The position numbers and the translations under genes were made by a program. From a virus (lineage: Duplodnaviria > Caudoviricetes), in the IMG/VR virus record IMGVR_UViG_3300043395_004688: a stretch of DNA of 64,000 nucleotides; one strand, 5' to 3'. Shown here one piece after another: positions 1-64,000 of the stretch. Position 1 is the first letter of the stretch, and each line of letters opens with the position of its first letter. The notes under the pieces are model-generated. The model saw nothing but the letters and a program-made list of their open reading frames with translations, did no database searches and was not told the DNA's origin.

Positions 1-2
1 TT

Positions 3-638
3 ACAGATACACATCAACTTTCTAGTGCTACGCGATTATCAAGACTTACTGAAATAACCAAGCAACTGCTGTCTACACCTATTACAAAATTACCACAAGA
101 CTATATTATACTTTCACCTGGCGGTGTACATGGTGATAAACATTTCGCATCACCGGAACGAGCAAAAAGAGATGGCATTTCATATATACGACAACGAGTT
201 AATCAAGTAAACATCTTTGCCAAAGAAGAGCTTGATCGACTTAATAAAAAAATTAATACCAGTGTACAGGGCGGGGCACTAGGCGAAAACATATTGACAG
301 AAGGATTTGATATTGACTCGTTGCCGCTGAATACAATATTAAAAATTGGAAATGAAGTAACATTACGAGTCTCGGCACGCCGATCATTTTGTGCTAAATT
401 CATTGGGGCATTTTATAGAAAGGATTACTTTACAAAAAATGATCACGATAAATTTGACAAAGAGAGGACAGGTCTTGCTACACAAGTAATAACAGGTGGT
501 ATTGTTAAAGTAGGCGACTTGATAGAAATTATCATGCCAGCCACACATGTACCGCTTACAATAAAAGGAGCCATGGTAAAATTTGAATTGCACAATCCAA
601 ATGATCCGACTTCTCCGCCAATCCCGGACCTAAAGTAG
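3..638 (+). CDS. MOSC-domain protein (YiiM-like), 5'-truncated by the window edge
   Basis: The frame of the 294..638 ORF is open back to position 3: ...GGVHGDKH...VNIFAKEELDRL...GALGENILTEGFDID...IGNEVTLRVSARRSFCAKF...GLATQVITGGIVKVGDLI. This matches the MOSC pattern G-D-x-H / GENl.t.G / R-x-x-C / V..gG.i..GD. Confidence 0.75.
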   Translation, partial: TDTHQLSSATRLSRLTEITKQLLSTPITKLPQDYIILSPGGVHGDKHFASPERAKRDGISYIRQRVNQVNIFAKEELDRLNKKINTSVQGGALGENILTEGFDIDSLPLNTILKIGNEVTLRVSARRSFCAKFIGAFYRKDYFTKNDHDKFDKERTGLATQVITGGIVKVGDLIEIIMPATHVPLTIKGAMVKFELHNPNDPTSPPIPDLK

Positions 639-641
639 GTC

Positions 642-670
642 TTGACAACTCAACCCTTTAATGTTATACT
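642..670 (+). promoter_or_regulatory. sigma70-type promoter for rnh, leaderless
   Basis: TTGACA (642-647), 17 bp, TATACT (665-670). ATG at 677 is 6 nt downstream with no SD. Confidence 0.8.
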
Positions 671-676
671 ATTCAC

Positions 677-1660
677 ATGAGCTACTTACTTGTTGATGCC
701 GCAAATCTTTTCTTCCGTGCTCGTCATGTGATCCGTAATGGTGATCCTGAAGAGCGTGTAGCTATGAGCTACCACATTATTCTTGCCGCAGTCCTTAAAC
801 AATGGCGCGATAGGCAGGGCAAGCATGTGGTATTCTGCTTTGAAGGTCGTAGCTGGCGTAAGGATCACTATGCTCCTTATAAGGCGCAGAGAGCAGATGC
901 TCGAGCCAAACATACTGTCAAAGAAGCCGAAGAAGAAAAGCTTTTTTGGGAAAGCTTTGACAAGTTCTACGAGTACATTAGCACCAAGACCAATGTGACA
1001 GTTCTTCGCAACGCAGTTTGCGAAGCTGACGACTTTATTGCTCGTTGGATTCACTTGCACCCGAATGACAATCATATTATTGTTTCTAGCGACAGCGACT
1101 TCGAACAACTCATTGCACCCAATGTGCAACTGTACAACGGCATCGCTGGTGTGCTGACCACACACGAAGGCTACTACGACGACAAGGGCCGTGCTGTAGT
1201 TGACAAGAAGACCAAGGAAGTCAAGCCAGCGCCAGATCCTGAGTGGCTGCTTTTTGAAAAATGTATGCGCGGTGATACCAGCGATAACATCTTTAGTGCG
1301 TACCCTGGTGTTCGTGAAAAAGGTTCTAAAAACAAGGTTGGTCTTAGAGAAGCCTTTGCTGATAGAAACAACAAAGGATTCATGTGGAACAATCTCATGC
1401 TACAGCGTTGGACCGACCACGAAGGAGTCGAACACCTGGTGCGAGATGATTACGAACGAAATCGTGCTATCATTGACCTAACTGCACAACCTGACAATAT
1501 TAAGGCAGTATTAGACGAAACAATTGCCCAAGCAGTTCAGCGTGAGCGAGTACCAAACGTAGGTACCCATTTTATGAAGTTCTGTGGTAAGTATGGATTA
1601 CAAAAGGCTTCTGAAAATGCTCAATATCATTCTGATTGGATGGCGTCATCGTATAACTAA
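677..1660 (+). CDS. rnh: T4-type RNase H / 5'-3' flap exonuclease
   Basis: LLVDAANLFFR, CFEGRSWRK..Y..YK..R, EADDFIA, SSDSDFEQL, GDTSDNI acidic motifs of the FEN/5'-nuclease family. Confidence 0.9.
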   Translation: MSYLLVDAANLFFRARHVIRNGDPEERVAMSYHIILAAVLKQWRDRQGKHVVFCFEGRSWRKDHYAPYKAQRADARAKHTVKEAEEEKLFWESFDKFYEYISTKTNVTVLRNAVCEADDFIARWIHLHPNDNHIIVSSDSDFEQLIAPNVQLYNGIAGVLTTHEGYYDDKGRAVVDKKTKEVKPAPDPEWLLFEKCMRGDTSDNIFSAYPGVREKGSKNKVGLREAFADRNNKGFMWNNLMLQRWTDHEGVEHLVRDDYERNRAIIDLTAQPDNIKAVLDETIAQAVQRERVPNVGTHFMKFCGKYGLQKASENAQYHSDWMASSYN

Positions 1661-1979
1661 AATTTTTATTTTTTGCGGATTAGCTGGGCTGGCCGTATGG
1701 GCACTCCCTGCAATCGCACAAGCCTTCTTGCTCAGAACAAATTGGGTATGTAGTAATACTCAAACAGTTGTTGAGGCTCTCAAAGAAGCCAATGAATCAG
1801 TTAGAGCAATCGGCAAGTCACAGACTAGCGATAACGAATCCATAATTATGTCGATTTGGGTTGCTAAAGACGGCAGTTGGAGTATCATTGCCACTAGTCA
1901 AAAAGATCCTAGCGTAAGCTGTGTTGTGATCACTGGCGACGGATTTACTAGATATAACTTATCCAAAGATTCCATTTAA
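1617..1979 (+). CDS. Hypothetical exported protein (start uncertain, 1584-1617)
   Basis: Basic-hydrophobic N-terminus ending AQA (signal-peptide-like) and two Cys; overlaps the end of rnh. Confidence 0.55.
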   Translation: MLNIILIGWRHRITKIFIFCGLAGLAVWALPAIAQAFLLRTNWVCSNTQTVVEALKEANESVRAIGKSQTSDNESIIMSIWVAKDGSWSIIATSQKDPSVSCVVITGDGFTRYNLSKDSI

Positions 1980-2016
1980 GCCCTGTTTAATAGGTTCATT
2001 ATATATGCACTTTTGC

Positions 2017-2022
2017 TAAATA
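2017..2022 (+). promoter_or_regulatory. Late promoter TAAATA
   Basis: GCTAAATA followed by 5 nt then ATG at 2028; the same spacing recurs at eight genes. Confidence 0.7.
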
Positions 2023-2027
2023 AGTGC

Positions 2028-2339
2028 ATGAGTAGACCTAAGCCAACCATTATCCTAACACATACTAATCCAAGAACTTATAAGAGCGAAGAAGTTCTTG
2101 CGGCTGATGCGATCTATGCGGTTTTCTACAAAGATAAGCCTATTAACCTACGAACATTAAACAGCCTAGTTAGCTATCCTGGGCCAAAATACAAAAAAGT
2201 AAGCTTTAGCAATCCAGGACACGCATTTAACCTTGCAGATCGTTTGAACAAAATGTTTAAGGTAAACGATTTTTCTGTAGTTGAACTCAAGCAAGGAAGG
2301 CGCATCAATGAAGCAGGAACTAGCTACAAAGATAGTTGA
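2028..2339 (+). CDS. Hypothetical protein typical of giant T4-like phages
   Basis: MSRPKPTIIL...YPGPKYKKVSFSNPGHAFNLADRLN; start reassigned to 2028 from promoter spacing. Confidence 0.75.
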   Translation: MSRPKPTIILTHTNPRTYKSEEVLAADAIYAVFYKDKPINLRTLNSLVSYPGPKYKKVSFSNPGHAFNLADRLNKMFKVNDFSVVELKQGRRINEAGTSYKDS

Positions 2340-2691
2340 GTACCTAGCTCAATATCCGCTTCCGCATATTTGGGGTAACACAAAAATAACCCCATATTCC
2401 GTTTTTAAAAATTATCAACCAGGGCGCCAAAAAGGACTAAGACTAACAACATTTGGTTGGGAGCTGATGAAGCCTCACTTTCGTTATTGGTCTTACAAAT
2501 GTCCAGCTGGATGGTCACCTAAACCCGGTCACTTGGTTGGATTAGAACAACACCTAGATTGGCCATATTATCACGGTGCTGGTTATTTTCGCATATTTGG
2601 TGAAAACGATGCCATGGAAATTCGCTTAGTAAACGACGACCTTGTATTATGGCTTGACGGTCTAAGTCGCAAAGCTCTTAACAATCGTTGA
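2308..2691 (+). CDS. Hypothetical protein
   Basis: Open frame MKQELATK... overlapping the upstream gene as in an operon. Confidence 0.7.
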   Translation: MKQELATKIVEYLAQYPLPHIWGNTKITPYSVFKNYQPGRQKGLRLTTFGWELMKPHFRYWSYKCPAGWSPKPGHLVGLEQHLDWPYYHGAGYFRIFGENDAMEIRLVNDDLVLWLDGLSRKALNNR

Positions 2692-2724
2692 TAACCAAGA
2701 TAGCATAAGCTGTACAATTAATCA

Positions 2725-3153
2725 TTGACCACAGAACAATTATGTACTATGTTCTGTGGTATGAAGAAAACACAACTCATTGACCACTTTGTTACCAAAG
2801 ATGGCAAAACCTTTGCTGGCACTCATGTAATTCTAGACCTTTGGAATTGCGCTGGCTTAGATGATGAAGAACTAATTGATCGCGCTCTAAGGCAAAGTGT
2901 AAAGGCAGCTAAGGCTACCTTGTTACATATACACCTGCACAAATTTCAACCCAATGGCGGGATTTCAGGTGTTGCTGTTCTAGCTGAATCACACATGTCC
3001 ATCCACACATGGCCTGAACGCGGTTATGCTGCCTTAGATATTTTCATGTGCGGATCCGCCGATCCTTTGTTGACTGTTCCTGTGCTTGAAAAGCATTTTA
3101 AGCCTTCCAAGGTTGTACAGGAAAAATGGTATAGAGGCATGGTCTACGACTAA
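2725..3153 (+). CDS. speD: S-adenosylmethionine decarboxylase proenzyme (start may be 2761)
   Basis: HVILDLW, HKFQPNGGISGVAVLAESHMSIHTWPERGYAALDIFMCG with the E/SH pyruvoyl self-cleavage site. Confidence 0.95.
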   Translation: MTTEQLCTMFCGMKKTQLIDHFVTKDGKTFAGTHVILDLWNCAGLDDEELIDRALRQSVKAAKATLLHIHLHKFQPNGGISGVAVLAESHMSIHTWPERGYAALDIFMCGSADPLLTVPVLEKHFKPSKVVQEKWYRGMVYD

Positions 3154-3203
3154 CCCGCCCTTGCGGTAACTTCTCAAACCACACCTGTTTTATAAATACT
3201 TTT

Positions 3204-3638
3204 ATGAAGCACTGGCAACCTTATGTGCGGGCCAGCTGGGAACTAGTGGTAGAAGCACAAGGCACTACTCAGACTTATCTAGAGTCTGATGTTGAAGCAT
3301 TCTTGGTACATGTAATGGCCCGCAGTTTTGAGCGCACAGACTTTTGGTCTGTGCCGATTGCTATAAAAATGCTTGAGGCTAGATCCTTACCAAACAATCA
3401 AAAACAACCAGTGCTTAGATCAGTGGGCGAAGAATGTCTGTTCATTGATGCATGGGAGTTTAAGAAACCTCGTTGGCCTGGAGAAGCCTATTTTAAGCAG
3501 ATGGGCAGTATTGCATTTGGCATTGCTAGCGTGGCTACTAGGCCACCAGATGAGCTACTGGACATGGCAAGCTCGCAGTTCAACACCATGAGCCAAGTGC
3601 TCAGGGGCGTAAGGGACCTATATTTGTCTAAAAATTAA
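3204..3638 (+). CDS. Hypothetical protein, late, leaderless
   Basis: TATAAATA at 3191-3198, 5 nt before ATG; clean 144-aa ORF. Confidence 0.7.
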   Translation: MKHWQPYVRASWELVVEAQGTTQTYLESDVEAFLVHVMARSFERTDFWSVPIAIKMLEARSLPNNQKQPVLRSVGEECLFIDAWEFKKPRWPGEAYFKQMGSIAFGIASVATRPPDELLDMASSQFNTMSQVLRGVRDLYLSKN

Positions 3639-3652
3639 GCAAAACAAGGGGT

Positions 3653-3707
3653 TAGCTAAGTCATTGATTTTTAACACTTTTTTAGCCCTAGCTAAGTCAT
3701 TGATTTT
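3653..3707 (+). repeat. 19-bp direct repeat TAGCTAAGTCATTGATTTT x2
   Basis: Exact copies at 3653-3671 and 3689-3707 in a non-coding gap. Confidence 0.9.
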
Positions 3708-3792
3708 AAAGAACTTTTAAAAGTGTTGCAAAAATGCCACATTTTTGAGCCAAAAAAAGTGAAAAAAAAGTGAAAAAAGAGGGGAAAAACGG

Positions 3793-3821
3793 TTGACTCA
3801 GTCCTAGGGTTCCCGTATACT
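3793..3821 (+). promoter_or_regulatory. sigma70-type early promoter P1 with upstream A-tracts
   Basis: TTGACT-N17-TATACT; A-tracts start at 3752, 3762, 3773 and 3785. Confidence 0.8.
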
Positions 3822-3830
3822 ATAAAAACT

Positions 3831-3998
3831 ATGAAACGGATCACATCAATCACTGTAAAGCTTCCGCGCCAAAAGCGCCGTTGTGTGGAACTTTACTCCG
3901 CAGATACGCCCTTTAAGGGCCGCATTGAGCGGAGCAAGGTTGCGTACAAGCGCCATGCTCGGACGCAAAAAGAGGTTGACAAGGATCTGGATCTTTAG
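3831..3998 (+). CDS. Small basic protein (55 aa), not in the ORF track; weak ArfA-like resemblance
   Basis: MKRITSITVKLPRQKRRCVELYSADTPFKGRIERSKVAYKRHARTQKEVDKDLDL*, starting 9 nt after the P1 -10 box. Confidence 0.7.
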   Translation: MKRITSITVKLPRQKRRCVELYSADTPFKGRIERSKVAYKRHARTQKEVDKDLDL

Positions 3999-4004
3999 TA
4001 AACT
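3976..4004 (+). promoter_or_regulatory. sigma70-type early promoter P2
   Basis: TTGACA-N17-TAAACT, with the -35 embedded in the last codons of the 3831 ORF. Confidence 0.7.
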
Positions 4005-4055
4005 AGGTACTGTGGTAGGATGGTCCTACCGCAAATCACACACAGGAGTGTTCGC

Positions 4056-4433
4056 ATGTCTAAGATTCTTTCTCAAACCCCCGACGCCATCCGCAAGCGT
4101 GAGGCTCGTGCTCGTGCTCGCGCCGCTGGTGTAATGGAGCTCACTGTTGCCGCGCCGGTGGCACCGGTTGTTGCGCCTGCTGTAGTTGCCGCGGCCGTTG
4201 CTGAAGTTGCCGCTGGCGAGACTTTTGCGTTTGTTGGCTATGCCATTGACGCCAAGGGTCGTGGTGCTGTTCGCTACACCAACGACAAGCGTCGGACTCG
4301 TACGCTGGTCCGTGCTGGTTGCACCGCTGTTAAGTTTGTCGAGCTGCCTGAGCCAATGACCAAGGAGCAGATTGATGCTTCTGAGTTTATTGCTCAGGTA
4401 AAGCCTGCCGACTCTGTTAGCCAGGCGGCTTAA
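4056..4433 (+). CDS. Hypothetical early protein (basic N-terminus, Ala/Pro/Val linker)
   Basis: SD ACAGGAG before ATG 4056. The C-terminal VRYTND..RTRTLVRAG...VELPEPMTKEQI pattern is recognised from large-phage hypotheticals. Confidence 0.75.
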   Translation: MSKILSQTPDAIRKREARARARAAGVMELTVAAPVAPVVAPAVVAAAVAEVAAGETFAFVGYAIDAKGRGAVRYTNDKRRTRTLVRAGCTAVKFVELPEPMTKEQIDASEFIAQVKPADSVSQAA

Positions 4434-4450
4434 TTAGGAAGGGGTAGGGG

Positions 4451-4479
4451 TTGACACTCCTACCCTACCCTGCTATACT
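4451..4479 (+). promoter_or_regulatory. sigma70-type early promoter P3 with extended -10
   Basis: TTGACA-N17-TATACT preceded by TGC. Confidence 0.85.
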
Positions 4480-4511
4480 AGAAACATCATTAACGCCCTG
4501 AAGGAGCCACC

Positions 4512-5609
4512 ATGGGAAATCAAGTAGAAACCCGCACCGTTAAGATCAGCGAGTGCAAGCCTATTCTGCGCCGTGCAGTAGCCAAGCGCCGACCAATTTT
4601 TATCTGGGGTCCTCCGGGTGTTGGTAAGAGCGATATGGTGAATCAAGTTGCCAGCGAGTTTCCTAACTCGACTGTGATTGACTTGCGTATGGCACTCATG
4701 GACCCTACTGACATCAAGGGTGTGCCTTATTATAGTGCTGGTGACAATACTATGAAGTGGGCTACTCCTAGCGAGCTGCCTACCGCAGAAGTTGCCGCTG
4801 AACACGATGTTGTGTTCCTATTCCTCGACGAGCTTAACTCTGCTCCTCCTGCTGTTCAGGCCGCGGCTTATCAGCTGGTGCTCAACCGCAAGGTTGGTCA
4901 GTACACCTTGCCCAACAATGTAGTGATCATTGCCGCAGGTAACCGCATGGGCGATAAGGGTGTTACCTATCGCATGCCTAGCCCACTGGCCAACCGTTTC
5001 CTGCATTTGGAAATTCGTGTAGACTTTGAGGACTGGGAGCAGTGGGCTTTGCACCACGAGATCCATCCGCATGTGGTGGGCTTTTTGAAGCAGTTCAAGG
5101 GTGATCTTTATAACTTTGATCCTACCCAGCACGACCGTGCGTTCGCTACTCCGCGTACCTGGAGTTTTGTGAGTGACATGTTGGATGACGACATGCCCGA
5201 CAGCGCCAACACCGACATGGTGGCTGGACTAGTTGGTGAAGGTATGGCCATTAAGTTTATGGCTCATCGTAAGCATGCCGCTGACTTGCCTGATCCTGCA
5301 GATGTGCTGAGTGGTAAAGTTACCACTTTCAAGAGCAAGGAAGTGTCTGCGGGTTATGCACTGGTTACTAGCCTCTGCTACGAACTTCGTAGCCGCTACG
5401 ATGATGGCAAGAGGACTGGCAAGCTGGACGACTTCAACAAGAGTGCTGATAACTGGCTGGGCTTTATGATGAGTAACTTTGAACCCGAAATGGTTATCAT
5501 GGGTGCTCACACCGTGCTGAAGAATTATAAGGTTGTGTTTGATCGCAAGAAGATGACCAACTTCCCCGAGTTCTTCAAGCGGTATGCCAACCTGCTCACT
5601 GACGAGTAA
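4512..5609 (+). CDS. MoxR/dynein-related AAA+ ATPase (AAA_5-like)
   Basis: Walker A GPPGVGKS, Walker B FLFLDE, sensor AAGNR, arginine finger LANRF, ATPRTW; SD AAGGAG. Confidence 0.9.
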   Translation: MGNQVETRTVKISECKPILRRAVAKRRPIFIWGPPGVGKSDMVNQVASEFPNSTVIDLRMALMDPTDIKGVPYYSAGDNTMKWATPSELPTAEVAAEHDVVFLFLDELNSAPPAVQAAAYQLVLNRKVGQYTLPNNVVIIAAGNRMGDKGVTYRMPSPLANRFLHLEIRVDFEDWEQWALHHEIHPHVVGFLKQFKGDLYNFDPTQHDRAFATPRTWSFVSDMLDDDMPDSANTDMVAGLVGEGMAIKFMAHRKHAADLPDPADVLSGKVTTFKSKEVSAGYALVTSLCYELRSRYDDGKRTGKLDDFNKSADNWLGFMMSNFEPEMVIMGAHTVLKNYKVVFDRKKMTNFPEFFKRYANLLTDE

Positions 5610-5613
5610 TAGG

Positions 5614-5931
5614 GTGAGGAACTGGGCTGTACTTGAAATAATGTATGGCCCAGAAGCCCGGCAGATATGGACGGACCAACCACCAACCCCCTCTGATGTT
5701 AGCGAGTGGCTCCGCGAACAAAGGAAAGGTTGGTCCGTCCGCCCATACCCAATTGGAGCCACAATCAATGAAGTTACCAAATGGGCCAGAGAACAGGGCC
5801 TTAAACGGTTAGATTGGGACTTTGTTCCGCGTAAGAAGATATGGTTTAGAGATCCGCAGGTAGCAATGATTTGGGACTTGTGTGGTCCTAAAAATAAAGC
5901 GGTTAAAACGGTTGACCTAGAGACAGAATAG
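5614..5931 (+). CDS. Hypothetical protein (start GTG 5614 or ATG 5641)
   Basis: Trp-rich ORF filling the gap between the AAA and vWA genes. Confidence 0.6.
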   Translation: MRNWAVLEIMYGPEARQIWTDQPPTPSDVSEWLREQRKGWSVRPYPIGATINEVTKWAREQGLKRLDWDFVPRKKIWFRDPQVAMIWDLCGPKNKAVKTVDLETE

Positions 5932-5940
5932 CCGTATAAT
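5912..5940 (+). promoter_or_regulatory. sigma70-type early promoter P4
   Basis: AAACGG-TTGACC-N17-TATAAT; shares the AAACGGTTGAC context with P1. Confidence 0.8.
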
Positions 5941-5966
5941 AGATACATAGTTTGAAGGAGCCACAA

Positions 5967-7163
5967 ATGTCTAGAATGCCCGCCCGCGATAAGCTTATTA
6001 AGAGCCGTGTTGCAATGTTGCTGAAGTATCCGTTCTGGGGGCCTTTGGCAGCTCGGCTCAAGCTTGAAGAAGTTGATTGGTGCAAGACCATTGCCACTGA
6101 CGGCCGCAAGTTTTACTATAACAAAGAGTTTGTCGAGAAGCTCAGCGACGGCGAAATGATTTTTGGTTTTGGCCACGAGCTTGGACACATTATTTTTGAT
6201 CACATGGTCCGCCGAGGAGACCGTGAACCTCAAATTTGGAACATGGCCGGTGACTATGTTATCAATAACATGCTGGTCCGTGAAGGTGTTGGCACACCAA
6301 TCACCACTGTACCTATTCTAGTTGATCGCAAGTATGAAGGCAAGACTGCCGACGAAGTTTATGACGACTTGATGGCCAATGCCACCGTTATTAAGATGAC
6401 GCTGGATGACCACCTTGATGCTGATGGCAGTGGTGACGGTGACAGCGACAGTGACGGCGAAGGCAACGGCAAGCCCAAGTTCAAGAAGCTTACCGAAGAA
6501 GAGCGCAAGGCTCTGCGTGACGAGTGGCGCGAAGCTGTTATCCAAGCCGCAAAGAATGCTGGCGCAGGTAATACGCCGGCCGCAATTCAGCGCCTAGTTA
6601 AGGATATTACTGCGCCTGTTATGGATCTGCGTGATCTGTTGCGTATTCAGTTTAGCGGCTCTGTTAAGAGTGACTACACCTGGATGCGTCCTAACCGCAA
6701 AGGTTGGCATACTGGTGCAGTTCTTCCGGGTCAGTTGCCTGGCGAGGAACTGGACATTGTAGTGGCACTTGATGCTTCAGGTTCCATTGGTGAAGACATG
6801 CTGATGGACTTTTTGGGTATGGTACAGGGTTCGCTGGATCAATTTACCAGCTACAAGGTTCGTGTTGTTACCTTTGACACTACTGTTTACAACGAAGACG
6901 AGTTCACTGCGGAAGATGGTCGTAGCATGGGCGAATACGAAGTTACCGGTGGCGGTGGTACAAGCTTTGAATGTGTGTGGCAGTGGATGAAGGACAATGA
7001 AATCCAACCGCACCAATTGGTCATGTTCACAGACGGATATCCGTTTGGTTCGTGGGGCGATCCTGACTACTGCGACACGCTGTTTGTGGTTCATGGTAGC
7101 AAGGACATCACTGCTCCGTTTGGTATCACTGCTAACTATGTGCCTGCCAATCGCAGGCATTAA
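5967..7163 (+). CDS. HExxH metallopeptidase-like + vWA domain protein (DUF2201-type)
   Basis: IATDG, GHELGHII (HExxH), acidic D/G linker, MIDAS LDASGS, GGGTSF, FTDGY; SD AAGGAG before ATG 5967. Confidence 0.9.
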   Translation: MSRMPARDKLIKSRVAMLLKYPFWGPLAARLKLEEVDWCKTIATDGRKFYYNKEFVEKLSDGEMIFGFGHELGHIIFDHMVRRGDREPQIWNMAGDYVINNMLVREGVGTPITTVPILVDRKYEGKTADEVYDDLMANATVIKMTLDDHLDADGSGDGDSDSDGEGNGKPKFKKLTEEERKALRDEWREAVIQAAKNAGAGNTPAAIQRLVKDITAPVMDLRDLLRIQFSGSVKSDYTWMRPNRKGWHTGAVLPGQLPGEELDIVVALDASGSIGEDMLMDFLGMVQGSLDQFTSYKVRVVTFDTTVYNEDEFTAEDGRSMGEYEVTGGGGTSFECVWQWMKDNEIQPHQLVMFTDGYPFGSWGDPDYCDTLFVVHGSKDITAPFGITANYVPANRRH

Positions 7164-7164
7164 A

Positions 7165-7375
7165 CCAGAAGGACGTTCAGCTTAATCAGCTGATACTGTG
7201 ACCCGCAGGATGAGAAGTGGTGTGATAACCACGGGTGGTTCCAGTCTAACCTAACTGGCGCTGGCGATGCGAGAATCCTCCCTGGTTGGGAAGCGGGTGG
7301 AAGGCATGCGTGATGGTGTTGGGAGTAACCTAGCGCCTGATGTGCTACAATTACCGCCGCAGGGAGGAAGCACTT
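7165..7375 (+). ncRNA. Putative structured non-coding RNA with a C/D-type kink-turn
   Basis: Helices TCAGCT/AGCTGA, ACCC/GGGT, GTGGT/ACCAC, CCAGT/ACTGG; 9-bp TCCTCCCTG(7276-84)/CAGGGAGGA(7360-68) closing a nested arm rich in G-U pairs. Confidence 0.7.
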
Positions 7376-7382
7376 AGTTCGC

Positions 7383-7405
7383 TAAGTAAGGTAGAGTACC
7401 TTACT
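7383..7405 (+). promoter_or_regulatory. Late promoter TAAGTA overlapped by a perfect 9-bp hairpin abutting the radical SAM start codon
   Basis: TAAGTA 7383-88; AGTAAGGTA-GAG-TACCTTACT 7385-7405; ATG 7406. Confidence 0.7.
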
Positions 7406-8263
7406 ATGATAGAACTAGAATACGCTGAGGTAACCTGGTTTTTAAATGGTTACTGCAAATTCCAATGCTCCTACTGCCCATCACTCTTTAAAAGTGGTGA
7501 GTTGAGCTTTTCAGTTGACCAGTATCTATCTGTCATTGAAAAATTGCAAAGCACAAGATACCAACACCACCCAAAAATATATTGGAAGCTAGGCGGCGGT
7601 GAACCTTTACATTATCCGCATCTGAGTACATTGTTAAAAAAAATAAAAGAACGACCATCATTTGTTAGACTTGATACCAGTGGTGACGATACTTGGTTTT
7701 CTTTGTACAGCGTTTTAAATTTCATTGACAAGGTAAAACTTACATACCATCCCTGGCAAAATGATGATGTGTTTGGCTTTGCACTTGAGCAATGCCAAGA
7801 AAAAAATATAGGGGTTTCAATTGTTATTCCTTTAACGCCCGGAAAGATTTACGAAGCCAAAGAAAAAGCACAGCACTATAAAGACCTAGGATATGTGTGC
7901 AGTGAGCAAATACTCTACGAAGAAGACGGTCGATTATATCAAGGATATAGCCAAGTAGATGAGAATAGAATTTATGGTCGCCCAGACGATTATGTTAGTG
8001 TTCCAGTGGTTCCAGTGTATACAGACCTAAGTGTACCTAATCAAGCAGATCCTGTTTACACGGGAAAGCCATGCTATGCAGGAGTAGACTGGTTGACTAT
8101 TAATCCTCGCGGCTTTGCATCATATAGTCAATGCGGTGGCAGAAGCGAACACTACAATGTATTTGATCCACAATGGCAACCACCTAGCAGTCATTTTGCT
8201 TGTACCGTAAACCAATGTAGAAACGAACAAGATCGTAGAAAAATTAGAATTGTTACCGAGTAG
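7406..8263 (+). CDS. Radical SAM protein with C-terminal SPASM/twitch-like Cys cluster
   Basis: CKFQCSYC (CxxxCxxC), GGGEPL; C-terminal KPCYAG...INPRG...SQC...CTVNQC. Confidence 0.9.
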   Translation: MIELEYAEVTWFLNGYCKFQCSYCPSLFKSGELSFSVDQYLSVIEKLQSTRYQHHPKIYWKLGGGEPLHYPHLSTLLKKIKERPSFVRLDTSGDDTWFSLYSVLNFIDKVKLTYHPWQNDDVFGFALEQCQEKNIGVSIVIPLTPGKIYEAKEKAQHYKDLGYVCSEQILYEEDGRLYQGYSQVDENRIYGRPDDYVSVPVVPVYTDLSVPNQADPVYTGKPCYAGVDWLTINPRGFASYSQCGGRSEHYNVFDPQWQPPSSHFACTVNQCRNEQDRRKIRIVTE

Positions 8264-8290
8264 AAACGCACCGCAAGGTGCGTTTTTTTT
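8264..8290 (+). terminator. Rho-independent terminator
   Basis: AAACGCACC-GCAA-GGTGCGTTT followed by a T-run. Confidence 0.9.
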
Positions 8291-8367
8291 GATTCCATTT
8301 TGGTTAAACCTTTGCAAAATTGGCTAATAAGTATTTCGTGGGTATACCATAACAATAGGAGATAAAC

Positions 8368-8607
8368 ATGGAAAACCAAGAACAGGCACAACAGCCAATT
8401 TCGCTCAATTTACAAGACCTTCGCGTACTAGCCGGTGCAGTAGAACTCGGCGCTACACGCGGTGCCTATCGTGCCAATGAAATGGAAATTGTTGGTGCTA
8501 CTTACAACAAGTTAGCATTATTTCTAAAGGCCAATACACCAGCAGAGCAGCCGGCTGAAGCAGGCGCACCTGCAGAAGTTACCGACGCACCTCAAGAAGC
8601 TGCTTAA
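8368..8607 (+). CDS. Small acidic hypothetical protein
   Basis: SD AGGAG; late hexamer TAAGTA at 8328-33; LQDL...RGAYRANEMEIVG..YNKL pattern recognised from T4-like phages. Confidence 0.75.
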   Translation: MENQEQAQQPISLNLQDLRVLAGAVELGATRGAYRANEMEIVGATYNKLALFLKANTPAEQPAEAGAPAEVTDAPQEAA

Positions 8608-8624
8608 ACTAAAAGGAGCCTTAT

Positions 8625-9248
8625 ATGGCAAAATTTATTAAACATGTTGGACAAAATTTACAAGGCAAAAAGGTTGTAGTTTTGTTTCGCGAAGTACCCG
8701 GAGAGCCCGAGAACTGCCTGGTAGTTCATACAGAAAAGCTACCAGCTAGCTATCACGACGATCTTATGCGAGCTGTTGAAAGTAATATTTGCCAGGATCA
8801 ACTTGACACTCATGACTTTCTTTTTAGACAGTCATTCCAGGACGGTACCAATATGCTAAACACCTTGCATCAGCAAGGTTGGATTGTCAAGGTGCCTACC
8901 AAGAGCATTCTTATGCGACCAACTCCCGGCGTTGAAATTAACCTAGTTGATCTCAATAAGGAACTCAAGCAAATTACAAATCAAGAAGCTGTACAGGGAA
9001 TTAAACGAGCACCTGTAGCAGCGGCTGCGCCAAGCACACCACCCGGCGTAATCAGCGACGAGCAATTGGCTGCTAAGTATCGTTCTCAGGCCAATACCTT
9101 TGAAGCTGAAGTACGCAGGTTGAGAGAAGAGGCAAACAAGCTTGACCCAAAAAGCGTGGTCGCGGGCGACCACCAAAGTCCAGCCCAGCCGGCGACCGAA
9201 GCCAAGAGAGGAAGGGGCCGGCCAGCCAAGGTTCAAGTCGTAAGTTAA
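8625..9248 (+). CDS. Hypothetical protein with C-terminal AT-hook
   Basis: SD AAGGAG; ends KRGRGRPAK (AT-hook motif). Confidence 0.75.
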   Translation: MAKFIKHVGQNLQGKKVVVLFREVPGEPENCLVVHTEKLPASYHDDLMRAVESNICQDQLDTHDFLFRQSFQDGTNMLNTLHQQGWIVKVPTKSILMRPTPGVEINLVDLNKELKQITNQEAVQGIKRAPVAAAAPSTPPGVISDEQLAAKYRSQANTFEAEVRRLREEANKLDPKSVVAGDHQSPAQPATEAKRGRGRPAKVQVVS

Positions 9249-9285
9249 CTTGGCTTGATCGTCTTAGGTCTTTTTGGAACTAACA

Positions 9286-9588
9286 ATGAGCATTCGCAAA
9301 AAAGATCGCAGCTTTGAAGACATGCTTCGAGAGATACATGTTGAGGAAGTACCTGTGGAATACATTGAATGGATCAAGGTCTATTTAGATGATGGCACAG
9401 AAATTGTCTTCAAGCAAAAAGATCTATCTGAAATTAAAACTAGCAAAGAAGTACTGGGTATCAAACAGCTAGAACAATACCTAGATCGTATTGTAGATTT
9501 TGAAGTAATGATGAACAGTGAACTTATCAAGTCTAAGGTCACTAGATTTGTAGGTGCTTTGTTAGCCACGCACTTTAATCAGGATTAA
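9286..9588 (+). CDS. Hypothetical protein
   Basis: ORF within the operon; acidic; start set at ATG 9286. Confidence 0.7.
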   Translation: MSIRKKDRSFEDMLREIHVEEVPVEYIEWIKVYLDDGTEIVFKQKDLSEIKTSKEVLGIKQLEQYLDRIVDFEVMMNSELIKSKVTRFVGALLATHFNQD

Positions 9589-9591
9589 ATT

Positions 9592-10296
9592 ATGATTGAT
9601 TTATTATTAGTAAACCCACCAGAACATGCTTACAATTTAATGCCTTCATTTAGGTCTCAGGGGCTAGACTGTAAGGTAGTGATAACCCCAGGCTATGCAG
9701 ATCAGGCCGCTTTTGTGCAGGATGACGGAAATAATATTTCACTGTCATCTGTTGATAGTGTTACCACTGCATTGGCATTTGGGCCAAATGGCCAACGAAT
9801 CGTTGAAGGATTGAATTCTGCCGGTAAGATTGTTTTGGGAAACATTTCTAGTCCTAGTCACTTTCAGCGTCGTTTACAGTACTATCACACTGAAAAAGCA
9901 AATACTGGAACATGGAAATTTGAATTAGTATCTTTTAAAGGTAGGCATGTACTTGCTTATGCTAAATTTTATAATGAAGCATACGGCTGGAAACTAATTG
10001 ATAGAACAAAACAAGACCTTCCGTTTTTCTCCGGAAGAATTGAAGAAGTTTTTGAGTTTGCTGATCACATGGGCATACAAAATGGCCCATCGCAAATCTA
10101 CATAGACAACGAATCAAATTTTCGCTGTAGATTTTGTTTTGGATGGGAAGCATCAGCTGGGTTCCAAAAGCATTTTGAACACATATGGCCTAGTGTATTA
10201 CTTCACACGAAGGAAGAACCAAAAAAAGCAGCAGCGGCCTTTTACAATTGGGCAGACCGCAACGGTTCTTCTAAGAGATTTGATGTTAAGAAATAA
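9592..10296 (+). CDS. Degenerate ATP-grasp-like protein
   Basis: FELVSFKGRHVL and MGIQNGPSQIYI resemble the ATP-grasp_4 C-domain (E-vs-dG-h; lGi-nGp-H-E), but the catalytic E-x-N is not evident. Confidence 0.45.
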   Translation: MIDLLLVNPPEHAYNLMPSFRSQGLDCKVVITPGYADQAAFVQDDGNNISLSSVDSVTTALAFGPNGQRIVEGLNSAGKIVLGNISSPSHFQRRLQYYHTEKANTGTWKFELVSFKGRHVLAYAKFYNEAYGWKLIDRTKQDLPFFSGRIEEVFEFADHMGIQNGPSQIYIDNESNFRCRFCFGWEASAGFQKHFEHIWPSVLLHTKEEPKKAAAAFYNWADRNGSSKRFDVKK

Positions 10297-10299
10297 TTC

Positions 10300-10752
10300 T
10301 TAGTGTCTTTTTAAAGTTCCAAACATCCAGTCCCACACAGGACTAAACAATCCAAAATTAACACGAGTATCCCAGTGGTGAACCAAATGCCATTTACCAC
10401 TGGTAATCCATGGGTACCAATCAAACTTTGGATTATGCTCAATGGTTTCCTGTATAAATGCTGCCCAGAAGTAATAGAATACACTAATCCACCAATGCCC
10501 TGTAATCCAACTGAACACTAGTGTGGGAATAACTTCAGTGATCCACAGATCTAGTGTACTCATCCAAGTGTCATTGAATAAGAATATGTTATTCCAGTGC
10601 CATTTGGTTTGTTCGTGAGTGTTTATATACTTGTGGTGGTCGGCGTGAGCTAAGAATGCCAGCGGAAAGTAGCTGAGGCCTACAGCATGTATGGCACGAT
10701 GTATAATGTACAGATAAAGCGTCCAAGCAAGAAAAACTACAAAATAGATCAT
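10300..10752 (-). CDS. Fatty-acid hydroxylase / sterol desaturase superfamily membrane enzyme
   Basis: His boxes HRAIH, HADHH, HLVHH plus hydrophobic helices; TAAGTA 5 nt before ATG 10752. Confidence 0.85.
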   Translation of the reverse strand: MIYFVVFLAWTLYLYIIHRAIHAVGLSYFPLAFLAHADHHKYINTHEQTKWHWNNIFLFNDTWMSTLDLWITEVIPTLVFSWITGHWWISVFYYFWAAFIQETIEHNPKFDWYPWITSGKWHLVHHWDTRVNFGLFSPVWDWMFGTLKRH

Positions 10753-10802
10753 GCTAGTACTTAGCAAGCAAATTTAATCATATAATGCCTAATAAATAAA
10801 AC

Positions 10803-11315
10803 ATGCTTTTATACGAACGAACCAACATACCAAATTGGAAACTGATTCAAGAAAAGTTTTCTTACTTAGAAACTGCAAGGTCAGGCAGCGAATGGATCTA
10901 CCTTTTAGATAACAATGAAATTGCCGAGCTAACGAAATTGCTCCCTGTATATCCAGAAAGAAAAATAAAATCTGTACTGGCATTTAGTCAAGGACCATTG
11001 GGTGTACAGGAGATACATGTTGACGGCTACAGCGCAAAAAGAACTCGCTCCAGTAATAGCGCATTAAACATACCAATCAAATCCAGTGGTAGAATGACCT
11101 GGTATCGTGGAAAGTATGAATTAGAAGAAGCGTCAACCAGTAAGGTAAAATACCTTAAACTAAATTGGATTAGTGAGCCTGCTATACAAAATAGTGTAAC
11201 AATTGATTCACCTACTATTGTTAAAATTGATGTTCCTCATCGTGTTACCAACTTGGACAATGATTCAAGGATAGTACTGAGTGTAAGATTTTCTCCGGAC
11301 ATAGCCATTGGGTAA
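10803..11315 (+). CDS. 2OG-Fe(II) oxygenase-like protein
   Basis: IHVDG (HxD), ALNIPI, VPHRVTN (distal His), RIVLSVRF (2OG-binding Arg); TAAATA 10793-98. Confidence 0.7.
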   Translation: MLLYERTNIPNWKLIQEKFSYLETARSGSEWIYLLDNNEIAELTKLLPVYPERKIKSVLAFSQGPLGVQEIHVDGYSAKRTRSSNSALNIPIKSSGRMTWYRGKYELEEASTSKVKYLKLNWISEPAIQNSVTIDSPTIVKIDVPHRVTNLDNDSRIVLSVRFSPDIAIG

Positions 11316-11363
11316 ACAAACAGCTCTTGTGTTCATACATAAAAAGGTAACAGGAGAATTACC

Positions 11364-11984
11364 ATGAAGTGGCTAGCACTTGCTTGCTCTGCTGAAAACG
11401 AAGTACTTGCTTGCTCTGAGAGTTTACCATTGGTTGAAAGTGCGTGCCTCAACGATTTTAGAGCCATCTCTAGAATTTACGGACTTTCAGAGTCTGAGGC
11501 AAATGAACTCAAGAATGGTAATTTTAATTTTCGCATAGAGTTTAATGGTCCAAGAAATACCAAGTTGGTACCTCATCAGAAATCAGAAGATCTTGAATTA
11601 TTAAGCAAACAATTGCGCGGGCGAGTGCAGCTAATGCATGAGCTACATCAACGACTAGCACATGGACATAAAAGATTCCTTGATGTTGTACCTTGGCAAC
11701 AAGAAGCATACGAAGAAAAATATGTTGAAGCACAGGCCGTCATTGACGGAGTAACAGCAGAGTCCGGTATGGTATCTGACTATGCAGAAGAAAGCGGCCT
11801 AACAATCAATGTTGCCGCTGGTATTATTGTAAACAAATATCTGAATAGAAAATTTTTGCTTCGCAAACTTGAAAGGCTGCGAATTAGACATCAAATTGCT
11901 ATTCGTAATGCCAGTACCAAAGAAGACTTTGATCGGTGTCGTTCTGCAATGGACGAAGATGCCTTTTTGTCAATGATGATGTAA
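11364..11984 (+). CDS. Hypothetical protein; C-terminus resembles tail-fibre assembly chaperones
   Basis: SD CAGGAG; YEEKYVEAQA...YAEESG..I..K...LERLRIRHQIAIRNAST helical pattern. Confidence 0.6.
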   Translation: MKWLALACSAENEVLACSESLPLVESACLNDFRAISRIYGLSESEANELKNGNFNFRIEFNGPRNTKLVPHQKSEDLELLSKQLRGRVQLMHELHQRLAHGHKRFLDVVPWQQEAYEEKYVEAQAVIDGVTAESGMVSDYAEESGLTINVAAGIIVNKYLNRKFLLRKLERLRIRHQIAIRNASTKEDFDRCRSAMDEDAFLSMMM

Positions 11985-11986
11985 CT

Positions 11987-13051
11987 ATGAAAAAATTACT
12001 CTACTACATTCCACATCGTCTGTATCAGACAAAACCAGACATTGACCCAGCAACAAAATCGTTTGTGCAAATGTTCAATCCTTGGATCAGTTTGCACGAC
12101 CGCACTGGTACATTAAACATTCCAGGTATTGATGTACACAACAATAGTCCAATACCCAATAAGCCCGCTACTGTACCTACATTCAGTGCTGCCAGCTATC
12201 AACGCATTGATGAGTGCATTGAACTTTTTAAAACAAAGAACAAACAAAGACTTGTTGTCTTTTTTAGCGGCGGCATTGATAGTACTCTGATTGTTTCGTT
12301 ACTAATCAGTCATCCCCATTGGGCAGATATTAAAGAATCTGTTTGGTGTGCAGTAAATGAAGATAGTCAAGTTGAAAACAGTGAGTTTTTTAATGAAATT
12401 ATATTGCCCCACTTTGGAACAAGGCTGTTGCCAAGCAATAACTTCTATGGCATTATCAATGATCCGCTAAATCTATGCATAACCGGAGAGTGTGCTGATA
12501 ATTTGTTTGGTAGCTTGACTTTAAAAAGCTATATGGATCGCACAGGAAATTTTGATGCTATCCATGGAAACTGGGAATACGAATCTTTACACTGGTTGCT
12601 AGACAAACAAGAAGACTACCGAGATGAGCGTGAACAAATGCTCTACGACTTAGTTAATGCAGCACCTCTACCCATTGAAACTAATCACGATTTCCTATGG
12701 TGGATTAACTTTACCTGCAAATGGCAAGCAGTTAAGTATCGTCTAAGTATGCATTCTCCTAGCGCCAGAGAAGCAGAGTACATGGCTGGAAATATTGTTA
12801 ACTTTTTTGATACTGTTGCGTATCAAGAATGGGCGTTGTATTCCACAGAACCTAAGGTAGGAGATCGGTGGAATACCTATAAACTACCAGCCAAACAATT
12901 GATCAATGATATCTGGCTGAACGAGCGATACTTTAAGTACAAGACCAAATGGCCTAGCTTGCCCAGCATCACTCGCTACAACAACGCCTGGGGATTTTTG
13001 TGGCAGAACGAAGATGGGTCATTGACTGCCACAAAGTCGTTAAACGACTAA
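11987..13051 (+). CDS. Asparagine-synthetase C-domain-like N-type ATP pyrophosphatase, no glutaminase domain
   Basis: FFSGGIDS PP-loop and ITGECADNLFGS (AsnB GEGADELFGG motif). Confidence 0.75.
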   Translation: MKKLLYYIPHRLYQTKPDIDPATKSFVQMFNPWISLHDRTGTLNIPGIDVHNNSPIPNKPATVPTFSAASYQRIDECIELFKTKNKQRLVVFFSGGIDSTLIVSLLISHPHWADIKESVWCAVNEDSQVENSEFFNEIILPHFGTRLLPSNNFYGIINDPLNLCITGECADNLFGSLTLKSYMDRTGNFDAIHGNWEYESLHWLLDKQEDYRDEREQMLYDLVNAAPLPIETNHDFLWWINFTCKWQAVKYRLSMHSPSAREAEYMAGNIVNFFDTVAYQEWALYSTEPKVGDRWNTYKLPAKQLINDIWLNERYFKYKTKWPSLPSITRYNNAWGFLWQNEDGSLTATKSLND

Positions 13052-13705
13052 ATCTTTTGCCATTGGAAAAATTTCAGCAATAACCTGAGCACAAGCTTTG
13101 GCAATTTCTTGGTGCTCTTTCTGAGTTCCATTGGCACTTCTCAGTTCAATAAAGTGAACCCAGCTTCGTAATGTGCCATTCATATACAAGCGACTTTCAA
13201 TAAGTCCTTCGGGCAGTACTGCTCGTGCTTGCTCCTTGGCTATACCGTTAGCGATAGCCCACTCGTACTCTCTTTTTGCAGCAAAGATGACTCGTTGTTG
13301 AGCACGATACCATTCATTTTGTAGCATTGTATCATTCGTTTCAATGCTGTTTTGTCTATTTTTTGTGTCTTGCAGTCTTGCTTCTCTACAAACAAACGAG
13401 AGATCCTGAGTAGGATCAGCATATCGTTGGCTGAACTCTTGGAAGCTAAAGCTTCTGTGTCGAAGGATTTGTCTTGCAATATCTCTTGTAGTAGTGATTT
13501 CCATGCAGGCTGAGACCATTTCGAGTGGTGACCAGTGCTGGTGCTTGATGAGGTATCTGATGAGCTTTTCGGATGTGTCTGTGTTGAATTGGTTGCTAGG
13601 GTTGCTGACACGGGCGCAATACGCAATGAGTTCCTGTGCATCTGTGATGCCTTTGTTGGCAAATTGCTCTGTGGGCTTGGAGTAGCTGAGTAGTTGAACA
13701 TTCAT
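13040..13705 (-). CDS. thyX: Flavin-dependent thymidylate synthase
   Basis: ARVSN, HWSPLE, RHRSFSFQEFSQRY (RHR-x7-S-x-R), ARAVLP, NGTLRSW. Confidence 0.97.
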   Translation of the reverse strand: MNVQLLSYSKPTEQFANKGITDAQELIAYCARVSNPSNQFNTDTSEKLIRYLIKHQHWSPLEMVSACMEITTTRDIARQILRHRSFSFQEFSQRYADPTQDLSFVCREARLQDTKNRQNSIETNDTMLQNEWYRAQQRVIFAAKREYEWAIANGIAKEQARAVLPEGLIESRLYMNGTLRSWVHFIELRSANGTQKEHQEIAKACAQVIAEIFPMAKDLVV

Positions 13706-14598
13706 TTAGTTTCTCTTTCTTGTTGCTTTTCTAATATAGCATTTTTTCTTAGATTCCACAAGCGTTTTGATTCCTCTACAGGCGCAAATGGCAACATTAA
13801 AATCATGCACGGATCAAACTCATGAGGACGACCGCTTACACTGGTGCCAAAATCAAAACTGCTGGCCTTTTGATGATGATTGTTGTGCCAACCGCTACCC
13901 CAGTGAAAATATCCTAGCCACCATACATTGGTGCTGACATCTCTGTTATCAAAGTTCTTGTAGCCTGCTCGGCTGACATGACCAAAGGTATTGACTAAAC
14001 CATCGGCATGCAAACTCATTAACGCACCAATAACAAAGAACCAAACAGTAAATGTTAGCCCAAACAAAAGATAGCTGATTGCCAATGTGCCGTAGATTAC
14101 CTTGTTGTAATTTTCATGAATAAAGGTAATGCGCCTATCTCTCAGCAAGTCAACTGCATAGCGGAAGCTTACACTACCCTGATCAATGCCAAATTGCCAA
14201 CCCATGTAACTGTGCAGCCAACCATTTTCTACAGGAGTGTGGATGTCTTTTCCGGGTTGATCACTTACACGATGATGATGACCACGATGCAAAGCAGCCC
14301 ACCAAAGAGGGCTTCCTTCGCCAACCATGGTTGCAGCCCAAAGCAAAAAAGGTTCAGCAGCTTTTCTTGGCGTCCACGACTTGTGACTTAACCAGCGATG
14401 CAATGTTAGATTATTGCCAACACCGTCAAGCAAGATCCAGCCACACACGGCCCAAACAGGATACCACCAACTCCAATCTTGCAATGCATAGATCACTGCA
14501 AGAATTGCTGCCACATGATAGGGCAACCAAATAGCAATAATATAAGGCACTTGTTTGGTTTTTAGATACAGCTCTTTTTGTTTAATCAACCAGTTCAT
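13702..14598 (-). CDS. Delta-9 acyl-lipid/acyl-CoA desaturase (DesC/OLE1-like)
   Basis: His boxes HRWLSH, HRGHHH, GWHNNHH; LVNTFGH; transmembrane segments. Confidence 0.9.
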   Translation of the reverse strand: MNWLIKQKELYLKTKQVPYIIAIWLPYHVAAILAVIYALQDWSWWYPVWAVCGWILLDGVGNNLTLHRWLSHKSWTPRKAAEPFLLWAATMVGEGSPLWWAALHRGHHHRVSDQPGKDIHTPVENGWLHSYMGWQFGIDQGSVSFRYAVDLLRDRRITFIHENYNKVIYGTLAISYLLFGLTFTVWFFVIGALMSLHADGLVNTFGHVSRAGYKNFDNRDVSTNVWWLGYFHWGSGWHNNHHQKASSFDFGTSVSGRPHEFDPCMILMLPFAPVEESKRLWNLRKNAILEKQQERETK

Positions 14599-15235
14599 TT
14601 TTTTCCTGCGTACTGTTAGAGTTTGTATTTAATACCTTAGGGTCTGTGTTTTGTCGTCGAAGAATATACCTTCTTAAACTCATATCATGAGGATGCAAAG
14701 TTTGGCCCATTAAAGAATATATAAACCCATACGGACTTCTTTCTTTGGCAGGTACTGTGCATTCAACAAAAGTGTAATATTTTTCACGAAACGGCAACAT
14801 AATTTTACTGTATGCTGATTCTCTCGAACTTGGATAAGTTACAAAAAATTCATTGAAGCCAATAGATTCGTGTAAACAGGCCAACTGTGACATGAGTTCT
14901 CTAAAACATGCTATAAATTTAAAATTGTTACGCGGACTCAAAACCCAAGCCACGGACCAACTTGGCCAATTTTCAAACCTGGTTACTCCTGCGGCTATAA
15001 TATACTTTCCATTGTCATCAACTAATGCAAATGCCTGCCTGATGTTGTGATTAGCAAAAGAACTTGGCAATGTGAAAGCTTTGTAGAATTTTTTTCTTTT
15101 GCCAGCATCATCAATATCTGTTGAAAATCTAAATTCTGGGTATTTGTCTGCGTCTGTATTTTGATATACCAGTTCGGCAAATTCCAGCAGAGACGACAAG
15201 TTGTCTGAGTCAATTTCAATCAAGCGATATGACAT
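14582..15235 (-). CDS. Hypothetical protein, possible GNAT fold
   Basis: Strand pattern AFALVDDNGKYIIAAGV / SWSVAWVLS / GFNEFFVTY is typical of acyltransferase folds. Confidence 0.45.
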   Translation of the reverse strand: MSYRLIEIDSDNLSSLLEFAELVYQNTDADKYPEFRFSTDIDDAGKRKKFYKAFTLPSSFANHNIRQAFALVDDNGKYIIAAGVTRFENWPSWSVAWVLSPRNNFKFIACFRELMSQLACLHESIGFNEFFVTYPSSRESAYSKIMLPFREKYYTFVECTVPAKERSPYGFIYSLMGQTLHPHDMSLRRYILRRQNTDPKVLNTNSNSTQEKNELVD

Positions 15236-16167
15236 AGTGTCTTTTTTCCATTTAATAAGTTATATCTAAGCTCAAGCGCATCAACTTGGTAAAGCCTGGG
15301 ATTAAATTTACAAGTTGCAACCGAAGCATTGTACTCAACCTGATCCCAAAGGTGCTTGTAGTTTTCTATGCCAAACCATTTGGGCCTCTGACGGAAACTG
15401 TATCCTAGATGGCTGTAAATTTTCATCTTGCTTGATGTCCAACCAAGCTTGCCAGGAATTCTGTCGTTGATTAGATCATCAACTGTTGGTATTTGTAAAA
15501 AAGCCAGCATTGATTCAGGGCTATAAGAATAAAAATTATTCAACGCCGGGATGCCAGTGCGATCGTTGAATCTACGCCAGCAGCCATCTTGATCTTCTTT
15601 TTTTACAAAAACCCATTGGTTAGAAGTATTACCTGTTTTCCAATCCACTGAATAAGATTTTTCAAGTTCTATTTCATCAATGGTAATCATTGGCATTGCA
15701 AATGCTTCAGCAACATCTAATAGCATTTGTTGATAAAGAGTGTATGCTTGATACCTACGACCTACTTCATAGCAGCGACCAGAATAAACAAAATCTTCTA
15801 GATCAAAATTAATAACAGTATATGAGATGTTCATCTCATTTAACATTTTCATCATTGGTCCAATGTCGTGAAGATTTCCTTCGCCATAGAACTTTACTGT
15901 TGCTATTCTTGGAGTTATGCCTGCTGCTAAAAAGCTTCTCAGCGCCATTTCGCAGTCAAGTCCTCCGCTCATAAAAAGTGTTAGGTCAGGGTATTCTTTG
16001 TGTAAGGCGCGAGCAGTTCTAATAAGCTCTGCTCGCAAGCTCATTGGCTTTCGTGTACAAATGCCAATCTCCATAGTGGTAGTGTCAAGGTCGTTGGCTC
16101 TCCAAACCTGCTGCGGATCTTGATTATAATAGTATAACAGGTGATTGTTTTCAGTGTTATTAATCAT
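15220..16167 (-). CDS. Second N-type ATP pyrophosphatase-like (AsnB/QueC superfamily) protein
   Basis: LFMSGGLDCE PP-loop variant near the N-terminus. Confidence 0.65.
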   Translation of the reverse strand: MINNTENNHLLYYYNQDPQQVWRANDLDTTTMEIGICTRKPMSLRAELIRTARALHKEYPDLTLFMSGGLDCEMALRSFLAAGITPRIATVKFYGEGNLHDIGPMMKMLNEMNISYTVINFDLEDFVYSGRCYEVGRRYQAYTLYQQMLLDVAEAFAMPMITIDEIELEKSYSVDWKTGNTSNQWVFVKKEDQDGCWRRFNDRTGIPALNNFYSYSPESMLAFLQIPTVDDLINDRIPGKLGWTSSKMKIYSHLGYSFRQRPKWFGIENYKHLWDQVEYNASVATCKFNPRLYQVDALELRYNLLNGKKTLCHIA

Positions 16168-16808
16168 GCGCTTACATAAGGACTTGTACGAGCAACTCCG
16201 TACTTTTTGTCAATTTCCAGCACCAGTTCATCAAGGTCAACAATGTAGTTGTTTGACACAGGTTTAATTACTGCCCACTGTGGTGTGTTGAATAAGCGTA
16301 CCATTCGAGGTAATACCACACAGTTATTCCACCAATTGCTCCATACTCGCCCTAATGGTCTGCCTTGACCTGAGCTGATTCTAGCAATAGTACTGTATAT
16401 CCACTTGTTGTAGTTGTTAAAAGAAAGTATCATGCCCTTTTTACATTTTTCCTGGCACCAGTTTAAATTGGCTGCTAACAAGTAATTGCTGACTTCGTTG
16501 TTGAGTCGATAGTCCTTGAGCAGCCAACAACGATTGCCTCCTGAGCCCAATTCAACATGAAGTGTGCTGTGCTCAACGCAACTGACTCCGACAATCTGAT
16601 CACGGTCATATAAAAACGCAATATGACCCTGACCTCGGAACCATCGAAGCCGTTGTTGTGCAATATACATTAGCCCTGCCGGAGCATCATAGCCCATGTT
16701 ACCAAGAGCAGGTGCGTCAGAGGTAGCGATACGATCCAAAAAAACTTGGTAGTCTTTTAAGAAAGGATCAATGTTATCAGAATAAGCTAATTCAACACGC
16801 AGGCTCAT
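16164..16808 (-). CDS. GNAT-family acyltransferase-like protein
   Basis: IAFLYDRDQIVGVSCVE, RCWLLKDYR (motif A-like), MILSFNNYNKWI (motif B-like); SD ACAGGA before ATG 16808. Confidence 0.6.
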   Translation of the reverse strand: MSLRVELAYSDNIDPFLKDYQVFLDRIATSDAPALGNMGYDAPAGLMYIAQQRLRWFRGQGHIAFLYDRDQIVGVSCVEHSTLHVELGSGGNRCWLLKDYRLNNEVSNYLLAANLNWCQEKCKKGMILSFNNYNKWIYSTIARISSGQGRPLGRVWSNWWNNCVVLPRMVRLFNTPQWAVIKPVSNNYIVDLDELVLEIDKKYGVARTSPYVSA

Positions 16809-16822
16809 CCTGTATGTATCAG

Positions 16823-17335
16823 CTAATCTTCGTTGGTGTTTACCAGGCACATGACCAGGTGTATACGATCAATTAAGCTGCCATTCATGGCTGAATGTTC
16901 TTTGGTAGTATCAACCCACCACACGCTGCCATCAGCTGGCAGATGTCTTAGAATTGGTGGATCTGTAAAAATAAATCTTGCTTGACGATGGGTAACAATG
17001 GGAATGTGTACTCTAGGAGTCATGTCTGTGTGAATACTATAACAAGTCCTGGGATACATGGTCATTAGTCTGGCTCTGTATACTTTAAAAGGAAAGCTGG
17101 TTAAAAAGCCTTCCCACCAAGTTCCAACCAGATTAGGATGTAGTTTATCCCACTGGGCTTCGTCTTGCCCTTCGCGTTTTCCAGTTCCAGATTGCCAATC
17201 GTTATCGCCATTGGTTTGCAAAGACAATTGATGCTGATACCGCCCTGTGGTGCTGTCCCAAAGTATACGGTGTGTTTCTTCTTTTAGCTTTTCAATGTCA
17301 ACTTTGAAATCATAGAGTCTAAATCGTCTGTCCAT
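16823..17335 (-). CDS. Aspartyl/asparaginyl beta-hydroxylase family 2OG-Fe(II) oxygenase
   Basis: RARLM, YSIHTD (HxD), RVHIPI, DTTKEHSAMN, RIHLV. Confidence 0.85.
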   Translation of the reverse strand: MDRRFRLYDFKVDIEKLKEETHRILWDSTTGRYQHQLSLQTNGDNDWQSGTGKREGQDEAQWDKLHPNLVGTWWEGFLTSFPFKVYRARLMTMYPRTCYSIHTDMTPRVHIPIVTHRQARFIFTDPPILRHLPADGSVWWVDTTKEHSAMNGSLIDRIHLVMCLVNTNED

Positions 17336-18546
17336 TATACTTTACCTATAGCCATAAAGCGCAGACATTTATTCAATATCAGTTCTCCGCTCCATAGTAT
17401 AGTATTTAATCCAGACGATTCTAAAAACTCCTCAAGGCTGTTATGACAATTTACATGATCTGGTACATCAAACATGTTGTTGCCTTGTAGTACAACCAGT
17501 GTGCCTTTAGGCAAGCTTTTAATCCACTTTCCGTGGTCTTTGAAATGCTCGACGATAGTATCAATCACTATTAGATTTTTGTGTTGTGTAAAATTGTATT
17601 TTTTAATGTCCTTGGCCAAGCTACGATATTTGAATTTGCTTGCGTTGCCAACTAATTTTTCAGCGGCTGGATGTACTGTTTTGTCTAGATCGATGTTGAT
17701 CAGTTCTGGAGTATGTACTAGCTTGTAGAATTCAAAATCAGTTAGAGTCATTAACCAAGGTAAAATTCCAACCCAACCACCAACAACAATAATAGTCTGC
17801 GGCTCTAGTATATTTTTTATTTGAGCCTTAGAGGTTGCACCAGACTCTTGCATTTTTTCCAGTAACCAAAGTTTACTTTGCACTTGATTTCTACTCAGTG
17901 CGTCTTTCCAGTTTAACTCTGGGTTTTCTTCGATTATTTCTGCAAGTAGGCTTATTTGTTTGGCTCGATCTGGATAGTATTTAGAAACTTCTCTAGTAAA
18001 GCAAGACATTGAGTTATCTTCTAAGCACGACAACAAGGTGTCACCTAGAAAAATTTTTATTACTTCAAAAAGTTTAGTAATGTCTTCCTTTGACTCTTTG
18101 ATTTTGCCAAGTACAAAAGGTATTGCTGACAAAGGGTTGTCAAACTCTTTGCTGTTTTCATGCACCCAATCGTGTAGTTCCCAAAAGCGACCTTCTTGTA
18201 TTTCAAGATTATCGGTGTAAGACAAGTTTGTTTGTTGTATTAGCCATGCTGGTACAGGACTCAGCATGATTTCTTTTCCTTCTGACCACTCTCGTGGCAA
18301 ACGAAGATGTTTCAAAAACAAACTATGTACAGTCTGATCAATATGATCGTTCTTGCCTTGACAGTAGTTAACCAATGGCCATAGATTAAGATAATGCTCT
18401 TTTCCTATTTCAACAATTAGCTTAACTAGGTCTTCTTGATCCTGTGTTTCGTACCAACGATGTAAAAAATGCAAGCTTCGACGAAATCCAACGATTTCAT
18501 CTAAGAAGATCAGCATGGAGTTTTTTAATTCAACAGACTTATCCAT
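17335..18546 (-). CDS. Class I SAM-dependent methyltransferase-like protein with N-terminal extension
   Basis: QVQSKLWL, IVVGGWVG (motif I), NIDLD (motif II), DTIVEHF, VLQGNN. Confidence 0.7.
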   Translation of the reverse strand: MDKSVELKNSMLIFLDEIVGFRRSLHFLHRWYETQDQEDLVKLIVEIGKEHYLNLWPLVNYCQGKNDHIDQTVHSLFLKHLRLPREWSEGKEIMLSPVPAWLIQQTNLSYTDNLEIQEGRFWELHDWVHENSKEFDNPLSAIPFVLGKIKESKEDITKLFEVIKIFLGDTLLSCLEDNSMSCFTREVSKYYPDRAKQISLLAEIIEENPELNWKDALSRNQVQSKLWLLEKMQESGATSKAQIKNILEPQTIIVVGGWVGILPWLMTLTDFEFYKLVHTPELINIDLDKTVHPAAEKLVGNASKFKYRSLAKDIKKYNFTQHKNLIVIDTIVEHFKDHGKWIKSLPKGTLVVLQGNNMFDVPDHVNCHNSLEEFLESSGLNTILWSGELILNKCLRFMAIGKV

Positions 18547-19510
18547 TGAACCAACCATACAGTTTTAGGTTTGTCTGTGCTGCTACATCCTCATTTGTTA
18601 ATTCTTTATTGGGATGAAACTGTAGTCTCTTAATAACTTCGCTGTGGCTAGCATCAAATTCAGGTAGCGCGAAGCCTAAGCCAGCACTGATTGCTTTGCT
18701 CAATTGCTTGCTTGATTTCATAGGATTGTCTTTGCTGTGGCTTTCAAAGAAATCTTTAAACCATTCGTAGTCGCGAATATGCATTGGATCAAAATCATCG
18801 TACTGTAAAAGTTTAACTGCTAAACGAGCACCGTAGATTGTCCACCAGCCGTTCTTAACATCTGCGCCCACAGTCATCCAGGTTAGTAAACGCTGGAAAT
18901 TTGCACCGTGAATTTTATTGGTCCACTGTTCAAATGGCACTGCCTGTCCTTGATCCATGCTTAGTTTGATGCCTTCACGAAAGCCAACTCTAAAGGCCTG
19001 ATAAGGACTGCCATTGGTATATGTGGTTGACCAGCAACCAGACAGCGTTTTGTATTGAGATCCGTCCCAGCAAAAGTCCACAGCATCTCTTTCTGAATCT
19101 GCTGCTTCATGACTACGCATGGTTTCCAAATGAATTCTGCTCCACAGCTTGATTCCACCATTGCCATACATCAACCCATTGGTATGTTGTCTTCCGTTCC
19201 ACGAGTAGCTGATTGGCAATTTAATATCTGCTTGCAATTGCAAATTAAAAAAGTTCAAGTCAACAAGATTATCTGCATCCACTGTTATCACATGGGTGCT
19301 ATTGGGAAAGGCCGCAGCAGCAGCTTTATGTGCGGCATCAAATCCTTTGACTCCGTGTACTCTTCGAACAAGATTACCAGGCCTATTTCTTTGCAGATGC
19401 TCCCAATGTTGATCAGCATTGGGTTCGTCATAGCTTAAAAACGCCACAGGAAATTTACCAAGAGAATGTACTTCCTTGTTAACTAACTTAGCATGATTAA
19501 ACAGTGACAT
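18539..19510 (-). CDS. Glycosyltransferase-like protein, paralogue 3
   Basis: FLSYDEPNAD, VDADN (DxD), NGLMYGNGGIKLW, AFRVGFREGIKL. Confidence 0.7.
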   Translation of the reverse strand: MSLFNHAKLVNKEVHSLGKFPVAFLSYDEPNADQHWEHLQRNRPGNLVRRVHGVKGFDAAHKAAAAAFPNSTHVITVDADNLVDLNFFNLQLQADIKLPISYSWNGRQHTNGLMYGNGGIKLWSRIHLETMRSHEAADSERDAVDFCWDGSQYKTLSGCWSTTYTNGSPYQAFRVGFREGIKLSMDQGQAVPFEQWTNKIHGANFQRLLTWMTVGADVKNGWWTIYGARLAVKLLQYDDFDPMHIRDYEWFKDFFESHSKDNPMKSSKQLSKAISAGLGFALPEFDASHSEVIKRLQFHPNKELTNEDVAAQTNLKLYGWFNG

Positions 19511-20366
19511 TTTTTTCAAATTCCTTTTCTAGCCACTCCCAGTTGTTGATTAAATCTAACTTTGACGAGTCGCTGTATTTTAAGCCAAATGTTGCTCCGG
19601 CCTGCGCTCCTAGTACTGCGTATTTTCCATTCTTAGCATCCCAGCCGCGTGTACACCAGATCAACTGACGCTGACTTATTTCTTCCATTTCTTCCCAGTA
19701 GTGAAAAATTTCTTTTTGAGATTTATAGTGTTCGGTGATAACTGTGGCACGACTGCGACGATAGTTGTTTTTCTTATTCTGATCCCATTCCTGCGTTGCA
19801 ATATACTTAGACAGTTCTTCTAGCTCTGTTTGTTCTTGCCGACGAATGCTTTTAATTCTATTCTTAATTATGGCCAATGAAGCCATCTTAGCACACTCGC
19901 GAAATGCTCCAATCCAGGCACTTTGTGGTGTGGCATTAAATCTTGTTTCGCAACTGATAGTATCCCTTGTGACTAGTTGAGCTATAGAAGCAGTTACATC
20001 AACACTCCAGGACTTGTTTTCTAAAAATGGTTTTTGAGGGAATACCTTAACTGCACCATATCCGTATTTTAAGTTGTTGACAGGATTGATACTGGGCCAA
20101 ACATGTACACATTCAGACTCCGGTACTCCCCAATGCAGTACTTCATCATTGGGTTCCCAGGCAAAATCAAATCCGTCGACTATCCAAGCGTCAGCATCCA
20201 CTACCCAAAAATTTTCTGTTTTGCTGCGCTCTGCACAAGTACGATGCACATTATAAATTCCAACTACATTATCAATGCGCTGTGCTTGTGGGGCAAATTC
20301 CAGTAGCCGTGCAAAGTTTTCATCAGCACCTTGTTCCAGCATACTAATGAAAAATACATCTAACAA
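19497..20366 (-). CDS. Glycosyltransferase-like protein, paralogue 2
   Basis: FFISMLEQGAD, VDADA (DxD), NNLKYGYGAVKVF, AWIGAFRECAKM; TTG start after GGAG. Confidence 0.7.
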   Translation of the reverse strand: MLDVFFISMLEQGADENFARLLEFAPQAQRIDNVVGIYNVHRTCAERSKTENFWVVDADAWIVDGFDFAWEPNDEVLHWGVPESECVHVWPSINPVNNLKYGYGAVKVFPQKPFLENKSWSVDVTASIAQLVTRDTISCETRFNATPQSAWIGAFRECAKMASLAIIKNRIKSIRRQEQTELEELSKYIATQEWDQNKKNNYRRSRATVITEHYKSQKEIFHYWEEMEEISQRQLIWCTRGWDAKNGKYAVLGAQAGATFGLKYSDSSKLDLINNWEWLEKEFEKNVTV

Positions 20367-20369
20367 AGC

Positions 20370-21341
20370 TTACTCCGAAATAAACTGTTCAACATCGCTT
20401 TCCTTGACAGTGGGACCAAGTCGATGTGGGTTAAAGTAACTGGCCTTAAAGAAGCGACTGCCGGCTTCGTCTAGGTCAGCAATTTCAAGACGAAGGTCCT
20501 GACGCATTACTCGTCCTAGCTTTACAGTTTCTGCCATAAGCTTGGTCTTGCTCCAGGAATATTTGCTGACTGGACAGGTCACTTCATCGCCAGCAAATTG
20601 TGGCATGATATCTTCTCTCCAGTATTGGTTGTGCCACTCAAAGTCAGCAACCAGTTTGTAATCCCAGTCTCTGCGAATGTTGGTCAAATAACAACCAAGT
20701 CTTGCGCCGTACATGGCCCATAATCCGTTTGTAACATCTTGTCCAACACTCATCCAGACCAGCAGTCTACGATGATTTTTAAAATTGTTCTTTTCAGCAA
20801 TTTGACGCCAATCCATTGGGCGGCCATCGTGCAATGCCAGCTTTACGCCTTCCCTGAAACCAGCACGATATGCCTGATATGGTGTGGCATTATTAAACAC
20901 ATCGCTGTAGATGTTATTGAGCTGATGGTAATGAATGTCCCAACAGAAGTCTACTGCTCCAGGTCCATTGTCAACGGCTTCGTGTGTACGCATTTGCTCA
21001 ACAACCTTTTTAGGCCAAAGCTTAACGCCACCGTTACCATAGACCAGGCCATTGATAACATTTTTACCCGACCACGACAGTACATCGCTGCGATCAAACT
21101 TGCGTAGATCTAGCTCTAATTCAAAAAAGTCTGGGCGAACCTTGTTGTCTGCATCAATGGTAATAAAGCGTTCAGTTTCTGCCAACTTTGCAGCCGCTTT
21201 ATGGCAAGCATCACTGCCATATACACCATGACTTCTTTTTGCCCAAGGGCATTTTTCTAGTAGATCAGCATAATTCTCATCAGCATTTGGTTCGTCGTAG
21301 CTGATAAAAACTACATCAAATTCACTAATTGGGGTTTTCAC
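20370..21341 (-). CDS. Glycosyltransferase-like protein, paralogue 1
   Basis: FISYDEPNAD, IDADN (DxD), NGLVYGNGGVKLW, AYRAGFREGVKL; GTG start after GGAG. Confidence 0.7.
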   Translation of the reverse strand: MKTPISEFDVVFISYDEPNADENYADLLEKCPWAKRSHGVYGSDACHKAAAKLAETERFITIDADNKVRPDFFELELDLRKFDRSDVLSWSGKNVINGLVYGNGGVKLWPKKVVEQMRTHEAVDNGPGAVDFCWDIHYHQLNNIYSDVFNNATPYQAYRAGFREGVKLALHDGRPMDWRQIAEKNNFKNHRRLLVWMSVGQDVTNGLWAMYGARLGCYLTNIRRDWDYKLVADFEWHNQYWREDIMPQFAGDEVTCPVSKYSWSKTKLMAETVKLGRVMRQDLRLEIADLDEAGSRFFKASYFNPHRLGPTVKESDVEQFISE

Positions 21342-22321
21342 GGAAGAACTCCTATATCAATATTATTAGCCTTATATAACGCCGAAGGCGGTTGCTTGTG
21401 TGACCAATCTGGTAACACTTCAAACGGCTGTGATTGTCTTAGCAATAGCGCAGGTAGCCAGGCCCAGGAAACAAATGACTCTAAGTCTGTTCCATTGACC
21501 ACTGCAATCTGTAAATGTCCTTTGAGCTGGTCAATGGCACCACCAGGCTGGTAATGACTCTGCGCCCATAGTACACCATCCCTAACAAACAGCGACACAT
21601 GTTTACCTGGTCCAATGTGACTCATTACTGTCTGATCATCAATGATGCCAGTAAACTCTGAGTATTGGGTAAGTCTAGTAAAGAACAACGAATGCGCCAC
21701 TGCTGGCAAGTTAATTCTAATCTTTTGTCCTTGGTATAGTATGCGAGTTACAATTTGATGATCAATAAACGACCAAAGTCTAGTTTCCCAAAAGCCGCGT
21801 TCAACAATATCGTTTAATTTAATCTCTGAGAACCCTAACAGTTGGTGAGGATCTTCAATGTCAGTGATAAAAAGCGGAATGGTTTCTGTTGTACTTTCGC
21901 GCGATAACATTTCTTTAGCGCCACTGGCCCACATGCGAGATGCTTCAACCCTGAGCATACCATTTTCATTGAACAACAGAGCTCTAAGATCCGAATCAAT
22001 ATCACCTTGATATTCGCCAATGGTTAACCAGCCGTGACTGCGCTGTTTCTTCTTGGTAACAATGGGTTTTGGTTCTCGAACATCAATGAGGTCTAATGCG
22101 CCAATTGCTTCGTTGAATCCAACTCTAAAATTGGCTTGATTTTTAGTACCTTCTAAGATTGAGCGTACCTTAGCAAATGAAAGCGTTAAACGATCTGTAG
22201 CTGTGCTGGAGCCAGGTTCAATTCCAATGATCTGGCCGGTGTGAATATTATATTGAACTGACCAAATTTCATTGCGTTTTCGTTCTCTCCGACGAAGTTC
22301 AAATTGAATACCTGTGCTCAT
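21338..22321 (-). CDS. Hypothetical protein in the glycosyltransferase operon
   Basis: Long ORF with a 4-nt overlap to each neighbour. Confidence 0.7.
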   Translation of the reverse strand: MSTGIQFELRRRERKRNEIWSVQYNIHTGQIIGIEPGSSTATDRLTLSFAKVRSILEGTKNQANFRVGFNEAIGALDLIDVREPKPIVTKKKQRSHGWLTIGEYQGDIDSDLRALLFNENGMLRVEASRMWASGAKEMLSRESTTETIPLFITDIEDPHQLLGFSEIKLNDIVERGFWETRLWSFIDHQIVTRILYQGQKIRINLPAVAHSLFFTRLTQYSEFTGIIDDQTVMSHIGPGKHVSLFVRDGVLWAQSHYQPGGAIDQLKGHLQIAVVNGTDLESFVSWAWLPALLLRQSQPFEVLPDWSHKQPPSALYKANNIDIGVLP

Positions 22322-23037
22322 ACTTTCCAATATTCCAATGGCTTAAGACTTCCAGCTAACCAAACTGGGTAAAGTTGCGTATGATTTTCTAATTTAAAAT
22401 TGCCATTGGCAGGATAAAACGCAATCCAATCGTGCCATGCATGTGTGGCGTACATCACTGGCACAACTTCTAGATCTCTAACACTAAGATCAACTAACTT
22501 AAACCAATCAGGTGCTTGCCAGTTTTCCATAATGGACAAAATTGACAGAGTTTGTTCCAGGGTTGGATCGTCTGGAACATAATGCGGCCAACATGATTGT
22601 GTGCCGTCATTGAGCAGTTGATCTAACACAGCAAATCCCTGTTGTGCTGTTTCAACATCACCAATGATTAACATCGACGGCCAGGCCACATAAAAGTTTT
22701 TGTCAATAGGCAATCGACGACTTATTTTATTTGGCCAAATTGCTTGTAGTCTATGGTCAACACCCATTCCAGGTATAAGATTAATTTTTTTAAGCTTTGC
22801 TAGCTCTCTGGCAGACTTTGTAAATTGCCGCAGGCATAACCCTGCAAAGCAAACAACATCGCCAGGTTCATAGTTGATTTCAGCCAGTAGTTTTATTTTT
22901 TCACTGAGAGTTTTGTTTGACAATTCAACTAGGTTAAATTTTTCTTGGGCGTCAATGAGAACCGCATCGTGCTTGGTAATCTCTACCAGTTGGTGCTCAA
23001 TGGTTCCATTTGTTTCAACTAAAATATGAACGGTCAT
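22318..23037 (-). CDS. Hypothetical protein, possibly a degenerate nucleotide-sugar transferase
   Basis: Translationally coupled to the GT upstream; similar size and C-terminal W...Y pattern, but no clear DxD. Confidence 0.55.
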   Translation of the reverse strand: MTVHILVETNGTIEHQLVEITKHDAVLIDAQEKFNLVELSNKTLSEKIKLLAEINYEPGDVVCFAGLCLRQFTKSARELAKLKKINLIPGMGVDHRLQAIWPNKISRRLPIDKNFYVAWPSMLIIGDVETAQQGFAVLDQLLNDGTQSCWPHYVPDDPTLEQTLSILSIMENWQAPDWFKLVDLSVRDLEVVPVMYATHAWHDWIAFYPANGNFKLENHTQLYPVWLAGSLKPLEYWKV

Positions 23038-23912
23038 GCCAGCATCTCCATAATTTTTTCATAGTTACGGAGAATGCTTTTTTTGTTCATAAGGTGAATG
23101 TCTTCGCCTCTGATCTCAACAGCTAAGTTTTTCCACTCTTCGGGCAAGTTACTTAACATAGCCCAATGATTAGGTCCTTTGACTTCAATGATGTCGTCAC
23201 GCTGGTCTTGATAACGCATGTAGTTGGGAATTTGACCAATAAAGCCGCCGTCTTGCCAACCGTCACACATATGAGCAGCAATACTAGCAGAGTAGTCGGT
23301 TCTATACAAGCTTCCAGGAAACTTATATAAAAAGCGATAGTATTCCCAGTTCTTTTTCACTGCTGCCCAAACACTAAAGAAATGTTCGGCTTCTTCACTC
23401 TTGCGCCAGTAGACCACTGTGGACCACCACATGCGAATACCAGCATAGTGCAACCAACGCTCAGTGGTAAAGGGTTCTTCCATGCGTAAATTGCGAGCAT
23501 CTCTGTACATGGCAACATCATATGGTCCACCAAACAGCTTTGATAAGTTATCATTGCCGCAAAGATAATCTGTGTCGATTAAGATAGTTTCGTCAAAAGG
23601 ACTGAGATTGTAGATGTCGTGCTTGTTGGTATTGGTAAACTGTGCATTGAAACTATAATATGCGCCGTCGTGATGCAACCGCATATTTCTTTCGTAACCC
23701 GGATCTGTAAGTACCACATCATCCCAGGCCGCATTCATTAACTCATGCCCATGCGTGTGCTGACAATGCTCCAGACTCTGTTGGTTAGTGACCAGCACAA
23801 CCGGGTAATCTGGCATGTATTTTTTCACTGCATAAGCAGCCACAATGGCCAACTGAGTGTAGTCCAGTTGTTCGTTGTTGTATGCGAACATCATAAAGCC
23901 CTTACTAGACAT
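23034..23912 (-). CDS. GT-A fold nucleotide-diphospho-sugar transferase (GT8-like)
   Basis: GFMMFA, NKHDIYNLSPFDETILIDTDY (DxD), WSTVVYWRK, YRTDY, HLMNK. Confidence 0.75.
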   Translation of the reverse strand: MSSKGFMMFAYNNEQLDYTQLAIVAAYAVKKYMPDYPVVLVTNQQSLEHCQHTHGHELMNAAWDDVVLTDPGYERNMRLHHDGAYYSFNAQFTNTNKHDIYNLSPFDETILIDTDYLCGNDNLSKLFGGPYDVAMYRDARNLRMEEPFTTERWLHYAGIRMWWSTVVYWRKSEEAEHFFSVWAAVKKNWEYYRFLYKFPGSLYRTDYSASIAAHMCDGWQDGGFIGQIPNYMRYQDQRDDIIEVKGPNHWAMLSNLPEEWKNLAVEIRGEDIHLMNKKSILRNYEKIMEMLA

Positions 23913-23914
23913 AG

Positions 23915-24262
23915 TTAGAGCCCTACAATTTTAGCAGTTGACCTAGCCGATTTAAGTTGCTGCTGGGCCACTTTCTTTGCCTGCATAGCAGCATTGTATG
24001 TTTCAAAACAATTGCTTAAAAATTCTTGTGGATTATCAATTTGGACAACATTACCAGTTTGGTCATCGACTAGCAAGGGCTGGCTGTTGCGTAAGGCAAT
24101 ATCTGCAAAAGAAATGAGTTCGCGATTAACTTTAAAAATTGAGCCTTGATATGAAAGAATCAAGGCGGTATGAAAGGTAGCCTCAATGTTCTGACGCTGT
24201 ACCTGTAGTGTTAAACGATAATTTGCAAAGGCCAAGGCCTCATTGAGTTTTTGCTGGTCCAT
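23915..24262 (-). CDS. Hypothetical protein, tail-associated chaperone-like
   Basis: Late hexamer at 24290-95; YQGSIFKVNRELI...LVDDQTGNVVQID pattern. Confidence 0.65.
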   Translation of the reverse strand: MDQQKLNEALAFANYRLTLQVQRQNIEATFHTALILSYQGSIFKVNRELISFADIALRNSQPLLVDDQTGNVVQIDNPQEFLSNCFETYNAAMQAKKVAQQQLKSARSTAKIVGL

Positions 24263-24324
24263 TGAAATCCAAACTATTATATGCGCTGTTATTTAGCGAC
24301 ACAAAATTGAATGGATTTTTCCAA

Positions 24325-25653
24325 TTAAACCAAGTGCCAGTCTTCAATTAAAGTAACTGTTGGGCTTGGAATAGTTAAAGTAACATCGTTTTCTGTTACT
24401 GCGGTTGGCTGTGTTTTACTTACAACCAATCTAGTTTTGCCGCGAACTAGTACACCCATACCAGAATTATCAAGCAAGATTCTAAATCTTAGATTTCCGT
24501 TATGAAATTCACCGTAGATCTTAGCTCTGCTAGAAGCGTAGGTTCCATAACCACCGTTATATCCGCCATAGCCACCATAACCACCATAGCCTCCTAGGTG
24601 TTGCCAACCTGGACCATAGCCACCGTAACTGCCGCTGCCGCCATATCCACCATAGCCGCCTTCGCCATAGGGCAATGGGCATCCAAATGCATCGTATCCA
24701 CCATATCCACCATAGCCGCCATATCCACCATAGCCGCCATAGCCGCCATATCCACCATATCCACCATAACTAGTTCCGCCAGAACCCGATGGGCTAGTAT
24801 ACAGTAGTTGTTCAGCGTCAATCATTTTGGCATATCCGCGGTCTTGTGTGATGCCGCGGTTGTTGATACTAGAGAGATTTTCTACTGTAAAATTTAAGGT
24901 TCCTTGGTCTAAAAAGATACAACGCCAAATATGATAGCCAGCACCGTAACCTTCGACTTGACTAAAAATAAATCTTATTGCACCACCTGCATTAAAGAAA
25001 TGTCGTCCTTTTTCATATCCGCCAAAGTCTAACTCAATGGTACATTCAAGTTGATTTGCCCAAGTGGCACCAGAACTATCATAGGTAGCAAGTGTGCCAA
25101 GTTGAGTGTATGCTGGATCAACATCGTTGCGCTTTTCTCTTGCACCATCTAGCAATGTAATGGCTGTATCAAAAAAGCTCTCGGTCATCTTTTCGCCGCG
25201 AGCAACAACTACCAACTCTTGATCTGAACTGTTGGTTCTTAAAGTGCTGATGTTAATTCTATTGACAATTTCGTTAGTTAGGGCCGCAGTAATTTTTTGT
25301 GTGGCATCTACATTTTCAATGTTATCACCGCCCCAGCCCCAGCGAATGTTATCTTCGGTCTCTGGATCAGTTCTGTTTGTTGTAGGACCCTCACCTGCAT
25401 GAGTATCACCAAATAGTTCATTGACATCGTCAGTTAACTCGTTGAACCAATGCTTGGCAATTTTTTCGTCAGGGTCTGCAAAAGTAGCAGGATCTCTTGG
25501 TCTCGGCACATAGCCGCAGACTGTTGAATTTTTCTCAATTAGTTGTGTGTAGGATCCGCCATAGCCGTCGGCATACCAACCCCATCGGTCATAACCGATA
25601 CATCGCTCGCCAAGGAATGTTCCAACTGGAAGAATTGGTGTGTTTAATGGCAT
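24325..25653 (-). CDS. Virion tail-associated protein with a Tyr-Gly-Gly repeat insert
   Basis: N-terminal GT.L..C.G.D..G.YADG.GG.Y..IE.NS..CGY module; RHFFNAGGAIRF collar-like motif; (YGG)n tract. Confidence 0.7.
   Translation of the reverse strand: MPLNTPILPVGTFLGERCIGYDRWGWYADGYGGSYTQLIEKNSTVCGYVPRPRDPATFADPDEKIAKHWFNELTDDVNELFGDTHAGEGPTTNRTDPETEDNIRWGWGGDNIENVDATQKITAALTNEIVNRINISTLRTNSSDQELVVVARGEKMTESFFDTAITLLDGAREKRNDVDPAYTQLGTLATYDSSGATWANQLECTIELDFGGYEKGRHFFNAGGAIRFIFSQVEGYGAGYHIWRCIFLDQGTLNFTVENLSSINNRGITQDRGYAKMIDAEQLLYTSPSGSGGTSYGGYGGYGGYGGYGGYGGYGGYGGYDAFGCPLPYGEGGYGGYGGSGSYGGYGPGWQHLGGYGGYGGYGGYNGGYGTYASSRAKIYGEFHNGNLRFRILLDNSGMGVLVRGKTRLVVSKTQPTAVTENDVTLTIPSPTVTLIEDWHLV
24694..24768 (-). 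repeat. (YGG)8-Y coding tandem repeat, 9-bp unit; further YGG units down to ~24540
   Basis: Degenerate ccatatcca/ccatagccg units; synonymous variation shows the repeat is maintained at protein level. Confidence 0.95.
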
Positions 25654-25658
25654 GGCTA

Positions 25659-26726
25659 TTAACGAACTCCAACTGTGGCTTCGATTATACCAACGCCATC
25701 TCCTGCAAAGTTTCCTAAGCTACGACCAATGATACTCCAAGCTGGTGCATCTACAGAAGCTGCCTGAGCTACTCCAGGAATATCACTGGCAATTAAGCGA
25801 TCTCCTTTGTTAACTACACCTGTTACTTTAACAGGAATTCGGCCAGCCACTGCAATTGGTAGCGCATTTTTTTCATGCTTTTGTTTGGCATTCATCAAAT
25901 AAGCTGGTCTAGAAGAAACAATGCCAAATATGTTTTGGTCAGCAACTCCGGCGGTCACAGTAACATCAGCACTACCGCCTAGTGATACCAGTGTACCTGG
26001 CTCATAAGCAGCATCGGCTACATAAATCTCAGCAACGTCCGCAAATTCTGCTTCCATAGAAATACCACGCAATTTGAAAGCATTTGGGTTAAAGGTTGTT
26101 GTAGTATTACCAGTGCTGTTCATGTTAATACCCTTACCAATTGTAGTAAAGCCAGGGATGGCATGTGAAGCAGCAATTGTAAATTCTGCATCAGTACTAA
26201 TAATTGCAACACAGATGCCATTGGCATTGAGACGCACTACTTTATGTGTGGTGCCGTTTGTATCCAATAGTGTAGCAAAGCTAATGCCACTGCCACCTTC
26301 AAATGCACCAACATTGACCCAACCATTATTGTATCCAGGTAGTGCTTGATCGTTGGCAGTTTGACCCACATAAATTTTCAATGCTTTGTTGGTAGTGTCC
26401 CACCAGAAATCGCCCGAACGAGCTGTTTCTGTTGGGCGATTTTGTCTACTGGTCAGATGAGCAAGTGTTTTCCAATACTCATCCGAATCTCTAACTGCTA
26501 ATCTATTTTCACCGGTGTTAAACCACAGCTGACCTGCGATTGGACTTGCTGGTTCTGCGCTGCTGGCAAAATTTTCCAGCATGTGAACAAAGTTTTCAGC
26601 GATAAGTTCGCCATAGCCCAGGTAGTTTTTACCCAGCAAGTTTAGAGCCGTAGTGGTATTGTCGACTTCACCGTCGATAAGATTTACCAGTACTTCTCCG
26701 TTGCTTTTATTGACTTCGTATGCCAT
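25659..26726 (-). CDS. Virion structural/fibre protein with C-terminal intramolecular-chaperone-like domain
   Basis: MAYEVNKSNG...GKNYLGYGE..AENFVHMLENFA...GQLWFNT; C-terminal ADVAEIY...GIVSSRPAYLMN...IAVAGRIPVKV. Confidence 0.75.
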   Translation of the reverse strand: MAYEVNKSNGEVLVNLIDGEVDNTTTALNLLGKNYLGYGELIAENFVHMLENFASSAEPASPIAGQLWFNTGENRLAVRDSDEYWKTLAHLTSRQNRPTETARSGDFWWDTTNKALKIYVGQTANDQALPGYNNGWVNVGAFEGGSGISFATLLDTNGTTHKVVRLNANGICVAIISTDAEFTIAASHAIPGFTTIGKGINMNSTGNTTTTFNPNAFKLRGISMEAEFADVAEIYVADAAYEPGTLVSLGGSADVTVTAGVADQNIFGIVSSRPAYLMNAKQKHEKNALPIAVAGRIPVKVTGVVNKGDRLIASDIPGVAQAASVDAPAWSIIGRSLGNFAGDGVGIIEATVGVR

Positions 26727-26778
26727 TTTTATATCCCCTTGGCTTAATTGCCTTTGGTATATTTATTCTTATACCTTT

Positions 26779-27408
26779 TTAACCAGCTTGCACCCTAAGG
26801 GTGTAAACTATTTGAATTCTTTGATTAGCCTGTTTTTCTACTGGGTGAAATATAAAATGCGTTAACAAATTTCCAGTATTGAGTCCGGTTAATCCTCTGG
26901 TTTTTAACCCAATTTCATCAAACACAAATTCGCCGTTGACGCTGGTTGTTGCATCAAGGCTTTGTTGAGTGCCGTTTACAATGTTGTAAACACTGTCATT
27001 GATCATTGGCTCTGTGTAATCTAGTGTTGCAGTAATCACAGTATCTGAAAAGTCTGTTCCAGTTGTGTGAACTTGTTTTGTAGAATTAAATTCAAAGTCC
27101 GGATTATTTAAATCTTCGTCATCAACTACCCTAAAATACACAGTATTGTAAAGGTTAGCACTAACACCAGTCACATTTGGTTTTCTATAAGTGATGGTGC
27201 CAGTGTCAGAAACAATACTGGCGCCTCGTCCAAAATGTATCTCACTGATAAAGCTTGAATTGTTGTTTCTTGCTAGCCCATTGGCTATGGCAATGCTCAT
27301 ATTTTCACGATGGATAGCGTTGTGCCCTTCGCGCAGGATTTTACCGGTATCAAGATCCTTGATAACAATAAAAGTGTCTATTTTAATTGGCAGTTTCATG
27401 CTGGTCAT
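26779..27408 (-). CDS. Virion structural protein (baseplate region)
   Basis: HNAIH.ENMS, FDEIGL, THFIFHPVEK..N..IQIVYTLR; TAAATA 5 nt before ATG 27408. Confidence 0.7.
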   Translation of the reverse strand: MTSMKLPIKIDTFIVIKDLDTGKILREGHNAIHRENMSIAIANGLARNNNSSFISEIHFGRGASIVSDTGTITYRKPNVTGVSANLYNTVYFRVVDDEDLNNPDFEFNSTKQVHTTGTDFSDTVITATLDYTEPMINDSVYNIVNGTQQSLDATTSVNGEFVFDEIGLKTRGLTGLNTGNLLTHFIFHPVEKQANQRIQIVYTLRVQAG

Positions 27409-27440
27409 AGTCATATTTAGTTTTTTCTATATAACCCTTG

Positions 27441-30400
27441 TTAACTCTCTTCAGTAAGCGATTGCGTTACTGTATCAAATCTTTGAGGAATTCCCAGCCC
27501 AAGTTCTGTTGACACAATGGCATTTTCATCCTGCTCCTGAACCAATACAGCCACAGTGGTGATAGTTAGGTCTATGGATTCTGTAATGTCAACTGAAGTT
27601 GGCACAACCTTAACGCTGAACTGATTCTTATCAAGTGTCTTGGTGTGATAAGGTTTGACTTCATCAATGTATTTTCCTACCAATCGATCTTTCTTGTTAT
27701 AAAAATTCTTAACTTGATTTAGGTTATTTGAACTGGTCTGTGTTACATCTAAATAGGTAGTTTTTGCTACCCAATCGGCTGTTGGAATTTGCACAAGACT
27801 TTCTTTGACCAGCGCAAAGAACAGCAGGTTAAAGTAACCCAAGTCAGCACCAACAAAGATTGAATATCGCAGAGCCTTGAGTATGCTTTCAATGATTTCG
27901 CTGCCGTCTTCGTCCCAGCGAGTTGAGTCCCAACGAGTTGAATCCCAGGTGTCACCTAGTGAGCCATTCCAAAGAGCATCGTTGAACTGAATAGTTCCAT
28001 TTTTTCTGTACACTAGAGTTACAATGTTGCCATCTTTGTTGTATGCTTCAATGGTGTCGTTTGCTGAATCAACAATAGCAAAATTAGTAATATCATCGTC
28101 GAGATCAACTACTTGACTAAAGTTTGTCAGGCGAGTAATTTCATTGCCAGGGATATAGTCAGTGGCAACATAATCAGCGTATCTCCAAAGGCCGGTAAGG
28201 TTTCTCGAATAAGGTCCAAACAGCGGCTTGTATGTTCTTAGGTATTTGTCCCAGTCTTGTTTACTCACAGTATCAATATTCAGCAAAAAGCTGTTGGCCG
28301 CTGAAACCAATACTCGGCGAGCTTCTCTGACATTATTGAACCAACTCTGAGGTAGTGGCACAATTTGATTACCATATCTTCTTGCTGGATGTAAACGACT
28401 GCTAGGCACTTGGCGTCGTGTATTCAGTACTGCATAATACTCATTAGGATCTAGCTCTAACACACCAGAGATCATGCCAACTGCACCACTCTTAATCAGC
28501 CTTCTTGCGTTTCTATCAGTAGAAAGCAAACTAGATGCAGTAAAGTCTTTTGCGGCCTGAAATATTCTATGGTCACGGCCAGGTATTGCTTGCCAAATTT
28601 GAGTTATGTTTTCTCGTTGGTCATCAATGCTATTCAGAAGCGGGTAGTCCTTGGTAGTATATTCTCCCGGAGTGGTAAGCTGAACAAAGATACCACTATT
28701 AAAGTTAACAACAAAGTCACCTTTGTAGTATTGCTGACCAGGCACAAAAGGTTTAATAGGATAAATTTCTCTATAATTGTCTCTGGCTGTAATGCTGGCT
28801 TCTAAGCGTTTGTAGAAATAGTCGTCAATGACATCACCTGAAAATCCTTCTGATATTAGTTTAGCAAAATTAAAGTTTTGTTCTGGGAAAGCATCTTGCT
28901 CAAGTCTTAAAATAAGCCTATCGCTTTCTGCAAAGAAATCATTGATGTTTGAAACTAGCAATGCGTTTTCATCAATTGGAGCTATCCAAGCAATGCCATT
29001 GGCGTCTGGATCATTGAGCATGGACTGAATGGCATTTGCAGAATAAATTCTATCAGGTGCAGCTGGATTTAAATGACCAACATTGCCATTCCAGAAATAA
29101 TATTTTGTTTCTACTCTGCCAGTGGTTACATTAAACACTTGTTCTTCACTGTAACGAATTTGTCCAGCTGTGCTACTGCTCTTATCTAATCTTGCATAGG
29201 GAAAGTCATTGACAGTGGGTTCGCTGTCAACTTCGGTCCACTCATATACTACAACAGATGTGTTTGCATATTTTTCTCCCCAGTGGGTGGCACGATATTG
29301 AATATCATCTGTTTGTTCATACTCAATGTATCTCAGCGATGATAGATCCCACCACAGTTTTCCAACCTGTGAGCGACTCCAACTTTCAACTGCTTCTGGG
29401 TCCTTATCACCTAGGTCTGTAACATTATAAACTGCTGGGTCTGCAATTCCCTTGTAGTCAATGTAATTTGCTGCTTCGTCTATGGTTAATCCCTTATAAG
29501 GATCAAATACTTCCAGGGTGGTCAATTGTTCTTGAGTTTTACCATTGATAAGCTTGACCGCATTTAGATCGCCACTGGCTACCATTGGTCCACTGTATTC
29601 TACAATAATGTCTGGCTGGGTTCCTACATCTGATCCGTCTTCAACATAGGTAACAACTTTCCAACTGCCTTCTGTGTCACCATAATCAATATAGGCTTTC
29701 ATGCCTGGAATAAAGTTTACCGGCGCTGCTTGCCATTCGGCATCAGAATTAAACTTTACAGATTTAATCTTAAAGGCAACTAGATTGTAAACAATCTCAC
29801 CTGAAGTTGATTTAGCATCTACTAGTATATTGTAGTCATCAACGATTTCTTTGACAGTTAGTAAAGTATCTAGTGCGCCATCCCCGGCGCCAACCAGAAT
29901 AAATTTCTCTCCAACAGCCAACAAGTGAGGACTTGCAAATGTAATTTTGCTTTCAATTAAATTAGGGTCTAGTGCATTTGGACAGCATTCTTCTACATAT
30001 ACTCCAGGCATAACCTGTAGCACATTCCAGCCGTAACCATTGTAATCACTGATCCAGATTGATGGCAGTAATTTACCGCTTATGTTTACACTTTGCCATT
30101 TATCAGTATCAAATGAACCAAGAGAAGATCCTGTATAGTTTTCTAGGGCTTCGTAGAATATGCCTTGGTTCCATGCATAGTCGCCTTTCTTGTATTCAGC
30201 AAACTTGCTAAATGACCGTGTTCCAAAAACTTTTGCAACAGTCAAGGTGCTGTTGTTTTCTTTTGACTCATTTAATGTCAGTAAGTCGCTGAAATTAAAT
30301 TCATCCAAGGAAACAATGCGTAAATCTGTATCTGTTAGTTCAGCAATACCTGCACTGGGCAACCAGTCATTGGCTTTGCTATACTCCACAGTGATTTCAC

Positions 30401-33400
30401 TGCGAGGTATCATTCTAAATTTTGGATCGTCGGGTTTTGTTACCCAGCGAGGATCATTGTTACCAATTAGGTCAATGATATTGTCGCTTCTTAGATCGCT
30501 GGACCCGCTGTCTGGGTTAAATCGTATGATTTGTCTGCGACCAGTGAAGTCTTCTTTTCGTAGCTCAATTTCCCAAAGCTTTTTTGGCCCAGTTTTTCCA
30601 AATTGGCCAACATCAAACATCCATTGTTCATTGACTTGAATTTCCTGAACTTTTCCAGGAATATCAAAATTGGTATTTCTAAACAAGGCATCAATGGTTA
30701 GGTTAGTACCCGCAGCAGTTTGTACACCCTGCTGATATAAGAATAAGTTAGTGTCATCTTGAATAATGTCACCAACAACGCTATCTTTGGCTGGTACTAC
30801 ATTTGATCTTGAAATTGAATTTTTAAAAAATTCAAACGCACTGGTTTCAGGTTGTCGACTTTTTACAATGTCAGTGGCCAGTGCCTCAAAGCTAGGTAAA
30901 ATACCTGTTTCAGTTGGAATTGCGCCATTGACCGCTGGGCGACCTGTCCAGGCATGTGTTCGTCTGGCTGAAATTTTTACACTATTAACTCTGTTGCCAG
31001 TCACTGAATCAACAATGGTATCATTAAATTTGGTTTTTCTATTGATGAAAACTACATGTTGGAAATCACGCAGCGAAAGATCAGCAAAAACTATTTGCTC
31101 ATCGTTCAATGGCTGTACGCTGTCTGTGTTATTCTCAATGTTTCTTGTTACCAATACTTCGGTTGCCAACGCTGGTCTACCTGAACTAAAAAGAATCTTA
31201 CCAGTTGAGCCTAAGCCCTTGGATAAATCATCAAGATTTCCGCGTTCGTGTCTAAATCTAATTCCAGACCTAGTCGCAACTCCAATGATACAATAATGAC
31301 CACTACCCCAGCCTTCTTCAATCCACTGGAATGCATCAATGGCGGCTTGTTTCCAGGTTATATTGACTCCGCGGGCATCAACTTCGTCTAAGACAAGACC
31401 ACGGTTTTGTTGATATTCGCCAAGACCAATTAAAAATGTTAACACTTCTTGCTTATTGGCCAGAAGATATCCATAGTCTATATCCACTGGAGTAGTATCC
31501 CACTCTTGATACTCTTTAAATGTGCCGTATGCAGTATCTAAATTTCGTGTAGGACTGGTTTTTGTTGGTTTAAATATTGTAAAATGTCTTTGCCCAGGAT
31601 CAAACCCAAATACACGAAATCCGTCAATGTCTTTTTGTAAACGAACTGCGCTATAGCGAAGTTGAGAAACTGATACACCCTCGCTAAGAGTCATTACCGT
31701 ATCTTCTACTGGAACATAATTGTTTAATCCGCTTCTTGAAAAAGGCAATTTTATATTGATATTACCATCACTGAAACCACCTAGCCCAAAGCCAATTCTC
31801 ACTGAAATTGAAATTAAGTCAGTCAAAGGTGTTTCACCAAGATGATTTAGATCTCGATTTCCTTCAAACAATACTGCACCTAGGCCCAGTGTTGGCCTAT
31901 CTTGGAAAAACTGCGTTGGTGCTATTGAATCTACGCCTTTGGGTGCTATGCTGTAATTTTTAACATGCTTTTGTTTGGCATAAGGATCTATGTTACTGTC
32001 AAAGAATTCACTGACCACATTGTAGTTGCTTAGTCCGTGCATTACATTTGACCATGCACCAGATGGGCTACTTACCCACAAGAATTCATAAGGACCTAGA
32101 GAACCAATTTCCCATGGTTCTCTGGCTGCATCTGCGCTGGGTGCAGAGACTATTCCTCCGCTGACTGGATCTAACAAGTTTCCAGCGGAGTCTACAGGAA
32201 AGATGCTTACCAATCTTCTAAGATTAGGTTCAATGGTAAGCTCTTCTCCGGGATTGCTGATTATTCCGTTACGCAATGCCCGTTCAAGTGCTGTGCGTTT
32301 AGTAGCATCTGTCCAAGAGTAATGTAAATCCCACCACTGTGGCTTGATGCTGTAACCTAGTGATTCCCAGGGCGCCGAGTGAATGTTGTAAGTGCCAAAC
32401 TTATCAATGTAAATTGCTCTCCAACTCTTACCATTGTAATTCCAAGTCCATGGATCTGTGAGCACAAAATCACTGCGATCTCTATAATCAAGACTGTTTA
32501 CTTGATACCACTCAAGCTGACTTCTAATTTGTAATCTAGTCAGAGGATTACGGCTGTAGTTGTTGACCAGTAACTGTCTTTCTCTGTCTCCAGATACAAC
32601 TGTGATACCATTGTAGATTCTCTTTTCAAGCTCTAGTATCAGCTTGTTCAGTATGTAATCTTCAGGTGCGCTGCTATCTGGCGGTTGATATGCCGTAATC
32701 TTTGTTCCGTCATGTCGTTGAATGTACTTGCGGCTGTTAGAGCCCCAGGTTTCTTCAATAAACTTTGGCTCATAGACTGCAGACAACCCAAGTTTAGCCG
32801 GGCTGGCTGGTATTCCTGTGTACAAATCAGCTTCGTTGGCATGATATATTACTAACTGGTCTCCGGCCACTGCAGGAGTGTTTAACACTATCAAATTGTT
32901 AATTTTATCAAGAGAATAATCATTGATATATGTTAGCAATTGGCCATTTTGATACACATAAACATGATCAGCACTATAGTAGTCGGTGCTTAATGTACCG
33001 GGTAATTCAAACTCAGACTCTGTTGTAGTTACATCAACAGTACTAACATTCATACCTGAAGTGACCATTGCTACGCCTGTAATTGCATCCACAGAACTCT
33101 GAGTTGTGCCAACCAGCATTTCTTCTAAGATTCTATTAACAGTATTTTCTAAAGGCGCTGCTTCTAGATTGGTCATATTATGCAATTCTTCAAGCTTGTT
33201 TAAGAATTTTCTATGCCACTTCCAAACTGCCAATGATCTAGAAATTACCAGTTCTTCAATGCTTGGATTTAACTTAATTGTTGCCCAGGCTGCTCGCATA
33301 GAACTATGTTCAGCCATTTGTATACCATTTAAGGATTTAACAGCCAAACAGTCAATCCAAGATTGGTCTTTTCTCTTTGTGGCAGAAATTTCTGCCTGTA

Positions 33401-35972
33401 CTCTTTCAATGATTTTTGCAACGCTGAATTCATTGAGTATGGTGTATTGATCTGGATTTAGATCCATGCCGGGCACGGCGGTGATAACATCGTCGTCAAC
33501 GATGTTGCCTTGATGTACAATTTCTAAAGCGCCTTGACCATTTACTAATAAACTAACCGCAGTTACTGAATTGCCACTGACAGTACTTTCAAAAGAATAA
33601 TCAATGTCAAGACCATTGAGCTTGACTTTAGGATTTCTTGGATCCTGCGTTGAATCAATAACTCTGGCCACAAGAACTGTTGAATCCCAACTGATTGTCA
33701 GTAAGTCGCTGGCTTCGGTAGAAACTAAAAATGTTATTGCATCATCAACTACATTAACCGTGCTCTCTGTGACTCCATCATTGACAGTCACTGATGTAAC
33801 ATCAGAATCAATCAAGAACAGTTTAAATGTTGCAGGCTGTCCTCGTGCTACCACTGCACGATTGTCAACCACTGGCTGATAATTGTCCAAATGCACAAAG
33901 GTAGCAAGACCTTGATTTACAGTTATTCCCCAATGATAATTTGCCCACATAGACAAATCCAATGGGATACTTGTTTCTCCGTCAATGGATATCTTGCGAA
34001 CTGCTGCACTTTTTAGCCTAAACCATGCTTGTTTCCAACCGTTGCTAAGTTCAAAGTCCTTGTTGCCGCCGGCCCATCGTCTAAAAGAATATGGGCCCGG
34101 ATAGGTTTTTCTTACATTGGTTTTAAAGTAACTTGCCAAATTTTGCTGAGTAGTCTTGTACAAAATATTGTACATAGGATTCTTGGCAATATTTTCATTA
34201 CTCAATTCGCTAAAATTACTTGGTGAAAATTTTAACTTATAACCACTTTCTGAATCATAGGTGTCACCTTCAACTAATTCAACCAGTGTGCTGTTAACAA
34301 TATTAGGTAGTATACCAATGTTTTCTAATTCGCTGAGCTTGAGTCCGTCTCGACCGTACAGCTCAAATAATGGCTGTTGAGTTTTATTTTTTCGATAATT
34401 TGCCAGTACTGCTTGTCCGTCTTTCCAATAGTATTCAACAAAAGATAAACCAACAACACCAGAGCTGTTTTGAACCACAACAACATCGCCGTTGGTTGCT
34501 GTTTCAACAAAAAATTCACTTATTACACCATTTGAAGATCTAAAATTAATAATTTTATTTAGATAAGGACCATCAACGAGCCATAGCACTCGCGGAGCAG
34601 CATTTAACTTATATTCTTCTGTTCTAGATGTGGCCATTCGCAATTCAATGTTAGCGTCGCGAATTGATTTGTTAATGTAATGACCAGGGTCGCTGTTAAC
34701 TTTTTCAACGCTGTTTACCCATGGACGATAAGCAGTTCCCTGGGTCCACATTTCTAGTGTATTATCAAACTCAATAATTGGTCGTAGAGCGCGAGCCGAT
34801 GACAATGCAATGTCTTCAAAGGATAACCCTAGGTAATCGGCAAGTGTTTGAATTGTGTCTCGGTGATACCACACATTTACTCGACTGTGTGCATTACGAT
34901 TTTCAGCACCTACCTTTTGTAAAATGTAGTGCTTGTCGTTGATGCCCTGGATGTCTCCATCCCATTCAATTCTATCCCAAGGAATGGTTGTTTGATCCCA
35001 CTTGCTTTGAACTACTTTACTGTATACTGTAGCAGTGACCAAATGAGTGGTTCCAAGCAAGCGGATGCCTTGTTCAGTTCCTACTCCTTCAACTTGCCAA
35101 ATTCTCGGAGACTTGTATTCGTCCTTGGTAAGGTAATAATCGTCTAGAGCAATGTAAACTATATCCCCAGCAGCCGGTGGTGTAATCCAGTAAACTTCAT
35201 TGCCTAGAATACGATAGTCAACATTTTCAACTTTTAATTCACCATTGATACTAACACCAACATAATCTTTGTTGTATCCTGTTAACTCAAACCCAATGGC
35301 ATCAACGCTAGCACCTGTTGACACATACTGCTTGTATTCGTCGGCAGCAATGCTGGTCTGATAAGGATGCTGTTGAAAAATTAAACGCATGCCATTCTTT
35401 AGCTCTAGGCTACGCCCGTTTCTTTGCACTGGTAGTGTGTAGTAACGACTACCAATAATATCTCTTTTTATGTCGTAGTATTCAGGCTGAGAGCCACCAG
35501 TGACATTGATTGCAGGCATGCCTTCTTCCAGCCAGAAGTAGTCATACCAATTAATAAACTTGTCTGGATCAATTGGCAAGTCGCAAATTGCAATCGGAAC
35601 TGGATTTTCCTGCGTTCTGTCATTGAAGCCCCATTTGACTGCAATGTCATCTGCTGTTACTGTTTCTACACCAGTTTCTGTAAACAGGACTAGTCCAGAT
35701 TCTAGTTGGCGACGAGCCGTTGGATGTGGCAAGTTAACATTGTCAATGGTTTCGTTTGTTTTTCTTCCAATGGTAAAATTCAATGTTTCAAGGCTTGCTG
35801 GCTGAAACATATTTTCCACAAAAGCATCCAGAATCTTTTTATTGCCTTCAGTTTTAAAAACACCTGGCAATAAGTCGTAGACCTTAGGCAAAGTAGACTC
35901 AACCAGTGTTTGTCCTGGTGCTGTCTTAATCAATGGTTTTTCTGGATTTACTTTCTTAGGATTTTTGGCCAT
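27441..35972 (-). CDS. Very large (2843 aa) baseplate wedge / virion structural protein, positional gp7 equivalent
   Basis: Uninterrupted 8.5-kb ORF directly downstream of gp6-like; WDxxxWD motifs; beta-rich. Confidence 0.75.
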   Translation of the reverse strand: MAKNPKKVNPEKPLIKTAPGQTLVESTLPKVYDLLPGVFKTEGNKKILDAFVENMFQPASLETLNFTIGRKTNETIDNVNLPHPTARRQLESGLVLFTETGVETVTADDIAVKWGFNDRTQENPVPIAICDLPIDPDKFINWYDYFWLEEGMPAINVTGGSQPEYYDIKRDIIGSRYYTLPVQRNGRSLELKNGMRLIFQQHPYQTSIAADEYKQYVSTGASVDAIGFELTGYNKDYVGVSINGELKVENVDYRILGNEVYWITPPAAGDIVYIALDDYYLTKDEYKSPRIWQVEGVGTEQGIRLLGTTHLVTATVYSKVVQSKWDQTTIPWDRIEWDGDIQGINDKHYILQKVGAENRNAHSRVNVWYHRDTIQTLADYLGLSFEDIALSSARALRPIIEFDNTLEMWTQGTAYRPWVNSVEKVNSDPGHYINKSIRDANIELRMATSRTEEYKLNAAPRVLWLVDGPYLNKIINFRSSNGVISEFFVETATNGDVVVVQNSSGVVGLSFVEYYWKDGQAVLANYRKNKTQQPLFELYGRDGLKLSELENIGILPNIVNSTLVELVEGDTYDSESGYKLKFSPSNFSELSNENIAKNPMYNILYKTTQQNLASYFKTNVRKTYPGPYSFRRWAGGNKDFELSNGWKQAWFRLKSAAVRKISIDGETSIPLDLSMWANYHWGITVNQGLATFVHLDNYQPVVDNRAVVARGQPATFKLFLIDSDVTSVTVNDGVTESTVNVVDDAITFLVSTEASDLLTISWDSTVLVARVIDSTQDPRNPKVKLNGLDIDYSFESTVSGNSVTAVSLLVNGQGALEIVHQGNIVDDDVITAVPGMDLNPDQYTILNEFSVAKIIERVQAEISATKRKDQSWIDCLAVKSLNGIQMAEHSSMRAAWATIKLNPSIEELVISRSLAVWKWHRKFLNKLEELHNMTNLEAAPLENTVNRILEEMLVGTTQSSVDAITGVAMVTSGMNVSTVDVTTTESEFELPGTLSTDYYSADHVYVYQNGQLLTYINDYSLDKINNLIVLNTPAVAGDQLVIYHANEADLYTGIPASPAKLGLSAVYEPKFIEETWGSNSRKYIQRHDGTKITAYQPPDSSAPEDYILNKLILELEKRIYNGITVVSGDRERQLLVNNYSRNPLTRLQIRSQLEWYQVNSLDYRDRSDFVLTDPWTWNYNGKSWRAIYIDKFGTYNIHSAPWESLGYSIKPQWWDLHYSWTDATKRTALERALRNGIISNPGEELTIEPNLRRLVSIFPVDSAGNLLDPVSGGIVSAPSADAAREPWEIGSLGPYEFLWVSSPSGAWSNVMHGLSNYNVVSEFFDSNIDPYAKQKHVKNYSIAPKGVDSIAPTQFFQDRPTLGLGAVLFEGNRDLNHLGETPLTDLISISVRIGFGLGGFSDGNINIKLPFSRSGLNNYVPVEDTVMTLSEGVSVSQLRYSAVRLQKDIDGFRVFGFDPGQRHFTIFKPTKTSPTRNLDTAYGTFKEYQEWDTTPVDIDYGYLLANKQEVLTFLIGLGEYQQNRGLVLDEVDARGVNITWKQAAIDAFQWIEEGWGSGHYCIIGVATRSGIRFRHERGNLDDLSKGLGSTGKILFSSGRPALATEVLVTRNIENNTDSVQPLNDEQIVFADLSLRDFQHVVFINRKTKFNDTIVDSVTGNRVNSVKISARRTHAWTGRPAVNGAIPTETGILPSFEALATDIVKSRQPETSAFEFFKNSISRSNVVPAKDSVVGDIIQDDTNLFLYQQGVQTAAGTNLTIDALFRNTNFDIPGKVQEIQVNEQWMFDVGQFGKTGPKKLWEIELRKEDFTGRRQIIRFNPDSGSSDLRSDNIIDLIGNNDPRWVTKPDDPKFRMIPRSEITVEYSKANDWLPSAGIAELTDTDLRIVSLDEFNFSDLLTLNESKENNSTLTVAKVFGTRSFSKFAEYKKGDYAWNQGIFYEALENYTGSSLGSFDTDKWQSVNISGKLLPSIWISDYNGYGWNVLQVMPGVYVEECCPNALDPNLIESKITFASPHLLAVGEKFILVGAGDGALDTLLTVKEIVDDYNILVDAKSTSGEIVYNLVAFKIKSVKFNSDAEWQAAPVNFIPGMKAYIDYGDTEGSWKVVTYVEDGSDVGTQPDIIVEYSGPMVASGDLNAVKLINGKTQEQLTTLEVFDPYKGLTIDEAANYIDYKGIADPAVYNVTDLGDKDPEAVESWSRSQVGKLWWDLSSLRYIEYEQTDDIQYRATHWGEKYANTSVVVYEWTEVDSEPTVNDFPYARLDKSSSTAGQIRYSEEQVFNVTTGRVETKYYFWNGNVGHLNPAAPDRIYSANAIQSMLNDPDANGIAWIAPIDENALLVSNINDFFAESDRLILRLEQDAFPEQNFNFAKLISEGFSGDVIDDYFYKRLEASITARDNYREIYPIKPFVPGQQYYKGDFVVNFNSGIFVQLTTPGEYTTKDYPLLNSIDDQRENITQIWQAIPGRDHRIFQAAKDFTASSLLSTDRNARRLIKSGAVGMISGVLELDPNEYYAVLNTRRQVPSSRLHPARRYGNQIVPLPQSWFNNVREARRVLVSAANSFLLNIDTVSKQDWDKYLRTYKPLFGPYSRNLTGLWRYADYVATDYIPGNEITRLTNFSQVVDLDDDITNFAIVDSANDTIEAYNKDGNIVTLVYRKNGTIQFNDALWNGSLGDTWDSTRWDSTRWDEDGSEIIESILKALRYSIFVGADLGYFNLLFFALVKESLVQIPTADWVAKTTYLDVTQTSSNNLNQVKNFYNKKDRLVGKYIDEVKPYHTKTLDKNQFSVKVVPTSVDITESIDLTITTVAVLVQEQDENAIVSTELGLGIPQRFDTVTQSLTEES

Positions 35973-35983
35973 CTTCTAATACC

Positions 35984-38900
35984 TTAAATTGTTATCGTGG
36001 CGGCGCTGGTAATAATTTCAACATCGCTTACTGATGCACTACTGATAAAAATTTCATCATCGTCACAGCGAATCTGAAACATGTCGTTTGGAGTTAAGCC
36101 GGTCTGTCTAGGAATTAATGCAATACTGCTGATAATTCCGCCCAGTTTAGCATGTACCCAAGAAGCCATGTCTGTGAAATAAAATGTTTCCCCAAACTCC
36201 CAATTGTCAATGGAGAAATACTCATCTATGGCCTGGATTACTCTAGATCTAATTTCTGCGTCACTTATCTTGGTTCCGTCGCTTTTTGTAACTCGAATTT
36301 TAACTTGGTTACGCAAGTCACTACCAACACCAAAGATGATCTTAAAGTTAACAGGATGGAACACAATGGAATCACTGATGCTTTTTGCAGGAATCACAGA
36401 TGCCATTTGTTTCGACAAGGTAAATGAATCCGGAGGCAAAGGTCTTAGGCCTCTGCGACTTCCGCCGGCAATCCATCCTCTAAATTCTGCATTGAATTGA
36501 GATGTCAACACATACATGTCAATGATATTAGTTGTGGTTGGATTAATTCGTATGTCTCTTAGAGGAACATGATTGTATTGTATTTTCAATCCGGTTCTTC
36601 CTGGATATGGACCCAACTCTCCGGTGGTTCCAACTGCTGGCAATAGAGTATACTGTCCCGGTGCGTCAACAAGTTCAACACGATTCAAGGTTACGGTATT
36701 TCCACTAATCAGATTAGAAATTAATTCCGGATCATTTGGAATCAGTGTTTCTGCCAAGCCCGGAAGCCATACCAGTACTCGTTTGAAGTCATAGCGACTG
36801 TCATTTAACTTGTAATAGTCAACAATATCCAGCGTTAGTTCTTCATTGATGCCACTGTTCACTGTTAAAATTTTAAGTGTATCAGAAATACTACGACGAG
36901 TTCTTCGATCGAGACCTTTGCCAAATTTGGTATTGTAAAACGCCAACTGTCGCTCGCTGCCAAATGTTGTTTGATCTTTTCTTAGGTAAGAACTCCATGT
37001 TTCAGTAAGGGTGCTGTAAGTGAATCTCACTAACCAGCTTGAGTCTAAATTCTGATTGGTGTTGTTTCCTGCATTGGTCAGACTAAAACTGCTGGTCAAG
37101 TCAATGTTGTCCGCACGAATAATGCGCCAACGATCAAATATCTGATCGTATCTAAGAGCAAAATCTCTCAGAGCTGCAATTTCTTTGGCGATATCAACTC
37201 TTTCCGCTGCGGCAAACACAGTTCTAAGTGCAGGGAACCATGACAAAACACGCACCGGATCTGAGCTTTGAATTATTTTGTTTAAAAACACAGCGCCTTG
37301 ACCGTTTGCACGAAGTCCAGTGTTGACACCTAAGTTGTCTGTTAAGCCAAATCCTTCTCGATAAACATCACTAATTTTAGCCCAAACACCGTCAACGGTT
37401 TTAATCAATGTATTTTTGCGTAGATTTCTAAACTGGATATCAGGGTTACCTTTGCCAATTCTCAATGGTAAACCTTGACCATCATCTAATACAAAGTAAC
37501 CGTGGCTGATAGAATTTGATGTGTCAACTGTTTTCCAATACACCGTTTCGGAAGATATAATTGGTTGATAGTTCTTGTAATAAAACTGATGAAGTGATCG
37601 ATCAAGTAATTGATTTTCAATTACATTGGTTACCTCATCTTGACTCAGCCCAATATCAATTGCTGATTGCTCTACGACTTCGTCGGTGTAGATAAATCCG
37701 TCGTCAGCAAGAGATATTGCTGGTCTGTAAGTGCCAGTAGGATCTTGAAAATCACTGAACAAACTTTGTCCTGCATGAATTCTATTAATAGACTTAACCT
37801 TGGCAATGCCCCCAATCTTACCTTCAGGATATGTATTGTAATCGCTGCCGGTGATCATTCTTTCTTGACTTGCTGCGGTGCGACTTGCTTTGTTTTTGAT
37901 TTCTTCAATAGTTTCACCTGGAGAGTTTGAAACTATATCAGTCAATTGTAATGTTACTGTTAAGGTCTGCTTAACGCCCAGCGAGTCTAGATAATCAATA
38001 TAAATTTCTGTGTTATTCACATTGATTGGCACAAATGACACAGACTCACTTGCACTTTGCCTATACCAAACACGAATATTACCAGTGGGTATATCTGAGA
38101 ATACACCATCTCCAAATTTTATTGACACGGTGTCGTTTTCTCTTGTAATAACTTCAAAAAGTTTTCTAGTGTCTTTGTTAACATTGTTAAAAACAATGTT
38201 GTTACCCATGATGTTGGACACCTGTGTCCAGTTTTCTAAAATACGGCCGGTATTGTCAATGCTCTGCACCCAGACATCTGTATTGTTAATGCTGTCAGCT
38301 TCGATGTCAATTACACGATTTTCAATGCTTTCTGTAAGTACATAGTCGTCAAATCTTAGCCTTCCTTGCTTGAACATGAAAAACCAGCCGTTGCTTTGTG
38401 CCGAAAAGCCTGATCCATCATTGTTAAACAACAACGACAGATATCCGTAAGGATTAGGTACACTTTCAACTGCTAGCTGTGTTTCAATGTCAATGTTAAC
38501 CGGTACCAGCTCACAAGAATAGGAATTATTGTTTTTTCCTGTTAGGCCAATGGTTTCAACCATGGTTCTTGTTTCGAGCTGATCAATCTGGTACAGTTGT
38601 CTTGTTACGCCGTTGTCAACAATGCGACTGATTGGTCGCCCAATGGGGTTCAGCTTATTCAATGCTTGATTCATGATCAATGAAAACTGTTCGTTGAAAT
38701 CAGAGTTTAACGGATCGCCCCATACTATGGCTTGGCCGGCCAAGTTTGTGCCTCTGCTGTCTACAATATTTTGGGTAGTGCTAATAGAAGCAACTTTTAA
38801 AAATCCGCCAGCTGCAATATTTCTAGAAGGTTTGTAGCCAAGCTGACGAGCAATACTCAACACATTGCCGCGCACTTCAGCAGTTTCTAAGAAAGTTTCT

Positions 38901-39151
38901 CTTAGATTTAAATCACTGCGGAAAGCAATGTTTTGCCCCATGTAGGCCATAAGGTCAATCAGCGCAACATATTCGCTTGAGTTAATAAAATCGTTGAAAT
39001 CTTCGGGGTAGTTTACCTGTACATAATTTAATAATGCTGTTCGCAGGCTATCAAAATCATAGGCTTTGAAGTTTGCATTAGTCAAATAGCGATAGGTATT
39101 AACCCAATTTTCTGCGGCGTTTAGTTGCCCAAGTCGTCTAGACTGTGTCAT
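35984..39151 (-). CDS. gp6: Baseplate wedge protein
   Basis: DFDSLRTAL..Y....PEDFNDF, NLRETFLETA..RGNVLSIARQLGYKP, ETIEEIK..A......QERMIT..DY. Confidence 0.88.
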   Translation of the reverse strand: MTQSRRLGQLNAAENWVNTYRYLTNANFKAYDFDSLRTALLNYVQVNYPEDFNDFINSSEYVALIDLMAYMGQNIAFRSDLNLRETFLETAEVRGNVLSIARQLGYKPSRNIAAGGFLKVASISTTQNIVDSRGTNLAGQAIVWGDPLNSDFNEQFSLIMNQALNKLNPIGRPISRIVDNGVTRQLYQIDQLETRTMVETIGLTGKNNNSYSCELVPVNIDIETQLAVESVPNPYGYLSLLFNNDGSGFSAQSNGWFFMFKQGRLRFDDYVLTESIENRVIDIEADSINNTDVWVQSIDNTGRILENWTQVSNIMGNNIVFNNVNKDTRKLFEVITRENDTVSIKFGDGVFSDIPTGNIRVWYRQSASESVSFVPINVNNTEIYIDYLDSLGVKQTLTVTLQLTDIVSNSPGETIEEIKNKASRTAASQERMITGSDYNTYPEGKIGGIAKVKSINRIHAGQSLFSDFQDPTGTYRPAISLADDGFIYTDEVVEQSAIDIGLSQDEVTNVIENQLLDRSLHQFYYKNYQPIISSETVYWKTVDTSNSISHGYFVLDDGQGLPLRIGKGNPDIQFRNLRKNTLIKTVDGVWAKISDVYREGFGLTDNLGVNTGLRANGQGAVFLNKIIQSSDPVRVLSWFPALRTVFAAAERVDIAKEIAALRDFALRYDQIFDRWRIIRADNIDLTSSFSLTNAGNNTNQNLDSSWLVRFTYSTLTETWSSYLRKDQTTFGSERQLAFYNTKFGKGLDRRTRRSISDTLKILTVNSGINEELTLDIVDYYKLNDSRYDFKRVLVWLPGLAETLIPNDPELISNLISGNTVTLNRVELVDAPGQYTLLPAVGTTGELGPYPGRTGLKIQYNHVPLRDIRINPTTTNIIDMYVLTSQFNAEFRGWIAGGSRRGLRPLPPDSFTLSKQMASVIPAKSISDSIVFHPVNFKIIFGVGSDLRNQVKIRVTKSDGTKISDAEIRSRVIQAIDEYFSIDNWEFGETFYFTDMASWVHAKLGGIISSIALIPRQTGLTPNDMFQIRCDDDEIFISSASVSDVEIITSAATITI

Positions 39152-39525
39152 TCTGTTTCTGTTCCTTTATCGTAAACCAAAGGTAGTTGTACTTTTTCAT
39201 CAGCGGGCAAATACAAAACTTCAACCTTGACATTTAACGCATTTGGTTCTTCATCGATATCAACCGTTAGCAGTTGCCACCTTGGATCGTTTTTAATAAT
39301 ACTAACAACATCATCATTGATTTTTTTCTTAGTTTCTTCATCTAGTGGATCAAACAACAATTCCCAAATTATACTACCAAATGTAGGCATCATTACACGC
39401 TCGCCTTTGCGTGTACCAAAGTGGTTTAAGAGGTCTTGCTTGGCAAGATCTAAGTCGTAGCGAACTGGCGATAGAAAGCTGGTTCCTATCGAACTATATC
39501 CGCGAAATGAAGAAATCATTGGCAT
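39148..39525 (-). CDS. gp25: Baseplate wedge subunit (gp25/GpW family)
   Basis: LLNHFGTRKGERVMMPTFGS.IWELLFDP, DPRWQL; TAAATA 5 nt before ATG. Confidence 0.92.
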   Translation of the reverse strand: MPMISSFRGYSSIGTSFLSPVRYDLDLAKQDLLNHFGTRKGERVMMPTFGSIIWELLFDPLDEETKKKINDDVVSIIKNDPRWQLLTVDIDEEPNALNVKVEVLYLPADEKVQLPLVYDKGTETE

Positions 39526-39561
39526 ACACCTATTTAGCAGGTTGTATTATGCTGGGTTTTA

Positions 39562-41709
39562 TTAAGCAGTACGAGTTGGCGCACCTGGCGGATAATTTCC
39601 ACCAATATGTGGTTCACCGTACTTGTCTTTGAGCTGTGTTAAAGTCAAGCTTGACCCTTGCGGCACTTGCCCAGTGTTTAAGTATGTGCTTCGTTCATAT
39701 TGCGCTCTATGGGTTGGAGTTGGTTGTCCATAGGTTGTGTTAACCCTGGTTCCTGTTTGTCCACCGTTACCAAATTGGCCGCGCCAACTATTGTTTTCTG
39801 GTAATGGAACACGACCCGAAGATATGTCCCTGTTACCAGCAGCCTGTCCTTCATTCATTAAGCGTTCGGGTGATTTGACCACAGTACTGGCATTTGGCTT
39901 ACCAGTCATTGCATAATTTGCATCGCTGTTTCTAGCATTACTGCTGTTGTTATAAGGTGAATTAGCCCAGATTTTTGCAATATCTTCATTGGAAGCTTTA
40001 CCGTCTGGATTTTTAGCTGCTGCATCACATAGATCAGCAGCCATCCTATCGGCGGCTGCAGGATTACTATAAGAAGCCATGATTAATGCATCAATTTGAC
40101 TCTGGGTCAAGCATACATTTTTACCGGCTTTGGCTCGTTCTAGTGCTCTCATGACTCGAGGAGTATTTTCTCTGTCAACAATTTGTCGACTGGCCAGTCT
40201 GGCTTCGGCTTCGCTGGGTCCAGCAGCCAACGCTTGCTTTAGATTTTCATCAATTTTCCCGCCACCACCAGGGCCAAAAATGTCCAAGCGACAACCATAA
40301 CCAATGCTGTATCCTTGGAAGTCGCTGTACATAATACCTCGATAAGCTTCACGGCTTTTTAAGATTGCAAATCCTTCATCGCTGAGTTTAGATTGGGTAG
40401 GCTCTGGAACGCAATCCACAGCATTGGTAGCTTCGGGCGGCGGCGTGTTGTCTTCATAGCTTGACGCAGCCGGCGTGATAGTATTTGCCGGCACTCCTGG
40501 GCTACCAGGTGGGACTGTAGGCTGTTCACCTTGTCGATAGCTGTGGCCACCATAGGGTTCGCGTTCTGGTACACGACCGGCAACACTCTTGCCAACTTCG
40601 CTGTTGCTGGTCAAAGAGTTAGTGGCTGGTATTTCAGCTCTTTCAGCTGGCGGACCATTGAGGTCAATACGCTGTGCTGTCAGCTTCATTTGGCTGTCAG
40701 CTAGAATATTCATGTTCTGCCCGGCTGTTAATTTCATTCCGGTAGTTCCAGTGGCATTGAATATTTCACAGGCTTCGAGATTCCAATTTTGACCTGCTAC
40801 AGCATTGACATTTTGACCTGCGTCAATGTTGAAATTGTTTGGTGTTCTAAAATTAATGTTACCTTCGGCATTAACTGAGAAATCGCCCTTGGCGTAAAAA
40901 TCAATATTGCCAGCCGCATCAAGTTGGAACCACGCGGTTCCGGCGGCATTGATAGCATAGATATAGCCGCCACCATTGTCTAAAATAAGAGTGTTGCCTG
41001 ATGCTGTTTGTAATCTGATTTGTCCACCTGGCCCACCATTGGGGCCATCGTCGAGTACGATACGATGTTGACCAGGCGACAATATTCCATAAGCATTACC
41101 AGGCCCTTCGCTGGTATTACGAAACGGGCCTGCATTGCTGTGACCACGAGAAAGATCTTTGTCTAGACCTTGCCTGATAAGGTTATCGCCTTGCGGATGC
41201 TTTGGTCTATTTTCAACTTGGGCATCGGTTGAATTATTACGATTGCGCTCACCCACTGGTAACACTTCACCTTGATGTGTTTGTCCGGAGGCCACAGCTG
41301 GTATGGCATGTGTGTGTCCATCAGATGGTAAACAACACCACCAAACTCCCATGTGAATATCGCCATTGATAAAGGCACATACTACCTGCACATTTAGGTC
41401 TGGGGGAACTCCCCAAAAGCCATAACTTTGTTTGGTTTGTCCATATTTGGTTGCATCTTTAGCAGGCGCTTCGTCTTTGCCAGGATCTGCTGCTCCTGCC
41501 AATGGTGGACAATAACGAACAATAAGCCAGCTTGATTCATCTGACTCATCGGCGCTGCTCATCTGAGGGATCCACACCCACAGCTTACCTAAGCCAGTTG
41601 GGTCAACATTGCGTTTTACCTTGCCAATAAAAATTCCATTGGTCTTAAAGGTGCCGCTTGCAGCCGGGTTATGGTGGCTTAATCGTTCACCATTTGAGGT
41701 AGCTCTCAT
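39562..41709 (-). CDS. gp5: Baseplate central spike: OB-fold, beta-helix and C-terminal lysozyme-like domain
   Basis: GKVKRNVDPTGLGKLWVWIP, PPDLNVQVVCAF, 8-residue beta-helix repeats, then REAYRGIMYSDFQGYSIGYG...LTQSQIDAL (GH24-like). Confidence 0.8.
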   Translation of the reverse strand: MRATSNGERLSHHNPAASGTFKTNGIFIGKVKRNVDPTGLGKLWVWIPQMSSADESDESSWLIVRYCPPLAGAADPGKDEAPAKDATKYGQTKQSYGFWGVPPDLNVQVVCAFINGDIHMGVWWCCLPSDGHTHAIPAVASGQTHQGEVLPVGERNRNNSTDAQVENRPKHPQGDNLIRQGLDKDLSRGHSNAGPFRNTSEGPGNAYGILSPGQHRIVLDDGPNGGPGGQIRLQTASGNTLILDNGGGYIYAINAAGTAWFQLDAAGNIDFYAKGDFSVNAEGNINFRTPNNFNIDAGQNVNAVAGQNWNLEACEIFNATGTTGMKLTAGQNMNILADSQMKLTAQRIDLNGPPAERAEIPATNSLTSNSEVGKSVAGRVPEREPYGGHSYRQGEQPTVPPGSPGVPANTITPAASSYEDNTPPPEATNAVDCVPEPTQSKLSDEGFAILKSREAYRGIMYSDFQGYSIGYGCRLDIFGPGGGGKIDENLKQALAAGPSEAEARLASRQIVDRENTPRVMRALERAKAGKNVCLTQSQIDALIMASYSNPAAADRMAADLCDAAAKNPDGKASNEDIAKIWANSPYNNSSNARNSDANYAMTGKPNASTVVKSPERLMNEGQAAGNRDISSGRVPLPENNSWRGQFGNGGQTGTRVNTTYGQPTPTHRAQYERSTYLNTGQVPQGSSLTLTQLKDKYGEPHIGGNYPPGAPTRTA

Positions 41710-41712
41710 CTA

Positions 41713-43791
41713 TTATGCTCCTCCTCTGGTGCCTCGATTGCCACCAGTTGTAGGGCCTGTTGCTGATGCTTGGCCGCCGCCAGATGGCTGAGGATTGAAT
41801 GTAGAGCTTGTAGTAGCTCGTCGACCCCAAGGATTAGATAATTGATCTCTATAGCAATCTAAAGTAGATGTAAATTTTCCCTTAAAGAATTTATTGATAA
41901 CTTTTTTGCAGGAATAAATCCCTGTAATTGTATCGGCTTGTCTCAAATTCATTAAGTCGTCACTGGTGAAATCAGCTGCCGGAATAGTAGCTTGAAAATA
42001 GATAAAAGGTAGCCAGTTATGAGATGCTGTTTTTTTGCGTGTTTCGGCCATTTGCTCTTCTGTTAGATTCTTTGCAACATATTCCCAAACATCTTCTTCA
42101 TATGGCGGCTTACCTGGTGTACCAGGTATCTGAAACAAAAAATAAGGATCGCCAACTACCTCTAAGTTGATCGTTAGCATATCAGCCGAACCCTGTCCTT
42201 GCGAATTATTAATTTGTCTGTAAACGCTGTACTCTTGTGCATTCTGTGGTGACAAGGCTCCTTGTCTTGCATCCTGCTGAACTGTTGTATTAATGATTGC
42301 AGTCTGCGGCATGTGCGGATACCAATTTGGTTTTGGATTTACATCCAAGTCTTGGCCGGGCCTGTAGGGCACATCTTCAGCATAAGAAGCTTCACCAGAG
42401 CCAGTAACATTAATCATCCGAGCTTCATTGCATCTGACCGCTGTGTTTGGTCGTTGGCCACGCTGAGCTGGTTGTTGATTGCTGGCGCCTTGTGCAATGG
42501 GTTCTCCTTTTTCATTGACAAACAACGGTCTTACTAGACGCCAGAGATTATCAAGTTTGATGTCACAGTTGATAACTTCAGTGTTTTCACCTGTGTAAAT
42601 CCACTTGTAGGCTTTACGCAAAAGTCCCAGTTTTAAATATTCGTTGACTCGTTTATCTCTATTGGCTTGACTCCAGGCATCTTCGTATTCCCTAGCACCA
42701 ATGACATTTTTAGCATCCATTTTGGTTGTTAAAAAATACACTACTTCTTTGGCACTGGTTCCAATTTTATTATCAAACATAATTGCACCATTTTGCTCGC
42801 GTGCCTTTGCTCCACAAATAATGCTAAAGCTGCGAGGCAAGATATGAATAGTGTCTGGCTTGGTGTCTGTGGTATTGTATTCTTTCTTTTCTGGTATTCT
42901 ATGTAGATATGAAAGAATTTCTCTGCTTTGTGGCAAAGAATTTAAAATAAAATTTTGAATCGTAGTACCAGCGGGCATTTGTATAGAACCACGGAACCAG
43001 CCCCAACTTTGAACCATGCGGCCTAGGAAACTAAAATCAGCCATAGCTAGTCCTGCTATATCGCGATGCGGTATAATTTTATACACATGCGGGAAGCAGC
43101 GTTGGCCGGACTTAACCTTCTCTTCTTCGCGCTTGTTCAGTGCCTTAGCAAGGTCGTCGCAGAACTGTTGAACAGTTGCTGGGGTGCCTTCCATGGACAT
43201 ACCTTGCTCAATGTGCAAGTGGTCAGATTGCTGAGCAGCACCGGTTGCTGGATATAATTCAAAATCGTAGGTGCTGCCTTTATAGTCTAACTTCATCTTT
43301 AGAGTCATTAGTCGCACATACCAACGAAACACTAATTCTTCGCCGTCCCATCCTTTACAAACTTCAGGGATATCGCTGTCGGTGTTATATCCGTTGAAGC
43401 TCACCTCCAATAGGTATACTGCATCTGAAGTATTAGGATAGCCTAGATTCAACGCACAAATGGCCACAGATTCTATAAAACGACCACCAACCGGTTCAAC
43501 TAGTTTACCAGCAAACTTATGATATTGTTGCATGGCATAGGTGCCAGTAGCAGACCCAGTGCCAACAGTTTCAATAGTCATTTCTTCTAGATAGATAGTA
43601 CCACTGCCACCGGTTTCCCACATTATCATGCCTTTTTTATAATCATATGATCGTTGTGTTCTTTCCTGTGTTGCTTCAATTCTAGGCATCATTGTTAACC
43701 TAGTATTGTAAGTTACATTGCGATAATTCTGTAAGGGATTATAATGAATGTCAGGGATGCCGATATCATCCAAGTGATCTGGTTTTTGCAT
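41713..43791 (-). CDS. Baseplate hub protein (gp27/VgrG-N positional equivalent)
   Basis: Lies between the LysM/gp53-like gene and gp5; NPLQNYRNVTYN start, LEVVGDPY motif. Confidence 0.65.
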   Translation of the reverse strand: MQKPDHLDDIGIPDIHYNPLQNYRNVTYNTRLTMMPRIEATQERTQRSYDYKKGMIMWETGGSGTIYLEEMTIETVGTGSATGTYAMQQYHKFAGKLVEPVGGRFIESVAICALNLGYPNTSDAVYLLEVSFNGYNTDSDIPEVCKGWDGEELVFRWYVRLMTLKMKLDYKGSTYDFELYPATGAAQQSDHLHIEQGMSMEGTPATVQQFCDDLAKALNKREEEKVKSGQRCFPHVYKIIPHRDIAGLAMADFSFLGRMVQSWGWFRGSIQMPAGTTIQNFILNSLPQSREILSYLHRIPEKKEYNTTDTKPDTIHILPRSFSIICGAKAREQNGAIMFDNKIGTSAKEVVYFLTTKMDAKNVIGAREYEDAWSQANRDKRVNEYLKLGLLRKAYKWIYTGENTEVINCDIKLDNLWRLVRPLFVNEKGEPIAQGASNQQPAQRGQRPNTAVRCNEARMINVTGSGEASYAEDVPYRPGQDLDVNPKPNWYPHMPQTAIINTTVQQDARQGALSPQNAQEYSVYRQINNSQGQGSADMLTINLEVVGDPYFLFQIPGTPGKPPYEEDVWEYVAKNLTEEQMAETRKKTASHNWLPFIYFQATIPAADFTSDDLMNLRQADTITGIYSCKKVINKFFKGKFTSTLDCYRDQLSNPWGRRATTSSTFNPQPSGGGQASATGPTTGGNRGTRGGA

Positions 43792-44090
43792 TAGCGAACT
43801 CCCTGTATGTCTTTAGGAGCAAGTACTCGCAGTATCATTCCTGTTTTTAAGTCTCTCACTGGATCTTTTAACTGGTTTCTGTTTAGTAATAAAATTACCC
43901 ACCAAAATGCACTAGATCCATAAAGGTCGTAGCTTAACAGATCCAGCCTATATTGAAACTTAGGCGCCACAGTTACAAACTCTGGAATCTTGCCTTGCAA
44001 TAAACTTTGTGCTGTTGGCAAATTTGCAATATCAAGATAAAAGTCTTTGATATTGGTATTTGCATATTGATTTAAACCAGTAGTTGCCAT
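43791..44090 (-). CDS. Baseplate wedge gp53 / LysM-like protein
   Basis: YRLDLLSYDLYGSSAFWWVILLLN....DP..DLKTG..LRV. Confidence 0.8.
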   Translation of the reverse strand: MATTGLNQYANTNIKDFYLDIANLPTAQSLLQGKIPEFVTVAPKFQYRLDLLSYDLYGSSAFWWVILLLNRNQLKDPVRDLKTGMILRVLAPKDIQGVR

Positions 44091-44092
44091 TT

Positions 44093-44698
44093 TTAAATAT
44101 ATCCTTCACCCAGTAGCGAACCTGATTTAAATTTATCTAGCTCAAAATTCTTAACAACTTCAATAGGATTCATTTGCACTATCAAGGTAACAGACATATC
44201 AAACAGCACTGGCACGGCCTGTGCGTCATTGGCACTGGCTGCGGCAGCTTGAGAGTTTCCACTCTGATTGCCACCTGATTGAGTAGGACCGCCAGCAGTA
44301 ACATAATCAACATCGTTGGGGAAATCGTATTGAAAACTTTTTACCACCACTGGCACTTTGTTGTATAAACCATAGGCCGTAAATCTTCCAATTGGAGGCG
44401 GAGTTCCTCGTTTGGAATCATTTCTACCATAGTACATCATGGTAGCAGTTCTTAAAGTATGAATAGCTTCCAGCGTAGCCTGTGCTTCTGTGCTATCTCT
44501 GCTAAACCAAGGTCCGCTAATAACTATCTCAGGTGTGGCACGATTACCAAATGCGCTGGGCTGGTAGTTGGTGTGCTGTAGTTCCCAGGTCTGATAGTTT
44601 ACTTGGATGCCCTGGGTAATTTTGGGCGTTGCAGGCCATGTGATAGTTTTGCCCAAGGCCGCAAAAGATAGTTCTACTTTATTTCCTAAAATTGCCAT
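44093..44698 (-). CDS. Tail-tube initiator / baseplate tube-like protein
   Basis: TPKITQG..VNY...L.HTNY, GTPPPIGRF.AYG..KVPVVVKSFQYDFPNDVDYV. Confidence 0.7.
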   Translation of the reverse strand: MAILGNKVELSFAALGKTITWPATPKITQGIQVNYQTWELQHTNYQPSAFGNRATPEIVISGPWFSRDSTEAQATLEAIHTLRTATMMYYGRNDSKRGTPPPIGRFTAYGLYNKVPVVVKSFQYDFPNDVDYVTAGGPTQSGGNQSGNSQAAAASANDAQAVPVLFDMSVTLIVQMNPIEVVKNFELDKFKSGSLLGEGYI

Positions 44699-44699
44699 G

Positions 44700-45347
44700 T
44701 TATGCTAGCCTTGCATCAAATATGCGTTTGAGTTGTTGAACAGCAGATCCGCTTTGTGGGTAAAGGTCTGCTAAGATTGCTAAACGCTCTTCTTCATTAG
44801 CATCTTTATACATCTGTCTAATTTCGCTGGCGCTGTTGACCTGTTTGCCGAGAACTTTAAATTTTACATCTTTCACTGGAATCACATATCCATGTCCAGC
44901 TCTAGTACCGTCTGCATTCTTGCCGCTGTTAAGAGGCATCAGGCCCTTTTCTTTGTAAGGTTGAAGATATGATGCTGTACCATCCTTGAGCGGCTTGAAT
45001 GTAAACCTTGGGTCTTCAGCCATGTCTTTGCTGCCAACTCCAAAGACCAAAATATCTTTGTCAGGGTCAAGTCCAAGCTTGGCAATCAGATTCACTGGCG
45101 AATACGGTGATATTTCTTGTACAATATGTGATTCTGGAATGCCTGCGGCCACCATCATTGACATCTTTTCAGCAAAATCAAAAGGACTCTTTTCCGGCTC
45201 AACCTTGGCACTGGTAACGATGTAAGTATTGTCAGCACCAAATTTTGCGGCTAGCTCGCGGTAAACTTCAGTGTGTCCAATGTGAAAGGGGTGAAAGCGT
45301 CCAGCGTACACCGCTACTATTCTAGGTCTAAGGTCTGATATCTTCAT
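44700..45347 (-). CDS. HIGH-motif nucleotidyltransferase (cytidylyltransferase-like)
   Basis: AVYAGRFHPFHIGH, KSPFDFAEK, SASEIR; TAAATA 5 nt before ATG. Confidence 0.85.
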   Translation of the reverse strand: MKISDLRPRIVAVYAGRFHPFHIGHTEVYRELAAKFGADNTYIVTSAKVEPEKSPFDFAEKMSMMVAAGIPESHIVQEISPYSPVNLIAKLGLDPDKDILVFGVGSKDMAEDPRFTFKPLKDGTASYLQPYKEKGLMPLNSGKNADGTRAGHGYVIPVKDVKFKVLGKQVNSASEIRQMYKDANEEERLAILADLYPQSGSAVQQLKRIFDARLA

Positions 45348-45395
45348 ATGACTATTTACCGGTTGAGTTATCTACATACTTTACCACCAAAACCA

Positions 45396-45424
45396 TTGAC
45401 AACAGTCAGTGCAAATGCTACAAT
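45396..45424 (+). promoter_or_regulatory. sigma70-type promoter for the late sigma factor gene
   Basis: TTGACA-N17-TACAAT with TGC extension; SD AAGGAG downstream. Confidence 0.8.
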
Positions 45425-45442
45425 TAACGCAAGGAGACTATT

Positions 45443-55200: not shown

Positions 55201-55464
55201 GAATCGTTACCTTCAACTGCGTCTCTTGGTGCCGCTTCACCAACAATAACACCTGGTACTGCTACAGCGGGCATTACAACATTACCCGAAGGTTCTACGC
55301 CAGCCACAAGCCCAGCAGCAGCACCAGATAATGCTCAACCAGCGATGAGTCCGGAAATGGTCACAGCCATGATGGGATATTTGTCTAGTATTCAAAACGA
55401 TATTGCAGCCATCCGAGGCAATACCAAACCAGCTCCTTCGGATGCTCCGGTTAGACTAGGTTAA
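52219..55464 (+). CDS. Tail tape-measure protein
   Basis: 1081 aa, helical, Ala/Gly-rich, hydrophobic segments and internal repeats; sits next to the hub and portal genes. Confidence 0.8.
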   Translation: MAELSDESAINLQRAIEKLTDKMSDMGSSMGRGTNSPLPGRGKDKDKGDSIPNEELEKMKKRLKALNDELDASGRLTDKDLKEREKLIKAVNEETDQVKKVTSSYSKLEDGLKTFGKNLLTGKGDVAQAFDGLSSTLSNSSSRIGNILGGFAGGVSFMLTALTSFADDARQLGGFADLGAFRVGSIKQAKLMSGLGESFIKAIELSQGGFKAFGRNSQESVEALSELARGFRVGSGVISRSLSRNLGPELTKTMDRAQRATAEMGLSQEDQAAVMGSLSQTISLTAKSEADAQRMMVRQYEQTVTAARTLSNTFGVSSKEILKAMEEFRRTSGGQTSALLGLDQEAANVAALIDQMGVKVDAETRARMAASIVQGDIGQARAMAGGMDQQTFDSIERAIQSAQGREGGLGNARNLQEGARAEIGALEAQFEQRRRMQIDPEFAGAGQRAGAAAARMRLQQRAEAGDTEAKRQLEAQGTTTESGNITAMNKLTDALNSLRNVIIGLTAGLVALTGVFGATALAGGAGAILSGGLGGKLLGGIGEKLGGMLSKVPGLGKLGGGGAGGGVMDKMSGAVGSGLSGFADMLGKMGDSKAVKGAATIALLGAALAMAAHGFKTFGEVKWEGMLKGAVALGGLIAMARLVGEATTAMVKGAATITLLGAAVMVSAIGFKTFNEVDWGSLVKGALAIGVLAVTAKLLGGMTTDLLKGAFAITILGASMWVAGKGFAAFNEVNWDSLVKGALALTVLGVAAMALGNISGQILVGSLAIAALGASMWIAGKGFASFNDVDWGALLKGTVALGVLTAAVFALGAIMMSGVGAAIFVAGIAAFVGLGVAAAALGVGLGIAGAGMKTFSEALTSIAEIDGTNLIAIGAGLAAIGLGMGVFALGMLAGTGAGIISGIASLFGAKSPLDKVKEFVPMADKIALVGEGIKNFGEGVLSLNKGVSEFNKDAFDTLKTSMQEFALAGSSEEMRLTAEYLKSIGESLSSISQIESLPSTASLGAASPTITPGTATAGITTLPEGSTPATSPAAAPDNAQPAMSPEMVTAMMGYLSSIQNDIAAIRGNTKPAPSDAPVRLG
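54004..54675 (+). repeat. Four 56-aa (168-bp) repeats in the tape measure protein
   Basis: KGA.....LGA......GF..F.EV.W..L.KGA..L units at 54004, 54172, 54340 and 54508. Confidence 0.9.
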
Positions 55465-55484
55465 AAATAAAGGTAAGTAATAGT

Positions 55485-57167
55485 ATGAGTTGGAGAAAAC
55501 ACTTTAAAATTTGGGAACCGCAGTCAGAAATGTCTGGCAACGGGCGCAAGAATGGACCTGGATATGCAGGTGCCAAGTATGCGTCTTGGTTACAAGATGT
55601 CTACAGCGGCCAGGCAAACAGAGTTGAGCGTTACACACAATACGATCAAATGGATCTAGATTCAGAGATCAATGCTGCCTTAGATACCATTGCTGAATTT
55701 TGCACTCAGGCGGATCCGGACACAAACTTACCATTTAGAGTCATCTGGAAAGACACTCCAACCGACAGCGAAAACAAAATTGTCTCTGAGTATCTTAAGA
55801 AATGGTGTGCTATCAATAAAATTGATCAGAGAATTTTCCGTACCTTCCGCAGTACTTTAAAGTATGGAGACCATTTTTATCTTAGAGATCCAGAAACCTT
55901 TGAACTGTATTGGGTCAACGCTAATGATGTCAAGCGAGCGGTAATTAACGAAGCCGAAGGAAGAAGCGTTGAACAATATGTCATTACTAATATTCATCCA
56001 AATTTAGGAACCAAGGTTGCTACTCAGCCCATAGACAATGTTAACACGCTAACAGGTGCTACTACATTAAACACTCCAAGTGTGTACAGCGCAGGCAGTG
56101 GCAATGTAGGAAGAAGTGGTGGCGCCGGTGAAGAAACAGTGGTCAGCGGTGAGCATGTGTTACACATCACGCTTAACGAAGGGCTTGATACTAATTGGCC
56201 GTTTGGAGCAAGTATTCTAGATAGTGTGTTTAAGATCTTTAAACAAAAAGAAATGCTTGAAGATGCTATTATTATCTATCGTGTACAGCGAGCACCTGAG
56301 CGTAGAGTATTTTACATTGACACTGGTAATCTACCAAGTCACCAGGCCATGGCCTTTGTAGAGCGTGTAAAAAATGAAATTCATCAAAAGCGCATTCCAA
56401 CAAGAACAGGTGGTGGTACATCACTTGATGCCAGCTATAATCCACTAAGCATCATGGAAGACTTTTTCTTTGCTCAAACTGCAGATGGTCGTGGTAGTAA
56501 AGTTGAAGTGTTGCCAGGTGGTACAGGACTAGGTGAAATCGACGACCTTAAGTTTTTCAGCAACAAATTATTGAGAGGTCTACGAATTCCTAGTAGCTAT
56601 CTACCCACTGGTCCAGATGATTCGGCGCTGGCATTTACAGATGGTCGTATGGGTACCGCACTGATTCAAGAGTTTAGATTTAATCGTTATTGCAGACGCT
56701 TGCAGGGTTTGGTTGCTCCATTCTTTGACAAAGAATTTAAAGTTTTCCTTAAGAATCGTGGTGCAAATATTGATAGTTCAAGCTTTGACATTGACATGCT
56801 AGAGCCACAAAATTTCAGCGAATACAGAGAAATTGAAATAAACAATGCTCGTGCCGCGGTGTTTACTCAACTAGCTGAAATTCCATATCTATCACATAGA
56901 TTTAAACTGCAAAAGTTCCTGGGAATGACTGAAGACGAAATCTTGGAAAATGAAAAACTCTGGGAAGAAGAAAATTCAGGCAGCAATGACAACAACCAAG
57001 AAGAAGGCGCAGACTTTAGTGCTACTGGATTAAAAGGTCCGTCGGAGTCTGATCTAGATCTCACCGGCGGGCTAGGAGATTTATCAGCACCTGCTGAGCC
57101 AGCAACAGCTGAGCCTGCGGCACCAGCTGCACCAGCCGCTCCTGCTCCAGCCGCTCCACCGGTTTAA
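55485..57167 (+). CDS. gp20: Portal protein
   Basis: EDAIIIYRVQRAPERRVFYIDTGNLP, EDFFFAQTADGRGSKVEVLPGG, LRIPSSYL; TAAGTA 5 nt before ATG. Confidence 0.97.
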   Translation: MSWRKHFKIWEPQSEMSGNGRKNGPGYAGAKYASWLQDVYSGQANRVERYTQYDQMDLDSEINAALDTIAEFCTQADPDTNLPFRVIWKDTPTDSENKIVSEYLKKWCAINKIDQRIFRTFRSTLKYGDHFYLRDPETFELYWVNANDVKRAVINEAEGRSVEQYVITNIHPNLGTKVATQPIDNVNTLTGATTLNTPSVYSAGSGNVGRSGGAGEETVVSGEHVLHITLNEGLDTNWPFGASILDSVFKIFKQKEMLEDAIIIYRVQRAPERRVFYIDTGNLPSHQAMAFVERVKNEIHQKRIPTRTGGGTSLDASYNPLSIMEDFFFAQTADGRGSKVEVLPGGTGLGEIDDLKFFSNKLLRGLRIPSSYLPTGPDDSALAFTDGRMGTALIQEFRFNRYCRRLQGLVAPFFDKEFKVFLKNRGANIDSSSFDIDMLEPQNFSEYREIEINNARAAVFTQLAEIPYLSHRFKLQKFLGMTEDEILENEKLWEEENSGSNDNNQEEGADFSATGLKGPSESDLDLTGGLGDLSAPAEPATAEPAAPAAPAAPAPAAPPV

Positions 57168-57192
57168 TTGACAAAATTGGATAAGTAGCAGT

Positions 57193-57399
57193 ATGAGATT
57201 CAATGACCTACAAAAAGCCAGCGATGAAATTGAAAAGGAAGTAGATCCTGAAGTAGCTTTCTATGGGGATTTGCGTAGAAAGAGATTAACACTAGAGCAT
57301 GTAAACAAGCTGAGAAAAGTACGAGATTTGCGTGAATATGAAAGTAAATCTAAGCTAAAGTTTATCAAACAGATGTATGCTAGACCCCCAGCAGCCTAA
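57193..57399 (+). CDS. Small head-cluster protein
   Basis: RRKRLTLEHVNKLRK...QMYA; TAAGTA 5 nt before ATG. Confidence 0.75.
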   Translation: MRFNDLQKASDEIEKEVDPEVAFYGDLRRKRLTLEHVNKLRKVRDLREYESKSKLKFIKQMYARPPAA

Positions 57400-57401
57400 A
57401 T

Positions 57402-57436
57402 AAAATCCGCCATAACTAGGCGGATTTTTTATTTAT
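57402..57436 (+). terminator. Rho-independent terminator
   Basis: AAAATCCGCC-ATAACTA-GGCGGATTTT plus T-run. Confidence 0.85.
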
Positions 57437-57568
57437 AGGCCAGAAATAATAAACAAAAACTCCGTTTTTTCCGCCATTTCCTCTGTATTTTAGTGCGCCA
57501 TTAGTAAGTAGTTATTGGCAAAGTACACCCTTACGGCGTGTATACCCCTTAGCGCAAGGAGATAATAA

Positions 57569-58270
57569 ATGAGTAAAACTGTTCTTGAGCAAGCACTAGA
57601 CCATCTTCTAAACAAAGAAGAAGATAAAGCTACTGCTCTGCTACATGATTACTATGTAGGTATCGGCCGCAAAGTGTACGAAGACATTATGGCTGACGAA
57701 GAAATGTTTGATGAGACATCTGACATTTCAGACGACATCGACGAAGTCGATTCAGAATTAACCGAAGAAGGTGATGAGATTGCACCTCCAGCTGACGGCG
57801 AGGCTGCTGCTACTGCTGAGCTAAGTGCTGAATTGGGCACAGGCGAAGGTGAAGGCGAAGCTGCTCCTGTAAGTGCTGATGCAGCTGATGTTGCTGATGC
57901 AATGATGGATGTAGAGTCCGCCTTAGCAAAGCTAAAAGCCGAATTTGAACAAATGGCTTCTGGCGAAGCACCTGCTGATGTTCCTGCCGAAGCACCTGCT
58001 GATGCAGCCCCAGAAGAAGTAACACCAGAAAGCATTGAAGAGTCTGCTGAATTAAGCAAAGTATCTTCTCCAGACAATAGCGATAAAGCTGATGAAAAGC
58101 ACAGCCCAGTTGCTGGCAAGAATCCAATGATGGCTCGCCCAGCTGTTAAGATTGGTGCTGGTTCTGCTGATGGCGTAGCTAGTGGCACAAGCCCAGCAAA
58201 GGCTCCTTCAGCACAAGATTTAGGCGGTACAACCAAGCCAGATCTTAAGAAAGTATCAGTAAAGGGTTAA
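57569..58270 (+). CDS. Acidic prohead core/scaffold-like protein
   Basis: Very acidic, Ala/Pro-rich, between portal and protease; SD AAGGAG. Confidence 0.7.
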   Translation: MSKTVLEQALDHLLNKEEDKATALLHDYYVGIGRKVYEDIMADEEMFDETSDISDDIDEVDSELTEEGDEIAPPADGEAAATAELSAELGTGEGEGEAAPVSADAADVADAMMDVESALAKLKAEFEQMASGEAPADVPAEAPADAAPEEVTPESIEESAELSKVSSPDNSDKADEKHSPVAGKNPMMARPAVKIGAGSADGVASGTSPAKAPSAQDLGGTTKPDLKKVSVKG

Positions 58271-58276
58271 TCCAAA

Positions 58277-58915
58277 ATGAACCTACAGCCACTAAGAGAA
58301 AATTTAACATTTGATCAGGCAGGTATGGTTGTTGAAACCAAAGAGTCTGTCAGTGGCGGTAAGGATCTCTACATGAAAGGTATTTTTATCCAGGGAGGTG
58401 TACGCAATCACAATCAGCGTGTATATCCTGTAAATGAAATTGCCAATGCTGTAGAGAGCATTCGTAAACGATTAGATAGTGGTTTCTCTGTACTTGGAGA
58501 AGCAGATCATCCGGATGATTTACAAGTAAACATTGACCGCGTAAGTCACATGGTTACAGAGATGTGGATGGATGGTCCAAACGGGTATGGTAAGCTAAAG
58601 CTCATTCCAACTCCAATGGGAAACATTATCAAAACATTACTCGAAAGTGGTGTTAAGTTAGGCGTAAGCAGCCGCGGATCAGGCAATGTTCAAGAATCAG
58701 GTAATGTATCTGATTTTGAAATTGTAACTGTTGATGTGGTAGCACAACCAAGTGCGCCAGAAGCTTATCCTACTGCCATTTATGAAAGAGTACTGGGAAA
58801 TCGTCGACGTGCCGCTCTAATGGATGTGGCCTACGCGGTGAACCACGATCGGTCCGCACAAAAACATCTTGTAAATGAAGTTACAAAGTTCATTTCAAGT
58901 TTAAAGAAAGTCTGA
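58277..58915 (+). CDS. gp21: Prohead protease
   Basis: GIFIQG..RN.N.RVYP, LGEADHP, RVSH, GVSSRGSG, TVDVVAQPSAP.AY. Confidence 0.97.
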   Translation: MNLQPLRENLTFDQAGMVVETKESVSGGKDLYMKGIFIQGGVRNHNQRVYPVNEIANAVESIRKRLDSGFSVLGEADHPDDLQVNIDRVSHMVTEMWMDGPNGYGKLKLIPTPMGNIIKTLLESGVKLGVSSRGSGNVQESGNVSDFEIVTVDVVAQPSAPEAYPTAIYERVLGNRRRAALMDVAYAVNHDRSAQKHLVNEVTKFISSLKKV

Positions 58916-58925
58916 GGAGATTACT

Positions 58926-60038
58926 ATGAGTCAATTTACAGATATGCTTGGTTCAACTGTTCTTTCCGAAGAGGTGCGCGATAACATCAATGCCGCTTGG
59001 GAAAAACACTTAGCCGAAAGCCGTGAAGAAGTTACAGCTGAACTTCGTGAAGAGTTTGCATCACGCTACGAACACGACAAGAGTCAGCTAATTGAAGCAA
59101 TGGACAAGTTAATGCAAGACACCATCAATGCTGGTGCAGCTGACTTAAAAACATTGCGCGAAGAAGCAATGGCACAGCGTACAAAGTATGCTGCCAAGAT
59201 CAAAGAAGATACAGCTTTGTTACAGAAGCTGGTAATTGAAACCTTGTCAAAGGAAATTCAAGAACTTCGCAATGATCGTGCAGGACAAAAAGACGCATTT
59301 GCTAGACTAGAAGAATTTGCGCTACGCAAGTTAACTGGTGAACTAGCTGAATTGCATGAAGATCACAAGAGATTAGTAGAAGCTCGTGTAAAACTAGTTG
59401 CTGAAGGTCGTACTGCAATCAATGAAGCCAAGTCAAATTTTGTTAAGAAAGCCAGCGAAAAGGTCAACGCCTTAGTAACTGAAACTTTCAAGAAAGAAAT
59501 GACACAGCTCAAAACAGATATTCGTGAAGCAAAAGAAAACAACTTTGGTCGTAAGATCATGGAAGCATTTGCTGCCGAATTTATGGCAAGTAAATTTGCT
59601 GATGGTACTACTGTCAGTCAATTGAACCGTAAAATTGAAGAAATTCAATCAGAACTAACAGAGGCTAAAAACACTATCAATCAGAAAGAAGAAATTATCA
59701 GCGAGTCGCTTCGTCGTCAGCGCATTGCGGAAGATCAAGCACAGCGAGTTCGCGTAATGCAAGATTTATGTGCTCCATTGTCAAAAGATAAGAGAGCCAT
59801 TATGGAAGAGTTACTGGAAAGCACAGATACTTCTAAGCTAAAAGATCAATTCCAAAAGTTCTTGCCATCGGTTCTAAATGAAGAAGTTCGTCGCGAGAAG
59901 AAACAACTCATTGAAGGACAACAATCGCAGAAGACTGTGATTACAGGCAACAAGACTCAGACCGAGCCAGTTGCTGCCCCAGCCGAAGCTGACGATACAA
60001 TTCAACAGCTCCGTAAACTCGCTGGTATTAAGATTTAA
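58926..60038 (+). CDS. gp22: Prohead core scaffold protein
   Basis: Coiled-coil, acidic, between protease and MCP; ends LRKLAGI. Confidence 0.85.
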   Translation: MSQFTDMLGSTVLSEEVRDNINAAWEKHLAESREEVTAELREEFASRYEHDKSQLIEAMDKLMQDTINAGAADLKTLREEAMAQRTKYAAKIKEDTALLQKLVIETLSKEIQELRNDRAGQKDAFARLEEFALRKLTGELAELHEDHKRLVEARVKLVAEGRTAINEAKSNFVKKASEKVNALVTETFKKEMTQLKTDIREAKENNFGRKIMEAFAAEFMASKFADGTTVSQLNRKIEEIQSELTEAKNTINQKEEIISESLRRQRIAEDQAQRVRVMQDLCAPLSKDKRAIMEELLESTDTSKLKDQFQKFLPSVLNEEVRREKKQLIEGQQSQKTVITGNKTQTEPVAAPAEADDTIQQLRKLAGIKI

Positions 60039-60053
60039 TTTAGGAGACATAAA

Positions 60054-61259
60054 ATGTCACAAGCTCTATTCGAAGCTAAAAATTGGTCTGCTACTAAGGA
60101 AGCCCTAGTAGAAGGTCTAAGTGGTCAGAGAAAGACCACAATGGAAGTATGTTTGGAAAACACCAAGAAGTACCTAACAGAAACAGCTACATCTGGCGCT
60201 ACAGCCGCTGGTAACGTTGCCGTTCTAAACAAGGTAATTCTTCCTGTTATCCGTCGTGTAATGCCAACAACTATTGCTAACGAGCTAGTTGGTGTTCAGC
60301 CAATGCAAGGCCCAGTTTCTCAGATTCATACTCTGCGTGTTCGTTACGCAGAAGCTGCAACTGAGCGTACAGGTGGTGCTGCTGGTGATGTTATTGGTGG
60401 TGCAGTAAGTGCAAACGATGAAGCACTAAGCCCATTCAAGATTGCTCAACAGTACTCTGGTGCTGCTGCTGGTACAGCCGCTGCAACAAGTGCTCTTGAA
60501 GGTGTTGCTGGTAAGAAGATGAACATCCAGATCCTGAAAGAAACTGTTGAAGCTAAGAGCCGTAAGCTAAGTGCTCGTTGGACATTTGAAGCTGCTCAAG
60601 ACGCTAACGCCATCCACGGTGTTGATGTTGAAGCAGAAATCATGGCCGCTCTAGCACAAGAAATTACTGCTGAAATTGACCAGGAAATCATTGCTAGCTT
60701 GACAGCTCTTGCTGGTGGTGCATTTGCCACATACGATCAGTCAGCTGTAAGTGGTCAGGCTTCTTTCGTTGGTGACCAACACGCTGCTCTAGCAGTTCTG
60801 ATCAACCGTGCTGCTAACGACATTGCTGCTCGTACACGTCGTGGTGCTGGTAACTACATTGTTGTTAGCCCAACAGCATTGACAATTCTACAAAGTGCTA
60901 CAACTTCTGCGTTCGCAAGAACAACAGAAGGTACTTTCGAAGCCCCAACAAACACCAAGTTCGTTGGTACATTGAACAGCTCTGTTCGTGTATATGTAAA
61001 CCACTATGCTGGTGATGATGCTCCAGTTCTAGTAGGTTACAAGGGTGCTAACGAAATGGATGCACCAGCATTCTACTGCCCATACATCCCATTGATGAGC
61101 AGTGGTGTTATCCTTGACCCAGCAACATTTGAGCCAACTGTCAGTTTCATGACACGCTATGGCTATGTTGAGCTTTCAAACAGCTCTTCATCTCTGGGTA
61201 ATGCTGCCGACTATGTAAACACAATTGCAATCGACAGCGGCGCACTAAGCTTCATCTAA
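60054..61259 (+). CDS. gp23: Major capsid protein
   Basis: LPVIRRVMPTTIANELVGVQPMQGP, VEAKSRKLSARWTFEAAQD, EITAEIDQEI, FYCPYIPL, FMTRYG. Confidence 0.98.
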   Translation: MSQALFEAKNWSATKEALVEGLSGQRKTTMEVCLENTKKYLTETATSGATAAGNVAVLNKVILPVIRRVMPTTIANELVGVQPMQGPVSQIHTLRVRYAEAATERTGGAAGDVIGGAVSANDEALSPFKIAQQYSGAAAGTAAATSALEGVAGKKMNIQILKETVEAKSRKLSARWTFEAAQDANAIHGVDVEAEIMAALAQEITAEIDQEIIASLTALAGGAFATYDQSAVSGQASFVGDQHAALAVLINRAANDIAARTRRGAGNYIVVSPTALTILQSATTSAFARTTEGTFEAPTNTKFVGTLNSSVRVYVNHYAGDDAPVLVGYKGANEMDAPAFYCPYIPLMSSGVILDPATFEPTVSFMTRYGYVELSNSSSSLGNAADYVNTIAIDSGALSFI

Positions 61260-61285
61260 TCACTGATTGGATTAAGTTTAAAATG

Positions 61286-61315
61286 GAAAAGGGCTCTTTG
61301 GAGCCCTTTTCTTTT
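61286..61315 (+). terminator. Rho-independent terminator after MCP
   Basis: GAAAAGGGCTC-TTTG-GAGCCCTTTTC-TTTT. Confidence 0.9.
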
Positions 61316-61331
61316 GGCTAAGTAGAAGTCT

Positions 61332-61562
61332 ATGTTTACTAGCATGCCAGTTAGATTAGAAAGGGCAGGACATTGCCAGCGATGTGAGTATTACCGCCGA
61401 TCAACAAAACAATGCAGTATGTGCGGATGTTTGGTAAATCTCAAAGTAACAATTGCTAAGTCTGTTTGCCCTGTTGGAAAATGGGGAGCAGTTGATGCAG
61501 GCAACGATTTTGCAGCCGAAGTTTCCAACGCTATTAAATCTTTTTTGAATTTAAAAAAGTGA
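61332..61562 (+). CDS. Small Cys-rich protein (DUF6171-like)
   Basis: CQRC-x9-CSMCGC...KV......CPVGKW; own TAAGTA promoter at 61319-24. Confidence 0.7.
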   Translation: MFTSMPVRLERAGHCQRCEYYRRSTKQCSMCGCLVNLKVTIAKSVCPVGKWGAVDAGNDFAAEVSNAIKSFLNLKK

Positions 61563-61597
61563 TCCTTTACTAAATAATGGTAAGGAGATTCGAATCC

Positions 61598-62044
61598 ATG
61601 CCAAAATTTGATGATTATGACGATAGTGGTGCTTTTAATGCACTTAGTCCAAAAGCACAAGTAAACATTGATGCTCGTGTAGCTGCTGGTGGTTGGTCAA
61701 GCGCCGATGAAGCAGCAAAAACCAAAGCCGTTGCAGATGCTGCTGCCCAAGTAGCTGTTCAGGGTGCAACAAATACATTGGAAACAGATGACAAATTTGG
61801 CAAGTTTATCAATAGCAAATGGCGCCCAATGATGGCCTTTATCTATATGATTACTTGTGCAACTGACTTTGTGATTTTCCCAGTGCTTTGGAGCGTGTTA
61901 CAAGCCCTTCAAGGCGGCCAAGTAACTAGCCAATGGAGCCCGCTGACATTGCAAGGTGCAGGATTGTATCACATTGCCATGGGTGCTGTACTAGGTTTGG
62001 CAGCATATGGCCGTAGCCAAGAGAAGATTGCCGGGAAAAGTTAA
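61598..62044 (+). CDS. Holin-like membrane protein (3TM/GTA-holin type)
   Basis: KWRPMMAFIYMITCATDFVIFPVLW, W.PLTL..AGLYHIAMGAVLGLAAYGRSQEK; SD AAGGAG before ATG 61598. Confidence 0.75.
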   Translation: MPKFDDYDDSGAFNALSPKAQVNIDARVAAGGWSSADEAAKTKAVADAAAQVAVQGATNTLETDDKFGKFINSKWRPMMAFIYMITCATDFVIFPVLWSVLQALQGGQVTSQWSPLTLQGAGLYHIAMGAVLGLAAYGRSQEKIAGKS

Positions 62045-63189
62045 TGTCAATTAAGACCAATCACTCGCAGGAGGCGCTGGAGCCAGATTCTGGTGTCCTT
62101 AAAATTTTAGGCACAGGTGCCTTAAAGCTTCCTGCAGGTGACGATACTGAACGACCAGCTTTAAGTGTTGCTGGATATCTGCGGTTTGCCAGTAGTATTA
62201 CTAAACCTGAATACTATGACGGATCTGCTTGGCAAACATTAACAAACAAAGATTATGTTGATACTGTTACTTCAAATCTCAGTAGTTCAATTGGCACAAC
62301 AATTACAAATCTTACACTTAACGATTTGTCTGATGTTAATACCATTGGTGTATCAGACGGTCAAGTTATATCTTATGACTCTAACATTGGCGGATTTAGA
62401 TCTCAGACACAGGCGCTGACTGTAATCAATCGATATTTTGTTGGCGATGGTACTTCGTTAAATTTTGACATTATTACTACTGTTCCAACGATGAACAATT
62501 TAGTAGTCAGCATTGATGGTATACAACAAGAACCAACATATAGTTTTACACTGGTTAGTGGTCACATTGTTAGTTTTGATGAAGCACCAGAAGCTGGTGC
62601 AAGAATATTAATCAAAGTTTTAAAGAGTACCACTTCAACCGATCGTGCTAGACCCACAGTCACAGATGTAAGTTACGGTACAATTGCTCAGTATAACACA
62701 ATTACAATTGTAGCAACTGACATTACCTACGGTACTGGTGCCAAGATTGGCAACAAGGCAGTTACAAGGATTGATTATCCTTCTCCAAACATCATGCAAC
62801 TCATGATTGAAACTGCTACAGTATCTGGGTCATTTTGGAATACACCGCAGGATTTAACATTAATTGATACCAGTGGCAACGAATTTGTATTCCATGAGCT
62901 GATTCACTATGGGGTTTCTGTACCTCATTGGACAGATAGCAATTCCTATATTGGAACTTTTTCTGGTGGAGATGCTATTAATTTTAGTCTTGAAGTAAAT
63001 AATGCTGCAAGTATTACTATTTCTCCTGCAAATGCCGGAGAAGCAAACATTGGATGGTTATCCATTAGCGGATCAAATTTAGTTGGAACTGCCCCAAACA
63101 ATAGCAGTCCAAGTAGATATGAAATTGCTATAACAGCCAGCAACGGAAGCGTTGATATAACGAAAAACTTCTGGTTGTTGGTTATTTAA
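62044..63189 (+). CDS. Virion structural protein with fibre and Ig-like modules
   Basis: LKLPAGDDTERP, LNDLSDV, FVGDGTSLNF...VSIDGIQQEP, C-terminal Ig-like SGSNLVGTAP...ITASNG. Confidence 0.7.
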   Translation: MSIKTNHSQEALEPDSGVLKILGTGALKLPAGDDTERPALSVAGYLRFASSITKPEYYDGSAWQTLTNKDYVDTVTSNLSSSIGTTITNLTLNDLSDVNTIGVSDGQVISYDSNIGGFRSQTQALTVINRYFVGDGTSLNFDIITTVPTMNNLVVSIDGIQQEPTYSFTLVSGHIVSFDEAPEAGARILIKVLKSTTSTDRARPTVTDVSYGTIAQYNTITIVATDITYGTGAKIGNKAVTRIDYPSPNIMQLMIETATVSGSFWNTPQDLTLIDTSGNEFVFHELIHYGVSVPHWTDSNSYIGTFSGGDAINFSLEVNNAASITISPANAGEANIGWLSISGSNLVGTAPNNSSPSRYEIAITASNGSVDITKNFWLLVI

Positions 63190-63266
63190 TTTTTTCCTAT
63201 TGGCCACGACTCCATATTCAACGGTCGACGAGTTTCAGAGAAACTCATTAAAAAGGAAAAACAAAA

Positions 63267-64000
63267 ATGCCTTTAATTAAAGCTAGATCAAGTTCTATTC
63301 AAGAAAGTGTTGATCTTCGTGGTACGCCAACAGCCCCAACCGCTGCTGACGCTACTAACACAACGCAGGTTGCTTCTACGGCCTTCGTTAAAAGTAACAT
63401 TGCTAACCTGATTGACTCAGCACCAGCAGCTCTTGATACACTTAACGAGTTGGCCGCAGCTATCAGTGATGATGCAAGTTTTGCTTCTACAGTAACTAAC
63501 GCATTAGCAGGAAAACTAGCATTAGCCGGTGGTACAATGACTGGTACGCTAGTATTGTCAGGTGCACCTAGTAACAATTTAGATGCTGCAACCAAAGGTT
63601 ATGTTGATCAAGAAATTGCAAGTATTACCATCAACGATACTGATGGTCTCAGCGAAGGTGTAACTAATCTATACTTCACTGATGCTCGTGCTAGAAGTGC
63701 AATCAGCTTGTCTGGTAACAACTCATCTGTACTAGACTATGATTCTACAACTGGTCAGTTTAGTTTTGCTTGGCCAACTACCGATGGTATTCTTGAAGGT
63801 ACATCAAACTTATTCTATACTAACACTCGTGTTCGTAATGCTGTAAGTTTAACAACTGATGATTCTTCTTTGCTTTCATACAGCAGCACCACTGGTGAGT
63901 TTACTTGGAATACACCAGATACAGATAAAGTAACAGAAGGCGCAACAAACCTTTATCACACAGTAGCTCGTGCCAGAGGTGCGCTAAGTGCTGGTGCCAA
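63267..64000 (+). CDS. Tail fibre protein, 3'-truncated by the window edge (not in the ORF track)
   Basis: MPLIKARSSS...GTPTAPTAA..TNTTQVASTAFV...APAALDTLNELAAAI, DAATKGYVD, three TD.l.EG.TNLY.T.AR.R.A.S repeats; SD AAAGGA. Confidence 0.85.
   Translation, partial: MPLIKARSSSIQESVDLRGTPTAPTAADATNTTQVASTAFVKSNIANLIDSAPAALDTLNELAAAISDDASFASTVTNALAGKLALAGGTMTGTLVLSGAPSNNLDAATKGYVDQEIASITINDTDGLSEGVTNLYFTDARARSAISLSGNNSSVLDYDSTTGQFSFAWPTTDGILEGTSNLFYTNTRVRNAVSLTTDDSSLLSYSSTTGEFTWNTPDTDKVTEGATNLYHTVARARGALSAGA

What the first reader, a model, noticed from the sequence alone, without database searches (positions are those of the whole stretch)
7165..7375. ~200-nt structured RNA with a canonical box C/D kink-turn at the end of the early AAA/vWA operon
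Seen: a GC-rich gap with no U-tail, so not a terminator. The 5' part has hairpins TCAGCT/AGCTGA, ACCC/GGGT enclosing GTGGT/ACCAC, CCAGT/ACTGG and CGC/GCG. A perfect 9-bp long-range helix TCCTCCCTG (7276-84)/CAGGGAGGA (7360-68) closes a nested arm: GGTGG/TTACC, GGCATG/TGTGCT and GGTGTTGGG-AGTAA-CCTAGCGCC. Inside the arm, a 3-nt bulge CGU (7309-11) followed by G7312.A7340, A7313.G7339, U7314.U7338 and G7315-C7337 reproduces the C-box (GUGAUG)/D-box (CUGA) kink-turn. Known: in bacteria, k-turns occur in rRNA and riboswitches and bind L7Ae-family proteins. Inference: an early phage RNA acting as a protein decoy, a regulator of the downstream radical SAM gene, or a new ribozyme/riboswitch class.
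Basis: partly seen in the sequence, partly recalled or inferred. Interest (0 to 1): 0.8.

Follow-up and report, generated by a model that had tools for sequence, protein, structure and literature searches.

The report
Phage tRNA-array structured RNA with k-turn
The gap between the vWA and radical SAM genes encodes a roughly 205-nt folded RNA from a large family, matched by no Rfam model, that freshwater jumbo phages usually carry inside their tRNA gene arrays; its structure is well supported but its function is unknown.

Summary

A covariance model built from 9 relatives matched all 145 IMG/VR loci fetched with two sequence patterns, plus the window. These gave 118 distinct sequences. Genomes reach 524 kb; the three complete ones of 342-353 kb hold one copy.

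On a structure-blind alignment of 75 sequences, 92.9% of cells pair and 38 of 58 pairs change on both sides (0 of 500 shuffles reach this). A kissing loop and a pseudoknot also covary.

The C/D-like k-turn is present in 75 of 109 distinct sequences. In 22 it is replaced by Watson-Crick pairs, so it looks like a hinge rather than the functional core.

The normal home is a tRNA array: 133 of 145 loci have same-strand tRNAs within 1 kb. The RNA often starts 0-3 nt after an encoded CCA, and the next tRNA starts 2-10 nt after its end. The window copy is a relocated one.

It is not a radical SAM regulator, a box C/D RNA or any Rfam family. It is most likely a stable trans-acting RNA cut out by tRNA processing.

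This scan had noted the same stretch before, but found no look-alike on other DNA.

The parts
7172..7376 (+). Structured RNA gene (whole element; model hit 7169-7376)
   Evidence: Model R1 scores 217 bits, E 3e-67. Single copy in the 177.7-kb record. No Rfam match even at E<=10.
7177..7193 (+). P1 hairpin. Loop bases AUCA (7185-7188) kiss the P3 loop
   Evidence: 5 of 6 P1 pairs change on both sides in relatives. The kissing pair at columns 20-66 is GC in 47 sequences and AU in 23; more variants are visible.
7196..7208 (+). P2 hairpin CUGU/GCAG with the conserved loop GACCC
   Evidence: 3 of 4 pairs covary and 99.3% of cells pair.
7209..7216 (+). J2/3 strand GAUGAGAA, nearly invariant
   Evidence: Alignment A4. 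It changes together with the 5' tail in divergent members.
7217..7232 (+). P3 hairpin. Loop bases UGAU (7223-7226) kiss the P1 loop
   Evidence: 5 of 5 pairs covary.
7233..7239 (+). J3/4 strand GGGUGGU. G7234, G7235 and U7236 pair with A7249, C7250 and C7251 of the P4 loop (pseudoknot)
   Evidence: The U-A pair becomes C-G in L158 and L167 and in L186.
7241..7258 (+). P4 hairpin CCAGU/ACUGG with the conserved ACC in its loop
   Evidence: 4 of 6 pairs covary.
7259..7271 (+). P4a hairpin CGC/GCG with a 7-nt loop
   Evidence: The inner pair is CG in 68 sequences and UA in 7; 100% of cells pair.
7276..7284 (+). P5, 5' strand of the 9-bp long-range helix (partner 7360-7368)
   Evidence: 6 of 7 pairs covary and 98.7% of cells pair.
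7293..7300 (+). P6, 5' strand (partner within 7351-7358)
   Evidence: The pair at columns 134-215 is CG in 60 sequences, UA in 11 and AU in 4. The register of the remaining pairs is unresolved.
7303..7346 (+). K-turn arm. C stem 7303-7308/7341-7346, bulge 7309-7311, G7312.A7340, A7313.G7339, U7314.U7338, NC stem 7315-7323/7329-7337, loop 7324-7328
   Evidence: 75 of 109 distinct family sequences keep the 3-nt bulge and both G.A pairs, with 23 different C stems, all fully paired. C-stem and NC-stem pairs covary.
7360..7368 (+). P5, 3' strand
   Evidence: See the P5 5' strand.
7369..7376 (+). 3' tail with the invariant AGCA
   Evidence: Invariant in A4. In arrays the next tRNA begins 2-10 nt after it.
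7373..7403 (+). Two local hairpins between the RNA and the radical SAM start; not part of the family
   Evidence: Present in the window only. No T-run follows them.
5952..7163 (+). Upstream gene: DUF2201_N metallopeptidase-like domain plus vWA-like domain
   Evidence: Pfam PF13203 (4e-38) and PF09967 (6e-18).
7406..8263 (+). Downstream gene: radical SAM protein of unknown specificity
   Evidence: Weak PF04055 match. Relatives align from residue 1 of this start. No NCBIfam model reaches its cut-off.

Best explanation
Window 7172-7376 is one copy of a large RNA family that matches no Rfam model, found in uncultured freshwater jumbo phages.

Shown: the RNA folds into a 5' domain of five hairpins (P1, P2, P3, P4, P4a). 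This domain is locked by a P1-P3 kissing loop and by a pseudoknot between the strand after P3 and the P4 loop. A long bent 3' arm (P5, P6, then a k-turn with a variable tip) completes the fold.

Shown: the family's usual home is a phage tRNA array on the tRNA strand. It often starts 0-3 nt after an encoded CCA, and the next tRNA often starts 2-10 nt after its end.

Inferred: the RNA is transcribed with the tRNAs and released by the host's tRNA-processing nucleases. RNase P cutting the next tRNA would set its 3' end, and an endonuclease cutting after CCA would set its 5' end. It would then accumulate as a stable RNA that acts in trans, probably on translation or tRNA metabolism during infection, either alone or with a still unknown protein. 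T4 species 1 and 2 RNAs, GOLLD and ROOL are laid out the same way.

Inferred: the k-turn is a hinge that orients a dispensable peripheral arm, not the functional site.

In the window's phage the gene has moved out of the array into a protein-coding operon, with its structure intact.
For: Family size: one pattern scan of IMG/VR gave 81 contigs and a second gave at least 120 before it was capped. The model matched all 145 fetched loci and the window at 48-247 bits, with 118 distinct sequences.

Copy number: one copy in each of three genomes of 342-353 kb rated 95-100% complete, and two in a 524-kb record.

Structure: on a MAFFT alignment made without structural information (75 sequences under 96% identical), 92.9% of cells pair against 79.0% in shuffles and 37-47% when partners are slid. 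38 of 58 pairs change on both sides, and 0 of 500 shuffles reach any of the five measures. Many G.U pairs fix the strand as +.

Context: 133 of 145 loci have same-strand tRNAs within 1 kb, with 1872 tRNAs on the same strand and none opposite. In all 56 distinct cases with an abutting tRNA, that tRNA encodes CCA and the RNA starts 0-3 nt later. In 38 cases the next tRNA starts 2-10 nt after AGCA. A genome with terminal repeats shows tRNA-Tyr, then the RNA, then tRNA-Cys.

Precedent: T4 rnaD lies 1 nt from tRNA-Arg in the annotated record. GOLLD and ROOL are phage RNAs often found near tRNA islands (PMC12286853).

Expression: at least 12 metatranscriptome runs hold 44-61% of the sampled 31-mers of a typical family member. 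A riverine RNA library holds a contig of a relative.

Hinge role of the k-turn: 22 of 109 sequences replace the G.A pairs with Watson-Crick pairs while keeping the bulge. The arm tip varies, with the arm spanning roughly 27 to more than 70 nt.
Against: No RNA ends have been mapped. The transcript evidence comes from assembled contigs in RNA libraries, which can contain DNA.

About half of the distinct copies do not abut a tRNA, and 12 of 145 loci, like the window, show no tRNA nearby. For those copies the processing route is unknown.

The function is not addressed by any result here. The host is unknown and no cultured phage carries the RNA.

The very high conservation of the junction strands would fit a catalytic or ligand-binding core as well as a protein-binding one.
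Confidence: 0.72

Rival explanations
1. It is a new ribozyme. It might cleave itself at one boundary, or act on the adjoining tRNA precursor, for example by releasing the CCA end of the upstream tRNA.
For: About half of the roughly 205 consensus positions are invariant or nearly so, and they are concentrated in junction strands. The fold is compact, with a kissing loop, a pseudoknot and a k-turn. The RNA begins 0-3 nt after CCA behind ten different tRNA species.
Against: No known ribozyme model matches. About half of the distinct copies do not abut a tRNA, and some follow a protein gene or, as here, sit in a coding operon. Cleavage of the upstream tRNA therefore cannot be an obligatory role. 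A small self-cleaving ribozyme would leave a cyclic phosphate on A76 (my knowledge), which would block charging.
Confidence: 0.12
2. It forms an RNA-only homo-oligomer, a smaller analogue of the ROOL and GOLLD nanocages.
For: It shares their ecological and genomic niche: phage, tRNA islands, lake metagenomes. K-turns are used in RNA corner architecture. The loops are conserved, and short self-complementary stretches (AACGUU, AAUU) occur in the sequence.
Against: It is only about 205 nt long. The kissing loop has an intramolecular partner that covaries with it. The palindromic 5' AACGUU is not kept in divergent members. No Rfam GOLLD or ROOL match appears.
Confidence: 0.08
3. It is a cis-regulatory leader or riboswitch of the downstream radical SAM gene.
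For: In the window and in L002 it lies directly upstream of that gene. Hairpins cover the region just before the start codon.
Against: Only 13 of 145 loci have the gene nearby. In 11 of them the RNA lies downstream of it, and only one other locus (L121, the contig of L002) shares the window's order. Most copies are followed by a tRNA within 2-10 nt, which leaves no room for an expression platform. No riboswitch model matches.
Confidence: 0.03
4. It is a box C/D-like guide RNA, or a decoy that titrates an L7Ae-family k-turn-binding protein.
For: GUGAUG and CUGA form a C/D-type k-turn with a U.U pair at the 3b.3n position in 68 of the 75 k-turn members.
Against: The k-turn sits in an internal arm, not at the RNA ends. 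There is no C'/D' pair or guide region. No L7Ae or fibrillarin gene is found in four genomes that are 95-100% complete or in the window's partial record. 22 of 109 members have Watson-Crick pairs in place of the G.A pairs, and a few have a plain hairpin.
Confidence: 0.03

Closest known systems
Phage T4 species 1 and species 2 RNAs (rnaC, rnaD)
   Same: They are stable small RNAs of unknown function encoded in the phage tRNA cluster on the tRNA strand. rnaD lies 1 nt from tRNA-Arg and rnaC 6 nt further on. This is the same abutting layout as here.
   Different: There is no sequence or structure homology: the model's best hit in the T4 tRNA region scores 6.6 bits with filters off. The T4 RNAs are shorter (119 and 139 nt).
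GOLLD and ROOL RNAs
   Same: They are phage or prophage structured RNAs of unknown function, often near tRNA islands. GOLLD was first seen in lake metagenomes (PMC12286853).
   Different: They are roughly three to four times larger and form 8- to 14-mer cages. No Rfam GOLLD or ROOL match appears on the window or on seven related loci. The helices and conserved strands are unrelated.
Kink-turn (k-turn) motif, box C/D type
   Same: There is a 3-nt bulge, tandem G.A and A.G pairs, a U.U pair at the third position, and covarying helices on both sides.
   Different: Here it is a peripheral element of a larger RNA and is replaceable by a bulged Watson-Crick helix. The pair next to the bulge is mostly G.U. 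No L7Ae-family partner is encoded.
RNAs cut from tRNA operon spacers and trailers, such as 3'ETS-leuZ of E. coli (my knowledge), and the prophage tRNA-trailer RNAs noted earlier in this scan
   Same: They are non-tRNA RNAs released from tRNA transcripts by tRNA processing. The E. coli prophage RNA was also described as opening with a kinked hairpin.
   Different: 3'ETS-leuZ is short and acts by base pairing as a sponge. The model finds nothing in E. coli O157 Sakai, so no relation to the prophage RNAs was detected.

Membership tests
k-turn structural motif | A canonical helix, a 3-nt bulge, then tandem sheared G.A and A.G pairs that open a second helix | tested here: met
   Window: C stem 7303-7308/7341-7346, bulge 7309-7311, G7312.A7340, A7313.G7339. 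75 of 109 distinct relatives keep this pattern, with covarying helices.
k-turn structural motif | A tightly kinked three-dimensional geometry | not testable with these tools
   This needs a crystal or cryo-EM structure, FRET or gel mobility assays.
Box C/D small RNA | C box near the 5' end and D box near the 3' end, closed by a terminal stem, plus internal C'/D' boxes | tested here: not met
   The C/D-like boxes lie inside an internal arm at 7309-7342 of a 205-nt RNA. There is no second box pair.
Box C/D small RNA | Partner proteins L7Ae, Nop5 and fibrillarin are available | tested here: not met
   PF01248 and PF01269 are absent from the window's record and from four genomes that are 95-100% complete. 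The control genomes gave hits. Nop5 and the host genome were not tested.
Riboswitch or cis-regulatory leader | A conserved position in the 5' UTR of a consistent gene set, with an expression platform | tested here: not met
   Neighbours are tRNAs in 133 of 145 loci. The radical SAM gene is nearby in 13 loci and usually lies upstream.
Any Rfam 15 family (including tRNA, tmRNA, RNase P, 6S, SRP, YrlA, GOLLD, ROOL, T-box, SAM-I, known ribozymes) | A covariance-model match at or near the gathering score | tested here: not met
   No hit on 6900-7700 at E<=10 overlaps the element. On related loci the only overlaps are noise: tmRNA_permuted at 18-23 bits against a cut-off of 47, and sX4 at 28.6 bits against 70. 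ARAGORN finds nothing there.
Y RNA / Ro60 system | A TROVE-domain Ro60 partner and a Ro-binding stem formed by the RNA's two ends | tested here: not met
   No TROVE gene in five records. The two ends do not pair in the covariation-supported fold. There is no YrlA match on the element.
Phage tRNA-array stable RNAs (a functional grouping: T4 rnaC/rnaD, GOLLD, ROOL) | Encoded among phage tRNA genes on the same strand | tested here: met
   The window copy itself is an exception: there is no tRNA in the window, and the array lies about 128 kb away in the record.
Phage tRNA-array stable RNAs (a functional grouping: T4 rnaC/rnaD, GOLLD, ROOL) | Accumulates as a discrete, processed stable RNA | tested here: inconclusive
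   Family k-mers are present in at least 12 metatranscriptome assemblies and in one RNA-library contig. No ends or abundance were measured.

The most novel reading that the evidence does not exclude
The RNA is a new catalytic or tRNA-handling RNA. It could be a protein-free hydrolytic ribozyme, or a tRNA-binding chaperone, that jumbo phages carry in their tRNA arrays to mature, protect or sequester tRNAs independently of the host.
Probability: 0.1. Interest if true: 0.95.

Novelty: new variant of a known kind. Interest (0 to 1): 0.7.

Why it matters
Large structured RNAs with unknown jobs are rare, and each new class has tended to reveal new biochemistry. This family has three properties that make it attractive. 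It is widespread: it was found in every one of 145 fetched loci, and one of the two scans was capped. Its structure is exceptionally well supported by covariation. At about 205 nt it is small enough for chemical probing, crystallography or cryo-EM.

Its position inside the tRNA arrays of jumbo phages, alongside tmRNA and dozens of tRNAs, points to an unexplored part of how large phages take over translation. It also gives a compact companion to the GOLLD, ROOL and T4 species 1 and 2 puzzle.

The family contains a natural experiment on the k-turn: otherwise near-identical arms carry either the G.A pairs or Watson-Crick pairs.

Tried and rejected
- **Rfam.** The gathering-threshold search of the whole window found only Polynucleobacter-1 elsewhere. 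The permissive search on 6900-7700 and on seven related loci found nothing credible on the element.
- **tRNA or tmRNA.** ARAGORN finds none in the window.
- **Coding reading.** Only ORFs of 36-40 aa lie inside the element. The 7340 extension of the radical SAM frame is not used by relatives.
- **Cultured phages.** blastn with the window region and with a consensus-like member, and tblastn with the radical SAM protein, all gave no match.
- **Bacterial and archaeal genomes.** Two pattern scans of the species representatives found nothing.
- **Homology to T4 rnaC/rnaD or to E. coli O157 Sakai.** None found.
- **Partner proteins.** No L7Ae, fibrillarin or TROVE gene in five phage records.
- **Distant phages.** Five fragmentary contigs whose vWA proteins are 46-51% identical gave no match. 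They are only 17-46% complete, so this is uninformative.
- **Reads laid on the window.** Only a few contigs mapped. They give weak support and no ends.
Rejected in favour of P2 plus the pseudoknot between the strand after P3 and the P4 loop.
- **A 3-bp helix between the 5' tail and the strand after P2 (CGU/AUG, becoming CAU/AUG).** It fits some variants but not others, so it was left open.
- **The register of P6.** This is unresolved.
- **Literature.** Full-text searches found no description of this RNA.

Full report
**The locus**

The window is part of a 177.7-kb IMG/VR virus record that is estimated to be 53% complete. The DUF2201_N/vWA gene ends at 7163. The radical SAM gene really starts at ATG 7406, because all 33 viral relatives align from residue 1 of that start. 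The 242-nt gap is richer in G+C than the radical SAM gene downstream. It has no promoter-like or terminator-like site on the + strand. It contains only trivial ORFs.

The single-sequence fold is only mildly better than shuffles, with z = -2.0 on + and -1.8 on -. The sequence alone would therefore not settle the matter.

**Relatives**

blastn against loci fetched through the two flanking proteins found the element at 76-96% identity. In some loci it followed the vWA gene. In nine others it followed the radical SAM gene, and there it lay between tRNA genes.

- Nine sequences gave alignment A1, which already had 15 compensatory pairs, and the covariance model R1.
- R1 matched all 145 fetched loci and the window. 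The window hit is 7169-7376, at 217 bits. Together they give 118 distinct sequences.
- Carrier contigs reach 524 kb. Three genomes of 342-353 kb, one with terminal repeats, have one copy each. The 524-kb record has two. The window's record has one.
- Nothing was found in cultured phage genomes, in representative bacterial and archaeal genomes, or in Rfam.

**Structure**

I aligned 75 sequences under 96% identical with MAFFT, using no structural information (A4).

- 92.9% of cells form standard pairs, against 79.0% in shuffles and 37-47% when partners are slid.
- 38 of 58 pairs change on both sides.
- 0 of 500 shuffles reach any of the five measures.
- Frequent G.U pairs would be A.C on the other strand, so the selected molecule is the + strand RNA.

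The fold has two parts.

- **5' domain.** Hairpins P1 (7177-7193), P2 (7196-7208), P3 (7217-7232), P4 (7241-7258) and P4a (7259-7271).
- **Long 3' arm.** P6 follows, and then the k-turn arm (7303-7346).

Two tertiary contacts covary.

- The P1 and P3 loops kiss. AUCA/UGAU in the window corresponds to GUC/GAC, UAACG/CGUUA and GUUA/UGAC in other members.
- The GGU of the strand after P3 pairs with the ACC of the P4 loop. The U-A pair becomes C-G in three members.

The register of P6 remains open. In A4, 56 columns are invariant and 53 nearly so, mostly in junction strands.

**The k-turn**

In the window the motif is exactly as described. Among 109 distinct, parsable members:

| Class | Count |
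|---|---|
| 3-nt bulge plus G.A and A.G pairs | 75 |
| Watson-Crick pairs in place of the G.A pairs (for example GA/UC) | 22 |
| Something else, including a plain GNRA-capped hairpin | 12 |

Within the 75 k-turn members, the third pair is U.U in 68 and the pair next to the bulge is G.U in 66. They use 23 different C stems, and all of these are fully paired. In the 22 Watson-Crick members the arm is otherwise almost identical and the bulge is kept. The tip of the arm varies freely in sequence and length.

No L7Ae, fibrillarin or TROVE gene occurs in four genomes that are 95-100% complete or in the window's record.

The k-turn is real but peripheral. It best fits a hinge role, not a protein-binding core.

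**Context**

- 133 of 145 loci have tRNAs within 1 kb. All 1872 tRNAs in these loci are on the RNA's strand.
- In 56 distinct cases the upstream tRNA ends in an encoded CCA and the RNA's GAACGUU begins 0-3 nt later. Ten different tRNA species occur in this position.
- In 38 cases the next tRNA starts 2-10 nt after the invariant AGCA.
- The radical SAM gene is nearby in only 13 loci and the vWA gene in 4.
- The window's record has its visible tRNA array and a permuted tmRNA about 116-130 kb from the RNA, on the same strand. The window copy, and that of its close relative L002, is therefore a relocated copy.

T4 shows the same layout: rnaD lies 1 nt after tRNA-Arg and rnaC 6 nt further. R1 finds no homology there. 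GOLLD and ROOL are described as phage RNAs often near tRNA islands (PMC12286853).

**Expression**

At least 12 metatranscriptome runs, mostly freshwater and from several studies, hold 44-61% of the sampled 31-mers of a typical member. One riverine RNA library has an 80-nt contig of a relative at higher depth than the neighbouring vWA fragment. These are assembled contigs, so this is only weak support. No ends are known.

**Interpretation**

Shown: this is a real and widespread structured RNA gene that matches no Rfam family and no paper in the searchable library. It has a covariation-supported fold and a home in jumbo-phage tRNA arrays.

Inferred: it is co-transcribed with the tRNAs, released by tRNA-processing nucleases, and acts in trans as a stable RNA, probably in translation or tRNA biology.

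- The radical SAM regulator reading and the box C/D or L7Ae reading are rejected.
- A ribozyme or an RNA-only assembly cannot be excluded, and these are the interesting minority readings.
- An obligatory role in cutting the upstream tRNA is unlikely. About half of the distinct copies do not abut a tRNA, and some follow protein genes.

**Earlier notes of this scan**

The same stretch had been read once before in an overlapping window, and no look-alike was indexed on other genomes. Notes on E. coli prophage tRNA-trailer RNAs that open with a kinked hairpin describe a parallel case. R1 finds nothing in E. coli O157 Sakai, so no relation was detected.

Noticed in passing
window 50486-50631 (+): There is a full-length match to the Rfam family Polynucleobacter-1 RNA (RF01718, 85.9 bits against a cut-off of 37). 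This is a motif of unknown function, here inside a jumbo-phage genome.
   Followed up: no
G000:C1:14419-14776 (-), outside the window: The phage record encodes a permuted (two-piece type) tmRNA with the tag ANDNYYSEDLRLAA. At the contig end (43-2305) lies a tRNA array on the same strand as the RNA. The tag style may hint at the host lineage.
   Followed up: partly
window 7373-7403: Two perfect local hairpins lie between the RNA and the radical SAM start (CUUAG-UUCG-CUAAG, then UAAGGUA-GAG-UACCUUA). The second ends 2 nt before the ATG and covers the AAGG that could serve as a ribosome-binding site. Another first-reader note (e1-5322453) reads this as a switch. The hairpins are not conserved with the RNA family.
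   Followed up: partly
L053, L054, L060, L066 and relatives: In relatives the radical SAM gene sits inside the tRNA array, between tRNA genes. This hints that it acts on tRNA or another RNA. No NCBIfam model reaches its cut-off.
   Followed up: partly
L086, L087, L204, L206, L210, L211, L229: Some family members carry an extra structured insertion of about 30-70 nt between the GGGUGGU strand and P4. This marks a second expandable site besides the k-turn arm tip.
   Followed up: no
L053 776-867, L054 1947-2038, L060 342-433: The arrays contain an unusually long (92-nt) gene that ARAGORN calls tRNA-Ile with anticodon TAT. They also contain several gaps of 140-1000 nt between tRNAs without long ORFs, which may hide further RNA genes.
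   Followed up: no
G001 (524,565-bp record): 119581-119795 (-) and 424192-424396 (+): This is the only record with two copies of the RNA. Each lies in its own tRNA array, on opposite strands. It is either a very large genome with duplicated arrays or a chimeric assembly.
   Followed up: no
L188, L212 versus L108, L109 and others: Nearly identical k-turn-arm sequences occur on clearly different 5' domains, which have different kissing-loop types. This suggests that arms are exchanged by recombination between family members.
   Followed up: no

Follow-up and report, generated by a model that had tools for sequence, protein, structure and literature searches.

A putative tailoring cassette in a huge freshwater phage

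Between positions 9592 and 17335 of the 64-kb stretch of DNA analyzed here (the window), a huge freshwater phage tightly packs genes for some 10 modifying enzymes (Table 1). Two of them are ATP-driven and form amides, two are acyl-transfer-type proteins, one is a membrane fatty-acid desaturase, and several are hydroxylases. Do these genes constitute a pathway and, if so, what does it make? An earlier note had proposed that acyl-, amide-, and oxygenase-type tailoring enzymes act here as a set, and this core claim is supported: the genes stay together among relatives rather than being shuffled independently, and catalytic residues are present. The interval contains a copy of a tailoring cassette that is both mobile and conserved, and whose core consists of o206 and PP1, PP2, and the GNAT-fold proteins o217 and o228. 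Additions by the jumbo-phage lineage are an SCD-type delta-9 desaturase and a small fatty-acid-hydroxylase-type protein (both integral-membrane di-iron enzymes), an AspH-like enzyme, the C-terminal domain of o407 (o407C), and probably a further soluble Fe/2OG hydroxylase, o170.

Table 1. Genes of the cassette and its immediate surroundings
Feature	Coordinates	Strand	Basis
o234, peripheral to cassette	9592-10296	+	No family match
Fatty-acid hydroxylase superfamily, small di-iron membrane protein, 155 aa	10300-10767	-	PF04116, 48.5 bits (cut-off 31)
o170, candidate small Fe(II)/2OG-type oxygenase	10803-11315	+	Motif only
o206, helical protein of undescribed family, 206 aa	11364-11984	+	Alignments; no Pfam or PDB match
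PP1, stand-alone AsnB-type PP-loop synthetase domain	11987-13051	+	SGGIDS PP-loop; AF2 pLDDT 94.9
ThyX	13040-13705	-	150 bits
SCD-type (delta-9-like) membrane fatty-acid desaturase	13702-14598	-	PF00487, 53.1 bits (cut-off 29.7)
o217, divergent GNAT-fold protein	14582-15235	-	Atlas structure search
PP2, second PP-loop ATP pyrophosphatase, phage-restricted family	15220-16167	-	Invariant SGGLD(C/S)E
o228, divergent GNAT-fold protein (likely start, ATG at 16808)	16164-16850	-	AF2 pLDDT 92.1; Foldseek versus PDB
AspH-family Fe(II)/2OG dioxygenase, 170 aa, catalytic core only	16823-17335	-	PF05118 (Asp_Arg_Hydrox), 33.8 bits (cut-off 22.6)
o407, C-terminal ~200 aa a conserved domain without assigned fold	17335-18558	-	Alignment, 33 invariant columns

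Amide-forming enzymes and an undescribed gene pair

Both genes previously read as ATP pyrophosphatases, the first of them AsnB-like, prove to be so. The best structural matches of PP1 are AsnB-family synthetase domains (Z of 10.5 to 12.7, versus 9.2 or less for other PP-loop families), with TsnB9, ASNS, AsnB, beta-lactam synthetase, and carbapenam synthetase occupying the top ranks (Foldseek, VIA-align), and "asparagine synthetase domain" clusters in AFDB are matched at TM scores of up to 0.85. PP1 has in common with the AsnB family (AsnB/ASNS, beta-lactam and carbapenam synthetases, TsnB9, and lasso-peptide cyclases) the PP-loop, the fold of the C-terminal synthetase domain, and the expected chemistry of carboxylate adenylation followed by attack of a nitrogen nucleophile, but it differs in its low sequence identity to solved members (10 to 13%), in its pairing with a helical protein from a previously undescribed family, and in lacking the Ntn glutaminase domain and Cys1. 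Since only a vestige of the glutaminase domain aligns, PP1 does not use glutamine; it is presumably an ATP-dependent, carboxylate-adenylating amide synthetase. The profile of PP2 hits NH3-dependent NAD synthetase (5e-4) and aligns with PP1 over the PP-loop region (hhalign probability, 88%); PP2 is present at 52 viral loci, and a pattern scan of cultured phages and of 185,579 species genomes detected no member.

PP1 also matches a PHROG labeled "QueC-like" (1.7e-4), as would suit a cassette that hypermodifies phage DNA or tRNA through PP-loop adenylation (cf. TilS, QueC) and GNAT acylation (cf. TmcA, Mom), with hydroxylases and radical SAM enzymes as finishing steps. ThyX within the interval, which the earlier note had overlooked, ThyA and DHFR beside the cassette of one relative (L068), and radical SAM genes nearby are compatible with such a role. 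However, PP1 belongs structurally to the AsnB branch rather than with MesJ/TilS (Z of 8.0), no QueC chain is among its structural matches listed, the set is coupled with genes for a membrane desaturase and a membrane hydroxylase, and ThyX occupies a variable slot and does not belong to the cassette in distant relatives. We therefore consider nucleic-acid hypermodification very improbable.

The conserved o206, likewise missing from the earlier inventory, is almost always encoded immediately upstream of the AsnB-like enzyme, and the two form a previously undescribed gene pair. The o206 family comprises 1483 cluster representatives and extends to a neighbor protein in locus L007 (hhalign probability, 97%). 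Beyond phages, the pair is widespread in Patescibacteria and Bdellovibrionales. Genes found beside its bacterial relatives encode methyltransferases, cupins, an AMP-binding enzyme, or an ACP (PP-binding, 22.8 bits); this is the logic of small-molecule assembly. We presume that o206 is an adaptor or partner subunit of PP1, and a weakly supported prediction of their complex places the contact at helix residues 146 to 168 of o206 and not at its tail.

That same contact bears on a ribosomal-peptide-like route, in which o206 (or a short ORF that takes its place in relatives L067 and L068) would be the substrate or leader-bearing precursor, and adenylation of its C-terminal part by PP1, together with GNAT acylation and hydroxylation, would yield a lipopeptide. 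The position of o206 directly ahead of PP1, the near invariance of its last ~10 residues within phages, the SPASM radical SAM and TauD genes of L067, and the acylation of RiPPs by GNAT maturases (PMC8784127) speak for this route, which we nevertheless judge improbable: the wider family conserves an internal helical region and not the C-terminal tail (leader/core precursors usually show the opposite), the predicted contact avoids the tail, and no protease or exporter was seen. In selidamides, which are RiPP lipopeptides, GNAT maturases fatty-acylate ribosomal peptides, and hydroxylases and radical SAM enzymes are often present (PMC8784127). The small GNAT-fold enzyme, fatty acyl chain, hydroxylases, and radical SAM enzymes are points of likeness, whereas the phage cassette has no recognizable leader/core precursor, protease, or transporter, and its membrane desaturase and two PP-loop enzymes are without counterpart there.

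Acyl-transfer-type and membrane enzymes

Structure bears out both genes that had been taken for GNATs. In the Atlas, o217 resembles RimI-type GNATs (TM of 0.57 to 0.63 by query and 0.65 to 0.77 by hit), and we presume it to be an acyl transferase. A Foldseek search of the PDB links o228 to PaiA and other GNATs (4.6e-7), and its structural matches in Swiss-Prot include OlsB and many acyl-HSL synthases, enzymes that use acyl-ACP as donor; the o228 family is limited to this phage clade (121 matches; no Pfam family). The alignments of o217 and o228 contain no canonical CoA-binding R/Q-x-x-G-x-G/A motif, and no feature of either protein tells whether its donor is long-chain acyl, acetyl, or aminoacyl.

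The calls of a fatty-acid hydroxylase and a delta-9 desaturase are likewise confirmed. Conserved His motifs mark the hydroxylase; every close relative has it, and L059 and L067 again carry it alongside the cassette. The desaturase matches the NCBIfam DesA family (1e-12), and its SCD-type His boxes (HRxxSH, HRGxHH, and HNNHH) are conserved in all homologs. In the cassette, it always comes directly after o217, which overlaps both adjoining genes, and the order of PP2, o217, and desaturase is retained in all three tiers of relatives. This constant adjacency of o217 and a membrane desaturase ties the GNAT chemistry to an acyl chain. The earlier note had described overlaps between neighboring minus-strand cassette genes, and by their coordinates these amount to 1 to 17 nt. 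Translational coupling joins two integral-membrane enzymes of lipid type to the soluble ones.

Oxygenases and peripheral genes

The gene called an Asp/Asn beta-hydroxylase is indeed of the AspH family: its H-x-D...H triad (H102, D104, and H147) is invariant in 12 homologs, and it is retained beside the cassette in distant relatives. The proposed 2OG-Fe oxygenase, o170, stands on its invariant residues (H72-x-D74...H146...N150...R156), feature-level leads in the Atlas to 2OG-FeII_Oxy_3 and Asp_Arg_Hydrox, and paralogs in related cassettes (L067, L068, and L094); Pfam, PDB, and hhalign gave no support. Invariant columns of o407C include GGW, D-x-D, EHF, LQ-x-N-x-M, and H...C, and its stand-alone homologs (194 aa) adjoin AspH in L055, L058, L059, and L061; o407 has no match in Pfam or PDB. 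The reading of o234 as a degenerate ATP-grasp found no support, since searches of Pfam, PHROG, NCBIfam, and PDB gave no match. No other gene in the region evolves as fast (median identity, 30%), and o234 is missing in two close relatives and in every distant one.

Co-inheritance across distant phages

Among ~50 loci of close relatives (a count that includes some double views of one contig), the tailoring genes are never missing where both flanks are present. In five more distant loci (L055, L058, L059, L061, and L062; 38 to 45% identity), o228, PP2, o217, the desaturase, o206, and PP1 are gathered in a single operon, all pointing the same way and flanked by AspH and o407C, in a genomic setting that differs from that of the window and has none of its other neighbors. 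Two still more distant loci (L067 and L068) retain PP2, o217, the desaturase, a short ORF, and PP1; their additions are AspH, o170 paralogs, radical SAM/SPASM, TauD, and either a fatty-acid hydroxylase or as many as four extra desaturase paralogs.

These comparisons bear on whether there is a pathway at all. Independent auxiliary genes (a membrane-fluidity desaturase, stress hydroxylases, and orphan ATPases), each acting on host metabolism, could have remained together through common descent only, and close relatives are in any case syntenic over the entire region. Desaturase and AspH-like genes also occur singly, in Pelagibacter phage Mosig and as stand-alone auxiliary genes of pelagimyophages (PMC7029224). 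The FA_desaturase and AspH-family genes of cyanophages and pelagiphages resemble those studied here in being auxiliary genes of aquatic phages but are single there, whereas here they are translationally coupled within a multi-enzyme cassette inherited as a unit. That set stays intact even where relatives at 34 to 45% identity have it inverted, re-ordered, and relocated, leaving behind ThyX, GT, VWA, and o289-o355; its genes overlap, and it also occurs on a Bdellovibrio MAG contig (L087). A mere gathering of unrelated genes thus has little probability: a set that moves as a unit among distant phages, and is partly shared with predatory or parasitic bacteria, argues for a real pathway.

The core also occurs without any membrane enzyme, namely in L010, in Patescibacteria, and in a second copy elsewhere in the same phage, so its chemistry need not involve lipid; the desaturase, for its part, could work on host phospholipids independently of the other enzymes.

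Genomic setting and expression

Two features of the setting that the earlier note had invoked find no support. Late promoters had been assigned to the hydroxylase and oxygenase, but TATAAATA, tested as such a promoter, is found at two places in the window, as chance predicts, neither of them near the cluster, and sigma-70-like sites in the window do not exceed shuffles. The radical SAM gene thought to belong to the set is a weak match (23 bits, under the cut-off of 29.5). A strong terminator (8262-8287) and three genes stand between it and the cluster, and 14 of 25 close relatives lack it. In one freshwater metatranscriptome, exact contigs cover only 8347-9870, with almost none over the cassette, which is weak evidence and no measure of absence.

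The minus-strand cassette genes do carry on a long operon that encodes baseplate and tail proteins (baseplate hub, 39562-41709; virion protein, 41713-43791; cement-like protein, 25659-26726), the cassette of a 452-kb relative (L058) lies between the tail sheath and tail tube genes, and that of L068 adjoins an Mtd-like fiber gene. Such repeated siting keeps alive a reading in which the enzymes decorate virion (tail) proteins post-translationally, through GNAT acylation, AspH-like hydroxylation, and PP-loop amidation or cross-linking of carboxylate side chains, the target structural proteins coming from the same late transcripts as the enzymes. Protein Asp/Asn residues are the classic hydroxylation target of AspH enzymes, and AsnB-like enzymes make the isopeptide bonds of lasso peptides. 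Against this stand the two coupled membrane lipid-type di-iron enzymes, the frequency of o206 and PP1 in Patescibacteria and Bdellovibrionales without virion genes and sometimes with an ACP or AMP-binding enzyme, and the location of the phage's second cassette copy outside the tail genes; overall, we hold virion decoration to be unlikely, if deserving of some weight.

Resemblance to known systems and the probable product

Several described systems share parts of this inventory. In the asnO-ngg system, a capped, amidated dipeptide, N-acetylglutaminylglutamine amide (NAGGN), is the product of a GNAT acetyltransferase, an ATP-grasp ligase, and an AsnB-like enzyme that performs the amidation; the combination of a GNAT with an AsnB-like enzyme recurs here, but AsnO retains its glutaminase domain, NAGGN involves no lipid-type enzymes, and an ATP-grasp role of o234 is unsupported. 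At the level of superfamilies, the earlier note was justified in drawing a parallel to aminolipid modifiers, in that OlsC, OlsD, and LpxO are AspH-type Fe/2OG enzymes and OlsE is of the di-iron hydroxylase superfamily. To our knowledge, no described aminolipid pathway includes PP-loop enzymes or a delta-9 desaturase. Ornithine-lipid and other aminolipid systems resemble the cassette in their AspH/LpxO-type hydroxylases, di-iron head-group hydroxylase, and GNAT-related N-acyltransferase acting on an N-acyl amino-acid lipid; they differ in that the phage has no detectable sequence homolog of OlsB, OlsA, or OlsF and that its AspH-like protein is a soluble core without membrane anchors. The phage record (177.7 kb, 53% complete) contains no PlsC-type O-acyltransferase, another difference from aminolipid systems, and no ACP, acyl-CoA or AMP ligase, or substrate-defining enzyme. 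ATP-dependent amide formation on a head-group carboxylate is a further likeness: transfer of taurine to the carboxyl group of ornithine lipid (cerilipin) is known biochemically, its gene still missing (PMC12971839).

The coupled membrane lipid-type enzymes, together with the bacterial core beside an ACP or AMP-binding enzyme, lead us to lean toward a small amphiphile, and our preferred reading, to which we assign a probability of roughly 45%, is that the cassette serves to make or remodel an amphiphilic acyl-amide, one of aminolipid or lipopeptide type. We infer the order of steps, acyl donor, amine, and biological role as follows. A GNAT-fold enzyme would place a fatty acyl chain on an amine; PP1 and PP2 would each activate a carboxylate by adenylation and couple it to an amine that is not ammonia derived from glutamine, extending or capping the head group via amide bonds; and the desaturase and hydroxylases would act afterward, in the membrane, on both acyl chain and head group. 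Either the host envelope would be the site of synthesis or the product would alter that envelope, at the time when the structural genes of the phage are being expressed.

Inheritance of the tailoring cassette

Two scans of IMG/VR yielded 61 related loci in total, 53 of them at 56 to 97% identity. In a tblastn matrix of the close relatives, among which some contigs are each represented by two loci, no tailoring gene is missing wherever both flanks are present. Five more distant loci (L055, L058, L059, L061, and L062, at 38 to 45% identity) carry a co-directional operon ordered o228–PP2–o217–desaturase–o206–PP1, which is adjoined by the AspH-like gene and a stand-alone form of o407C (the C-terminal domain of o407), as well as, in L059, by a fatty acid (FA) hydroxylase; the ThyX gene, the glycosyltransferase-like gene, the VWA/AAA genes, and o289 to o355 are absent from this operon region. 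Two further loci, L067 and L068 (34 to 37% identity in PP1), retain PP2, o217, the desaturase, a short ORF, and PP1, supplemented by an FA hydroxylase or four more desaturase paralogs, AspH, several o170 paralogs, radical SAM/SPASM, and TauD. Adjacent cassette genes overlap by 1 to 17 nt. Given these overlaps and co-inheritance through both rearrangement and relocation, the cassette is very likely a functional unit: the earlier note's observation of a co-functioning tailoring set was largely right, and its interpretation reasonable. The same co-inheritance makes it unlikely that these are independent auxiliary genes with no joint pathway. Literature searches for the gene combination found no report of it.

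The cassette of L058 contains a Rieske/ring-hydroxylating oxygenase alpha subunit (PF00848, 1e-27). In L068 (a 43-kb viral contig), five FA_desaturase-family paralogs lie around a single PP1 homolog, more membrane di-iron enzymes than is usual for a phage, and this cluster adjoins ThyA, DHFR, and an Hc1-like gene.

Features of the tailoring cassette, its surroundings, and related loci
Feature	Sequence	Coordinates	Strand	Remarks
Terminator-like hairpin	Window	8262-8287	+	
o234	Window	9592-10296	+	
FA hydroxylase	Window	10300-10767	-	FA_hydroxylase PF04116, 48.5 bits (cut-off 31)
o170	Window	10803-11315	+	
o206	Window	11364-11984	+	
PP1	Window	11987-13051	+	True start is the ATG following the o206 stop; SGGIDS PP-loop; 354 aa
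ThyX	Window	13040-13705	-	
Desaturase	Window	13702-14598	-	FA_desaturase PF00487, 53.1 bits (cut-off 29.7); 57.6 bits in genome scan
o217	Window	14582-15235	-	
PP2	Window	15220-16167	-	SGGLD(C/S)E invariant
o228	Window	16164-16850	-	
AspH-like	Window	16823-17335	-	Asp_Arg_Hydrox PF05118, 33.8 bits (cut-off 22.6)
323-aa ORF	Window	20370-21341	-	
292-aa ORF	Window	23034-23912	-	
Second cassette	G000:C1 (L094)	2475-14455		
PP2-like	G000:C1	2475-3431	-	
GNAT	G000:C1	4315-4773		Canonical
o206-family protein	G000:C1	4770-5441		
PP1-like	G000:C1	5420-6538		
AspH-like	G000:C1	7020-7910		
Two o170-like genes and a methyltransferase-like gene	G000:C1			In second cassette
Radical SAM	G000:C1	13457-14455		
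Rieske oxygenase alpha subunit	L058	14850-15875		
Five desaturase paralogs	L068	6818-13063		

Genomic setting and flanking genes

The window corresponds to positions 74106 to 138105, minus strand, of a 177.7-kb IMG/VR record (G000:C1; estimated completeness, 53%) whose major head protein is ~65% identical to those of jumbo myoviruses of the Rak2/GAP32/CBB group. Near-identical DNA is present in many independent freshwater metagenomes, and a megablast search of the interval 9592 to 17335 against 50,697 phage records returned no match. This interval forms the junction between a plus-strand gene block (3 to 13051) and the 3′ terminus of an extended minus-strand block, whose first genes, near 43.8 kb, are those of the baseplate and tail; in L058 (a 452-kb contig), the tail sheath gene lies on one side of the inserted cassette and the tail tube gene on the other. 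Two genomes of very different arrangement thus both place the cassette among tail genes, which makes decoration of virion proteins by its enzymes possible, although the membrane enzymes in the set and its occurrences in bacteria speak against such a role.

The late promoters claimed in the earlier note are not borne out by motif counts, which do not exceed expectation: the T4-type late promoter TATAAATA has 2 matches in the window versus 2.8 expected, with none close to the cluster, and sigma-70-like sites number 28 versus 31.7 in shuffled sequences. Nor is a link between the cluster and the upstream radical SAM gene supported: its match is weak, a terminator intervenes, and the gene is often missing in relatives. 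This element is a strong hairpin of the intrinsic-terminator type (an 11-bp stem and then a T run) directly 3′ of the radical SAM gene, and it ends the AAA/VWA/radical-SAM unit ahead of the next plus-strand genes. Exact-match contigs from the metatranscriptome of one freshwater sample (X20) cover positions 8347 to 9870 only, neither showing nor excluding expression of the cassette. The covered stretch comprises the genes o79, o207, and o104 plus the start of o234; o104 is 77 to 93% identical across relatives and belongs to no known family.

Conservation in the region is highest for the 323-aa and 292-aa ORFs, whose identities across relatives (85 to 99% and 76 to 97%, respectively) compare with 40 to 60% for their neighbors. 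Both are without a Pfam match, and the former also without a PHROG match; each probably has a key part in structure or assembly.

A complete ThyX gene (Pfam 150 bits, with the RHR...S motif), which the earlier note did not list, separates the desaturase from PP1. It is not in the cassette of distant relatives, the ThyX of L050 to L053 is only 29% identical, and assemblies of other samples break at this site with many loose ends. ThyX looks like a passenger in a variable insertion slot.

Enzymes of the cassette

(i) PP-loop enzymes. The SGGIDS motif of PP1 is invariant, and its AlphaFold model (pLDDT 94.9) aligns at VIA-align Z scores of 10.5 to 12.7 with the synthetase domains of TsnB9, human ASNS, E. 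coli AsnB, beta-lactam synthetase, and carbapenam synthetase (CarA), versus ≤9.2 for other PP-loop families (NAD synthetase, GMP synthetase, LarE, and MesJ/TilS). PP1 is thus predicted to have the fold of an AsnB-type synthetase domain, in keeping with its earlier designation as an AsnB-like ATP pyrophosphatase. An Ntn glutaminase domain with a catalytic Cys1 was not found in PP1, which aligns to TsnB9 residues ~138 to 530 only; PP1 is therefore not an asparagine synthetase B proper. It cannot use glutamine. PP2, proposed as a second ATP pyrophosphatase, earns that description through its invariant motif and a profile match to NAD synthetase (5e-4), and its similarity to PP1 extends over the PP-loop region only. 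By their sequences, in which the PP-loops are intact, both would be ATP pyrophosphatases of the carboxylate-adenylating kind. In tblastn searches of phage records, PP1 had a single match (25% identity, annotated MnmA) and PP2 none, indicating that no cultured relative carries the cassette; a pattern search for PP2 across 185,579 species genomes likewise returned no relative. Modification of nucleic acid by the cassette is unlikely, since PP1 is structurally nearest the AsnB branch, membrane enzymes are present, and ThyX looks like a passenger.

(ii) GNAT-fold proteins. Both proteins that the earlier note called GNAT or GNAT-like are predicted to adopt this fold. The o228 model (AF2 pLDDT 92.1) matches PaiA (Foldseek, 4.6e-7) among 229 PDB matches at ≤1e-3, and its Swiss-Prot structural neighbors include many acyl-homoserine-lactone synthases as well as OlsB (rank 15); for o217, the fold emerges from an ESM Atlas structure search (TM 0.57 to 0.63 by query and 0.65 to 0.77 by hit). 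The two are not recent paralogs, as hhalign detects no relationship between them, and no Pfam GNAT model matches either. Canonical GNATs bind the acyl-CoA pyrophosphate through an R/Q-x-x-G-x-G/A motif after strand 4. This motif is absent from the alignments of o217 and o228, the latter displaying YRxxNEV instead, and their donor may be something other than a canonically bound acyl-CoA.

(iii) Membrane di-iron enzymes. The designations delta-9 desaturase and fatty acid hydroxylase both held, with Pfam scores above cut-off and intact His motifs. The His boxes HRWLSH, HRGHHH, and HNNHH of the desaturase, together with LH(A/T)D and GH, are kept in 14 aligned homologs and paralogs; with these three boxes and the extra di-iron His ligands, its sequence has the hallmarks of an SCD-type (delta-9) enzyme. 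The HRxxH, HxDHH, and HLxHH motifs of the FA hydroxylase are conserved in 7 homologs, and its sequence likewise assigns it to its superfamily. Both enzymes come from di-iron families that act on lipids, and their metal sites are intact.

(iv) Fe/2OG hydroxylases. The set contains one such enzyme and probably a second. The AspH-like protein, rightly named an Asp/Asn beta-hydroxylase on the strength of its PF05118 score, is a 170-aa catalytic core without a TPR domain or membrane anchor, and its 2-His-1-carboxylate triad (H102, D104, and H147) is invariant in 12 of 12 sequences. Within the PF05118 family, AspH acts on Asp/Asn of proteins and LpxO/OlsC on the acyl chain of a lipid, and either could be the substrate here. 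The second candidate, o170, retains part of its earlier reading as a 2OG-Fe oxygenase: H72, D74, H146, N150, and R156 are invariant (an H-x-D...H...N...R pattern), but fold-level support is lacking, and hhalign aligns it to the AspH set over the second His motif only (E 0.048). The degenerate ATP-grasp claimed for o234 finds no match, to that or any other family, in Pfam, PHROG, NCBIfam, or PDB profiles. Single-sequence and profile searches of PDB with o170, o206, o217, o228, o234, and o407C returned nothing usable.

An adaptor-synthetase pair in phages and bacteria

The helical protein o206 belongs to a family with 1,483 cluster representatives (E ≤1e-3) and with no Pfam or PDB relative. Its members recur beside PP1 homologs: the ORF directly 5′ of the PP1 homolog is of this family in L007 (hhalign 97%) and in the second cassette of the same phage (86.5%), and an o206-family ORF adjoins the PP1 homolog in 13 of 21 genome loci, from Patescibacteria, related MAGs, and Bdellovibrionales (the exceptional L079 has its partner downstream). 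The complex predicted for PP1 and o206 scores 0.33 (best of three controls, 0.00), where, of 80 solved complexes and 110 mismatched pairs, 58 and 2, respectively, reach the mark applied and where scores ≤0.60 include only 7 of the 80 solved complexes plus both passing mismatches. Runs 2 and 3 of this prediction share 61% of contacts, and run 1 shares none. o206 is probably a partner of PP1, a pairing that this modeling supports weakly. We rejected the invariant C-terminal tail of o206 as the site of adenylation by PP1: across the family, an internal helical region is conserved and the tail is variable, its conservation not extending outside phages, and the predicted interface lies elsewhere.

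Genome loci with the o206–PP1 pair also carry a PP2-like PP-loop protein, cupins, methyltransferases, an ACP (PP-binding, 22.8 bits), or an AMP-binding enzyme. The minimal form, in L010, consists of a GNAT, a PP2-like protein, a 203-aa ORF, and a PP1-like protein, and L087 (a Bdellovibrio MAG contig) combines a desaturase, AspH, and two PP1-like genes. Three Bdellovibrionales MAGs (L063, L065, and L074) share a conserved operon over ~7.5 to 13.7 kb of each locus, ordered chorismate-mutase-like, double methyltransferase, o206-like, two tandem PP1-like genes, a 190-aa ORF, and ACP, with a cupin opposite; this looks like a small-molecule pathway based on an adaptor-synthetase pair of the o206–PP1 type.

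The second, paralogous cassette in the phage itself, ~60 kb beyond the window's end, is without a desaturase or FA hydroxylase.

Proposed pathway and known systems

The cassette is a real, conserved, and mobile tailoring unit, in which members of known superfamilies are assembled about a previously undescribed pair of adaptor and synthetase. In the pathway that we propose, a GNAT-fold enzyme would attach a fatty acyl chain to the nitrogen of an amine, amide bonds would form at carboxylates through PP1 (with o206 as its probable partner) and PP2, and the desaturase and hydroxylases would afterwards modify, in the membrane, both the acyl chain and the head group. The GNAT chemistry is tied to an acyl chain mainly because o217 and the desaturase are constantly adjacent. 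Jumbo phages, Bdellovibrionales, and Patescibacteria have in common that they exploit other bacteria. We give about one chance in five to a broader reading, in which the o206-type adaptor and glutaminase-less AsnB-type synthetase, PP2, divergent GNATs, and cupin hydroxylases constitute an undescribed amide-forming system of these three groups, to which phages have added membrane desaturases and hydroxylases for an envelope aminolipid or lipopeptide made or rewritten in late infection. Among the members of such a system could be the long-sought class of enzymes that use ATP to form amides on aminolipid head groups (cerilipin-type).

Among described chemistries, the modification of aminolipids comes closest, and in it the gene for ATP-dependent taurine amidation of ornithine lipid is not yet assigned (PMC12971839); GNAT-mediated fatty acylation of ribosomal peptides (PMC8784127) is also close. 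Ornithine-lipid biosynthesis (OlsB/OlsA or OlsF) requires OlsB-type and PlsC-type enzymes, whereas here OlsB appears only as a structural neighbor of o228, and the 53%-complete record contains no PF01553 (PlsC-type O-acyltransferase), OlsB or OlsA homolog, ACP, or acyl ligase. In clusters for selidamide-type RiPP lipopeptides, the GNAT maturase is accompanied by a short precursor whose leader is conserved and whose core varies; no such precursor was identified here, the sole candidate being o206, with its conserved interior and variable tail. Membership in aminolipid or RiPP pathways is therefore unsupported.

As a rule, each auxiliary gene of a phage supplies a lone enzyme with which host metabolism is patched. 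A multistep, self-contained acyl/amide/oxygenase pathway would differ in that the viruses would make a product of their own, and the cassette is kept across phages that are <45% identical, duplicated within one genome, and shared with predatory and parasitic bacteria. The analysis also defines three protein families without a Pfam or PDB relative, namely, the o206 adaptor (~1,500 cluster representatives), the PP2 ATPase, and the o228 GNAT, and the o206–PP1 pair may account for an orphan gene pair common in Patescibacteria. Were the product a lipid or lipopeptide, viruses would have a new means of altering the envelope of bacteria, which might serve superinfection exclusion, the timing of lysis, or the assembly of virions at the membrane.
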